Source of the DNA: Macrostomum lignano
Taxonomy: Eukaryota
NCBI GenBank assembly: GCA_002269645.1
Contig: NIVC01000221.1
Coordinates: 372,001-436,000 of the forward strand
DNA length: 64,000 nt
Direction: 5' to 3'
Part shown: piece after piece, positions 1-64,000 of the stretch
Position numbering within the stretch: position 1 is the stretch's first letter
How the letters are laid out: each line of letters starts with the position of its first letter
Notes under the pieces: model-generated
What the model saw: the letters and a program-made list of their open reading frames with translations, nothing else
Databases searched by the model: none
What the model was told of the DNA's origin: nothing
Position numbers and translations under genes: made by a program

Positions 1-270
1 GATGAGAGTGACATCTGGAGTGCCTGTGAGTGATGAGAGTGACAGCTGGACCTGTTGGATGAGAGATGAGAGTGACATCTGGAGTGCCTGTGAGTGATGA
101 GAGTGACAGCTGGACCTGTTGGATGAGAGATGAGAGTGACATCTGGAGTGCCTGTGAGTGATGAGAGTGACAGCTGGACCTGTTGGATGAGAGATGAGAG
201 TGACATCTGGAGTGCCTGTGAGTGATGAGAGTGACATCTGGAGTGCCTGAGTGATGAAAGTGACATCTGA
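1..270. repeat. 31-bp minisatellite (GATGAGAGTGACATCTGGAGTGCCTGTGAGT), array 1
   Basis: Direct tandem repetition with interspersed GACAGCTGGACCTGTTGGATGAGA variant units; runs off the window start. Confidence 0.95.
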
Positions 271-271
271 A

Positions 272-328
272 GTCGCGGACGCCGCCTTGGACAATTTCTA
301 CTGCGATGGCTGCCTGCTCAGCTGCTGA
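272..328 (+). pseudogene. 3' fragment of PHD-finger exon ([18 protein letters not shown]) fused directly to satellite
   Basis: Near-identical to the last third of the exon at 8059-8262; the 5' part is missing. Confidence 0.85.
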
Positions 329-1915
329 GGCCGCGGTTCACTCAGGCTGCAATTCTCACTGCATGCTGGGCCTTTTCGATACATATCGGCCCAGACTCAA
401 AGCCTGATTGCGTCTATTCTAATAGGCGAATGCGATTGCAATGTTAAATGTGCCATTTCTATCAATAATAATAATAATATCCTTTGCATACTACTGTCAG
501 GCATTCAGGCTGCATTTGCGATCTGCTTCATCCTCAGTTGAATGCTCTGTCGAAATGTTTCAATTGTTTTAAATAAACTGAAGGTGCTCAGTTTGAGTCT
601 TCAGAATCGACAAAAAACAGCATTTGCTGGCGTTGGCTGCATTTTTCTATTTGAAGCTGATGGAATGAGGTGACAGCTTTCAATAAATATGAGTAGAAGT
701 GTATGTTTAGAAAAACAGTAAATTTACCGCAGCTCTTGAATTGTACGCTGGTGGTACGTTGTACGCAGATATTTTCTGTGGCTATTTTTAGCTACCGTGT
801 ACGTATATGCACGAGCGAACGTCTTCCCCGGGATTCTCTGAATTCTTCTCTCCCCAGAATTTAAACAAGACAAACTCTCGAGTTACTACTGTTCAGGCTA
901 CCAGAAGATTTATATTCACAAATGGAGATTCTATTCCTCATTAGCCGTTTGTATTTGTTTTTTAGTTATAATATTAAATAATTAGTTTGCCACAGATAAT
1001 ATTATAAAATATGAAAATCAGCAGCTATCGGCCTGCGCATTAATTATTAATAAATAAGCAGAAGCAGAGAATCAAACAGAAGGGAGAAGCCTAAATCGCT
1101 CTGACGCATGCAGTCATCAGTCGCATGTCCTGAAACAACATTTGAAGCAACAGAAATCGATTTGAAGGCTGCCAATCAGTGACATCACTTGTGCTCATTC
1201 TATAATTCTATCTGAGCTCAATCAAGGCTGATAAACTGTTGCAGTACCTGAGCTTTTCATGCTAATTAAGATGAAAATGTGCATGTGATGTGTGCCAGTG
1301 TATCACAGCTGGCCTGTAGCAGCTCATGTGTTTATCACATTTTTCAAAATCAATAAGTTGCTTATTGAACTTTGTTTACCTGTGCCCAAGTAGATTAACT
1401 GATTCGATTCGGTTGAGCCGTGGGGTTTTCAGGCGGGGGAGTCGAGTTCACTGCTGCAAGTATTATGGATTTTAACGCAACATCAACAGAATATTAACTG
1501 AATATATGTATGACAAGTCAATATTTGAAGCAAATCACTGACATCTCATCTCATTTCATCTGTACAAATGTGTCAGTGTGAGTCACACACACATTGATTC
1601 ACACACTGAGATGCAGCTGCCATCGCTCAGCCAGCAGGTTGCGAAGGTCTCTGAAAAGCCGGATTTCAGAGAAAAATAATTTCAGCATGCAGTCAGGGCT
1701 GTCAAGCCTCACTAATGCTTGAGAATCACAGAAGCTCACAACCCACCTGCGAATCTGCCATGAGCTCTGCGTCCCAGGCCGCAACGATGGGGCTAGAGGT
1801 GGCTGTCGGGCTGCTGCTGAGCTGCTCGCTGACGTCTGCTGCTGGCATTGCTGGCCGCAACGATGGCTGATTTGCGATGTGTCGAGAGAGATCGAGCTGA
1901 ATGCTTAAGCTTAAG
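272..1915 (+). repeat. Segmentally duplicated PHD module (PHD exon end + 3' flank + downstream blocks)
   Basis: Collinear near-identical sequence at ~6270-7480, 8210-9790, 33075-34570 and 47900-49550; partial copies at 36990-37930 and 42500-43490. Confidence 0.9.
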
Positions 1916-2385
1916 TGTGTTGGATTAAATTAGCTTTATTAGCTTTATTAGAGCTAATTTCGCATATTAAATTAATCTGGATGATTAATTGCCACTGGTG
2001 AGGGCCATTGAACTGCGGGCTTTAAATTTAACGTTAAAAAATAATAAATATGAGTAGAAGTGTATGTTTAGAAAAACAGTAAATTTACCGCAGCTCTTGA
2101 ATTGTACGCTGGTGGTACGTTGTACGCAGATATTTTCTGTGGCTATTTTTAGCTACCGTGTACGTATATGCACGAGCGAACGTCTTCCCCGAATTTAACA
2201 AATTTACCAGTCTTCAGAACTGTGAGTTAAATTTCGCGTATGTAAATAAATAAATGTGAATCAAGATGGCTTCTAGCAGTGCTAAAAATAGAAAATTGTA
2301 CTGTTTTTCTATTTTCAAATCTTTTACATTGTAATGCTTGCTGTAATTCACTTATTCTAATATTCTATAAGCATTCTGAGTCCGA

Positions 2386-2422
2386 TGTTGTCCGGTGAAA
2401 TATCGGACAGGTGCTGTAATCA
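2386..2422 (-). mobile_element. Isolated putative mariner right-end/TIR motif (TGTCCGGTGAAATATCGGACAGGTGCTGTAA)
   Basis: The same motif directly abuts mariner C-terminal coding remnants at 12905, 30880, 35070, 38198, 49855 and 50255. Confidence 0.55.
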
Positions 2423-2428
2423 GGAATC

Positions 2429-2785
2429 CAGGGTGAGAGACAGGGGAGATACAGGGTGAGAGGGAGAGACAGGGTGAGAGGGAGAGACAGGGGAGATACA
2501 GGGTGAGAGGGAGAGACAGGGGAGATACAGGGTGAGAGGGAGAGACAGGGGAGATACAGGGGAGATAAAGGGTGAGAGGGAGAGACAGGGGAGATAAAGG
2601 GTGAGAGGGAGAGACAGAAGAGAGACATGGGAGATAAAGGGTGAGAGACAAGGTGAGAGACAGGGGAGATACAGGTGAGAGACAGGGTGAGAGGGAGAGA
2701 CAGGAGAGAGACAGGGGAGATACAGGTGAGAGGGAGAGACAGGGGAGATACAGGGTGAGAGGGAGAGACAGGGTGAGAGGGAGAG
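2429..2785. repeat. GA-rich ~29-31-bp minisatellite (GGGAGAGACAGGGGAGATACAGGGTGAGA)
   Basis: Direct tandem repeats; paralogous array at 43830-44337. Confidence 0.95.
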
Positions 2786-4837
2786 CTCTGAAAACTCACA
2801 GCTCCAAACTCACTGCACCCTGGTAATGCCACCGTCCCCCCATCTGAAATACTACTACTGCAAAAACACTTAGCGCGCTACTAACCGCAGTAGATAAACT
2901 CGGGTAAAACTCTTAAATTTTCGCGACGCTCATTAAATTGTACAGTTCTTCTGTCTTCAGAACATGTTAAGAGAATAAATGCAAAAGAACATTCGCATGT
3001 TTTCTTCTTTCTGAAGAATGTTTTTTTAATAAACTGAAGGTGCTCAGTTTGAGTCTTGAAAATCGACAAGGAAACAGCATTTGCTGGCGTTTTGCTGCGT
3101 TTTGTTATTTGAAACTGACGGAATGCGGTGACAGCTTTCTGTGAATATGAGTTCTTGCGGTAAGTAGTATGTTTAGAAATGCTTTAAATACAATGAAAGT
3201 CCTCAAACTCAGATTCAGACATAAACCAACAAGACAGGCCGTTGCTGTGTGCACCCTGAAAAATATGTACGCGTATGATAGGCCGGAAAAACCGTGGATT
3301 TGCCGCAGCTCTTCAATTGTACGCTCGTACGTGCTTGGCTATTTTCTGTGGCTATTTTTAGCTACCGAGTACAGTATATGTACGAGCGTACTCTCCCCCG
3401 GGGTTCTCCTAATTTTTCCCTCCTCAGAATTTAAACAAGAGGAAATTCTTGAGTTACTACTATTCAGGCTACCAGAGTAACAAGCGAAGATTTATATTCA
3501 CAAACGAAGTCTATCTCGCGTTACTGTGAAAATTAATTTTATTCCTCATTATCCCTTTAACTACATTTTTTTCGTTATAATATTGAATAATTAGTTTTCC
3601 ACAGATAGCATTATAAAATATGGAAATGAGCAGCTATCGGCCTGCACATTAAATATTTATAACAGGCAGAAGCAGAGAAGCAAAAAGAAGGGAGAGGCCA
3701 AATTGCTCTCTTCTGATGCATGCAGTCAACAGTCGCATGTGCTGAAACATTATTTGGAGCAACAGAAATCGATATGAAGGCTGCCAATCAGTGACATGTG
3801 CACCTTGCTTGTGCTCATTCTCCCAGTAAAAAAGGTTTGTCGGAATCCGATCGGAATTTCTACAGGAATTTGTCTCGTGCAATCCGATCGAAATGTGACG
3901 CTAATATCCGACTAAATTACGATTAGGTTGTATTTTTCCGAATTTGCTTTTGCTTCGGCTAGCTTGCATAAAAATAAACAAATCGGTTTTCAAAGTGCTT
4001 AGCAAAATAATATATTATTTAAAATATTATTCTGCCTGAAGAGTGAAGCACAATAATGATTGGCTACTTAATTTACTCAATGCATTGTATATTATGCAAT
4101 TATAAAGATTACAGTATGCAATTTCTGCAGAACACGTCAAGAGAGTAAAACTGTATTACATGTGGATGCAAGGAAACGTCGATAAACAGCATAATAACAA
4201 TAATGAAATATATACAGAAAATGAGTACGGAAAACGAATAAAAGGATACAGAAAACAAATACAAAATAATACAATATGATAGATGAAGAACACATGAATG
4301 CAAAAAGCTAGCTAGCTAGATAGATGTTGTGAACCAAACGGCTGCATTATCAGCACTTACAGCCAGAGTCAGCAGATGCTTTGTCATCACAGGTGGCGGC
4401 AGAGGCGCCATGTCAGCTCCTTCATTGTCGCGATTGCTTCCCCCACTGACACTCCACGATTGTTGGTCTGGCGCTCTTGCACCTTCAGACGCGATCGCAG
4501 AAGGTCTGGATGGCCTTTTGATGCAATCCAGAGAGAACTCGGAGGATAGGGTCCTGCATTGAGTAATTTAGAGAGTTGATGGCATGATCAGCAGACCAGT
4601 TGGGCACCTGCACTGTCATTAGACAGATTTGGAAATAAGAAATATAACAATAGTTGTCTTTAGGCAAGGCAAGAAAAAACTTAATTAGATATTCTTTACA
4701 ACTGGTATAAAAGTAATTGGAATGTACGAAAAGAATAAAAAACACAAAGAACACATACCCTTGAAGATCTCGCCAAAGTATGCATTGAAAGACAATTTGA
4801 CCTTTGATCCTTATCAGCCTGGACCTGTTGCTGGACC

Positions 4838-5525
4838 TGCTGGATGAGAGATGAGAGTGACATCTGGAGTGCCTGTGAGTGATGAGAGCGACATCTGGAG
4901 TGCCTGTGAGTGATGAGAGTGACATCTGGAGTGCCTGTGAGTGATGAGAGTGACATCTTGAGTGCTTGTGAGTGATGAGAGTGACATCTGGAGTGCTTGT
5001 GAGTGATGAGAGTGACAGTTGGAGTGCCTGTGAGTGGTGAGAGTGACATCTTGAGTGCTTGTAAGTGATGAGAGTGACATCTGGAGTGCCTGTGAGTGAT
5101 GAGAGTGACATCTGGAGTGCCTGTGAGTGATGAGAGTGACATCTTGAGTGCTTGTGAGTGATGAGAGTGACATCTGGAGTGCTTGTGAGTGATGAGAGTG
5201 ACAGTTGGAGTGCCTGTGAGTGATGAGAGTGACATCTTGAGTGCTTGTAAGTGATGAGAGTGACATCTGGAGTGCCTGTGAGTGATGAGAGTGACATCTG
5301 GAGTGCCTGTGAGTGATGAGAGTGACATCTTGAGTGCTTGTGAGTGATGAGAGTGTCATCTGGACTGCTTGTGAGTGATGAGAGTGACCTCTGGAGTGCT
5401 TGTCAGTGATGAGAGTGACAGCTGGACCTGTTGGATGAGAGATGAGAGTGACAGCTGGAGTGCCTGTGAGTGATGAGAGTGACAGCTGGAGTGCCTGTGA
5501 GCGATGAGAGTGACACCTGGAGTGC
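4838..5525. repeat. 31-bp minisatellite, array 2
   Basis: Tandem GAGTGATGAGAGTGACATCTGGAGTGCCTGT units. Confidence 0.95.
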
Positions 5526-5809
5526 ACACCTGGAGTGCGTACACATTATGTGACACCTAAAGCAACTGAGATTTACACCCTAAATGCCAGAAAGACACAG
5601 AGAGACACTCTGTGATACACAGTCACACAGAGTGCTGCAACTAGCTAGGGGCACACAAAGAGCCACAATTACCAGACTGACACATTAGGAATTTTAGGAG
5701 TGACTAAATTTTTTAGGAGTTGGGAGTTATGTTTTCTCCTTTAGGATTTTAGGAGCTAAGAGCGACACCCCCACACTAAACAGCTACCCGGAGTAACTTA
5801 AGTGATAAG

Positions 5810-6075
5810 AGTGCCACAGCTACCCAGAGTGACACACAGGGTGCCACAGCTACCCAGAGTAACACACAGTGACACAAAGTGACACACAGTGACACAGAGT
5901 GCCGCGCCTACCCAGAGTGACACCCAGAGTGACACACAGAGTGCCACAGCTACCCAGAGTGACACACAGAGAGACACTCTGTGACACACAGAGTGACACA
6001 CAGAGTGTCACACAGAGGGACATCTAGAGTGACAAGTAGAGGGACACCCAGAGTGACACACAGAGTGACACCACA
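5810..6075. repeat. GTGACACACAGA / GAGTGCCACAGCTACCCAGAGTGACACACA (12/30-bp) minisatellite upstream of PHD exon
   Basis: Tandem units; the same array precedes most PHD copies (7745-8025, 13595-13850, 32680-32900, 47515-47705) and also occurs at 27570-28225. Confidence 0.9.
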
Positions 6076-6111
6076 GCACCAACCAACCGCAGTCGCCGCT
6101 CCCCACCACAG

Positions 6112-6322
<211 letters not shown>

Positions 6323-8058
6323 TCACGCAGATATTTTCTGTGGCTTTTTTAGCTACCTTGTGCATGCACGAGCGAACGATGCTGGTTCTCTTAATTCATT
6401 TTTCTCCAGAATTTAAACAAGACAAATTCTCGCAAGTTACTACTGTTCAGGCTACCACCAGATTTATATTCACAAATGAAGATTCTATTCCTCATTAGCC
6501 GTTTGTATTTGTTTTTTTAGTTATAATATTGAATAATTAGTTTGCCACAGATAACATTATAAAATATGAAAATCAGCAGCTATCGGCCTGCGCATTAATT
6601 ATTAATAAATAAGCAGAAGCAGAGAATCAAACAGAAGGGAGAAGCCTAAATCGCTCTGACGCATGCAGTCATCAGTCGCATGTCCTGAAACAACATTTGA
6701 AGCAACAGAAATCGATTTGAAGGCTGCCAATCAGTGACATCACTTGTGCTCATTCTATAATTCTATCTGAGCTCAATCAAGCCTGATAAACTGTAGCAGT
6801 ACCTGGGCTTTTCATGTTAATTAAGATGAAAATGTGCATGTGATGTGTGCCAGTGTATCACAGCTGTCCTGTAGCAGCTCATGTGTTTATCACATTTTTC
6901 AAAACCAATAAGTTGCTTATTGAACTTTGTTTACCTGTGCCCAAGTAGATTAACTGATTCGATTCGGTTGAGCCGTGGGGTTTTCAGGCGGGGGAGTCGA
7001 GTTCACTGCTGCAGTATTATGGATTTTAACGCAACATCAACAGAATATTAACTGAATATAATATGTATGACAAGTCAATATTTGAAGCAAATCACTGACA
7101 TCTCATCTCATTTCATCTGTACAAACGTGTCAGTGTGAGTCACACTGATTTACACACTGAGATGCAGCTGCCATCGCTCAGCCGCCATCAGGTTGCGAAG
7201 GCGTCTCTGAAAAGCCGGAGAAGGAATTTCAGCATGCAGTCAGGGCTGTCAGGCCTCAGTACTAATGTTTAAGCAATAAGCAATCACAGAAGCTCAAAAC
7301 TCACGTGCGAATCTGCCAGAGACCGGCATGAGCTCTGCGTCCCACGCTGTAACGATGGGGCTGCACGTGACTCTCGGGCTGCTGCTGAGCTGCTCGCTGA
7401 CATCGTCTGCTGATGGCATTGCTGGGCTTCTGGACTCGGAGTCTGATGGCATGGCTGATTTGAGATGTGCCAAGAGATCGATCTGTAATATAGAACTGCC
7501 AAATGCGTGAGCATATATATTTATACGTGGTGTGTTAAGCAAGACACACACACCTGGAATTCTCAACAATTCTCGACATGACGAGATACATTCTGATCTG
7601 TTCTGCACTTTAAATGTACACAATTAACTGTTAAACGATAAACTGTTAATTGTGTTAGTTAACAGTGTACGATTGCACTCTTAGCTAGAAGACGAATATG
7701 TACGATAATTTCTTGTACAATGATCTTGACACTTGAATCTTGACACTCAGTCACACAGAGTGCTGCAACTACCAAGGGACACACAAAGAGCTACAATTAC
7801 CAGAGTGACACACTAAACAGCTACTCGGAGTGACTTACTTCCCTTCACTTAAGTGATAAGAGTGCCGCAGCTACCCAGAGTGACACACAGAGTGCCGCAG
7901 CAACCCAGAGTGACACACAGAGTGCAGCAACTACCTAGAGTGACACACAGAGTGACACCCAGAGTGACACACAGAGTAACACACAGAGTGACAAACAGAG
8001 TGACCACAGAGTGACACCACAGCACCAACCAACCGCAGTCGTCGCTCCCCCCCCCCAC

Positions 8059-8271
<213 letters not shown>

Positions 8272-10507
8272 TCACTCAGGCTGCAATTCGCACTGCATGC
8301 TGGGTCTTTTCGATACATATCGGCCCGGACTCAAAGCCTGATTGCGTCTATTCTAATAGGCGAATGCGATTGCAATGTTAAATGTGCCATTTCTATCAAT
8401 AATAATAATAATATCCTTTGCATACTACTGTCAGGCATTCAGACTGCATTTGCGATCTGCTTCATTCTCAGTTGAATGCTCTGTCGAAATGTTTTAATTG
8501 TTTTAAATAAACTGAAGGTGCTCAGTTTGAGTCTTCAGAATCGACAAAAACAGCATTTGCTGGCGTTGGCTGCATTTGCTATTTGAAATTGATGGAATGA
8601 GGTGACTGTTTCAATAAATATGAGTAGCAGTGAGTAGTATGTTTGGAAAAACGGTGGATTTATCGCAGCTCTTGAATTGTACGCTGGTGGTACGTTGTAC
8701 GCAGATATTTTCTGTGGCTATTTTTAGCTATCGTGTACGCATATGCACGAGCGAACGTCTCCCTCGGGGTTCTCTTATTCATATTATTCAGATTTATATT
8801 CACAAATGGGATTCTATTCCTCATTAGCCGTTTGTATTTGTTTTTTTAGTTATAATATTGAATAATTAGTTTGCCACGGATAATAATATAAAATATGAAA
8901 ATCAGCACTTATCGGCCTGCGCATTAATTATTAATAAATTCTGCTTCTGCCTAGAGAAAGCTAAATCGCTCTCTTCTGACGCATGCAGTCATCAGTCGCA
9001 TGTCCTGAAACAACATTTGGAGCAACAGAAATCGATTTGAAGGCTGCCAATCAGTGACGTCACTTGTGCTCATTCTATAATTCTATCTGAGCTCAATCAA
9101 GGCTGATAAACTGTAGCAGCACCTGAGCTTTTCATGTTAATTAAGATGAAAATGTGCATGTGATGTGTGCCAGTGTATCACAGCTGTCCTGTAGCAGCTC
9201 ATGTGTTTATCACATTTTTCAAAACCAATAAGTTGCTTATTGAACTTTGTTTACCTGTGCCCAAGTAGATTAACTGATTCGATTCGGTTGAGCCGTGGGG
9301 TTTTCGGGCGGTGGGAGTCGAGTTCACTGCTGCAGTATTATGGATTTTAACGCAACATCAACAGAATATTAACTGAATATAATATGTATGACAAGTCAAT
9401 ATTTGAAGCAAATGACTGACATCTCATCTCATTTCATCTGTACAAACGTGTCAGTGTGAGTCACATTGATTTACACACTAAGATGCAGCTGCCATCGCTC
9501 AGCCGCCATCAGGTTGCGAAGGTCTCTGAAAAGCCGGAGAAAGAATTTCAGCATGCAGTCAGGGCTGTCAGGCCTCAGTAACTAATGTTTATGCAATAAG
9601 CAGTCACAGAAGCTCAAAACCCACCTGCGAATCTGCCAGAGACCGGCATGAGCTCTGCGTCCCACGCCGTAACGATGGGGCTGCACGTGACTGTCGGGCT
9701 GCTGCTGAGCTGCTCGCTGACATCATCCGCTGCTGGCATTGCTGGGCTTCTGGACTCGGAGTCTGATGGCATGGCTGATTTGAGATGTGCCAAGAGATCG
9801 ATCTGCCAAATATAGAACTGCCAAATGCGTGAGCATATATATTTATACGTGGTGTGTTAAGCAAGACACACACACCTGGAATTCTCAACAATTCTCGACA
9901 TGACGAGATACATTCTGATCTGTTCTGCACGTTAAATGTACACAATTAAATGTTAAACGTTTATCGAGTGTTTAATACTGTTAATGACAAGATACTGTTA
10001 ATCTATTAACACTCTATTAACACAATCAATCTATAATCTATTAACATCGATTAACACGATCTCTTAAGTTTAGAGAAAGCTATTTTTAGAAATTCTCGTG
10101 GCGGTCGTTTGTTCGGTCTTCTGGACAAACTGTTGTGTTCTATAGAACTCATTCAACTGCCAAAACCTACTTCACAGCTGATGAGAATCACTTTAAAACT
10201 CGAGAATATGCACACAAAGTACAGAGTTGTCCGGTGAAAAATCGGACAGGTGCCGTAACTCGGGTTTTCAGGTGCGAGCCTCGCACTCAATTGGGCGTTT
10301 GGATGTAGGTCGTAGGGTGAGGGGCAGGGAGAGAGACAGGTTGGATGCAGGGTTAGCCCAATGAGAGGGGCCAAATTGATACTGATTGGACACCCACAAC
10401 ACCTTCAATAAAGCAATAAAACACGGCACCATCAACTCACAGTACCATCAGCAGTTGCCATCAACTCTATAATGTACATGGCTTCTTTGGCCCTCGAGGA
10501 TATATAG

Positions 10508-10715
10508 CTGCAGCTGGCTCTACTCTCTCTTCAGCAAGCTCTACTCTCTCTTCAGCAAGCTCTACTCTCTCTTCAGCAAGCTCTACTCTCTCTTCAGCAA
10601 GCTCTACTCTCTCTGCAGCTAGCTCTACTCTCTCTTCAGCAAGCTCTACTCTCTCTGCAGCAAGCTCTACTCTCTCTTCAGCTGGCTCTACTCTCCCCAC
10701 AGCTGCCTCTACTCT
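10508..10715. repeat. 21-bp minisatellite (CTCTACTCTCTCTTCAGCAAG)
   Basis: About 9 tandem units; minus strand reads (ERVELAE)n. Confidence 0.9.
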
Positions 10716-11598
10716 TTCTGCATCTCACTCCCTCCAACTCTGCCAATTTCATTTAACTTTTTATAGCAGGGGATTGAAACAAACACGGCAGCCACTCATT
10801 GCTGAAGGTCGGGCTTTTCCGATACGCTCGTATGCTAGAGAGTCACAAAAGAGTATATTTTATTAATTCGTCACAAAGGCTCACAAAATAGCGACAGCAG
10901 GTGATGGAAGATAGCAAATAACTTGAGTACATTTTGGCATGTGAGCAGCTTGAGGGTTGGGCGGAGTGTAAAAGTGGTGGGGAAGAGAAAACAGAGAGTT
11001 GTTAACGTCTGTGGTGAGGATAAGCAAAGTTAGGCTCAAAAATTAAAAAAAGTTCATGGGTGCATCCGGCACTCAGTCACGGGCGGAATGGAAGCAGTCA
11101 CAGCCTGTGTCTGCGGGATATGCATAACAGGTCTGAGATAAATAACGTGAAAATTGAAAAAATCGAGACAGCATGCGAGAAAAGTTGAGCAAATCTTTTC
11201 TAAAATTTGAGCAGCTCAGATAAATATTTTGGCATTGTTAAAGTAACGAATTTCAATGTTTTATCAGAGCTGTGAGGAATCTCCTGTCTGCTAGAAAATC
11301 CTTAGTTTTGGGTTTCAAGGCCTGAAAAAATTACGTCGCGGTCCTTTAGATGTCAGTCAAATCCTTTTTCCAATCCCCAATCCTTTTTTATAAATTGTGT
11401 TATCATGAGCTGTGGTGGAGAATAGGGATCATGAGCTGTGATGGAGTGCGGAAAAGTTTACGCTTCTCCAGGCTCTGGGATGGTTGGTTTTTTGCTCCTG
11501 GGTATTGCTACGAACTCGTGCATGCTTGTTGCCAGCAAAAAAGTTTAGCCAAGGATCAGTTCGAAGGGATATGACTCATCTTGCATTCACTCTGCATC

Positions 11599-12363
11599 TC
11601 ACAGCAGGACCGCCCGAGTGGCGAACGAGCTCCCATCAGGCAGGTCGCGCAGCTGGTCCAGGCCGATCCCAGCCGGCGCCACAAACTCAATCGACTCCCG
11701 ATCTCCAGCAGTCCCGGGTCTCCCCAGCATCCGCAGCTGATCGGTCGGAAGTCGGTCCGGAAGCAGAGTCGCTGAGATCCGTTCCGGAAGCTGCCAGCGG
11801 CCGTCCGGAGGAAAAACGTCGACCCGGACAGCCGACCGGAACGGCCACCGCAGAGTTCGGTCATGCGGCGTCGGTCGCAGCCGCAGCCGGAAGCGAAACT
11901 CGGCGCCAGTCGGAGACTCGAGCAGGCGGGCCTGGATGTCCAGGCCGTAGCCGAACTCCTGCGTGCGGCAGCTGTGCCAGCCGGGGTCCTCAGCCACCAG
12001 GTCCGGGGTGCTCAGCTCCCACACGGAGATCACGCGCTCATTGTGAGTCTCCTCGAGATGACGCAGCCTCTGCTTGAGTTCTTCGATTTCAAGCTGGTTT
12101 TGATCAATCTCTTGTCTTTGGAGACGGATTTCCAGCTGGTTTTGATCAATCTCTTGTTGGTTTTGCTCGCACTTCTGCTCCAAGTGAGCGACTCGGTCTT
12201 GAAGACTGCGCAGTCTTTCTTTTATCAAACGCAGGTGCTCATGCCTGTCCTCTGAGGACTTGTAGTGCCGACTCTCTGACTGCCTGCTGCTGGTCACAAA
12301 TTCGCAGCCGATCTCGTAGAAGTCGCAGCGGTACTCCCCTGCCGGCGTCTGAGCGGATGTCAT
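11599..12363 (-). CDS. TRAF-like protein (partial TRAF-type Zn finger, coiled coil, divergent MATH/TRAF-C domain), 254 aa
   Basis: YRCDFYEIGCEF...H...H resembles the last TRAF zinc finger; heptad-rich LRSLQDRVAHLEQ...IEELKQRLRHLEE; GYGLDIQARL and HDRTLRWPF resemble TRAF-domain GYKxCxR and DxxLxWPF motifs; open frame in non-repetitive GC-rich sequence. Confidence 0.7.
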   Translation of the reverse strand: MTSAQTPAGEYRCDFYEIGCEFVTSSRQSESRHYKSSEDRHEHLRLIKERLRSLQDRVAHLEQKCEQNQQEIDQNQLEIRLQRQEIDQNQLEIEELKQRLRHLEETHNERVISVWELSTPDLVAEDPGWHSCRTQEFGYGLDIQARLLESPTGAEFRFRLRLRPTPHDRTLRWPFRSAVRVDVFPPDGRWQLPERISATLLPDRLPTDQLRMLGRPGTAGDRESIEFVAPAGIGLDQLRDLPDGSSFATRAVLL

Positions 12364-12904
12364 AGTTGTTAGAGTTAGATTAAGATAAAAAAACTAGCCT
12401 GTGTTGGCACACTGGATAATTCCGCTTGTGTGTTTTGCTTAAATATATGCGTGTGTCACGTCATGCATTTATGCTCTCTATCATTTAGAGATGCGAATAA
12501 TGTGTGTAATTCGCATTCTTTTCGCATTCTATTCGAATATTCGCATAGAATTTATTCGAGCGCTACCTCTATTGCAGACACTTCGAAGCATACTACCTTC
12601 TCGAGATCTCGAGAAAGAAAGAAATTCTTTCCCCTCCCTCCAATGTGCCATAAAATGCGCATGATGATGGTGGTACCTAGTGAAATCCTAGGTACAAGGT
12701 ACAAGGTACTAGATGGTACCTAGGTACAAGGTACCTGCAGCCGACGTTCTAATTTTTAGGGGAGCTATTTTTAGAAATTCTCGTGGCGGGCGTTTGTTCG
12801 GTCTTCTGGACAAACTGTTGTGTTCTAAAGAACTCATTCAACTGCCAAAACCTACTTCACAGCTTATGAGAATCACTTTAAAACTCGAGAATTTGCACAC
12901 AAAG

Positions 12905-13075
12905 TACAGAGCTGTCAGGTGAAAAATCGGACAGGTGCCGTAACTCAGGAAACAAAGAAGCAACCAGAACAAACAGCACAGTCGTTTTTAAACACAGTCG
13001 CCACCCTTCTCAGTGCTGCGCTGCCACCTCACCTGCCACTTGTTGAAGGCCTCAGCGTACAGGTTTGCGGCCAAC
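12905..13075 (-). mobile_element. Mariner right-end remnant (TIR-like motif + 3' UTR + transposase C-terminus)
   Basis: Minus strand encodes ANLYAEAFNKWQVRWQRSTEKGGD, matching the C-terminus of the transposase at 57675-57763; TA|CAGAG...GTGAAAAATCGGACAGG at the outer edge. Confidence 0.75.
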
Positions 13076-13879
13076 TGAAGTGGAATTCAAGTAGAAGTCA
13101 CCCAAAATTTTTGAGAAGCCTGTCAGAAACCAGAAGCCCCTCTTTGCTGGCCTTGAACTTGGCGTAGAGTGGAGTTCGAAGAAATGACTCTTCGTTGTTT
13201 CTTCGTTGTAATTCGTTGCCAAGGCACCAAAAGAATGTGTGTAATAATAATTATACCTAATGCAGATATGTGTGAATATTGAAGTATATCTTCTGTGTAA
13301 AAATAATAATTTGAATTCGAATAAAAGTACAAATAAGCCACTGAAGAGAAGTTGAAACTTTTGTGCTTGCATTTGCAATGTTAGTCGCATTTTGTGCGCA
13401 TATTGTACATGCATTGCGTGTTTTACTTACACAAATCACTAAATCATTATCGCTTTGCGCTTGTTGAGAATCCACCCCCCTAGTTATCAGAATTCATATT
13501 TATTATCGCGTATAACGTGCTGCGATTTCTCTTCCCTTGAATCATCCTGCCCCTCCGCCCAGTTTCCCAGTCCAGCTGGATTGACCAGCAACACCTGGAG
13601 TGACCAGCAACTACTCAGAGTGACATACAGAGTGCCGCAACTACCCAAATTGACACACAGAGTGCCACAGCTACCCAGAGTGACAAAGTGACACACAGAC
13701 TGCCAAAGCACCCAGAGTGACACACAGAGTGCCACAGCTACCCAGAGTGAAACATAGAGTGACACACAGAGTGACACCCAGAATGACACACAGAGTGCCA
13801 CAGCTACCCAGAGTGACACAGATTGACACACAGAGTGACACCGCAGCACCAACCAACCGCAGTCGCCGCTCCCCCATAG

Positions 13880-13990
13880 GACGTCGCCCCAGTGCTCAGC
13901 CTGTGAGCAGCCGATCCCCACCTGCCAGCAGGGCGGTCAGCAGCCGCAGCTCCACATCCGCTGTCTGGAATGCGGCAGCCGCTTCCACGT
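13880..13990 (+). pseudogene. PHD exon copy truncated after RFH by the 27-bp satellite
   Basis: Matches the first half of 8059-8262, then switches abruptly to GAATTCATCCAGCACTCC repeats. Confidence 0.85.
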
Positions 13991-13992
13991 CT

Positions 13993-14945
13993 GAATTCAT
14001 CCAGCACTCCAGCTTCTCATGAATTCCCCAGCACTCCAGTTTCTCATGAATTCCCCAACAATCCAGTTTCCTATGAATTCCCCAACACGCCAGTTTCTCA
14101 TGAATTCCCCAACACTCCAGTTTCTCATGAATTCCCCAGCACTCCAGTTCCTCATGAATTCCCCAGCACTCCAGTTTCTCATGAATTCCCCAACACTCCA
14201 GTTTCTCATGAATTCCCCAACACTTATATTCCCTAACACGCCAGTTTCTCATGAATTCCCCAACACGCCAGTTTCTCATGAATTCCCTAACACTCCAGTT
14301 TCTCATGAATTCCCCAACACTCAAGTTCCTTGTGAATTCCCCAGCACTCCAGTTTCTCATGAATTCCCCAACACTCCAGTTTCTCATGAATTCCCCAACA
14401 CTTATATTCCCTAACACGCCAGTTTCTCATGAACTCCCAAACACGTTTCGCATGAATTCCCCAACACTTATATTCCCCATCCAGTTTCTCATGAATTCCC
14501 CAACACGCCAGTTTCTCATGAATTCTCCAACACGTCAGTCTCTCATGAACTCCCCAGCACTCCAGTTTTTGTGAATTCCCCAGCACTCCAGTTTTTGTGA
14601 ATTCCCCAGCACTCCAGTTTTTGTGAATTCCCCAGCACTCCAGTTTTTGTGAATTCCCCAGCACTCCAGTTTTTGTGAATTCCCCAGCACTCCAGTTTTT
14701 GTGAATTCCCCAACACCCCAGTTTTTGTGAATTCCCCAGCACTCCAGTTTTTGTGAATTCCCCAGCACTCCAGTTTTTGTGAATTCCCCAACACCCCAGT
14801 TTTTGTGAATTCCCCAGCACTCCAGTTTTTGTGAATTCCCCAGCACTCCAGTTTTTGTGAATTCCCCAACACGTCAGTCTCTCATGAACTCCCCAGCACT
14901 CCAGTTTCTCATGAATTCCCCAGCACTCCAGTTTTTTGTGAATTC
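13993..14945. repeat. 27-bp minisatellite (ATGAATTCCCCAGCACTCCAGTTTCTC)
   Basis: Tandem units; a shorter 26-bp variant (TTTTTGTGAATTCC) dominates the right half. Confidence 0.95.
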
Positions 14946-17087
14946 CCTATTGCTTCTGAGGCAACTCCTCAGAGCTAATTTCATTTTTTCAGCGGAATTT
15001 TTCTTGATGGTTTTTGATGAAAGCATAAGGCCGAAAAACGATGGATTTGCCGTGGATTTGCCGTGGAGTTGCCGTTGAGCCCTCTAACTCAACCGCCATT
15101 ATTGCTCTATTGTTCTGAAGTTGTCCTAAGTGTACATTGTGTTTCTTTGCACAGACTATTTTTAAATAGATTGAAGAATATCGTAGCTTTCTCAAGGTCA
15201 TTTTGTTTTAGATTTTTTTAATTTGACCGCATCAAACAGCTTGAGCTTCTAAATGTGCTTCTGAAAGGTTAAAAAAACTCCTGCCGAGCATGCAATTCAG
15301 TGTGCCGCAGTTGCAGAGGCTTGAAACGGACCTGTCAAACCTCAACAGTTTCGCTCAGCTTCAGAACTCAGCGCCTCTGGAAACTCGATTAACATGTACA
15401 GCAGAATCCCACTTGACAGGCAAAGTACACTGTTGGGGTGAATCTCTTTCTTGGCGACTAGAAATGTATAACTAAATGCTCGCATTCTCTACTGTTAGTA
15501 AACACGGTTGATTACTGAATTAGCTGATGCAGGCTCTCTTCAAAGTTATTTGACAGTAAAACTCAGTAAAGCAGCTTACTAAAAAGTAAATAAAAATCGA
15601 ATTCATCTAGCCTCTTTAAGATGCTTCATCGTCTATTTATCCGATTGAGTACATTTAGAGTGAGTAACAAGTTACGATCAATATAAACAGCAATGCATAA
15701 GAATTTCTGCTTTTGCTTATTTGGTCAAGCGAACAAGGTTCACCCACTGTAAAAGGCGAACTGGCTCGCCAAAAGCGGCTCTCTGGGAATCGGGTATCCG
15801 ACTAAAGGAGGCTCTGAACTGACCCGTCAACCAGTGTCTTTTAGCTGTCAGTCTTGAAGTCATAGCCGATACTGCTGGGACTTCGGCAGGGGGTTTCATG
15901 CAGCCCTTGAGTATCAGCATCCAGATTTCATAGTGATCAGTAAATGAAGCAATTCAAGATTTAGCTTCAAACTTGGCTTTTTTGCTACATAAACTCTCAA
16001 AGTAACTCTTAAAGTGTCACTCTTAAGTGTCGTCACTCCCAACCCAAAGGGCCTGATTTCGAGCCCCTTATCAGTGACTCTTCGCATTACTCAGAACTCG
16101 GGACTCAGAGTTTCACAACTTTCAGCGGCACTCCAACTTTCATCATCCATGAACTGCCGCTATGACGCTCAGCTCCATGGAAAATGTCAGCCCAGTCCCA
16201 CCGACCCCCATTCTACAGAATTCTGCAGGATGTGTCAGTGGTACAACAGTGACACAGGAGTAGTGTCCTGTAACAGTTTATTAAATTATTAGTTAAATCA
16301 AGAAGCTGCTCAGAACTTTTGTTTAATTTTTCTGTGGGGTTTTCAGACGCATGCCGAATTCCCAGCATCTGCAGTGCGTCATCATCGATATGAGTGTATT
16401 TTGGCTTTTAACGCGACAGTCAACAAAATTAGTAACTGAATTCAAGAAGTGATTCGTATAAATTTAAGCTATTTGGCACCTCATCCAATACAAGCAAAGT
16501 TGTATGTTGAGTGTGAGTAACACTGATTCACACATTGAGAAGCAGCTGCCATCGCTCAGCCGCTTCTCTCTGAAAAGCCGGAAAAATTCAGCATGCAGTC
16601 AGGGCTGTCAGCCCTCACTTCAGTTTTTTTTTAGCAGTCAACAGAAGCTCACGACCCACCTGCGAATCTGCCAGAGACCGGCCGCAACGAGGATCGGGCT
16701 GTACGTGGCAGTGGTGCTGCTCGCTGACGTCTGGACTCTGAGTCAGAAGGCATGGCTGAATTGAGTCTTCTGTCTTAGTCTGCCTTTCATTTACAGTGTT
16801 GCATTTAGTAGTGCTTATCAAAGCAGCACACACACTCAGAAGGAGAGGATCCATTCCTACAAAATTAGGACTGTGGAGTTCCGGAGTTCTCGTTTATTTT
16901 GAGTGGGTGTTTTCCGCTATGTCCGGATCTGAAGGTGGGTTTAAAATAGATTTTTCTCTCGGTATTCCAGTCCTTATTCAACTGCCCTGCCCAAACCTCG
17001 CAAGAGAATGACTGTACTTGGGTAGGTGTACAAAGAATTCGATGTCTAAGTCTCTGCAAAGCCCGAAAAGCCCAACCCCCGACACCT

Positions 17088-17175
17088 GAGGGGCGCATTG
17101 TCATGATAGAGCGAAACCAAGTCGAAAAGCACAAAAACACAACGCTTTTCTGGTATTCGGAGGAACCCAGGCCTT
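17088..17175 (-). mobile_element. Internally deleted mariner transposase remnant
   Basis: Minus strand gives PGFLR...LYHDNAP, matching two separated parts of the transposase at 58113-59084; duplicated at 62822-62915. Confidence 0.65.
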
Positions 17176-17609
17176 TGTTGACATTCCATTCGAATAGAGT
17201 TTAATAAAATTAGATTAGTAACGAATAACTGAATATGCTTTGTGAAGATCAATTTAAATTGGTCGTGAAGCCGCTGATGGTCTCTCGTTTTATAAAAGAA
17301 AATTTATTCAACATGACAGCGCAGCACAGGCTGGTTGGGTGCAGAGAAACAAAAGCGTTAGAAGACTCACTTTTGACTGGCTCACAGCTTTCTTAGCAAC
17401 GGCATGGCAACCTGAAAAATTCAGCTAAGCTACGCGCAGTTTGGTTATACTGAGTGGGAATTGGCAAATAGCAAAAGACAATTTTTAAGACGGCAATTCT
17501 GTCTTTGCAAAGCAAAGATAAAAGCTGCACAATGGAGTCTTTTCCGGGCTCAGTCTCCGACTCTCTCTCTCTAAAATCCACGCTTCCACTCTGAACAAGC
17601 CAGACAGAA

Positions 17610-18463
17610 ATGTTTTCACAAAGCTTTGCTGTCAGCTACTTGCTGATGTGGGTGGTGTTCGGAAGCTGCTTGACTTCGGTGCCGCCTCATCCGACGGCAT
17701 TCCGCTACATCGGTTGCTTTGTGGATAAAAGGGACCCGACATGACAGGTCTCGTTGGAGTCGCTACATTCGGTCCGTATTCAACATATCCCGGATGGCCA
17801 TCGCTCGTACGAAACACTTCAATGACGCTGCAGCTGTGCAGCCAGATCTGCGCTTCGGTGCGAGGTACGGTGAATACTGCTGCTGTGGCAACAGCTACGG
17901 CTCTTTCGGTCCAGCCCCGGCTAGCGACTGCTCGTATAGATGCCAAGGAAACTTTACTCAAGTGTGTGGCGCAGACATGAGGAACTCATGAAACGAAAAT
18001 GTCTACAAAAATGTCTACTCAAAAGGTAGGCACATCCTGTTCTGACATTTTCTTAACCCTGGTTCAAAGCGATTCAATCACAAACTTTGCAGTCGGCCGA
18101 GCGATGACCAAGCTGGCGGTTTCTGCCATGCCGAGCATCTCAGCTTCACTGAGCTCCATCACCCACAGCAGCGTCTCTGCCAACAGCGCCATCCAGTGCG
18201 CTGCCGCCTGCCAGCGAAGCCCGGACTGTCAGGGCTGCGCCTTCGTGCCTTCGAGCCGCATGTGCCGCCTGTTAAGATTCACCGCTGTGCCCACTGAGGT
18301 GGCCAGCGAGGCTGAGTGGTTCTGGATGAAGCACTTAAGTTTGATGGTGGTAATGCAAACTGTCTTGCAGAGTACTCTATATCGCTTGAGTTGGATTGAA
18401 AAAAAACATTCTTTTATGAATAAAATAAATCAAAAGTTTGCAACATCAAACACGTTTTGTTAG
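17610..18463 (+). pseudogene. WSC + PAN/Apple secreted protein gene with frameshifts (pseudogene or sequencing errors)
   Basis: Signal-peptide-like MFSQSFAVSYLLMWVVFGSC; FRYIGCFVD; MTLQLCSQIC; YCCCGNSYGSFG..DCSYRCQGNFTQVCG split over three frames; putative intron 18026-18092 (GT..TTTGCAG); PAN-like CAAACQRSPDCQGCAFVPSSRMCRLL. Confidence 0.8.
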
Positions 18464-19699
18464 ATGAGCTTTTTGAGTTATTCGTACTCGTAGATTCAAT
18501 GATTAGTTAAAGAAGTTGGTCAAAAATGGAGAGTTGATTTGGTTTCTAATTCCTGAGCTTTAATTCAATCAATTTCACTAATATAGGCGTTGTGTGACGA
18601 AAAACTGCAGTGTTAGGTATGGATAGAGCTAGCAGGCAGATAGACAGACAGAGAGACAGCCCTTGGGCCCTATTTAACATCTTTTCTAAGATAAAAAAGG
18701 TAATATTTGCAGGAGGCCTGTGGGCACACTGGAACAACGCCTTTGGCGATATCGCACTTCGGCGACATTACTGACGACAACTCTGTCTGATTCTTGAGCA
18801 CATAAATGCATGTTTAATCGCTGTGCCTTGGGGGCTGGCCGAAAGCTGGCCGAAAGCTGGCCGAAAGCTGGCAAAACTTCCTACCAAAAATTGTCTCATA
18901 TGACTTCATCTTCGAGTCGGTTCAACCCTTCAGAAGCTCTCTCCTAGTCCTTGCAGAGAAAAACAACTGTTCATGGAAAGAATTGTCGAAATTGCTGAAT
19001 AGTTGCGCCTCCATTTGAGTCTCGTTAATTATTTAACAGCCTGACTTCATTATTTCAACTGCAAAAGTGTTCTTTTAGCATTCGTTGTCGAAATACAAGG
19101 AGCTAGTCAAATAATAGAAGACAAAAGCGAAATTTTTGTTTCTGTAAGAGAGGCTGAAGCAAGAAGGTACGAGTAGGCTCACTTACAATTGACTGACAAG
19201 CGCTTGCATTCGTTAGCAGTGCACACAGTTTTAAAGTTTTGGTTTCAACTAACCTCACGAAGCTGGCTGCATCGTCTGTGCGTCGCGTGAGCTATCAGCT
19301 ACTGAAAGTAGAACTGCAGCAATTTAAATCACAGCATGGAAGTCTCTCACGTAATGTACCTACAAGGACAAATTAAGTAGAAGGAGGCAACACTCGAAAT
19401 CTATGGTAAATGTTTTGAAGGCCACTTTTCGCCGAAAAATACACTGCAGAGATAGAAGGTTTTAATTTTTCAGCACAAAATTGTTATTGCTTTTGATAGG
19501 AGGCAGATTCAGTGTTTATATTTTGATATATTGTGTCTTTCTTATTGCTTGTGGAAATTTCACGATTTTCAACACTAAAACAGTGATTGGGTCTCTAACA
19601 GTGTCAGAGAAAGTCCTAATCACACTATTTTTGCCTCATGCTGCTCAGGCGAAGCATTAATCGATTTTTCATGTTAAAATGGTATTGTCATTATTTTCA

Positions 19700-20205
19700 A
19701 CGTTTTTTCAAGTAAGACTACTTGAGTTCAAGAAAAAAGTGAAAAAACTGTTCAAAAAAGCCTTAACGTGCAGCTTAGGATCACGTTCCGCACGGAGAAG
19801 GTGTCCCAGTATGTCTGCAACTTGAAGTCTCGTGTGCCTCGGCCTCTCATTGCAGGTGTCGTTTATAAATTTCATTGCTCTGGTGACCAGAGTATTTCGT
19901 ACATCGGAAAAACTAAGCGACACTTGTACACCAGGGTCAAGGAGCACTGGACCAAAAGATCTGCTATACAGGAGCACCTTCTCACATGCAACTAATGCTG
20001 TAACAGCAAACCGATTGATTTATTTAAGATTATCGATTCCTGCCGCCATGAGCACACTTTGAACATCTTAGAGGCTATGTACATCAAAGATCAGAACCCG
20101 AGCCTAAACTGCCAGCTAGCTATGGGGGTGCCAGCCGCCAACTCAGCGTGTTTTAGCTTGGAGTGTACGCTACTGCACCGTGTGTTAGAACTTTTTTTCA
20201 ATTGA
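19700..20205 (+). mobile_element. Penelope-like element 3' remnant: GIY-YIG endonuclease with one in-frame stop
   Basis: GVVYKFHC...SYIGKTKRHLYTRVKEH...SAIQEHLLTC*...FKIIDSC...LNILEAMYIKDQNPSLN is typical PLE GIY-YIG C-terminal sequence; TAA at 19993-19995. Confidence 0.85.
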
Positions 20206-20292
20206 AAACTACGTACATTAATTTATATTGTGTATTCAACTTATTACAGGTATAATTATTCAACTGTTTATTTAAATTTTCAATTTCATTAC

Positions 20293-20332
20293 TGCCCTGA
20301 CGATGACCTACAGGGATCGAAATGCATTGGCA
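20293..20332 (+). ncRNA. Minimal type I hammerhead ribozyme motif (PLE-associated)
   Basis: Stem I TGCC/GGCA; core CTGACGA; imperfect stem II GACC-TACA-GGGATC; GAAA; palindromic stem III ATGCAT; NUH triplet ATT (cleavage after 20328). Confidence 0.75.
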
Positions 20333-20559
20333 ATTAAATTAAAGTAAATAAAAACAAGTTAATGTTTGTTCTTTCATTCATTTTATTCCTATTTATTAAG
20401 CGAGCTACTCTTCCAGAATTCGACACACAATCTTAAGACGCACAACGTTTATCTAAAAACAATGCATGAAAATAACTGATTACTCCTGCCTCAATTGGGC
20501 CAGACGTGCAAACGACAGCTCAGCCGAAGCTTTTGTGCGGCTCATCTGGAGATGAAGAT

Positions 20560-21010
20560 GAAGACGGTCCACCAGTCCGTCCTGTAGCGTGATCTTCCGT
20601 GAAGAAAGTAACTCAGCTCTCCCAGAGAAACTGGATGAGTCGTGGGATGCTGTCGGGCTGGCGGACCTCGATAATGGAGAGTTCAGCCTGAGGTAGCGTA
20701 GCCGGTCCCTGATAATGAAAACGGCATTTGACAGACAAAGTGCTGAACATATTCGGTGTCCGTAGGTCCTATTATATGGCCCTATGGGGCAGGAAACGAA
20801 TGCCGGCGTCAATTAGACGGTGGGAAATCTTGGAAGCTTTCCTGTGGACAAAGATCGTTTCCAGCAGGGGAATGTTGAGGAAGGCGTTGAGACCATCATA
20901 AGGAGCAGACGGGGGGGGGCGCTAATGATCATGCGGCATGCGCGCCCTTGCGTTCTCCTGAAAGTCTCTAGACAGGTCTTATCTGCAGGCGCTAGCTGAG
21001 ATCCACTATT
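20560..21010 (-). mobile_element. Decayed, internally deleted remnant of the LINE family at 51012-56743
   Basis: Reverse complement aligns by eye with 55345-55570 (GCTAGCGCCCTGCAGATAAAGACCTGTCTAGAG...) and with 56470-56625 (GACCGGCTACGCTACCTC...GGAAGATCACGCT). Confidence 0.85.
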
Positions 21011-21977
21011 ATCCTAAATAATTTAAAGTAATTCTTCAATAATTGTCGTTACAATTACCTTTACAGAACAACTGCAATATTTTTCAGTCGAAGGTGGACC
21101 CATTTGTCATAATAAACGACCACCCGAGCCCGTTACCTTCAGTTTGCACCCCACGACGCCTATAAATGTCGCTGAAAAATATGTGCTTCTACATTGCATC
21201 GAGGGATAACGACGTTATACAACGGCTAAATGTCTGTGTAATATAAAATGTTGTCCTCACTGCTAATTTGATGGTATGACAATTCTAGTTGCGTGATTGC
21301 ACTATGGTTTCTAAATCATTCTTTGTCGCTTTGTACATCTTTCATGTGAAACAATACTTAATTGTTAGTATTGTGAATGATATCATCGTGTGCAGTATCG
21401 TAACACCATTTTACATCTGATTTGAGCAATGTTTGACCGCCTAGTCACTAGCAGTAATGTCACAGAGGGACTACTAAATACTGAGTAACCCTTAGGTAAA
21501 GTAAACCGGCTTAATGAAGAGGTACTTTTTCGCACCCACCCCCTATAGCTAGCATCAAACTTCTATCGCCCCCTAGTAATTTTGAATTTTGAATTTGAGT
21601 CAATGCGCACATGCTTACGAGAGACTGAAATTTCAAGGATATTTTGATATGAACAGATGTTTTTGTTTTGTATAGCTCAGTTGCGTGTTTGGCTTGAGAG
21701 ATACACTGGTAATAAACAATCGGATCGCATTTGCGCTTAAACTACTCTTTATGTGAAGGTAAGAAATAGTAGTATATATGTCCCAAAAAGAAACTTACGA
21801 TTAAGCTTAAATTGAGCTAAACCAAATTCTACTAGATAGCGGTCGAAAAAGTTAATTCCAGTGTCAGTCCGATGTATTCCGTCTTAACAAACCATCGAGA
21901 GAGGATGTGTTCAGAATGTTTCCAATATTTCTTGACTTGATTTTCTAATAAAAAACAAGCAACAATCGTTTATTATA

Positions 21978-22085
21978 TCTAAATATACTAAATCTTTCCA
22001 TATACTAAAACTATTCTGTCGGTATCTAGGTATGCGATCGATTTTAGCAAAAACGGCTCAACCGATTTTGTTCGAACTTGCACTG
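21978..22085 (+). mobile_element. Possible Helitron/Helentron-type non-autonomous element 5' fragment
   Basis: TC..TATACTAAAA start followed by AAAACGGCTCAACCGATTTTG, resembling from memory the conserved 5' block of such elements; no convincing 3' hairpin-CTRR end. Confidence 0.35.
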
Positions 22086-23219
22086 TTCGATCAGAAATTT
22101 TTCCGTGACGGTACATGCAACGTGGCTAAGAAATTGCTCGATGCTATTTTAATCTAATAAAACAAATACTTTAGATTTTATCTGCTTAACTAGCTGCTGG
22201 CTACTCAGCAATTTAGTTCTGCATCAGATCCCTTTATTAATCAGGCGTTGAGCATTCCGTGGATTTTCTGTGCTACCAAGAACACACGCATTCTTCACCG
22301 GCTAAGATTTCTAGGAAAATCAAGTGTAGCTTTCATGGACTTCAGCTGTCCATGGAAGTAAAGCGCCTAGTTGCCAAAGCAGCTCCAAGGTTTTCGTCTA
22401 TTTTTAACTCTAAAAAAGAGAAGTTTTTTAGCTTTTCTTCTTGTAACATCGCTTCTTCATCGATTTTAAAAGCAAACAACGGCTTGCATCTGCGGATGCA
22501 TTTCTTCTTTGTTTCTCGAATTTCTGCAGCAAACTTTTTCGGCACAAGTCTGACTGAGAGACGCATTCACAGGTTCTGAACGCTGCATCAGTTACCAACC
22601 GGAAAAGCTCCTGCAGACAATGCATTGGGTTTGCTTTCTCATGACAGAGTCAGAATCGCACAAGCAAACTTGGGATGGACAGATAGACAGCACCTGAATA
22701 GAAGGCTTCCTTCAACTTTTCTGTTTTTTAAAGGGAACTCACAGCTTATGCATCCCACATTCTTCTACATCCAGAGATAGGTAATATTTATGTATCCAAT
22801 TGTGCATGCGTATTTGCCATAAATACATGAATATCTGCAAAATATAAGAATTAAGAGGGAATAAACCTAAATTGTTATCGACAGCCAGAAAGAATTAAAA
22901 AAGATTTGTATTTTTTTGTTTTTTTATAGCTACTTAGATATTAGATTTTTTCTCACAACTAAAAAAACATTGCAGGGTTAACATGAAACTTCATTTAGGA
23001 CAGAGAAGGGGAACTCGATTTCAGGGTCAGCAGCAATGTTCTTGGGGGTTTCAATGTATCGATTTTAATAACGTTTATTGTAATTTGCCTCCGTAATCAG
23101 CACTTCAGTCTCTTGCGCCTTCACCCAGCTCAGCCTCAAAGCTTCATCCAGACCTACTCAGCCTCACAGCTTCATCCAGACTCTCTCAGCCTCACAGCTT
23201 CATCCAGACCCACTCAGCC

Positions 23220-24093
23220 TCACAGCTTCATCCAGACCCCCTCAGTCTCGCTGGCCACCTCAGCGGGCACAGCGGCGAATCTCAGCAGGCGGCACATGCG
23301 GCTCGAAGGCACGAAGGCGCAGCCCTGACAGTCCGGGCTGCCGTAGCAGATGGTGGCGCATTCAACTGCACTGCTGGCTGCGATGTTGCGGTGAGTGATG
23401 GAGCTCGCGGAGGCTGTGATGTTCGGCAGAGACGTCAGGGGCAGTTTCGGCATCACCGGATTGACTGCAGAAGGGTTGGTTGAAAATATGGAATGCCAAT
23501 ATAATATTTTATCAGTCAAATTAATTCGAATATTGATGGTTAAATCTTCCAATGAGAAGTAAATTTAATGAAAAAAGAGTTCAGTGTTTTTAAGTCGTCC
23601 TTCACTAACTTTACATAACCTGTGTTTACACTTGTGCGAGCTGCGTTAATCCGGAACACTTACTTTGTGGGTAAGTCAGTTCGTAGATGGAGTTTCTTGA
23701 GCCTCCACCGCAAATCTGAACCGAGTTTCCAGTGCAAGCTCTGCTGCAGTCGCCAGCCTGTGCGATGCCGTGCGATCCGTAGGCCGAGCCGCAGCAGCAG
23801 AAGCCCGCAGACTGAACTCCAAAGTAGCGAAATCGGCCGTAAGAGCACATCTGGCTGCACAGTTGCAGTGTCATCTTGGAGCCATCGTGACCGAATGCTG
23901 GGTTAGAAGGGTGAGTCTCAAACTGTCCGAACTTTTTGACTCCCTCCAGTCCTACGAGATCTCGGTTGCCATTACCGCCATCCACGTAGCAGCCGAGGTG
24001 GCGAAACTCCAACGGTTGAGGCGGCACCGCAGCAGCGGCGCAGCGTCCGGGACCAGCTGCCCAGCAGAGCAGCAAAGCGCAGAGTTTCAGCAT
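23220..24093 (-). CDS. Intact two-exon secreted WSC + PAN/Apple domain protein, 224 aa (exons 24093-23664 and 23464-23220)
   Basis: Signal peptide MLKLCALLLCWAAGPGRCAAA; WSC motif FRHLGCYVD...MTLQLCSQMC...FGVQSAGFCCCG...DCSRACTGNSVQICGG; phase-1 intron GTAAGT...TTCTGCAG joins 430+245 nt in frame; PAN-like CATICYGSPDCQGCAFVPSSRMCRLL. Confidence 0.9.
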
Positions 24094-25059
24094 TGGGAAA
24101 AAATCCCAGTGAGTGGCCGAACCGCAGTTTCTGAGACGCTTCTTCGGATTCTGGTAAGAAATTTGGGTAATATATTTGCTGGAAGAAGCCAATGAAGAAT
24201 TGACCACCTATGCTGTGCAAGGATTGGCTGAGGCTCCACCCTAATAGGAAAAAGGGATCGACCCCTAATGAGTAGCAAGACAGGAATATATCTGATATCT
24301 CTGATACTGTGTTCAAAAAGTTCAAAAGATAGATAGATAGATAGATGATAGATAAGGCGAAATGAAACCACGCACACAGTTGAAGCAAATTCACAATTTC
24401 TTTAATTCTAAGAAGAAAAACTAATTTTCGACCCGAACCGAGTCTTTGTCAGGGTATATTGCAAATAAAAATCAGTGAAAACGGGCGAATTAAAACAGAG
24501 TTGGGTATTTATAGTGAGTATAAAAAACCACGTGTAAAATAAAATGATCAATATGGTTGGGGTGGGAACGATTGCAACGCGTGTGTACACCTGTTCATCT
24601 AGTTCTCATCTGAAAAGAGGTTTGAGTTTTGGGACCGAGCACTAGTTACGGCGGGCAGTTTGGATGGACATAGAATGTCCTTTAACAGTATAACTACCAA
24701 GAGGGGGAGAAAAATTCCCCCCCCCTGACAATTTTTTTTGCTGCGCCGGTACGGAGCAACGCAGGCACACGAAATTCAAGAACACGGGCTAACTTTTTGT
24801 TGTGCACCTTCTCAAACAAGAATCAAGTCGCCAGCCTTCCGGACCGTCGAGATATTCGACGATTCTGCCAGAAGGTCTGATTTTTCCCATAAGCGTTAGT
24901 GGATTCAGTACACCCCTGTGCGCCAATTAGCACTGCGCCTCAGTGCAGCCTTGCCAAGTCTCCAAATTTCATTAGCACGTCGACCACATGTGTCTGCATC
25001 AGCTCTGACTTCGTTGGTCAATAGCCTTCCCCCAGGCGGAGCTTCTGGACCTTCAACAG

Positions 25060-25977
25060 CTGTGGCACCAGGTGACCATGGACACCCTGTTGCAAATATG
25101 TCAGGTTTTTCTTATCAAGCTTCAATAATGGGCAAACCTCAACTGCCGGACATTCTCAGCTAGTCTCTCGAGCCTTTAGCCATCACCCCGACGCCGTTGG
25201 CACCTTCAACAGATTACACCAGGTGACTATGGACATCCTGTTGCAAATATGTCAGGTCTTTCTTATCAAGCTTCAATAATGGGCAAACCTCAACTGCCGG
25301 ACATTCTCAGCTAGTCTCTCGAGCCTTTAGTTATCACCCCGACGCCGTCGGCACCTTCAACAGATTACACCAGGTGACTATGGACATCCTGTTGCAAATA
25401 TGTCAGGTTTTTCTTATCAAGCTTCAATAATGGGCAAACCTCAACTGCCGGACATTCTCAGCTAGTCTCTCGAGCCTTTAGTCATCACCCCGACGCCGTC
25501 GGCACCTTCAACAGATTACACCAGGTGACTATGGACATCCTGTTGCAAATATGTCAGGTTTTTCTTATCAAGCTTCAATAATGGGCAAACCTCAACTGCC
25601 GGACATTCTCAGCTAGTCTCTCGAGCCTTTAGTTATCACCCCGACGCCGTCGGCACCTTCAACAGATTACACCAGGTGACTATGGACATCCTGTTGCAAA
25701 TATGTCAGGTTTTTCTTATCAAGCTTCAATAATGGGCAAACCTCAACTGCCGGACATTCTCAGCTAGTCTCTCGAGCCTTTAGTCATCACCCCGACGCCG
25801 TCGGCACCTTTAACAGATTACACCAGGTGACTATGGACATCCTGTTGCAAATATGTCAGGTTTTTCTTATCAAGCTTCAATAATGGGCAAACCTCAACTG
25901 CCGGACATTCTCAGCTAGTCTCTCGAGCCTTTAGTCATCACCCCGACGCCGTCGGCACCTTCAACAGGTGGCAACAG
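25060..25977. repeat. 151-bp tandem repeat, ~6 near-identical units
   Basis: CCAGGTGAC recurs at 25068, 25219, 25370, 25521, 25672 and 25823 (period 151). Confidence 0.95.
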
Positions 25978-26515
25978 GTGAGTAAGGACACCTGAGCGTG
26001 ATTTTTCATCATTCTCTTAACATTTCTGAAGCTCTCAAAATTTTTTAAGCACGGACATTGCTATAGTTAAGCTTGAACTCATGTTGCTGTATATTTATAT
26101 TATTATTACACATACTTTTATACATACGAACTACATACATTTTTTATTAGACAAGCTGTTTAGTTTATTCAACTATAATATTGAACCCAATTTTTATGCA
26201 GAAAGGGTTATGCTTTTAAAAAATGAAAAAACCTAAATTTTTTTTGCGTGCCGGTAAATTCAATCGGTTTATTCGGTACACTGTACAAAACCAGAAATAT
26301 GCGACAGAGGATATGTCAGACGATATGATTTTCGAACTTTATGGAAGTTACTAATAATTATAAATTAGTAGGAACTCGGTTAGTGAACAATTATTTACAG
26401 TATATTAATAACAGAAATTTAAAAAATGAAGCTAATGAGTTGCTTCAATTTTGACACTGAGCAAGTTTTACGCAAGCAAGTGCTCACAATTATGGGATTG
26501 GTGAGGGATTAAAAC

Positions 26516-27058
26516 CATGAGAAACTGGGGGAATTCATGAGAAAATGAGGAATTCACGAGAAACTAGGGAATTCATGAGAAACCGGGGAATTCATGAGAA
26601 ACTGGGGAATTCATGAGAAACCGGGGAATTCATGAGAAACTGGGGAATTCATGAGAAACTGGGGAATTCATGAGAAACTGGGGGAATTCATGAGAAACTG
26701 GGGAATTCATGAGAAACTGGGGAATTCATGAGAAACTGGAGAATTCATGAGAAACATGGGGAATTCATGAGAAACATGGGGGAATTCATGAGAAACATGG
26801 GGGAATTCATGAGAAACTGGGGAATTCATGAGAAACTGGGTAACTCATGAGAAACTGGGGGAATTCATGAGAAACTGGGGAATTCATGAGAAACTGGGGA
26901 ATTCATGAGAAACTGGGGAATTCATGAGAAACAAGGGGAATTCATGAGAAACTGGAGAATTCATGAGAAAAATGGGGGAATTCATGAGAAACATGGGGGA
27001 ATTCATGAGAAACTGGGGAACTTATGAGAAACTGGGGGAAATTCATGAGAAACGGGGA
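26516..27058. repeat. 20-21-bp minisatellite (GAATTCATGAGAAACTGGGG), shortened relative of the 27-bp family, reverse orientation
   Basis: Its reverse complement CCCCAGTTTCTCATGAATTC is the 27-mer minus 7 nt. Confidence 0.9.
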
Positions 27059-27139
27059 TTGATAAAGTGCAACAATATGCATGGTTTGCTTAAGTTATGA
27101 GAACTGGCAGTATAATTTTAACACGGAAGTCTAATTAAA

Positions 27140-27208
27140 GCTAGGATTCGAACTCGCGACCTGTCTCACTCGGCAGTGGCAGCAGATTCGCCACTGGCAA
27201 CAGGGGCA
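27140..27208 (-). mobile_element. Degenerate tRNA-derived (SINE head-like) fragment
   Basis: Minus strand has A-box-like TTGCCAGTGG and B-box-like GAGTTCGAATCC at tRNA-like spacing; no complete cloverleaf. Confidence 0.35.
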
Positions 27209-27225
27209 TCAGTTTTCTCAGCTCC

Positions 27226-27277
27226 GTCGGCAGCCGCCTTCGACAATTTCTACTGCGATGCCTGCCTGCTAAGCTGA
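27226..27277 (+). pseudogene. Short diverged PHD exon end fragment ([14 protein letters not shown])
   Basis: GCCGCCTTCGACAATTTCTACTGCGATGCCTGCCTGCT matches other PHD copies. Confidence 0.7.
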
Positions 27278-27569
27278 AAATTCCATTAACATAAAGCTTC
27301 AGCTTCTGCAACACTTTATTTCACGAGCAGGTAGAATGAGCACAAAACAAATTCACAGGTTAATCATTGACAGCTTTCATATGGATTCCAGCAGCAAATC
27401 ACTGTATAAAACATTGCAAGCAATGAATTCTTAATTTTATTAGGTCAATATGATTTTCATATCTTATATTTTTGCGGCGTAGGTAAGCGGAGTATTCGAG
27501 AATTGCCCCTCAGTCATTACTCTTGTAGCCTGGACAGTCTCTAATTTTCGAACTCAAGAATTTCTTATA

Positions 27570-28225
27570 AGAGTGCCACAGCTACCCACAGTGACACACA
27601 GAGTGCAGCAGCTACCCAGAGTGACACACAGAGTGACACACAAAGTGACACACAAAGTGACACACAAAGTGACACACAAAGTGACACACAAAGTGACACA
27701 CAAAGTGACACACAAAGTGACACACAAAGTGCCGCAGCTACCCAGAGTGACACACAGAGTGCAGCAGCTACCCAGAGTGACACAAAGTGACACACAGAGT
27801 GACACACAGAGTGCCACAGCTACCAAGAGTGGCACAAAGTGACACACAGAGTGACACACATAGTGCCACAGCTACCCAGAGTGACACACATAGTGCCACA
27901 GCTACCCAGAGTGACACACAAAGTGCCACAGCTACCCAGAGTGACACACAGAGTGCCACAGCTACCCAGAGTGACACACAAAGTGCAGCAGCTACCCAGA
28001 GTGACACACATAGTGCCGCAGCTACCCAGAGTGACACACAGAGTGCAGCAGCTACCCAGAGTGACACAAAGTGACACACAGAGTGAAACACAGAGTGCCA
28101 CAGCTACCCAAAGTGACACACAGAGTGCAGCAGCTACCCAGAGTGACACACAAAGTGCCACAGCTACCCAGAGGGACACACAGTGACACACAGAGTGACA
28201 CACAGAGTGACACCACAGCACCAAC
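27570..28225. repeat. Expanded GTGACACACAAA / GTGCCACAGCTACCCAGA minisatellite
   Basis: 12-bp and 30-bp tandem units; here the PHD exon is lost immediately after CACCACAGCACCAACC. Confidence 0.9.
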
Positions 28226-28723
28226 CATTTATGTTTAAAACCGAAGTCTATCTAGGGTAAAAGAATACTATTTTTCACTTTATTTTGGCATGACAAATAC
28301 GAAAAAACAGTTTAGCCTAAAGACAAATATTACACGGTGAATCATTACTATTACTACGGTAATGTTTAAGCAATCACGGAAGCTCAAAACCCACCTGAGA
28401 ATCTGCCAGAGATCGGGATGAGCTCTGCGTCCCAGGCCGCAACGATGGGGCTGCACGTGACAGTCGGGCTGCTGCTGACATTGTCTGCTGCTGGCTCCGC
28501 TGAGGTTCTGGAGTCGGAGTCTGTGGAGTCAGTTGGCTGATTCGAGATGTGCCAAGAAATCGAGCTGAATGCCGCGTGAGCCATTATAGAATAATATAGA
28601 ATACATAACTAGCTAGCCGTCGCCACTTATATGGACCATCTGCGACGAGTCGAGTGCTATTCATGGCAACTGTCCTATTGTATGGACAGAGGCGCTGCCA
28701 TCTCAACTGCCACTCGTTGGGAT

Positions 28724-30217
28724 AAGAATTCTGGGATATCTGAGATTCTGGGGTAAGAATCGTGATATTCTGGCGGTAAGAATCATAAGATTCTGGGGGT
28801 TAGAATCGTGAGATTCTGGGGGTTAGAATCGTGAGATTCTGTGGGTAAGAATCGTGAGATTCTGGGGATAAGAATCGTGAGATTCTGGGATAAGAATCGT
28901 GAGATTCTGGGGGTAAGAATCATAAGATTCTGGGGGTAAGAATCATAAGATTCTGGGGGTTAGAATCGTGAGATTCTGTGGGTAAGAATCGTGAGATTCT
29001 GGGGATAAGAATCGTGAGATTCTGGGATAAGAATCGTGAGATTCTGGGGGTAAGAATCATAAGATTCTGGGGGTTAGAATCGTGAGATTCTGGGGGTTAG
29101 AATCGTGAGATTCTGGGGGTAAGAATCGTGAGATTGTGGGATAAGAATCGTGAGATTCTGGGATAAGAATCGTGAGATTCTGAGGGTAAGAATCGTGAGA
29201 TTCTGGGGATAAGAATCGTGAGATTCTAGGATAGGAATCGTGAGATTCTGGGATAAGAATCGTGAGATTCTGTGGGTAAGAATCGTGAGATTCTGGGGAT
29301 AAGAATCGTGAGATTCTGGGATAAGAATCGTGAGATTCTGGGATAAGAATCGTGAGATTCTGTGGGATAGAATCATGAGATTCTGGGGGTAAGAATCGTG
29401 AGATTGTGGGATAAGAATCGTGAGATTGTGGGATAAGAATCGTGAGATTCTGGGATAAGAATCGTGAGATTGTGGGATAAGAATCGTGAGATTCTGGGAT
29501 AAGAATCGTGAGATTCTGGGATAAGAATCGTGAGATTCTGGATAAGAATCGTGAGATTCTGGGATAAGAATCGTGAGATTTTGGGGATAAGAATCGTGAG
29601 TTGCTGGGATAAGAATCGTGAGATTGTGGGATAAGAATCGTGAGATTGTGGGATAAGAATCGTGAGATTCTGGGATAAGAATCGTGAGATTCTGGGATAA
29701 GAATCGTGAGATTCTGGGGATAAGAATCGTGAGTTGCTGGGATAAGAATCGTGAGATTGTGGGATAAGAATCGTGAGATTCTGGGATAAGAATCGTGAGA
29801 TTGTGGGATAAGAATCGTGAGATTCTGGGATAAGAATCGTGAGATTCTGGGATAAGAATCGTGAGATTGTGGGATAAGAATCGTGAGATTGTGGGATAAG
29901 AATCGTGAGATTCTGGGATAAGAATCGTGAGATTCTGGGATAAGAATCGTGAGATTCTGGGGATAAGAATCGTGAGTTGCTGGGATAAGAATCGTGAGAT
30001 TGTGGGATAAGAATCGTGAGATTCTGGGATAAGAATCGTGAGATTGTGGGATAAGAATCGTGAGATTCTGGGATAAGAATCGTGAGATTCTGGGATAAGA
30101 ATCGTGAGATTCTGGGATAAGAATCGTGAGATTCTGGGATAAGAATCGTGAGATTCTGGGATAAGAATCGTGAGATTCTGGGGATAAGAATCGTGAGTTG
30201 CTGGGATAAGAATCGTG
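28724..30217. repeat. 22-23-bp minisatellite (GAGATTCTGGGATAAGAATCGT), ~1.5 kb
   Basis: About 65 tandem units differing in G-run length. Confidence 0.95.
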
Positions 30218-30879
30218 CTCAAAACAATGCTTTTTATTTCAAAGTTGCAGCGATTTTTTATTACGATGCGATTTTTGCGAGCCAAGAGTCGGTGGCAACA
30301 CTTTTAAGCAATCACAGAAGCTCAAAACCCACCTGCGAATCTGCCAGAGACTGGCATCAGCTCTGCGTCCCACGCTGTAACGATGGGGCTGCACGTGACT
30401 CTCGGGCTGCTGCTGAGCTGCTCGCTGACAACGGACGATGTCATTGCTGGGCTTCTGGACTCGGAGTCTGAGGGATTTGAGATGTGCCAAGAGATCGATC
30501 TGAATCTTATAAGTCTTATAAGATTCGTGTAACATAAGATAAGACAAATGAATCGTCTCATCGTCTCATTTATGAAATGAAATGCATTTTGGTTAAGCCA
30601 ATGAGCTCCACACTCCACACTCCTCATTGTGGCTATTTTTAGACAAATTGAGTTTGTAAAGTAGAATTTACAAGAGGAGGAGTTCATGCCCAGGAGTGCA
30701 GGAGTGTCATGGGGTAGAGAAAATCTTTTCGCAATTTTGGACAACTTTGAAACTCTCACCACTCTCACCTTTGCTTTCTGGACAAACTGTTGTGTTCTAA
30801 AGAACTCATTCAACTGCCAAAACCTACTTCACAGCTGATTAGAATCACTTTAAAACTCGAGAATTTGCACACAAAGTAC

Positions 30880-31050
30880 AGAGGTGTCCGGTGAAAAATC
30901 GGACAGGTGCCGTAACTCAGGAAACAAAGAAGCAACCAGAAAAAACAGCACAGTCATTTTTAAACATAGTCGCCACCCTTCTCAGTGCTGCGCTGCCACC
31001 TCACCTGCCACTTGTTGAAGGCCTCAGCGTACAGGTTTGCGGCCAACTGA
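30880..31050 (-). mobile_element. Mariner right-end remnant
   Basis: TA|CAGAGGTGTCCGGTGAAAAATCGGACAGG followed by minus-strand AEAFNKWQVRWQRSTEKGGDYV. Confidence 0.75.
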
Positions 31051-31134
31051 AGTGGAATTCAAGTAGAACTCAACTCAAAATTGCGGCCTGCGATGTTGAT
31101 TTTGACACTTTGGAGAAGTGATTAAAAAAGTGAT

Positions 31135-32600
31135 GAGTGAGAGTGCTGTGAGTGATGAGAGTGACATCTGGAGTGCCTGTGAGTGGTGTGACAACTGGAG
31201 TGCCTTGAGAGGTGAGAATGACATCTGGAGTGCCTGTGAGTGGTGAGAGTTACATGGAGTGCCTGTGAGTGGTGAGAGTGACATCTGGAGTGCATGTGAG
31301 TTATGAGAGTGACATCTGGAGTGCCTGTGAGTGACGAGAGTGACATCTGGAGTGCCTGTGAGTGGTGAGAGTTACATGGAGTGCCTGTGAGTGGTGAGAG
31401 TTACATGGAGTGCCTGTGAGTGGTGAGAGTGACATCTGGAGTGCCTATAAGTGACGAGAGTGACATTTGGAGTGCCTGTGGGTGATGAGAGTGACATCTG
31501 GAGTGCATGTGAGTTATGAGAGTGACATCTGGAGTGCCTGTGAGTGGTGAGAGTGACATCTGGAGTGCATGTGAGTGGTGAGAGTGACATTTGGAGTGCC
31601 TGTGAGTGGTGAGAGTGACATCTGGAGTGCCTGTGAGTGGTGTGACAACTGGAGTGCCTATAAGTGACGAGAGTGACATTTGGAGTGCCTGTGAGTGGTG
31701 AGAGTTACATGGAGTGCCTGTGAGTGGTGAGAGTGACATCTGGAGTGCCTGTGAGTGGTGAGAGTGACAACTGGAGTGCCTGTGAGTGGTGAGAAGGACA
31801 TCTGGAGTGCATGTGAGTGGTGAGAGTGACAACTGGAGTGCCTGTGAGTGGTGAGAAGGACATCTGGAGTGCATGTGAGTTATGAGAGTGACATCTGGAG
31901 TGCCTGTGAGTGGTGAGAGTTACATGGAGTGCCTGTGAGTGGTGAGGGTGACATCTGGAGTGCCTGTGAGTGGTGTGACAACTGGAGTGCCTTGAGAGGT
32001 GAGAATGACATCTGGAGTGCCTGTGAGTGACGAGAGTGACATCTGGAGTGCCTGTGAGTGGTGAGAGTGACATCTGGAGTGCATGTGAGTGGTGAGAGTG
32101 ACATCTGGAGTGCCTGTGAGTGGTGAGAGTGACAACTGGAGTGCCTGTGAGTGGCGAGAAGGACATCTGGAGTGCATGTGAGTGGTGAGAGTGACATCTG
32201 GAGTGCATGTGAGTGGTGAGAGTGACATTTGGAGTGCCTGTGAGTGGTGAGAGTTACATGGAGTGCCTGTGAGTGGTGAGAGTGACATCTGGAGTGCCTG
32301 TGAGTGGTGAGAGTGACAACTGGAGTGCCTGTGAGTGGCGAGAAGGACATCTGGAGTGCCTGTGAGTGGTGAGAGTGACATCTGGAGTGCCTGTGAGTGG
32401 TGAGAGTGACAACTGAAGTGCCTGTGAGTGGTGAGAAGGACATCTGGAGTGCCTATAAGTGACGAGAGTGACATTTGGAGTGCCTGTGAGTGGTGAGAGT
32501 GACAACTTGAGTGCCTGTGAGTGGTGAGAAGGACATCTGGAGTGCCTGTGAGTGATAAGAGTGACACCTGAAGTGCATATTAGTGATGAGAGTGACATCT
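31135..32600. repeat. 31-bp minisatellite, array 3 (GAGTGGTGAGAG variant)
   Basis: Tandem units with recurring 29-bp GTTACATGG variants. Confidence 0.95.
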
Positions 32601-32789
32601 ACGTTCACATTATGTGACACTCAAAGCAACTGAGATTTACACCCTAAATGCCAGAAAGACACAGAGAGACACTCTGTGACACTCAGTCACACAGAGTGCT
32701 GCAACTACCAAGGGACACACAAAGAGCCACAATTACCAGAGTGACACACTAAACAGCTACCCGGAGTGACTTACTTCCCTTAAGTGTCA

Positions 32790-33140
<351 letters not shown>

Positions 33141-35069
33141 TCACTCAGGCTGCAATTCTCACTGCATGCTGGGTCTTTTCGATACATATCGGCCCAGACT
33201 CAAAGCCTGATTGCGTCTATTCTAATAGGCGAATGCGATTGCAATGTTAAATGTGCCATTTCTATCAATAATAATAATAATATCCTTTGCATACTACTGT
33301 CAGGCATTCAGGCTGCATTTGCGATCTGCTTCATTCTCTGTTGAATGCTCTGTCGAAATGTTTCAATTGTTTTAAATAAACTGAAGGTGCTCAGTTGGAG
33401 TGTTGAAAATCGACAAGAAAACAGCATTCGGTGGCGTTGGCTGCATTTTGTTAATTGAAACTGGTGAAATGCGGTGACAGCTTTGTATGATTACGATTAC
33501 CTGCAGTGAGTTTATAAAAGCTAATAAAATGCATGGCCTGACTGCATTTAGAACTCTGTGGCAGACCGGAAAAACCGTGGATTTGCCGCACACAGGAATC
33601 TATTTTTAGCCCCGACCGACCGAGGGGCTTTTTTGTTTGGTACAAAAAAAGCTCGAAACGCGGCCGGCGGGCTCTCGAATTCTCGGCTTCCCTGCGAAAT
33701 CTTCGTTTAGCTCTGGTTACGGGGGGGGGAATTATTTCATTTTCATTCCTCATTAACCTTTTATTTTTTCCTATCGCTCTAGTAATGAGTTTGCCCCAAT
33801 AATATAAAATATGAAGATCATATTGTCCTGAGGCAAATAAAGAATTATTTGGTTGCACATGCCTTACGTGATTGCTGCTGGAATATGATGTGTGCCTGTG
33901 TATCACAGCTGGCCTGTAGCAGCTCGTGTGTTTATCACATTTTTCAAAACCAATAAGTTGCTTATTGAACTTTGTTTACCTGTGCCCAAGTAGATTAACT
34001 GATTCGATTCGTTTGAGCCCTGGGGTTTTCAGGCGGTGGGAGTCGAGTTCACTGCTGCAGTATTATGGATTTTAACGCAACATCAACAGAATAAATATAA
34101 AATATAATATGAATAAAATATGTATGAATATAATATGTATGACAAGTCAATATTTGAAGCAAATCACTGACATCTCATCTCATTTCATCTGTACAAATGT
34201 GTCAGTGTGAGTCACATTGATTTACACACTGAGATGCAGCTGCCATCGCTCAGCCGCCATCAGGTTGCAAAAAGCCGGTCTCGCAACCGGCCGGAAAAGC
34301 CGGAAAGGCCGAAAAAGGCGGAAAAACTGTCTCTGAAAAGCCGGAGAAAGAATTTCAGCATGCAGTCAGGCCTCACTACGGCATTGTTTAAGCAATCGCA
34401 GAAGCTCGATCACAACCCACCTGCGAATCTGCCAGAGACCCGGCATGAGCTCTGCGTCCCAGGCCGCAACGATGGGGCTGCACGTGACTGTCGGGCTGCT
34501 GCTGCCAAACATGCGATGCTCGTCCGCTGCTGGCACCGCTGGGGTTCCGGAGTCGGAAGGCATTGCTGATTTGAGTCAAGAGAAAATCTCCAGATCTCCA
34601 GAAAATCTCCAGAAAATCTAATAAGATATGATGACACAGATATCCCGAACTGGAGCAGCTGAGACCCGCACTGGAGCAGCAGGGTCTTTTATTTATACAA
34701 ATTTCTGGATGGAGTGCTTATGTAGCCTTTTTATCAGTGCCGTATTATTCTTCTTGTCTTGTCTTGTCTTGTCTTGTCTAGCAAAACGCGTACACAGAGA
34801 AACTTGTACGTCAGTGTGAGTCACATTGATTTACACACTGAGATGCAGCTGCCATCGCTTGTACGTCAAGAAACTTGACGTCTTCAGCCACGGCGCAGCT
34901 AAAAAAATAGCTGGTTGGCCAGGCCGCAACTTTTCTAGCGGTGCTAAAAATAGAAAACTCTTTTTTTACCAGCTATTTCAAATCTTTTACATTGTACTGC
35001 TTGCAGTAATTCACTTATTCTGAAATAATATAATATAATAAAATATCTAATATATCTAATTCTGAGTCC

Positions 35070-35260
35070 GGTGTTGTCCGGTGAAAAATCGGACAGGTGC
35101 TGTAATCAGGAATCAAATAACCAATTACAGAAGCAGAACAAACGGCACTTTTCAACATTAGTCGCCACTCTTCTCAATGCAGCGCTGCCATCTCAACTGC
35201 CACTTGTTGAAGGCCTCAGCTTACAGGTTTGCGGCCATGGAGTTGGTGACCCCAACGCGA
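35070..35260 (-). mobile_element. Mariner right-end remnant
   Basis: Minus strand VTNSMAANL*AEAFNKWQLRWQRCIEKSGD; TIR-like motif at the left edge. Confidence 0.75.
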
Positions 35261-35611
35261 TGCGTACTTTTACGTACAACAGCAACAACATCGCTGCAAA
35301 CACAGTGTTGCAGCGTTACTCACAATTACCCCAGCCAATGCTGGAAATCGTGAATCGTTTTAAGCTGGGTGAATTGAAGCAATGGTGTTGCTATAGGACA
35401 AAAAGAGATAAGCTTGTATTACAGCTGTGTATATAATTTCAGGACCAGCAAAACGCGTACACAGGACACACGATGTTAAATCAGCCATGCCGTCAGACTC
35501 CGAGTCCGCAGCAATGCCAGCGAGAATTGCAGCACCAGCACCAGCCCGACAGCCCCTGGTAGCCCTGGGACAAAGCGGCCTGGGACAATGGTAAACTGGG
35601 ACTGCCGTGTT

Positions 35612-36150
35612 CGGGAATTCATGAGAAACTGACGTGTTAGGGAATTCATGAGAAACTGCCGTGTTCGGGCATTCATGAGAAACTGACGTGTTGGGGAATT
35701 CATGAGAAACTGACGTGTTGGGGAATTCATGAGAAACTGGAGTGTTGGGGAATTCATGAGAAACTGCCGTGTTAGGGAATTCATGAGAAACTGCCGTGTT
35801 CGGGAATTCATGAGAAACTGGGGTGTTGGGGAATACATGAGAAACTGGAGTGTTGGGGAATTCATGAGAAACTGGAGTGTTGGAGAATTCATGAGAAACT
35901 GGAGTGTTGGGGAATTCATGAGAAACTGGAGTGTTGGAGAATTCATGAGAAACTGGAGTGTTGGAGAATTCATGAGAAACTGGAGTGTTGGGGAATTCAT
36001 GAGAAACTGGACTGTTGGGGAATTCATGAGAAACTGGAGTGCTGTAGAATTCATGAGAAACTGGAGTGTTGGGGAATTCATGAGAAACTGGAGTGTTGGG
36101 GAATTCATGAGAAACTGGAGTGTTGGGGAATTCATGAGAAACTAACGTGT
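35612..36150. repeat. 27-bp minisatellite, reverse orientation (GAATTCATGAGAAACTGGAGTGTTGGG)
   Basis: Reverse complement of the 13993-14945 unit. Confidence 0.95.
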
Positions 36151-36559
36151 TGGTGAAATTCCGTGCATTTGTATTCTCTAGTGTATGTCAATATACTTAC
36201 AAGTACTTAAAATTATACTTACTTACTCCGTATAAAAGTAGAATATTGTACTTTTATTCGATATTCTAAAAGTATTCGAAGTCAATAATTGCCCGGTAAC
36301 CAAATTCTGGACCAGGTATCAAAGAAACAAATCGAAAAAACAGCACAGTCACTCTTATCACTGTCACCTTCTCACCCTTCCTTCCTTCTCAACTTTCTCA
36401 ATGCAGCGCCTCCATCTCACAAGCCACTTTATCTTTGGTCTTTGGTTTAAACCGAATATCAGGAGAACTTTAGAGAACGACATTCTCATGCTTTGCCCCC
36501 ACCCCACCTTTGTTAACCTGTTATGGAATTATTAACTTAGCTTCAGGGCGACAAAAATG

Positions 36560-36932
36560 GTGCTTGAGGCGCTAAAATAAATGACTGTGGCGCTCAAACG
36601 GTGCTTGAGGCGCTAAAATGAGTGACTGTGGCGCTCAAACGTTGCTTGAGGCGCTAAAATGAGTGCCTGTGGCGCTCAAACGGTGCTTGAGGCGCTAAAA
36701 TGAGTGCCTGTGGCGCTCAAACGGTGCTTGAGGCGCTCAAACGGTGCTTGAGGCGCTAAAATGAGTGCCTGTGGCGCTCAAACGGTACTTGAGGCGCTCA
36801 AACGGTGCTTGAGGCGCTAAAATGAGTGCCTGTGGCGCTCAAACGGTGCTTGAGGCGCTAAAATGAGTGACTGTGGCGCTCAAACGGTGCTTGAGGCGCT
36901 AAAATGAGTGCCTGTGCCGCTCAAACGGTGCT
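36560..36932. repeat. 41-bp minisatellite (GGTGCTTGAGGCGCTAAAATGAGTGCCTGTGGCGCTCAAAC) with 20-bp short units
   Basis: About 8 long and 2 short tandem units. Confidence 0.9.
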
Positions 36933-37183
36933 TCTGACAACACTTATTCTGAAAATAATGTACATCTAGGAATTTAGTAATGTACATGTAGAAGTCTTGG
37001 CTCTCCCTCACCATAAAATCCATGTCGATGCCCCTGAATATGAGTACTTGCAGAGGGTAGTATGTTTAGCAATATTTTCAAATACATTAAAAGTCCTCAG
37101 ACTCGGATTAGACATTAGACATGGATTAGACATAAGCCAACCAAACTAGCTGGCTGCTGTGTGCACCATGAAAAAAGAAGCAA

Positions 37184-37489
<306 letters not shown>

Positions 37490-38197
37490 TTACTCAGGCT
37501 GCAATTCGCACTGCATGCTGGGTCTTTTCGATACATATCGGCCCGGACTCAAAGCCTGATTGCGTCTATTCTAATAGGCGAATGCGATCGCAATGTTAAA
37601 TGTGCCATTTCTATCAATAATAATAATAATAGCCTTTAACGAACGACGCCGAGGAAGGAAGGCAAAGGCACGACACGGGCGAGGAAGACGAACCCGGGCG
37701 GAACAGGCCAAACACCAAACAATAGGAGAGGAGGCGAGGGGGAAGCAGTCAGTAAAACAGAAAATTAGACTTCGGCGGCAGCCGCCAAAGCTCCCACGCC
37801 GAGAGCCGCCCGAGAGCGGCAGGTAGCGCAGAACGACATCGAGCAGCTCATTGCTGGGCATTGCTGGGCTTCTGGACTCTGAAGGCATGATTTGCGATGT
37901 GTCGAGAGATCGAGCTGAATGCTTAAGCCAATTCCTGCTCACTTGTTATTATTAATAATCGCACATATATATCTAATATATTAACTCCAATACAGAAGAA
38001 CAGTGCATCACAGCTGCAAGGAATGGAATTTGCCGCAGGATTCCCGCCAATTGCAGCTATTTTTAGAAATTCTCGTGACGGTCGTTTTTTGGCCTTTAGG
38101 GAGAAACTGTTGTGTTCTAAAAAACTCATTCAACTGCCAAAACCTACTTCACAGCTGATTAGAATCACTTTAAAACTCGAGAATTTGCACACAAAGT

Positions 38198-38370
38198 ACA
38201 GAGCTGTCCGGTGAAAAATCGGACAGGTGCCGTAACTCAGGAAACAAAGAAGCAACCAGAGCAAACAGCACAAGTCATTTTTAAACATAGTCGCCACCCT
38301 TCTCAGTGCTGCGCTGCCACCTCACCTGCCACTTGTTGAAGGCCTCAGCGTACAGGTTTGCGGCCAACTG
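38198..38370 (-). mobile_element. Mariner right-end remnant
   Basis: Near-identical to 12905-13075 and 30880-31050. Confidence 0.75.
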
Positions 38371-39561
38371 AAGTGGAATTGAAGTAGAATTCACTCAAAA
38401 TGGCGGCCTGCGATGTTGATTTTGACATTTTGAGAAGTAATTAAAGAAAACCAGAAACCCCGTTTGCTGGCCTTAAACTTGGCGTAGAGTGGAGTTCGAT
38501 GAAATGACTCTTCGTTGTTTCTTTGTTGTAATTCGTTGCCAACGCCACCAAAAGTATGTTTAAATGCATTAAGAATACATTAGAGATACATGTGTGGAGG
38601 ACTGGATATGTGTGAAGTTGGTTTACAACTTTTTGCAAAACTTGCCTTTCTGTTTAGTTGGCCGCTGTTATAATGTGATAATTTGAATTCGAATAAAAGT
38701 ACAAATCAGCCACTGAAAGAGAAATTGAAAATTTGTGTTTGCATTTGCAATCTTAGTCGCATATTGTGCGCATATCTAGATATTGTACATGCATTGCGTA
38801 TTTTACTTACACAAATCTCTAAATCATTATCGCTTTGCACTTGTTGAGAATCCACCCTAGTTATCAGAATTCAACAACCATATTTATTATCCCTATAACC
38901 CACGTGTTGCGATTTCTCTTCCCTTGAATCATCCTGCCCCCCAGCCCCCAATTTCCCAATTTCCCATAGAAAACTCCACTTTTCGGCAAGAGACAGGCGG
39001 TGGTTGGTTTGGCGACATGCAGTGAGCCCAGCGTCCAGCCTAGATCTGGATGGTCAGTTTTAGACATTGAGGTAGAAATTCCTGTTAGGCTTGCCACTGG
39101 TGAGGCCGAGAGCCATTGAACTGCGGGCTGGGTGGCTGCTTTGCTGGGTCGGGTCGGGAGGGGGGAGGGGCTGTGCGTGCGCTGTTTGGCCGTCCTGCCT
39201 TCGTCTGCAAGTTTCGTTCGCACACAATTCTTTCGTGCCAGCACTGGTCTCTGTCTCCTTTCCCCGCGGTGAAATCTGCTGTACTTTTTCTGCAGAAGCA
39301 GCCAATTGTGGATGCCCGCCGTTGCAACCGCAGCAACCCCCGCCTCCTTCACGAGCCAATGAAGTGGCTGCCCAATTGGCCTTTGCAGCCATCGGATTAG
39401 GAAGAGACACTGTAAGCACTGGAAAAGCCCGCTAAACAAGTTCTCGTTGACTATCAAATCGTTAGAATGCATTCCCAGATAATTCTCCGTAGCTCAGTGT
39501 TTCACACTCATAATAGCTGGGTGCACCCGGCGGCTCGACTGGCGCCGCCTGCTGGACCTGC

Positions 39562-41038
39562 TGGATGAGAGATGAGAGTGACATCTGGAGTGCCTGTGAG
39601 TGATGAGAGTCACATCTGGAGTGCCTGTGAGTGATAAGAGTGACTCCGGAGTGCCTGTGAGTGATGAGAGTGACATCTGGAGTGCCTGTGAGTGATGAGA
39701 GTGACATCTGGAGTGCTTGCGAGTGATGAGAGTGACATCTAGAGTGCCTGTGAGTGATGAGAGTGACATCTGGAGTGCCTGTGAGTGGTGAATGTGACAT
39801 CTGGAGTGCCTGTGAGTGATGAGAGTGACATCTGGAGTGCCTGTGAGTGTTTAAAGTGACATATGGAGTGCCTGTGGGTGGTGAGAGTGACATCTGGAGT
39901 GCCTGAGTGGTGAAAGTGACATGTGGAGTGCCTGTGAGTGATGAGAGTGACATCTGGAGTGCCTTTGAGTGGTGAGAGTGACATCTGGAGTGCCTGTGAG
40001 TGATAAGAGTGACATCTAGTGTGCCTGTGAGTGATGAGAGTGACATCTGGAGGAGTGCCTGTGAGTGGTGAGAGTGACATCTGGAGTGCCTGTGAATGAT
40101 GAGAGTGACATCTGGAGTGCCTGTGAGTGATGAGAGTGACATCTGGAGTGCCTTTGAGTGATGAGAGTGACATCTTTAGTGCCTTTGAGTGATAAGAGTG
40201 ACATCTGGAGTGCCTGTGAGTGATGAGAGTGACATCTGGAGTGCCTTTGAGTGATGAGAGTGACATCTGGAGTGCCTGTGAATGATGAGAGTGACATCTG
40301 GAGTGCCTGTGAATGATCAGAGTGACATCTGGAGTGCCTGTGAGTGGTGAGAGTGACATCTGGAGTGCCTTTGAGTGGTGAGAGTGACATCTGGAGTGCC
40401 TGTGAGTGTTTAAAGTGACATATGGAGTGCCTGTGGGTGGTGAGAGTGACATCTGGAGTGCCTGAGTGGTGAAAGTGACATGTGGAGTGCCTGTGAGTGA
40501 TGAGAGTGACATCTGGAGTGCCTTTGAGTGGTGAGAGTGACATCTGGAGTGCCTGTGAGTGATAAGAGTGACATCTAGTGTGCCTGTGAGTGATGAGAGT
40601 GACATCTGGAGGAGTGCCTGTGAGTGGTGAGAGTGACATCTGGAGTGCCTGTGAATGATGAGAGTGACATCTGGAGTGCCTGTGAGTGATGAGAGTGACA
40701 TCTGGAGTGCCTTTGAGTGATGAGAGTGACATCTTTAGTGCCTTTGAGTGATGAGAGTGACATCTGGAGTGCCTGTGAGTGATGAGAGTGACATCTGGAG
40801 TGCCTTTGAGTGGTGAGAGTGACATCTGGAGTGCCTTTGAGTGATGAGAGTGACATCTGGAGTGCCTGTGAGTGTTCAGAGTGACATCTGGAGTGCCTGT
40901 GAGTGGTGAGAGTGACATCTGGAGTGCCTGTGAGTGGTGAGAGTGACATTTGGAGTGCCTGTGAGTGATAAGAGTGATATCTGGCTTGCCTGTGAGTGGT
41001 GAGAGTGACATTTGGAGTGCCTAAGTGGTGAGAGTGAC
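39562..41038. repeat. 31-bp minisatellite, array 4, with an internal higher-order duplication
   Basis: Variant units (GTGTTTAAAGTGACATATGG, CTAGTGTGCC, GGAGGAGTG) recur about 555 bp apart. Confidence 0.95.
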
Positions 41039-41199
41039 ATAACAAGTTCTGTAACAATTGTATGCAGATGTTTTGCACTGATTGCTACTCAATATGAAGC
41101 TCGTTAATTCGAGTGCATTTTGACTTAATTTTAACGCAACGTCAACAGAATTTAATTTTGAATTTAGGAGCCCTCTTGTCACCGATTAAAAAAAAGCTC

Positions 41200-41390
41200 A
41201 AAATTTCGACAGCAACCGACGGCGAAAGTCCGTACGGTTGGGTCCTGGTTAGTGCCCCGAGTATCAGAACCAGATGACCAGATGACCTCGTGACCAGATC
41301 GCAGTTGGCTGAAAATATGAGAAATTTGACTCCGCGACTTCATGTTGGTGGAAATCTTGCAGGTGCGGGACATCATACTTATTCTAAAGC
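41200..41390 (-). mobile_element. Mariner transposase N-terminal remnant
   Basis: SRSQISHIFSQLRSGH...RGTNQDPTVRT matches SRSQVYHIFGQLRSGH...RGKNRDPTVRT of 58113-59084. Confidence 0.75.
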
Positions 41391-43829
41391 AAGTTCGTGA
41401 ACTCTTCAAGCAAGTCCTTTGTGTGCCCTTGGTTGTTGTCCGTGATTAGGTGGCCACAACCGCTCCTGGAAACCTTCTGTCTAATCTGATCCTCAGGCCA
41501 CAAATATGGGGCTGCATGTGGCTGTCGGGCAGCTGCTGGAGCTGCTCGCTAACGTCGTCTGCTGCTGGCATTGCTGGCGTTCTGGACTCGAAGTCTTTGA
41601 CTTAGCTTGAGCCCATGCACAAAAATCGCAATCCGACTCCACAAAAATCACACTCAAACGCCACACCCATATCCCTCAGACACCACAAGCATCACCACAA
41701 GATCCACAGCGACTGTAAGTGTCCGATTGTGTGTGATAAGCAAAATTCAATGTGCGCAGCTCAAACAGTGCATAGGGTGGTTTTTCAAGTTCTGAGCAGT
41801 TGCTCAACGGCAGGGCCAATATTTCCAGCCAGCCAGGCTATTTGTACGCTATTTGTACGCTATTTGTAGCAAAAGCGTGAGAAAAACCGACTTTCTAATC
41901 ATCAGACATGTACACTCCCTGTGGCTTGTTGACTGACCAACTCCATGGCCAAGTTTTAAATTAATGTGACAGTCTACATGTCAGCTGTCTGTGTGACCAA
42001 AATCAAAGTTCGCGGTCTGAAATTGTAGAAAAATGACAAAAAAACTGCTGCTGAACCGCTCTCTGGAGTCATCCGCTGCTGCTGGCACCGCTCGGGTCCT
42101 GGACTCGGAGTCTGAGTCTGATCGGTAATTGTTGTTGATCACGAGAGTGGAGAGCACGAGCAAAACATCCTACCGCCCTGTACGGGCAACTTACGAGACA
42201 CGAGTATATTTGGAAAGCATTCGAAAAACTATTTAGAAGAGAAAAAGGTAAAAGAAGCGAAAGGAAAAAAATAAGTTGCAAAGATTGCGAGACAGGGGGG
42301 CTAAAAGCAAAAAAACGGACGCAAGCTGGCGAGGAGAGATAGGCTGAGGCGGGCACAACGCACGGGGCTAAAAAGGCCCCACAGACACCCACCCCCGCCC
42401 CGGCGGCGGCGCACCCACCCCCGGGCCAAGCACCCCAAAACACGGGCGACGCCAAGCCCCCCGGCCCCGCTAACAGCGATTGGCCAGCCAATCTACACTT
42501 CCTTGTTCATTAGCCTTTATATATGTGTTTATTTCGTCTTAGTAATTAATTTGCCACATATAAAATTACACAATATGGAAATCAGTAGTTAGCGGCCTGC
42601 CTAATTAATTATCAATAATAGGCAGAAGCAGAGAAGCAAACAGAAGGGAGAAGCCTAAATTGCTCTGACGCATGCAGTCATCAGTCGCATGTCCTGAAAC
42701 AACATTTGGAGCAACAGAAATCGATATGAAGGCTGCCAATCAGTGACATGTGCACCTTGCTTGTGCTCATTCTGTAATTCTATCTGAGCTCAATAAGCTG
42801 AGCTCAATAAGCTGTCCTGATAAACTGTTGCAGTACCTGGGCTTTTCATGTTAATTAAGAGTTCAATGTGCATGTGATGTGTGCCAGTGTATCACAGCTG
42901 GCCTGTAGCAGCTCATGTGTTTATCACATTTTTCAAAATCCAAAAGCTGCTTATTGAGCTCTGTTTACCTGTGCCAAGTAGATTAATTGATTTGATTCGG
43001 TTGATCTTTGATTTGAATTGATTTGGGGTTATCAGGCGGTGGGAGTCGAATACACTGCTGCAGTATTATGGATTTTAACGCATCATCGGCAGATTTAATA
43101 ACTGAATATAATATGTATGAAAAGTCAATATTTGAAGCAAATCACTGACATCTCATATCATTTCATCTGTATAAATGTGTCAGTGTGAGTCACATTGATT
43201 CACACACTGAGATGCAGCTGCCGCCATCAGGCTGCGAAGGTCTCTGAAAAGCCGGAGGAGCATGCAGTCAGGGCTGTTAGGCCTCACTAATGTTTAAGCA
43301 ATCACAGAAGCTCACAACCCACCAGCGAATCATGAACTCTGCGTCCCAGGCCGCAACAATGGGGCTGTACGTCGGGCTGCTGCTGAGCTTCTCGCTGACA
43401 TCGTCTGTTGCTGGCACCGCTGGGGTTCTGGAGTCAGAGTCTGACGGCATGGCTGATTTGAGATAGATCGAGCTTAATTTCGCGTGAGCAATTATAGATG
43501 GATAATGCTATAAATAATATATATAGCGGTGACGGCGGCCGCCGTGTCAGACTTTTCTTCTTTCTGAACCTGAAATGATCCTACACACGGCGAACAAGGC
43601 CTAACAGCAGCCTACAACAACAGAATGAGAATGCATTTCTCATTCTGTAGGATTCTCATTCACCCGAGCGAAGTGGCCCGGGTGGCACTGAGGCCGGGTG
43701 GCGGACAGACACAAGTCGACAATTGTGTGTGGACAATTTGTAGGAGTTTCCCGGGACTTTCCACGGCGCGCCGGCCTCAGTGTATGGTATGTTTCTGTTT
43801 TTCTGCTTTCTGTATCAATTTCTGTATCT

Positions 43830-44337
43830 GGGGAGAGACAGGGGAGATACAGGGTGAGAGGGAGAGACAGGGGAGAGACAGGGGAGATACAGGGTGAGAG
43901 GGAGAGACAGGGGAGAGACAGGGGAGATACAGGGTGAGACGGAGAGACAGGGGAGAGACAGGGGAGATACAGGGTGAGAGGGAGAGACAGGGGAGAGACA
44001 GGGGAGATACAGGGTGAGAGGGAGAGACAGGGGAGAGACAGGGAAGATATAGGGTGAGAGGGAGAGACAGGAGAGAGACAGGGGAGAGACAGGAGAGAGA
44101 CAGGGTGAGAGGGAGAGACAGGAGAGAGACAGGGGAGATACAGGGTGAGAGGGAGATACAGGTGAGAGATGAGAGGTGAGAGACAGGGTGAGAAGGAGAG
44201 ACAAGGTGAGAGACAGGGGACAGGGTGAGAAGGAGAGACAAGGTGAGAGACAGGGTGAGAGGGAGAGACAGGGTGAGAAGGAGAGACAAGGTGAGAGACA
44301 GGGGAGATACAGGTGAGAGACAGGGTGAGAGACAGGG
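43830..44337. repeat. GA-rich minisatellite, paralog of 2429-2785
   Basis: Same unit and same right flank (AAAACTC.CAGCTCCA...CCGTCCCCCATCTGAAATAC). Confidence 0.95.
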
Positions 44338-45598
44338 CTCCGAAAACTCGCAGCTCCATGGTTAATGCCAGCCCAGTCCAACCGTCCCCCCATCTGAAAT
44401 ACTACTGCAAATATTGAATAATTAGTTTTCCACAGATAGCATTATAAAATAAGGGAGAGGCCAAATCGCTCTCTTCTGATGCATGCAGTCATCAGTCGCA
44501 TGTGCTGAAACATTATTTGGAGCAACAGAAATCGATATGAAGGTTGCCAATCAGTGACATGTGCACCTTGCTTGTGCTCATTCTCCCAGTAAAAAAGGTT
44601 TGTCGGAATCCGATCGGAATTTCTGCAGGAATTTGTCTCGTGCAATCCGATCGGAATGTGACGCTAATATCCGACTAAATTACGATTAGGTTGTATTTTT
44701 CAGAATTTGCTTTTGCATCGACTAGCTTGCATAAAAATAAACAAATCGGTTTTCAAAGTAACTTAGCAAAATATTACAATATTTAAAATATTATTCTGCC
44801 TGAAGAGTGAAGCACAATAATGATTGGCTATTTAATTAACTCAATGCATTGTATATTATGCAATTATAAAGATTACACTCAGCAATTTCTGCAGAACACG
44901 TCAAGAGAGTAACTGTATTACATGTGGATGCAAGGAAACGTCGATAAACAGCATAATAACAATAATGAAATATATACAGAAAATGAGTACGGAAAACGAA
45001 TAAAAAGATACAGAAAACAAATACAAAATAATACAATATGATAGATGAAGAACACATGAATGCAAAAAGCTAGCTAGCTAGATAAATGTGAACCAAACGG
45101 CTGCATTATCAGCACTTACAGCCTGAGTCAGCAGATGCTTTGTCATCACAGGTGGCGGCAGAGGCGCCATGTCAGCTCCTTCATTGTCGCGATTGCTTCC
45201 CCCACTGACACTCCACGATTGTTGGTCTGGCGCTCTTGCACTTTCAGACGCGATCGCAGAAGGTCTGGATGGCCTTTTGATGCAATCCAGAGAGAACTCG
45301 GAGGATAGGGTCCTGCATTGAGTAATTTAGAGAGTTGATGGCATGATCAGCAGACCAGTTGGGCACCTGCACTGTCATTAGAAAGATTTGGAAATAAGAA
45401 ATATAACAATAGTTGTCTTTAGGCAAGGCAAGAAAAAACTTAATTAGATATTCTTTAGAACTGGTATAAAAGCAATTGGAATATACGAAAAGAATAAAAA
45501 ACACAAAGAACACATACCCTTCAAGATCTCGCCAAAGTATGCATTGAAAGACAATTTGACCTTTGATCCTTGTCAGCCTGGACCTGTTGCTGGACCTG

Positions 45599-47230
<1,632 letters not shown>

Positions 47231-47743
47231 GAGTGCACACCTGGAGTGCGTACACATTATGTGACACCTAAAGCAACTGAGATTTACACCCTAAATGCCT
47301 GAAAGACACAGAGAGACACTCTGTGATACACAGTCACACAGAGTGCTGCAACTACCTAGGGACACACAAAGAGCCACAATTACCAGACTGACACATTAGG
47401 AATTTTAGGAGTGACTAAATTTTTTAGGAGTTGGGAGTTAGGTTTTCTCCTTTAGGATTTTAGGAGCCAAGAGTGACACCCCCACACTAAACAGCTACCC
47501 GGAGTAACTTAAGTGATAAGAGTGCCACAGCTACCCAGAGTGACACACAGGGTGCCACAGCTACCCAGAGTGACACACAGAGTGACACCCAGAGTGACAC
47601 ACAGAGTGCCACAGCTACCCAGAGTGACACAGAGTGCCGCAGCTACCCAGAGTGATACAGAGTGACACACAGAGTGACACCCAAAGTGACACCCAGAGTG
47701 ACACCACAGCACCAACAAACCGCAGTCGCCGCTCCCCCCACAG

Positions 47744-47954
<211 letters not shown>

Positions 47955-49854
47955 TCACCCAGGCTGCAATTCTCACTGCATGCTGGGCCTTTTCGATACA
48001 TATCGGCCCGGACTCAAAGCCTGATTGCGTCTATTCTAATAGGCGAATGCGATTGCAATGTTAAATGTGCCATTTCTATCAATAATAATAATAATATCCT
48101 TTGCATACTACTGTCAGGTATTCAGGCTGCATTTGCGATCTGCTTCATTCTCAGTTGAATGCTCTGTCGAAATGTTTCAATTGTTTTAAATAAACTGAAG
48201 GTGCTCCGTTTGAGTCTTCAGAATCGACAAAAAACAGCATTTGCTGGCGTTGGCTGCATTTTGCTATTTGAGGCTGACAGAATGAGGTAACAGTTTCAAT
48301 AAATATGAGTAGCAAGGAGTAGTATGTTTGGAAAAACCGTGAATTTACCGCAGCTTTTGAATTGTACGCTGGTACGTTGTACGCAGATAATTTCTGTGGC
48401 TATTTTTAGCTACCGTGTACGTATATGAACGAGCGAACGTCTCCCCCGGGATTCTCTGAATTCTTCTCTCCCCAGAATTTAAACAAGACAAATTCTCGAG
48501 TTACTACTGTTCAGGCTACCAGAAGATTTATATTCACAAATGGAGATTCTATTCCTCATTAGCCGTTTGTATTTGTTTTTTAGTAATATCAATCTTTTAG
48601 TAATATCACGACAATATTTAATAATTAGTTTGCCACAGATAATATTATAAAATATGAAAATCAGCAGTTATCGGCCTGCGCATTAATTATTAATAAATAG
48701 GCCGAAGCAGAGAAGCAAACAGAAGGGAGAAGCCTAAATCGCTCTGACGCATGCAGTCAACAGTCGCATGTCCTGAAACAACATTTGAAGCAACAGAAAT
48801 CGATTTGAAGGCTGCCAATCAGTGACGTCACTTGTGCTCATTCTATAATTCTATCTGAGCTCAATCAAGGCTGATAAACTGTTGCAGTACCTGGGCTTTT
48901 CATGTTAATTAAGATGAAAATGTGCATGTGATGTGTGCCAGTGTATCACAGCTGTCCGGTAACAGCTCGTGTTTATCACGTTTTTCAAAATCAATAAGTT
49001 GCTTATTGAACTTTGTTTACCTGTGCCAAAGTAGATTAACTGATTCGATTCGGTTGAGCCCTGGGGTTTTCGGGCAGTGGGAGTCGAGTTCACTGCTGCA
49101 GTAATATGGATTTTAACGCAACATCAACAGAATAAATAACTGAATATAATATGTATGACAAGTCGATATTTGAAGCAAATCACGACATCTCATCTCATTT
49201 CTTCTGTACAAATGTGTCAATGTGAGTCACACACACATTGATTTACACAAATTGAGGTGCAGCTGCCATCGCTCAGCCAGCAGGTTGCGAAGGTCTCTGA
49301 AAAGCCGGATTTCAGAGAAAAAGAATTTCAGCATGCAGGGCTGTCAAGCCTCACTAATGCTTGAGAATCACAGAAGCTCAAAAACCAACCTGCGAATCTG
49401 CCATGAGCTCTGCGTCCCAGGCCGCAACGATGGGGCTGGAGGTGGCTGTCGGGCTGCTGCTGAGCTGCTCGCTGACGTCTGCTGCTGGCATTGCCACTTG
49501 ATTTGCGATGTGTCGAGAGAGATCGAGGGCCTGAATGCTTAAGCTTAAGCATTATCCAACACAATGACACAATGAATTTAGTCATATATTTAGTCATATA
49601 GCGATATACTATTTAGTACTTAGTACTGCAGTACTAAGTACTAAGTACTAAGTACTTAGTACTTAGTACTTTAGTACTTAGTACCTTTAGTACTGCAAAA
49701 ATAGTTTAGTAAAATCTCCGGTCTTTCCACGGTTTTGCCGGCGCAAAAAAGGGGCTTCTAGCAGTGCATTGTACTGTTTTTCTATTTTCAAATCTTTTAC
49801 ATTGTACTGCTTGCTGTAATTCACTTATTCTAATATTCTTTTAGCATTTTGAGT

Positions 49855-50440
49855 CCGATGTTGTCCGGTGAAATATCGGACAGGTGCTGTAATCAGGGAT
49901 CCAAGAAACAACAGAAGCAGAACAAATGGCAATTTTCAACATTAGTCGCCACCCTTCTCAATGCAGCGCTGCCATCTCAACTGCCACTTGTTGAAGGCCT
50001 CAGCTTACAGGGGTTTGCGGCCATGGAGTTGGTGACCCCAACAGCACGTCTTAGGGAGCAACAACAACACAATATTCATCTAAAACATTAGATTTAGATC
50101 ATATCGGCGGAATGTTCTTCCACGGTTCCACGATACGAACTTTCCACGGTTTTGCCGGCGCTAGCGGTGCTAAAAATAAAAAATTTACTGTTTTACATTG
50201 TACTGCTTGCTGCAATTCACTTATTCTAATATTCTATTAGCATTTTGAGTCCGATGTTGTCCGGTGAAATATCGGACAGGTGCTGTAATCAGGGATCCAA
50301 GAAACAACAGAAGCAGAACAAACGGCACTTTTCAACATTATTCGCCACCCTTCTCAATGCAGCGCTGCCATCTCAACTGCCACTTGTTGAAGGCCTCAGC
50401 TTACAGTAGTTTGCGGCCATGGAGTTGGTGACCCCAACAG
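49855..50440 (-). mobile_element. Two tandem mariner right-end remnants (~400-bp local duplication)
   Basis: 49720-50050 is repeated at 50140-50450; both have the TIR-like motif and AEAFNKWQLRWQRCIEKGG. Confidence 0.75.
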
Positions 50441-51011
50441 CACGTCTAATTGCTGGCATTATACAGCTGGGTGAAGTGAAGCAATGAGAAGTGTCTGGCT
50501 AAATGACACAAATTGTTCCAGCCCGACTCCGATGTAACCATGTTTTGCACGTGTACAGCGTACACGCCAGCAGCAGCCCGACAGTCACGTGCAGCCCCAT
50601 CGTAACGCAGTCCATGCCGGTCTCTGGCAGATTGGCAGGTGGGTTGTGAGCTTCTGTGGGCTTCTGTTGCTTAAAAATTACCGAAGTGAAGGCCTGACAG
50701 CCCTGACTGCATGCTGAAGTTCTTTCTCCAGCTTTTCAGAGAGAAGCGGCTGAGCGATTGCACCTGCATCTCAATTTGTGTCTCGGAGTCGGGCTGGAAC
50801 AATTTTTGTCATTTAGTAAGACATTAAATTGCTTCACTTCATTGCTGCATTGCTTCACTTCAGCCAGTTGTCACTCTCATACAACATACAACTTTGCTTG
50901 TATTAGATATGCCAAATATTGAGCTTACATTTATACGAGTACAAATCACTTAAATTCATTTCTTAATTCTGTTGATGTCGCGTTAAAAGCCAAAATACAC
51001 TCATATCGATG

Positions 51012-51260
51012 GCACGCGAAGGTGTATTCAGCACGCCAGTGAAGTATGAGACAGACCAGGCCTATGGGCTACGGTCTGCGATGCTTCACGCCTGCCCCTA
51101 TCTTCAGCAGGTCAAGGCTGGAGAGGGAGGTCTGCACCCGCTATTTGCCGCTGGCAGCCGCAGACCCCCCCTCACGCTGTTTCACAAGTCGACCCAGGGT
51201 ACTCGTCCCCGCGTGTGTTCAAGGCAGACCCTAGGGCTGCTGGACAGACTGGCCTCCGAC
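51012..51260 (+). ncRNA. HDV-like self-cleaving ribozyme at the LINE 5' end
   Basis: P1 GCACGCG (51012-18) / CGCGUGU (51210-16) with G1.U wobble; P3 GGG/CCC; L3 UACUCGU; P1.1 AC/GU; P4 hairpin and candidate J4/2 CAGA (51245-48); P2 imperfect. Confidence 0.7.
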
Positions 51261-51481
51261 GCTGGCGACCCATCCAGTGGCTTCGGCCGAATTTGGGTAT
51301 GCGGGTCTGGCTTGCCAGCCTGCAGGCCGTGGTACTGCTTAACGTACCCCCTAATGCCTAAGGTGTTTGACCGTGCCGATGGGCTGGAAGGCCGGGGGGT
51401 TGTCCGGTCGCTAGCGGTCTTTTTCTTTTTCTTCTTTCCTCTTTCTTTTGTGACTCAGCTCACTCCTTCCCGCTTTCAGCT

Positions 51482-52943
51482 ATGGCGTCATCCGCCTCTT
51501 TAACCCCCGCTGAAGCCGGGGCCCCGGCAACTCCGGCCGGTGACTCTGGCACGAGCGCCGCCCCACCGGGGGCAGATGGGCTTGCCGCCGGCTCGGCCGG
51601 TGACATGCCCGCACGCGCAACCGGGCCCTCCGCTGAAGCCCGACGCACCCGCAACCAACGCCGCAACGAGCGGCGACGGCGACTACGGGGTACTGCGGGC
51701 CGGCCACCGGCGGAGGGGGAACCTAGGGAGGGCGAGGCTGCTGTTGGGCCGAAAGGAACCACAGCAACCCCTGCCCCCCAGGATACAACCCCCGCTGGTG
51801 AGCCACCCAGTATACCTGCTACAAGCGCGGCCGGGCCTTCGGGAACCGCCGCCATCAACTACGCCTCAAAGGTCAAGCTCCAACCGGCGGTCATCGTCTT
51901 CGGGGAAGAGCAGGACCTCACGGCCGACGAGCTCGACAGTGCCTGGCGCACCATCGATGCTGCGCTCATCGACCAGCTCCTGGCGGGCCGCCCTGTGAGC
52001 GTGGTCAAGTCTGCCAAGACCGACGGCTGCATCTTCATCTGGTGCAGCTCGGAGGAGAGCAGCCGCAATCTACGCGAGCTTCTGCCAAAGCTGAACTGGC
52101 CCAAGAAGCTCGGCAAGCTCGTCTTCGCCAGCGAGGGCGAGCGACAGAAGACCCAGCGCTTTCGCGTCTGGATCCCGGCCGGCAGTGCCATTAAGTCCGG
52201 AGATCAGCTTAGGCAAATATTGCTAAAGCTGCACCCCGACCTTAAGGTCAACGGGCTCCTACACCACGCCACTTCCCGCAAGGAGAAGGGGGCTACGGTG
52301 ATCCTAGGGCTCTCTGATGACTGGGCTAAGCGCTTGCCGCCTAAGTCCACAATTCATATTGGTCTGACTCAGCTGACCATCCTCCGTTGCGAGGAGCGGA
52401 AAGCTGATGAAGCCAAGAATGCCAAAGCTTCCGAAACCGGAACTGGGGCCCAGGCTCCTCCGGCAAAGAAGCCGAGGCAAACGGCCGATCCTATGCCCGG
52501 TAAGGCAGTTCGCGCTGCTGAAACCGGAAATCGCAATCGCAGACCCGCCAGGAGCACCCGGAGGTCCGGCCTGATCCAGCGCGCGCTGGACCAGGCCAAG
52601 AACCTTCGTGCGCATCGTGAGCGGGCCCGCGCTTCTCGCGCTCCACCCCAACAGCCAGAAGGCCAGACTCTAAGCGGGGAGGCTCCGACCGACTGGTTCG
52701 AGTCTGTGACTCACCAGGAGGCTGGCGCCACCCGCATCGATCTGACCGACGAGGCAGAGGGGACGGGCAGTGACAGCACCGAAGCACGCAGGGGAGGCGA
52801 CGGTAACGTCCACGCTCACGTCCGCGGAGGACTCCACAGCCACCCTAACTGCTGAGGACGCTGAAACTCCCATGGAGGTCTGCGGGTCACCCACCACTGA
52901 AAAGGAGGAGGATGACCTGCTCAACGATTCCCCAACTGCGTGA
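51482..52943 (+). CDS. LINE ORF1 (gag-like; ORF track 51482-52855, probable 1-nt frameshift near 52790 extends it to TGA 52941-52943)
   Basis: Long open frame after the 5' UTR; central domain QRFRVWIP...LLKLHPDL...TVILGL resembles R1/LOA ORF1 regions; the alternative frame continues acidic, low-complexity sequence up to the ORF2 start. Confidence 0.75.
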
Positions 52944-52945
52944 TA

Positions 52946-55900
52946 ATGATCAGCAACCAGGGAATCCATTGCCTGCAGATTAATCTGCAGCACTGCGTCG
53001 CAGCCTCGGTCAACCTTATGCGTTACGCCGAGCTCGACAAGCCGGGGCTCATCCTCGTCCAGGAACCCTGGACTCTCAGAGGTAAGCCTCAAAACGCCCC
53101 TGCTGGCTACAATTGTTTTTATACTTACCCTCGCGAGGCCAACCAGCCTCCCAGAGCTTGCATCTTTGCGAGCAAAACGCTCAGTGCGTGGCTCAGATCG
53201 GACCTGTCCAACAGGGACATCTGCGTCATCCAATCCGAGGACCTTCTTCCTGGGAAGACCACCCTCATTGCCTCGGTTTACCTACCAGGCGATGCTGCGG
53301 TCGTCCCCAGAGCCCTCGCTACGCTGGTAGAGCTCTGCTCTGCCAAAAACTACGAGCTCATGGTTGCCGGCGACATCAACGCCCACCACACTCACTGGGG
53401 CAGCACTGGCATTAATCAGAGAGGCGAAGACCTCCTAGCCTACGTTGCCTCTACGACCCTCGAGTTCTGCAACTCTGGGTCCACCCCTACCTTTGACAAC
53501 GGACGGTGGTCGGAGGTGATCGACGCTACGCTCGCAACGCCCAGACTCTACCAGAGTATTGGGGCGTGGCGGGTGCTTCCAGTGTCCTCACTATCGGATC
53601 ACAAGTTCATCTCCTTCAACCTAATGGCCGCGCGTAGCGCAACTCGTGTTATGTGGAGACGGAACGCCAGAAATACGGATTGGGAAACCTTCGGGCTCGC
53701 CCTGAAGGAATTCCATCGGTCTCCTGGCCAACCATCCACGATCACGTCGTGCCGAGAGGCGGATGAGTGCGCGACTGTTTTGACAGAGACGCTAACCGCC
53801 GCCTTTGAGGCGTCCTGCCCTTTAAAAGCCTATAAAGGGAAAAAATCGGCGCCGTGGTGGAATCCCGAGCTCGGCAACCTCCGTCGCAGGGCTAAGAGAC
53901 TCCACCGCAGAGCAACTAAAACTAAGAGCCCTGCAGACCAAACCGCCTATCATGAAGCAATTCATGTGTTTAAAAGGCAGGTTAGGAATGCAAAGGCTCA
54001 AAAATGGCGACAATACTGTGAGGAGCTAGAGGGCTCACGCCCCACCTCCAGAGTTGTGAAAGCGCTCACGCTGGACAAAATGTCTAAGCTCTCCTCGGTC
54101 AAACGCACCGACGGTACGTCCACGGACAACCCAGGGGAAACGCTTGATGTAATGCTCACTGCGTTTTTCCCTAACGAGCCAGCTAACCAGACCACTCCGG
54201 ATCACTCGGAGGGAGGTCACGCGCTGGCTGCATCTATCATCACGGAGGACCGCATTGTGAGAGCGGCAAATTCCTTCAAGCCTTTCAAAGCCCCAGGACC
54301 AGACGGCATTGTACCGGCCCTTTTAAGAGAGGCGGTTAAATGCCCAGGCTTCCTGCGCAAACTTTGCAGCCTTCTTCGGGCATGCATCACGCTTGGTTAT
54401 GTCCCACAGGCATGGACCGAGGCAAAGGTGATCTTTATCCCTAAGCCATTCTATCAAATCCTTCAGACCGATCAGCTTGACCTCCTCCCTGGTCAAGCTG
54501 ATGGAGAGACTGGTGCTTTGGCGCCTTCTCTCTGTTGAGCTGAAGAACAAACCTCTCAGCGAGAACCAGCACGCTTTTCGGACGGGTCGCTCCACTGAAA
54601 GCGCGCTGCACGTCCTGGTCGATAAACTCGAGAAGGCCGTGCTTGGTAGTGGCTTTGCTCTGGGGATCTTCCTGGACATCATTGGCGCCTTCGATAACGT
54701 CCTCTTTGAGGCGTTCCGAAGAGCTCTTTGTGAGAGGCTAACGCACTCACATCTCACCAGATGGATCATGTACATGATCAGCCATCGCACGGCCACCGCC
54801 AGTCTGCTGGGCTACCAGAGGACGGTCCCCGTCTGCAAAGGTAGCCCGCAAGGTGGGGTGCTGTCTCCAGTTCTCTGGAATATGGTCATCGATGAGCTCC
54901 TCCGGGATGTTCGGCCTGACCCCATTCTGAAAGTTGGATATGCGGACGATGTCACCGCGGTGGCATCTGGTCCGTCCCCTGATACCCTCAGGGACCTTCT
55001 TCAGAACTTCATCTACGCTGCTGAGCAATGGGCGGACCGCTGTGGTTTAAGGCTCTCTGAGACTAAGACCGCAGCGATCATGTTCACCAGCAGGACCAAG
55101 TGGCAGATTCGGCCGCTCACGCTTTACGGAAGGGAAATCCCCTTCTGCAAGCAGACTAAATGTCTGGGTATTACCCTGGACCACAGGCTGAACTGGTCAC
55201 CCCACGTTCAAACAAAAGCCAAAAAGGCCTTCGCAGTCTTCGCGCAATTGCGCAGGGCTGTCGGTACCACCTGGGGGCTCACCCCCAAGCGCCTCTGGTG
55301 GATCTACACTGCAATGGTTAGGCCCGCTATCTCGTATGGCGGCCTGATCTGGGCTAGCGCCCTGCAGATAAAGACCTGTCTAGAGGCTCTCAGGAGAGCG
55401 CAAGGGCGCGCTTGTCGCACGATCATGAGCGCCCCTCCGTCTGCTCCTTACGATGGCCTCAACGCCTTCCTCAACATTCCTCCGCTGGACATCTTTGTCC
55501 GCAGGGAAGCGGCTAAGACTGCCCGCCGTCTAGCTGACGCTGGCATTCGAATCCAGCCCCATAGGGCCATGGCTAAGCGCAAGCTTCTGCCCCACGCTGA
55601 CCTCTGCCTCAAGGACTTGAGAGACAGCGGCGGGCTCCACGTCCTATCTGACGGCGAACCCCGCACTCTCAACCTCTTTCAGCGCTACAAGGTCACCATC
55701 CCCTCTAGGGATGCTGCCAATGACCACTGGAATTTCCAGGAGGTCCATTGCTACACGGACGGATCCATCAAAGACGGTCGCGCCGGCTTTGGGTCTGCAT
55801 CATCATCAACGGCCGCGTAATTGCCACGCATGCCCAGCACACTGGTAGACTCTCCACAGTCTTCCAGAACGAAGTCCTTGCCATCAGCTCTTGCGCTGCA

Positions 55901-56631
55901 GAGCTGAACGCCAAGGTTACGAGAGGAAAGACTATTGTCATCCACTCCGACAGCCAAGCGGCCTTACAGGCCCTTTGCCACACCACAACGAACTCCCGGA
56001 CAGTCGCCGACTGCGCCCGGCAGCTCAACCTCCTGGCCAGAAGCAATACTGTCAGGCTGAAGTGGATCCCAGGGCACGCAGGGTTTCCGGGGAACGAGCT
56101 GGCAGACACCCTCGCCAAGAGGGGCGGCTCTGGCTCTTTTTTCGGCCCTGCCCCCTGGTCCCTATGCCCTTGACAGTCATCAATCGTCAGATCGACGACT
56201 GGGCTGACTCCCTCCACAGGGACAGATGGGCGGGCACCCAAAACTGCCGGCAATCTCGTGCCGCGGTTCCTTGCCCGTCTCACAGGCTCAGAAACATCCT
56301 TCTGAACCAGAATCGGAAGGATATTCGAGCCCTTGTCATGACCCTTACCGGCCATGGCTACCTCGCCAGGCACTGCTTCCTCCGAGGCGACCTCGAGAGC
56401 GAAATTTGCCCCTTTTGCGAGTGCGACAATGAAGATGCTCAGCACTTTGTCTGTCACTGCCCTTTCTTTAACAGAGACCGGCTACGCTACCTCGGGCCGA
56501 ACCCGTCCATTGACGAGGTTTGCCAGCCCGACAGCATCCCACGGCTCATCCAGTTCCTTCGGGCGACTAGACGAGCCAGTTTCTTCCCAACGGAAGATCA
56601 CGCTGCAGGACGGACCGGCGGACCACCCTGA
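52946..56631 (+). CDS. LINE ORF2 pol: APE endonuclease, reverse transcriptase, RNase H, C-terminal Cys/His motif; 3 frame breaks (~54445, ~55795, ~56150)
   Basis: LQINLQH, LVQEPW, GDINAHH, SDH (APE); PGPDG, KSFRPISL, QGGVLSP, YADD (RT); YTDGS, E, HSDSQAAL, WIPGHAGFPGNELAD (RNase H); LTGH...CPFC...EDAQHFVCHCP. Confidence 0.92.
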
Positions 56632-56899
56632 CCGGCCCGACGCCTCTGCCTGTCTGCGGGCCTTCAGGGGCTAGCGGAATGGGCGACCCTCGCCTCCCCG
56701 CTGTGTCTACGGACCACCCTGCAGCTAAGTCAAGTCAAGTAAGACTCATATCGATGATGATGCTCTGCAGATGCTGCAAGTGAGAATTCGATATGCGTCT
56801 TAAAACACCACCGTTCAAACGAATCGAATCAAAATTATTCGAAAAATTAAACAGAAGTTTAGAGCAGCTTCTTGGCTTTGATCTCTTTGATCTCTTCCA

Positions 56900-57110
56900 G
56901 GGTTGTAGTCTAGTGATTAGAGCATCGGAGTCACGACTTGAAAGTTGGGTGTTCGATTTCCGATCCCTTGGAACAATTTGTGTCCTTGAGCGAGACACTG
57001 TAAACTCAGCATTCCTTCACTCCACTTTAGCTCATTTAGGTTCCAGCATTTAAATGGGTGCCAGCATTAGCTGGGGTAAATGAGGATGTGTGTGTGTGTG
57101 TGGCGACCCG
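56900..57110 (+). mobile_element. Degenerate tRNA-derived SINE with CORE-like central block
   Basis: A-box-like TAGTCTAGTGA, B-box-like GTGTTCGATTTCC, then GTGTCCTTGAGCGAGACACT and TAAATGGGTGCCAGC resembling CORE-type SINE bodies; ends in (GT)n; no TSD seen. Confidence 0.5.
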
Positions 57111-57674
57111 AAAGCAACATCGCTGCACACGATGTCCATGGTGAGAGCGATTGAACTGCTGTCAGGGTGGCTGCTTGGCTGGGTTGAGGGGCTGCACATG
57201 TGCCATTTAGGCTTTCGTCTGCAAGTTTGTTTCGCATATTTCGTTTTGTTTCATGCCAGCACTGTCTTGCCTGTCTCCTTTCCCCGCAGTGAAATCTGCA
57301 GCACTTTTTCTGCAGAAACAGCTAGCCGCACAACAGCAAGGCAACCACAGCAAACCCCGCCTCCTCCACGTGCCAATGAAGTGGCTGCCCAATTGGCCCA
57401 AGCATTTGCCAAGCCTATCTGGAAATGGAAAAGTCTACCCCTCTAAACGAGTTCTCGTTGACTATAAAATACACTGCCCTGAATGTACCTGAGAGTTTCA
57501 CACAGTGTTTGGACGTCTTTCTGTCAAGTAAGCCAAAGATTGCAGGAAACGTGCAAGATCAAGTTTTGTGTGAGACATCAAAGAATTTAGCAAAACGTTT
57601 TTTCAGCTAACTGAGCGTATCAGAAGAAGAAGAGAGACAAGAATAAAAAATGGACAGCTGCTGTAACTAAGGAA

Positions 57675-59084
57675 TCACTTTTCAACATAGTCGCCATCCT
57701 TCTCAGTGCAGCGTTGCCATCTCAACTGCCACTTGTTAAAGGCCTCAGCGTACAGGTTTGCGGTGGGGGCCGTAGCCCAGCGGTAGCGTAGCTGCTCTGG
57801 TGTGCCAGCGACCCAGGCTCGATTCCAAGTGCAGTCACATTAATTTGGGGCTGAATTGGAATCTCGGCTTGGCTCTGCTCGTGCAACTAACGGCCTTGAG
57901 AGCCAACCCCCCAATGCGCAGTGAAGTGTACATGCCTAACGATAATATAAAGTTAGGGCCGCTGTACACTCCTGTGTGAGTGTGTGCCTGCGTACGTATC
58001 CGCGCGCTTGTATGCCTGCTCAGGGGAGTCGGCGGAATGGGCAGTAATGCCTCTCGCCGGTTGTGTGCCTATGTCGCTTAAAGTGCGCCAGGGTGCTCAC
58101 AACCCCCTGCCTCTAATAAAAAAACAGGTTTGCGGCCATGGAGGCGGTGACCCCCTCCCATGCATTCTTCACCTCCTGAAAGGTGTCAAACCTTCGTGCA
58201 GCGATGCTGCTTCTGACATGCGGGAACAACCAGAAGTCCGCAGGTGCCAAATCAGGCGAATTTGGCGGGTGCGGAACCACCCGGATGCCTCTACTGGCCA
58301 GGAATTCCCTGGTGTGGCCCGACGCGTGAGGGGGCGCATTGTCATGATGGAGGAACCACCCAGCCTGCACCATGTTGGGCCTCTTTTGTCGAATTTGCTC
58401 AATCAAGGTGTCCAGCACGGAGCAGTAGTAGACACTGTTGACAGTCTGGGCTTGCGGGACGTGATGGGTGTGCACCAAGCCGTCCGAGTCGAAAAACACA
58501 ACAGCCATTGTTTTTCTGGTGCCCAGAGATACCTGGGACTTTGTTAGTGCCTTGGAATCCCGTTCGGCCCTCTGCCTGGACTGGTTCTCGGTCTCTGGTG
58601 TCACGTAGTGCAGCCAGGTTTCATCAGCCGTGATGATTCGCCGGAGGAAGCCAGGCTCCTGCCTCATCATCCGGAGGAACTCCTGGGCACAGCGGACCCG
58701 CTCCGCCCGGTTCTCAGCAGTGAGCAGGTGAGGGACCCACCTGGCAGACACATGCTTGAGATGGAGATCTTGCACTAGAATGTCATGGACAGTGGTCTTA
58801 GGGATCCCTGATTCATCTGCCAGCTCCCTGACGGTAAGGCGCCTGTCCTGCTGGATCAGCGCGGCCACGGTTTGGATGTTCGCGGAAGTCCGTACGGTTG
58901 GGTCCCGGTTCTTGCCGCGACCATCAGAGCCATCGTGACCAGATCGCAGTTGGCCGAAAATATGGTAAACTTGACTCCGCGACATGGCTTCATGCTGGTG
59001 GATGTCCTGCAGGTGCCGCATGCATTCTGCTGCAGACTTGCCAGCCTTGAAGAAGTCAACAACGATGTCTCGCTGGTTCGGCAT
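57675..59084 (-). mobile_element. Mariner (DD34D) transposase gene interrupted by a SINE; 345 aa when reconstructed
   Basis: WVPHLL, TADETW, HHDNAP-34 aa-D (NSPDLAPADFWLF); removing 57764-58123 plus one TSD copy restores MAANLYAEAFNKWQLRWQRCTEKDGDYVEK*; no intact TIR pair found. Confidence 0.92.
57764..58123 (+). mobile_element. tRNA-derived SINE, 360 bp, 12-bp TSD ACAGGTTTGCGG
   Basis: Head GGGGCCGTAGCCCAGCGG (A box) ... GGCTCGATTCC (B box); A-rich tail TAATAAAAAAA; TSD 57752-57763 and 58124-58135; other mariner copies carry a single site (13059-13070, 35223-35234). Confidence 0.9.
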
Positions 59085-59302
59085 TCTCTTGGCTATCGAA
59101 AATTTCGTAGCCCTGGCTTAACGCAGGTTGAATGAGAATTTTTCACTGCAATGCTTTCATTCAAGCTAGAAAGCTGAAGCCTGTGCCATGAACTGATTGC
59201 AAGTTCCTTGAAGCGTTGACAACAAAGAATAGAAAATTAATTGCCTAATAGACATTACTCTGAGTTTAAGTATTCTAAAGGAATACTTCTAAAGCAATTC
59301 GT

Positions 59303-60140
59303 GAAATTTTCCCCCAGCACTCCAGTTTCTCATGAACTCCCCAACAAATCTGTTTCTCATGAACTCCCCAGCACTCCAGTTTCTCATGAATTCACCCAGC
59401 ACTCCAGCTTTTCATGAATTCACCCAGCACTCCAGTTTCTCATGAACTCCCCAACACGTCAGTTTCTCATGAATTCACCCAGCACTCCAGCTTCTCATAA
59501 ATTCACCCAGCACTCCAGTTTCTCATGAATTCACGCAGCACTCCAGCTTCCCATGAATTCACCCAACACGTCAGTTTCTCATGAATTCACCCAGCACTCC
59601 AGTTTCTCATGAATTCCCCAGCACTCCAGTTTCTCATGAATTCCCCAACACGTCAGTTTCTCATGAACTCCCAGCACTCCAGTTTCTCGTGAATTCACCC
59701 AGCACTCCAGTTTCTCATGAATTCACCCAGCACTCCAGTTTCTCATGAATTCACCCAGCACTCCAGTTTCTCATGAATTCTCCAGCACTCCAGTTTCTCA
59801 TGAATTCACCCAGCACTCCAGTTTCTCATGAATTCCCCAGCACTCCAGTTTCTCATGAATTCACCCAGCACTCCAGTTTCTCATGAATTCCCCAGCACTC
59901 CAGTTTCTCATGAATTCACCCAGCACTCCAGTTTCTCATGAATTCACCCAGCACTCCAGTTTTTATGAATTCCCCAACACGTCAGTTTCTCATGAATTCC
60001 CCAGCACTCCAGTTTCTCATGAATTCACCCAGCACTCCAGTTTCTCATGAATTCACCCAGCACTCCAGTTTTTTATGAATTCCCCAACACGTCAGTTTCT
60101 CATGAATTCCCCAGCACTCCAGTTTCTCATGAATTCCCCA
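59303..60140. repeat. 27-bp minisatellite, paralog of 13993-14945
   Basis: Same unit (GAATTCACCC variant) and same downstream flank. Confidence 0.95.
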
Positions 60141-61021
60141 TGCATACTTTCTTAATCAGAAATCTCAAAGCTGATTTGAATTTTTGAGCAGAATTTTTTT
60201 TGGTGATTATTTTCTTTTCATACCGTCTACGCTATTTTACATTTACGAGTATAAGACTGAAAAACCGATGGATTTGCCGTGGATTTGCCGTGGAGTTGCC
60301 GTAGAGCCCACCCCCAACTCACCCGCCATAGCTCTTGTTCTGAAGTGTTCCCAGGTGCTTGCCTGTACAAACTATTTTTAGATAGATTGTATCTTTCGTG
60401 ATAGAATATCATAAATTTTTGAAGGTCACAACAGGATTCCCACCAGACAGGCAAAGTACACTGTTGAGTGAATCTCTTTCTTGGCGGCTAGAAAATTATA
60501 ACTAAATGCTCGCATTCTCTACTGTTGGTAAACACGGCTGATTAATCGAATTCATCCAGCCTCTTTAAGATGCTTCATCGTCTAGATTTATCCGATTGAG
60601 TACATTTAGAGTGAATAACAAGTTACGATCAATATAAACAGCAATGCATAAGAATTTCTGCTTTTGCTTATATGGCCAAGCGAACAAGGTTCACCCACTG
60701 TAAAAGGCGAACTGGCTCGCCAAAAGCGGCTCTCTGGGAATCGGGTATCCGACTGGAGGAGGCTCTGAACTGACCCGTCAACCAGTGTCTTTTAGCTGTC
60801 AGTCTTGAAGTCATAGCCGATACTGCTGGGACTTCGGCAGGGGGTTTCATGTAGCCCTTGAGTATCAGCATCCAGATTTCATAGTGATCAGTAAATGAAG
60901 CAATTCAAGATTTAGCTTCAAACTTGGCTTTTTTACTTCATAAACTCTCAAAGGAACTCTCAAAGTGTCACTCTTAAGTGTCGTCACTCCCAACCCAAAT
61001 AGGGCCTGATTTCGAGCCCCG

Positions 61022-61777
61022 ATCACTCTTCATAATCACTCTTCATATCACTCTTCATATCACTCTTCATATCACTCTTCATATCACTCTTCATATCACT
61101 CTTCATATCACTCTTCATATCGCTCTTCATATCACTCTTCATATCACTCTTCATATCACTCTTCATAGCACTCTTCATATCACTCTTCATATCACTCTTC
61201 ATATCACTCTTCATATCACTCTTCATATCACTCTTCATATCACTCTTCATATCACTCTTCATATCACTCTTCATATCACTCTTCATAGCACTCTTCATAT
61301 CACTCTTCATATCACTCTTCATATCACTCTTCATATCACTCTTCATATCACTCTTCATATCACTCTTCATATCACTCTTCATATCGCTCTTCATATCACT
61401 CTTCATATCACTCTTCATATCACTCTTCATAGCACTCTTCATATCACTCTTCATATCACTCTTCATATCACTCTTCATATCACTCTTCATATCACTCTTC
61501 ATATCACTCTTCATATCACTCTTCATATCACTCTTCATATCACTCTTCATAGCACTCTTCATATCACTCTTCATATCACTCTTCATATCACTCTTCATAT
61601 CACTCTTCATATCACTCTTCATATCACTCTTCATATCACTCTTCATATCACTCTTCATATCACTCTTCATATCACTCTTCATATCACTCTTCATATCACT
61701 CTTCATATCACTCTTCATATCACTCTTCATATCACTCTTCATATCACTCTTCATATCACTCTTCATAATCACTCTTC
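61022..61777. repeat. 12-bp minisatellite (ATCACTCTTCAT), ~62 units
   Basis: Highly homogeneous array; absent from the paralogous site at ~16070-16090. Confidence 0.97.
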
Positions 61778-63348
61778 GTATTACGCAGAGCTCGGGACTC
61801 AGAGTTTCACAACTTTCAGCGGCACTCCAACTTTTAACACCCATGAAAAGCCGCTATGACGCTCAGCTTCATGGAAAATGTCAGCCCAGTCCCTTCATGC
61901 AGGTGATGTGTCAGTGTATCACAATGTCCTGTAACAGTTTAAATTAAAAATTTTTTTTTCAAAACCAAGACACTGCTTAGAACTTTTGTTTAATTTTTCT
62001 CGCTTGATAAGTCGATTAATCGATTTGATTCGTTTGAACTGTGGGGTTTTCTGACGCATGTCGAATTCCCACGTGCAGCATCTGCAGTGCGTCATCATCG
62101 ATATGAGTGTATTTTGGCTTTTAACGCGACCTCAACAAAATTAATAACTGAATTTAAGATGTGATTTGTATAATTGTAAGCTTAATATTTGGCACCTCAT
62201 CCAATACAAGCAAAGTTGTATGTTGAGTGTGAGTAACACTGATTCACACATTGAGACGCAGCTGCCATCGCTCAGCCGCTTCTCTCTGAAAAGCCGCAGA
62301 AAGAACTTCAGCATGCAGTCAGGGCTGTCAGGCCTCACTTCAGTTTTTTTAGCAGTCAACAGAAGCTCACGACCCACCTGCGAATCTGCCAGAGACCGGC
62401 ATGAGCTCTGCCAGAGACCGGCCGCAACGAGGATCGGGCTGTACGTGGCAGTGGTGCTGCTCGCTGACGTCTGGACTCTGAGTCAGAAGGCATGGCTGAA
62501 TTGAGTCTTCTGTCTTAGTCTGTCTTTCATTTACAGTGTTGCATTTAGTAGTGCTTATCAAAGCAGCACACACACTCAGAAGGAGAGGATCCATTCCTAC
62601 AAAATTAGGACTGTGGAGTTCCCGAGTTCTCGTTTATTTTGAGCGGGTGTTTTCCGCTATGTCCGGATCTGAAGGTGGGTTAAAAATAGATTTTTCTCTC
62701 GGAATTCCAGTCCTTATTCAACTGCCCTGCCCAAACCTCGCAAGAGAATGTGACTGTACTTGGGTAGGTGTACAAAGAATTCGATGTCTAAGTCTCTGCA
62801 AAGCCCGAAAAGCCCAACCCCGACACCTGAGGGGCGCATTGTCATGATAGAGCGAAACCAAGTCGAAAAGCACAAAAACACAACGCTTTTCTGGTATTCG
62901 GAGGCACCCAGGCCTTTGTTGGCATTCCGTTCTAATAGAGTTTAATAAAATAGATTAGTAACGAATAACTGAATATGCTTTGTGAAGATCAATTTAAATT
63001 GGTCGTGAAGCCGCTGATGGTCTCTCATTTTATAAAAGAAAATTTATTCAACATGACAGCGCAACACAGGCTGGTTGGGTGCAGAGAAACAAAAGCGTTA
63101 GAAGACTCGTTTCTGACTGGCTCACAGCTTCCTTAGCAACGGCATGGCAACCTGAAAAATTCAGCTAAGCTACGCGCAGTTTGGTTATACTGAGTGGGAA
63201 TTGGCCAATAGCAAAAGACAATTTTTAAGACGGCAAGTCTGCCTTTTCAAAGCAAAGATAAAAACTGCACAATGGACTCTTTCCCGGGCTCAGTCTCCGA
63301 CTGTTTCCCCCAACATCCACGCTTTCACTCTGAATAATCCAGACAGAA

Positions 63349-63523
63349 ATGTTTTCACAAAGCTTTGCTGTCATTTACTTGCTGATGTGGGCGGTGTTCG
63401 GAAGCTGCTTGACTTCGGTGCCGCCTCATCCGATGGCATTCCGCTACATCGGTTGCTTCGTGGATAAAAGGGACCCCGACATGACTGGCATGATTGGAGT
63501 CTCTGCATTCGGCCCATATTCAA
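63349..63523 (+). pseudogene. Truncated WSC gene 5' end fused to a LINE remnant
   Basis: MFSQSFAVIYLLMWAVFGSCLTSVPPHPMAFRYIGCFVDKRDPDMTGMIGVSAFGPYS, then a switch to sequence matching 20628 onward. Confidence 0.85.
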
Positions 63524-63905
63524 ACTGGATGAGTCTTGGGATGCTGTTTGGCTGGCGGACCTCGATAATGGAGAGTTCAGCCTGAGGTAGCGTAGCCGGT
63601 CCCTGATAAAGAAAACGGCATTTGACAGACAAAGTGCTGAACATATTCGTTGTCCGTAGGTCCTATTATATGGCCCTATGGGGCAGGAAACGAATGCCGG
63701 CGTCAATTAGACGGCGGGAAATCTTGGAAGCTTTCCTGTGGACAAAGATCGTTTCCAGCAGGGGAATGTTGAGGAAGGCATTGAGACCATCATAAGGAGC
63801 AGACGGGGGGCGCTAATGATCATGCGGCATGCGCGCCCTTGCGTTCTCCTGAGAGTCTCTAGACAGGTCTTATCTGCAGGGCGCTAGCTCAGATCCACCA
63901 TTATC
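63524..63905 (-). mobile_element. Duplicate of the decayed LINE remnant at 20560-21010
   Basis: Near-identical to 20630-21010. Confidence 0.85.
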
Positions 63906-64000
63906 CTAAATAATTTAAAGTAATTCTTCAATAATTGTCGTTACAATTACCTTTACAGAACAACTGCAATATTTTTCAGTTGAAGGTGGACCCATTTGTC

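What the first reader, a model, noticed from the sequence alone, without database searches (positions are those of the whole stretch)
51012..51300. HDV-like ribozyme whose cleavage site coincides exactly with the LINE 5' boundary
Seen in sequence: the first base after the TSD (G51012) opens a 7-bp P1, GCACGCG/CGCGUGU (51210-16), with the hallmark G1.U wobble. It is preceded by P3 GGG/CCC enclosing the 7-nt L3 UACUCGU. P1.1 uses an unusual A-U + C-G pair (L3 AC with GU at 51217-18), which looks like compensatory change from the usual CC/GG. The ~170-nt J1/2 is packed with stems (GTGAAGTAT/ATGCTTCAC, CAGACC/GGTCTG, GGTCTGC/GCAGACC, GAGGG/CCCTC). Two options exist for the 3' half: a short P4 (51219-44), J4/2 CAGA(C) and an imperfect P2 (51188-96 with 51250-60); or a long P4, CGAA at 51288-91 and ACCCA/UGGGU. 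Established: HDV-like ribozymes process the 5' ends of R2, RTE, L1Tc and some LOA/R1-type elements. Inference: this element makes its 5' end by self-cleavage from host read-through transcripts, so it would need no promoter of its own.
Basis: partly seen in the sequence, partly recalled or inferred. Interest (0 to 1): 0.85.

Follow-up and report, generated by a model that had tools for sequence, protein, structure and literature searches.

The report
Self-cleaving ribozyme at a LINE's start
The first ~250 bases of this jumping gene (a LINE retrotransposon) fold like a hepatitis-delta-type self-cutting RNA whose predicted cut site is exactly the element's first base, and relatives from other samples keep the same fold through matching base changes, so it is a convincing new example of a known trick rather than a new principle.

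Summary

- **The element.** A 5,732-bp non-LTR retrotransposon occupies 51012-56743. It has a 13-bp target-site duplication, and an uninterrupted paralogue of the target lies at 62012-62238.
- **The 5' half.** Base 1 (G51012) opens a 7-bp P1 with 51210-16. That strand directly follows P3 GGG/CCC and L3 UACUCGU.
- **Chance.** This 5'-half arrangement anchored at base 1 occurred in 0 of 20,000 shuffles of the 5' UTR. Without any rule on the L3 sequence it occurred in 110 of 20,000.
- **Relatives.** The 5' UTRs of L001, L089 and L091 fold the same way. L089 shares only 37% ORF1 identity, and its contig starts at the homologous base with a different but complementary P1 (GCCUGC/GCAGGC).
- **Covariation.** Across the window, L089 and L001, 7 of 22 pairs in P1, P1.1 and P2 changed on both sides and stayed paired. 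No shuffle reached this.
- **The 3' half.** The second option (C51288, ACCCA/UGGGU) is contradicted.
- **J1/2.** The 169-nt J1/2 is a closed three-arm domain.

Cleavage itself and independence from a promoter are untested. This copy has a broken ORF2 and a weak P2. It is a new member of a known kind.

The parts
50999..51011 (.). 5' copy of the 13-bp target-site duplication ACTCATATCGATG
   Evidence: Direct repeat with 56744-56756. It is present once in the empty-site paralogue at 62012-62238.
51012..51018 (+). P1 5' strand GCACGCG. The predicted cleavage is 5' of G51012, the first base of the element.
   Evidence: Forms 7 bp with 51210-16, with G1.U. L089 has GCCUGC at its base 1, pairing with GCAGGC in the same register; two pairs changed on both sides. 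0 of 20,000 shuffles reproduce P1 at base 1 plus the core.
51019..51187 (+). J1/2 peripheral domain, 169 nt. It is closed by a P1.2-like helix (51022-24/51183-85, 51026/51182, 51029-32/51176-79). Arm 1 is 51035-51118, with a nested arm 2 at 51090-95/51107-12. Arm 3 is 51121-51173.
   Evidence: Folded alone: -70.9 kcal/mol, z = -3.6 against mononucleotide shuffles, and closing pairs with probability about 0.9. L089 closes its J1/2 with a different 9-bp helix, GCAGGGCGC/GCGCUCUGC. Arm 3 is kept in L001 with different helix sequences: window GGUCUGC/GCAGACC, L001 GAUGCG/CGCAUC. Arm 1 (51035-89) is 80% identical to L089.
51188..51196 (+). P2 5' strand: outer GUCG (51188-91), A51192 and C51193 unpaired, inner CCA (51194-96) adjoining P3
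   Evidence: Pairs with 51250-52 and 51257-60. The relatives have GCCG-A-CCCAAA, GCCG-C-CUCAGA and GUCG-A-CCUCAGA, each with a matching 3' strand; three pairs changed on both sides.
51197..51209 (+). P3 GGG / L3 UACUCGU / P3' CCC
   Evidence: Invariant GGG/CCC and a 7-nt L3 with U at position 1 and G at position 6 in all four sequences. These two residues are the conserved L3 U and G described for HDV-like ribozymes (PMC3774820).
51210..51216 (+). P1 3' strand CGCGUGU
51217..51218 (+). P1.1 strand GU, pairing with C51202 and A51201 of L3
   Evidence: Window AC/GU; L089 CU/AG, with both pairs changed on both sides; L001 and L091 keep only the C-G pair.
51223..51241 (+). P4 hairpin: GGCAG-A-CC, loop CUAG, GG-CUGCU
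   Evidence: L001 has a perfect 8-bp version. L089 (CGCCCGGCC/GGCCGGGCG) and L091 (UGCAGCU/AGCUGCA) have unrelated hairpins at the same place.
51242..51249 (+). J4/2 GGACAGAC, with the candidate catalytic C51245
   Evidence: A C lies 3 nt before P2' in L001 (C143), L089 (C228) and L091 (C148), and 4 nt before it here. Its catalytic role is inferred, not tested.
51250..51260 (+). P2 3' strand: UGG (inner), CCUC internal loop, CGAC (outer). This is the 3' end of the ribozyme.
51261..51299 (+). Conserved stem-loop just after the ribozyme: ACCCA 51268-72 with UGGGU 51294-98, enclosing GGC-UUCG-GCC. It is not part of the core.
   Evidence: The local pairing is kept in all relatives, while their P2 5' strands can no longer pair with UGGGU.
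51482..52855 (+). ORF1 (457 aa; no Pfam or PDB match)
   Evidence: Relatives: P0001 and P0014 (74-81% identity), L089 and L091 (36-37%).
52940..56631 (+). ORF2: apurinic-type endonuclease, reverse transcriptase, RNase H and a C-terminal Cys/His motif. It is broken by at least three frame changes, at about 54447, 55511-55820 and 56125-56167.
   Evidence: Pfam hits; tblastn against intact relatives
56726..56743 (+). 3' tail of short repeats: TAAG-TCAAG-TCAAG-TAAG
   Evidence: Read directly
56744..56756 (.). 3' copy of the target-site duplication
62012..62238 (-). Paralogous empty site: the same host repeat without the LINE
   Evidence: It aligns across the joined flanks with one copy of the 13-mer.

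Best explanation
Bases 51012-51260 encode a large (about 249-nt) HDV-like self-cleaving ribozyme. It forms the 5' end of a non-LTR retrotransposon that carries an apurinic-type endonuclease, a reverse transcriptase and RNase H.

How it would work:
1. In a transcript that starts upstream of the element, the first 7 nt pair with 51210-16 to form P1.
2. The 169-nt J1/2 folds into a closed three-arm domain. Its closing helix (P1.2) holds P1 next to P2.
3. P2-P3 and P1-P1.1-P4 form the nested double pseudoknot.
4. A cytosine in J4/2 (C51245) catalyses scission 5' of G51012. This leaves the element RNA with a 5'-OH at its own first base.
5. Reverse transcription of that RNA to its end gives insertions whose 5' boundary is the cleavage site. 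That is what is seen here.

What is shown and what is inferred:
- Shown: the fold, its conservation by compensatory change, and the coincidence with the 5' end in two lineages.
- Inferred: catalysis, the identity of the catalytic C, co-transcription from host promoters, and any role in translation.

This particular copy is a dead insertion. Its ORF2 is frame-shifted, its inner P2 is only 3 bp, and its J4/2 is one base longer than in relatives. It may no longer cleave well.
For: - Boundary: 13-bp duplication and a paralogous empty site.
- All core helices are present.
- The 5'-half descriptor matches once in 128 kb, at this site. With P1 anchored at base 1 it matches 0 of 20,000 shuffles, and 110 of 20,000 without any L3 rule.
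- L089 is a full-length relative with intact ORFs, 37% ORF1 and 57% endonuclease-region identity. It starts at the homologous base with GCCUGC, which pairs with the GCAGGC right after its P3'.
- On the 3-sequence alignment, 94.5% of cells are paired and 7 of 22 pairs changed on both sides (P1 2, P1.1 2, P2 3). 0 of 500 shuffles reach this. Slid controls give 35-47% paired and 0-1 such pairs.
- P4 is a different hairpin in each lineage at the same position. P3 and the U and G of L3 are invariant. A C lies 3 nt before P2' in three relatives.
- The J1/2 of both the window and L089 folds as a closed domain with a P1.2 helix. This architecture is described for large HDV-like ribozymes (PMC4908430). 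J1/2 loops of 216-498 nt are known in active silkmoth R2 ribozymes (PMC3774820).
- Energy: the nested part plus P1 (-106.8 plus -10.4) equals the best pseudoknot-free fold (-116.4).
Against: - There is no biochemical evidence.
- No Rfam family matches the window or the compact L001, even at E <= 10.
- J4/2 lacks the adenines usual after the catalytic C (own knowledge of the family). In this copy it is one base longer.
- The window's inner P2 is only 3 bp.
- In the window and L001, P1' can also pair with J4/2 in a long hairpin (51204-61) that excludes P1. 13 of 13 pairs are kept, two of them changed on both sides. A neutral simulation gives at least two such pairs in 38% of two-sequence trials, and the register is not kept in L089 or L091.
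- The contigs of L001 and L091 start inside J1/2, so their P1 5' strands are unseen.
- Only one insertion with a target-site duplication was available.
Confidence: 0.8

Rival explanations
1. The region is a conserved, structured 5' UTR without catalysis, serving for example as an internal promoter, a protein-binding site or a ribosome-entry element. The long hairpin 51204-51261, the J1/2 arms and the downstream stem-loop would be the real structures. The complementarity of the 5' end to 51210-16 would be incidental.
For: - RNAalifold on the window and L001 prefers the long hairpin. 13 of 13 pairs are kept, including two changed on both sides at exactly the positions where P1' differs.
- There are no Rfam hits.
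- Arm 1 and the blocks further downstream are conserved in sequence, which a ribozyme core alone does not require.
Against: - The hairpin's covariation is not significant for two sequences, and its register is not kept in L089 or L091.
- It leaves the invariant GGG and L3 unexplained.
- It does not explain why two lineages with different terminal sequences each have a first 6-7 nt complementary to the strand right after P3'.
Confidence: 0.1
2. The ribozyme is real but uses the reader's second 3' half: a long, multi-hairpin P4 domain, catalytic C51288 in CGAA, and P2 = ACCCA 51192-96 with UGGGU 51294-98.
For: - In the window this P2 is 5 contiguous bp and appears in the constrained minimum-energy fold.
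- C-N-A-A is present in the window and in L001.
- The block 51261-99 is well conserved between the window and L001.
Against: - In L089 and L091 the strand next to P3 is CUCAGA. It cannot pair with the downstream (C/U)GGGU but pairs perfectly with UCUGAG after the short P4.
- UGGGU has a conserved local partner, ACCCA, in all four sequences.
- L091 has no C-N-A-A at that place.
- There is no helix closing the proposed long P4.
Confidence: 0.03
3. The working P1 5' strand is a proximal one just upstream of P2, as L001's GCUCGC (76-81) suggests. The distal match at the window's first base would be chance, and the 5' leader would normally be cut off.
For: L001's GCUCGC pairs 6 of 6 with its own P1' GCGAGC, 2 nt before P2, which gives a compact canonical fold.
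Against: - The homologous window segment (UUUCAC) does not pair with its P1'.
- The same CUCGCAAG is kept in L091, whose P1' (GUGGGU) is not complementary to it.
- In the window and in L089 this segment is the 3' strand of P1.2.
- Sequence upstream of it is shared by all lineages, so it is copied during retrotransposition.
- The window and L089 both begin at the distal P1.
Confidence: 0.04

Closest known systems
R2 retrotransposon HDV-like ribozymes (Drosophila; silkmoths with J1/2 of 216-498 nt) - PMC3774820
   Same: - Double-pseudoknot fold at the element's 5' end that releases the element RNA from a co-transcript.
- P1 of 6-7 bp, a 3-bp P3 and an L3 with conserved U and G.
- A variable P4.
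- A very long J1/2 that can be needed for activity.
- Cleavage sites that shift when P1 changes.
   Different: - R2 is a single-ORF, site-specific element of 28S rDNA with a restriction-like endonuclease, and it often cleaves inside the 28S sequence.
- This element has two ORFs, an apurinic-type endonuclease and RNase H. It inserted into a dispersed repeat and is predicted to cleave exactly at its own first base.
- Its P1.1 is A-U/C-G, and J4/2 lacks the usual adenines.
drz-Agam-2 family (mosquito RTE elements) and other large HDV-like ribozymes with a P1.2 peripheral domain - PMC4908430
   Same: A structured J1/2 whose closing helix brings P1 and P2 together (the 'pinch').
   Different: - Here the J1/2 domain is 169 nt with three arms.
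- One arm is more conserved in sequence (80%) than the ribozyme core or the proteins.
- The LINE clade differs.
HDV-like ribozymes at the exact 5' end of Baggins1 (LOA clade), R4/Dong, RTE and L1Tc/ingi elements - PMC3774820, PMC3185411, PMC4035085, PMC6765202
   Same: Elements with an apurinic-type endonuclease whose first nucleotide is the ribozyme's +1 nucleotide. The proposed role is release from read-through transcripts and possibly cap-independent translation.
   Different: - L1Tc's ribozyme is 77 nt and doubles as an internal promoter.
- This one is about 249 nt.
- The clade of the present element was not determined.
Twister-variant ribozymes of Schistosoma mansoni non-LTR retrotransposons - PMC8501958
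   Same: A self-cleaving RNA with a reported function in non-LTR retrotransposition, in an invertebrate.
   Different: A different catalytic fold. No twister, hammerhead or other Rfam ribozyme model matches here.

Membership tests
HDV-like self-cleaving ribozymes | Nested double pseudoknot with strand order P1 - J1/2 - P2 - P3 - L3 - P3' - P1' - P1.1 - P4 - J4/2 - P2' | tested here: met
   All strands are present in this order in the window, L001, L089 and L091. 94.5% of cells are paired on the 3-sequence alignment.
HDV-like self-cleaving ribozymes | Helices supported by compensatory base changes among relatives | tested here: met
   7 of 22 pairs changed on both sides (P1 2, P1.1 2, P2 3). 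0 of 500 shuffles reach this, and slid controls give 0-1. P4 has a different sequence in three lineages. Only 3-4 sequences were available.
HDV-like self-cleaving ribozymes | Cleavage site 5' of the first nucleotide of P1; G at +1, usually in a G.U wobble | tested here: met
   G51012.U51216 in the window; G1-C in L089. This is a match at the sequence level only.
HDV-like self-cleaving ribozymes | 3-bp P3 closed by an L3 of about 7 nt with a conserved U and G (reverse wobble), followed directly by P1' | tested here: met
   GGG / U-N-N-N-C-G-U / CCC in all four sequences. The feature is described in PMC3774820.
HDV-like self-cleaving ribozymes | P1.1: one or two pairs between L3 and the nucleotides after P1' | tested here: met
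   Window AC/GU and L089 CU/AG have two pairs, both covarying. L001 and L091 have one pair, C-G. One- or two-pair P1.1 is mentioned in PMC4908430.
HDV-like self-cleaving ribozymes | P2 of at least 5 bp stacking on P3 | tested here: inconclusive
   The relatives have 6-7 bp plus 4 bp. The window copy has only 3 bp next to P3, then a 2x4 internal loop and 4 bp.
HDV-like self-cleaving ribozymes | Catalytic cytosine in single-stranded J4/2 just before P2' | tested here: inconclusive
   A C lies 3 nt before P2' in L001, L089 and L091 and 4 nt before it in the window (C51245). The adenines usual after it are absent. Its function is untested.
HDV-like self-cleaving ribozymes | Mg2+-dependent self-scission giving a 2',3'-cyclic phosphate and a 5'-OH | not testable with these tools
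   This needs in vitro transcription and cleavage assays.
HDV-like self-cleaving ribozymes | Match to a curated Rfam HDV-like model (not a defining feature, but the usual filing route) | tested here: not met
   No HDV-type hit at the gathering score or at E <= 10 in window 50800-51600 or L001 1-330. Covariance models cannot encode the pseudoknots (own knowledge), and the 169-nt J1/2 is unlikely to be accommodated.
Non-LTR retrotransposons whose 5' end is made by a ribozyme (R2, R4/Dong, Baggins, RTE, L1Tc type) | The ribozyme's +1 nucleotide is the first nucleotide of full-length copies | tested here: met
   In the window this follows from the target-site duplication and the empty site. The L089 contig starts at the homologous base. 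Only one insertion with a target-site duplication was available.
Non-LTR retrotransposons whose 5' end is made by a ribozyme (R2, R4/Dong, Baggins, RTE, L1Tc type) | Transcription by read-through from host promoters; no promoter of its own | not testable with these tools
   No expression data are available, and the promoter scan on offer is for bacterial promoters only.
Non-LTR retrotransposon with apurinic-type endonuclease, reverse transcriptase and RNase H (I/LOA/R1/Tad/ingi-like group) | Domain order endonuclease - RT - RNase H - C-terminal Cys/His motif, a separate ORF1, a target-site duplication and a 3' tail of short repeats | tested here: met
   Pfam PF14529/PF03372, PF00078 and PF00075; the ORF layout; the tail and the duplication. 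Placement in a named clade by RT phylogeny was not done, because no reference set was at hand.

The most novel reading that the evidence does not exclude
The J1/2 domain may be a functional module built into the ribozyme instead of a passive spacer. Arm 1 (51035-51089) is 80% identical in sequence between lineages whose ORF1 proteins are only 37% identical. That makes it more conserved than the catalytic core (63%).

It could be a peripheral activator that docks on the core, or a binding site for the element's proteins or for the ribosome on the uncapped cleaved RNA. In addition, the segment next to the P1 5' strand resembles P1' in both lineages, so it could hide P1 until the whole domain has been transcribed.

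If so, this would define a distinct 'extended' class of HDV-like ribozymes, shared by a so far undescribed group of RNase-H-bearing LINEs found in several unrelated samples.
Probability: 0.3. Interest if true: 0.65.

Novelty: new member of a known kind. Interest (0 to 1): 0.5.

Why it matters
HDV-like ribozymes at LINE 5' ends explain how elements without promoters obtain a precise 5' end. They may also explain how such elements get translated without a cap. Documented cases are still few and are centred on R2, RTE, Baggins and L1Tc.

This case adds a family with several useful properties:
- The fold, the cleavage-site/boundary coincidence and the covariation can all be read from sequence.
- The family occurs in several independent samples.
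- Its very large, partly sequence-conserved J1/2 offers a natural system to test how peripheral domains control HDV-type catalysis.
- No Rfam model detects it, so an alignment built from these sequences would help annotation.

Tried and rejected
- **Rfam.** Nothing of HDV type at the gathering score on the whole window, or at E <= 10 on window 50800-51600 and L001 1-330.
- **Pattern scans of public collections.**
  - The metagenome scan with a DNA pattern for the core found 0 stretches, and the collection does not hold L001.
  - The metagenome scan with ORF1 peptide patterns found no relative.
  - The viral and prokaryotic genome scans gave only chance matches that lack the core.
- **Word-indexed protein searches.** They gave one close ORF1 relative and a few distant ORF2 relatives. 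A profile search returned nothing. Only the exhaustive representative search led to the informative loci L089 and L091.
- **Uninformative loci.**
  - L017, L018 and L019 are distant families (about 29-33% identity over the endonuclease region). No HDV-like core is recognisable in L017 or L018, and L019 starts inside ORF1.
  - L016, L088 and L090 start downstream of the ribozyme.
Rejected on L089 and L091.
- **L001's proximal P1 as a general cleavage site.** Rejected on L091.
- **'GATGGCAC' shared by the start of L001 and the window's 5' junction.** This is probably chance. Local alignment gives p about 0.03 before correction for three tests. L001 is collinear with the interior of J1/2, where arm 3 is kept with a different helix sequence.
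- **A duplication of the P1' region at the 5' end as the source of the complementarity.** Not significant, p = 0.24.
- **Covariation from the window and L001 alone.** A neutral simulation shows that two sequences are not enough.
- **Host organism.** Not identified. One relative protein is from the flatworm Macrostomum lignano. One relative contig is from a Namib salt-pan metagenome.
Full report
**What is there**

The finding lies at the 5' end of a non-LTR retrotransposon.
- ORF1 runs from 51482 to 52855 (457 aa, no Pfam or PDB match).
- It is followed by pieces of an ORF2 with an apurinic-type endonuclease (PF14529/PF03372), a reverse transcriptase (PF00078), RNase H (PF00075) and a C-terminal Cys/His motif.
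- Compared with intact relatives, the reading frame changes at about 54447, between 55511 and 55820, and at about 56125-56167. This copy is therefore defective.
- The element ends in TAAG-TCAAG-TCAAG-TAAG at 56743.

**The boundary**

ACTCATATCGATG flanks the element at 50999-51011 and 56744-56756. The window also holds an uninterrupted paralogue of the target. The stretch 62012-62238, read on the minus strand, aligns across the joined flanks and carries the 13-mer once. The insertion is thus exactly 51012-56743, and G51012 is its first base. A 9-bp duplication with 4 nt of GATG microhomology cannot be formally told apart from the 13-bp reading.

All of them exist.
- P1: GCACGCG with CGCGUGU, with G1.U.
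- P3: GGG/CCC around L3 UACUCGU.
- P1.1: A51201-U51218 and C51202-G51217.
- P4: a hairpin at 51223-41.
- Both candidate P2 partners are present.
- The four listed J1/2 stems are all in the minimum-energy fold of J1/2.

**Is it more than chance?**

I used a generic 5'-half descriptor. Its rules are G at +1, a 7-bp P1 with at most one G.U, a 3-bp G+C-rich P3, an L3 of 6-8 nt of the form U.C..G., P1' directly after P3', and then a G.
- It hits once in both strands of the window, at this site.
- With a J1/2 of up to 260 nt allowed, the motif is not rare. Shuffled windows give 0.25 hits on average and shuffled elements 0.0175.
- The telling point is the anchor. With P1 required to begin at the element's first base, 0 of 20,000 dinucleotide-preserving shuffles of the 5' UTR match.
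- With every L3 sequence rule dropped, 110 of 20,000 match.

**Relatives**

Close relatives were hard to find. Word-indexed protein searches gave one ORF1 relative, P0001. Its contig is L001, from a JGI metagenome, about 75-79% identical in DNA. A cluster mate, L016, starts downstream of the ribozyme. Pattern and peptide scans of the metagenome, viral and prokaryotic collections found nothing real.

The exhaustive search with the ORF1 core then led to two loci from the read set ERR14788467.
- L089 is a 6.5-kb contig with an intact ORF1 and a 1,232-residue ORF2 carrying endonuclease, RT and RNase H domains.
- L091 is a second, different family.
- Both are only 36-37% identical to the window in ORF1. 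L089 is 57% identical in the endonuclease region.
- Their 5' UTRs are nevertheless clearly homologous to the window's.

**The comparative test**

All four sequences can be written as the same string of elements: P2 outer, a bulge, P2 inner, GGG, a 7-nt L3, CCC, P1', P1.1, 3-6 nt, a P4 hairpin, a 7-8-nt J4/2, P2' inner, a spacer of 0-4 nt, and P2' outer (verified as contiguous substrings).
- **P3 and L3.** P3 and the U (position 1) and G (position 6) of L3 never vary. These are the L3 residues described as conserved in HDV-like ribozymes (PMC3774820).
- **P4.** It is GGCAGACC/GGUCUGCC in L001, a bulged version of the same in the window, CGCCCGGCC/GGCCGGGCG in L089 and UGCAGCU/AGCUGCA in L091.
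- **Inner P2.** It is CCA/UGG, CCCAAA/UUUGGG, CUCAGA/UCUGAG and CCUCAGA/UCUGAGG.
- **Outer P2.** It is GUCG/CGAC, GCCG/CGGC, GCCG/CGGC and GUCG/CGGC.
- **P1.1.** It is AC/GU in the window and CU/AG in L089.
- **P1.** The L089 contig starts, at the base homologous to G51012 (column 1 of alignment A5), with GCCUGC. This is the exact complement of the GCAGGC that follows its P3'. The prediction was fixed in advance and had no positional freedom, so the chance of a 6-nt Watson-Crick match is about 1 in 4,096.
- **Formal count.** On the 3-sequence alignment, 94.5% of cells are paired. 7 of 22 pairs changed on both sides and stayed paired (P1 2, P1.1 2, P2 3). 0 of 500 shuffles reach this. Sliding the partners by 1-3 columns gives 35-47% paired and 0-1 such pairs.

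**Which 3' half**

In L089 and L091 the strand next to P3 has changed to CUCAGA. It pairs with UCUGAG, which lies 3 nt after a conserved C that follows the short P4. It cannot pair with the downstream (C/U)GGGU. That downstream strand has a conserved local partner, ACCCA (51268-72 in the window), and forms a separate stem-loop after the ribozyme.

The ribozyme therefore ends at 51260, and the candidate catalytic base is C51245. The C-N-A-A at 51288-91 is not kept in L091.

The window copy is the weakest of the four. Its inner P2 is only 3 bp, and there are 4 nt rather than 3 between the C and P2'.

**J1/2**

The 169 nt between P1 and P2 fold alone into a closed domain (-70.9 kcal/mol, z = -3.6). 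The closing helix is 51022-32 with 51176-85, with pair probabilities of about 0.9. It leaves 3 nt to P1 and 2 nt to P2.

L089 has the same layout with a different 9-bp closing helix, GCAGGGCGC/GCGCUCUGC. Arm 3 is kept in L001 with a different helix sequence.

This is the 'pinch' architecture shown to accelerate large HDV-like ribozymes (PMC4908430). J1/2 loops of 216-498 nt occur in active silkmoth R2 ribozymes, where part of the loop is required for activity (PMC3774820).

Energetically, the nested part plus P1 (-106.8 plus -10.4 kcal/mol) equals the best pseudoknot-free fold (-116.4).

Arm 1 (51035-89) is 80% identical between the window and L089. That is more than the core (63%) and far more than the proteins would suggest. 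This points to an added, sequence-specific role.

**What speaks against, and loose ends**

- **Rfam.** No Rfam model matches. Covariance models cannot represent the pseudoknots (own knowledge), so this weighs little.
- **Alternative hairpin.** RNAalifold on the window and L001 prefers a long hairpin (51204-61) in which P1' pairs with J4/2. 13 of 13 pairs are kept, and two are changed on both sides.
  - A neutral simulation shows that such counts arise in 38% of two-sequence trials.
  - The register is not kept in L089 or L091.
  - It may still be an alternative conformer.
- **L001's proximal strand.** L001 has a proximal GCUCGC that pairs 6 of 6 with its own P1'. The same CUCGCAAG is kept in L091, where it is not complementary. 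In the window and L089 this segment is the 3' strand of P1.2.
- **Unseen strands.** The contigs of L001 and L091 start inside J1/2, so their distal P1 strands are unseen. The model predicts GCUCGCG for L001.
- **J4/2.** It lacks the adenines usual in this family (own knowledge).

**Mechanism and standing**

The best-supported reading is a large HDV-like ribozyme that cuts the element RNA out of longer transcripts at its own first base. The boundary of this insertion and the start of L089 are the footprints of that cut.
- Shown here: the fold, its covariation, and the coincidence with the 5' end in two lineages.
- Inferred: catalysis, the identity of the catalytic C, read-through transcription without a promoter, and any role in translation of the uncapped RNA.

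Ribozymes of this fold at the exact 5' end are already documented for R2, R4/Dong, Baggins, RTE and L1Tc (PMC3774820, PMC3185411, PMC6765202). This is therefore a new member of a known kind. It has unusual details: its size, the conserved J1/2 arm, the A-U/C-G P1.1, and a J4/2 without adenines. The element's clade and its host were not determined.

I did not compare it letter by letter with the HDV viral ribozymes (see the referred step). All comparison with HDV rests on published descriptions.

Noticed in passing
window 62012-62238 (-); also 1460-1820, 7014-7388, 9335-9708, 34330-34504, 43063-43331, 49101-49463: The LINE inserted into a copy of a dispersed host repeat that has about ten copies in the window. 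The copy at 62012-62238 serves as the empty site.
   Followed up: partly
window 16332-17783 ~ 62039-63523 (93%); 20628-21108 ~ 63522-64000 (97%): A large duplicated block, interrupted in one copy by about 2.8 kb. On the minus strand it carries two pieces that are 81-86% identical to LINE 55346-55570 and 56425-56624, with the 855 nt between them missing. This may be an internally deleted relative of the LINE.
   Followed up: partly
window 58113-59084 (-): An ORF with Tc1/mariner-type transposase domains (PF01359, DDE_3, HTH_Tnp_Tc3_2).
   Followed up: no
window ~56900-56975 (+): A tRNA-like stretch (…GTCTAGTGATTAGAGCATCGG…GGTGTTCGATTTCCGATCCC…) about 150 bp after the LINE's 3' duplication. ARAGORN and Rfam call no tRNA. 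It may be a SINE head or a decayed tRNA.
   Followed up: no
window 51013, 51032, 51087, 51173 (+): CACGC, the complement of the P1' core GCGUG, occurs four times in the 176 nt upstream of P2, against 18 times in the whole 5.7-kb element. GCACGC at 51031-36 could form a 6-bp alternative P1 with a G.U. These may be relics of earlier P1 strands or decoys.
   Followed up: partly
window 51204-51261 (+); L001 102-160: An alternative long hairpin in which P1' and P1.1 pair with J4/2 (G51217 with C51245). It is kept in L001, with two pairs changed on both sides, and it excludes P1. It may be an inactive or post-cleavage conformer.
   Followed up: partly
window 51022-51030 vs 51213-51221; L089 11-16 vs 189-194: In both lineages the segment just after the P1 5' strand resembles P1' (GUGUAUUCA/GUGUGUUCA in the window; GCAGGG/GCAGGC in L089). 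It could form a local hairpin that hides the P1 5' strand. In the window alone the similarity is not significant (p = 0.24).
   Followed up: partly
window 51035-51089 (+); L089 ~29-84: Arm 1 of J1/2 is 80% identical between lineages whose ORF1 proteins are 37% identical. It is the best-conserved part of the 5' UTR.
   Followed up: partly
window 51390-51419 and 51420-51449 (+): A further conserved block of the 5' UTR (GGCCGGGGGGTTGTCCGGTCGCTAGCGGTC) is shared with L001, L016 and L091 and partly with L089 and L090. It is followed in the window by a 30-nt pyrimidine tract just before the ORF1 AUG.
   Followed up: no
L090 1-200: The 5' UTR of this relative (Logan SRR28338163) carries a tandem duplication of about 100 nt in the region downstream of the ribozyme.
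   Followed up: no
L001 76-81 / 109-114: GCUCGC lies 2 nt upstream of P2 and pairs perfectly with L001's own P1'. This would give a compact ribozyme cutting about 75 nt inside the contig. It is not supported as a general feature by L091.
   Followed up: yes
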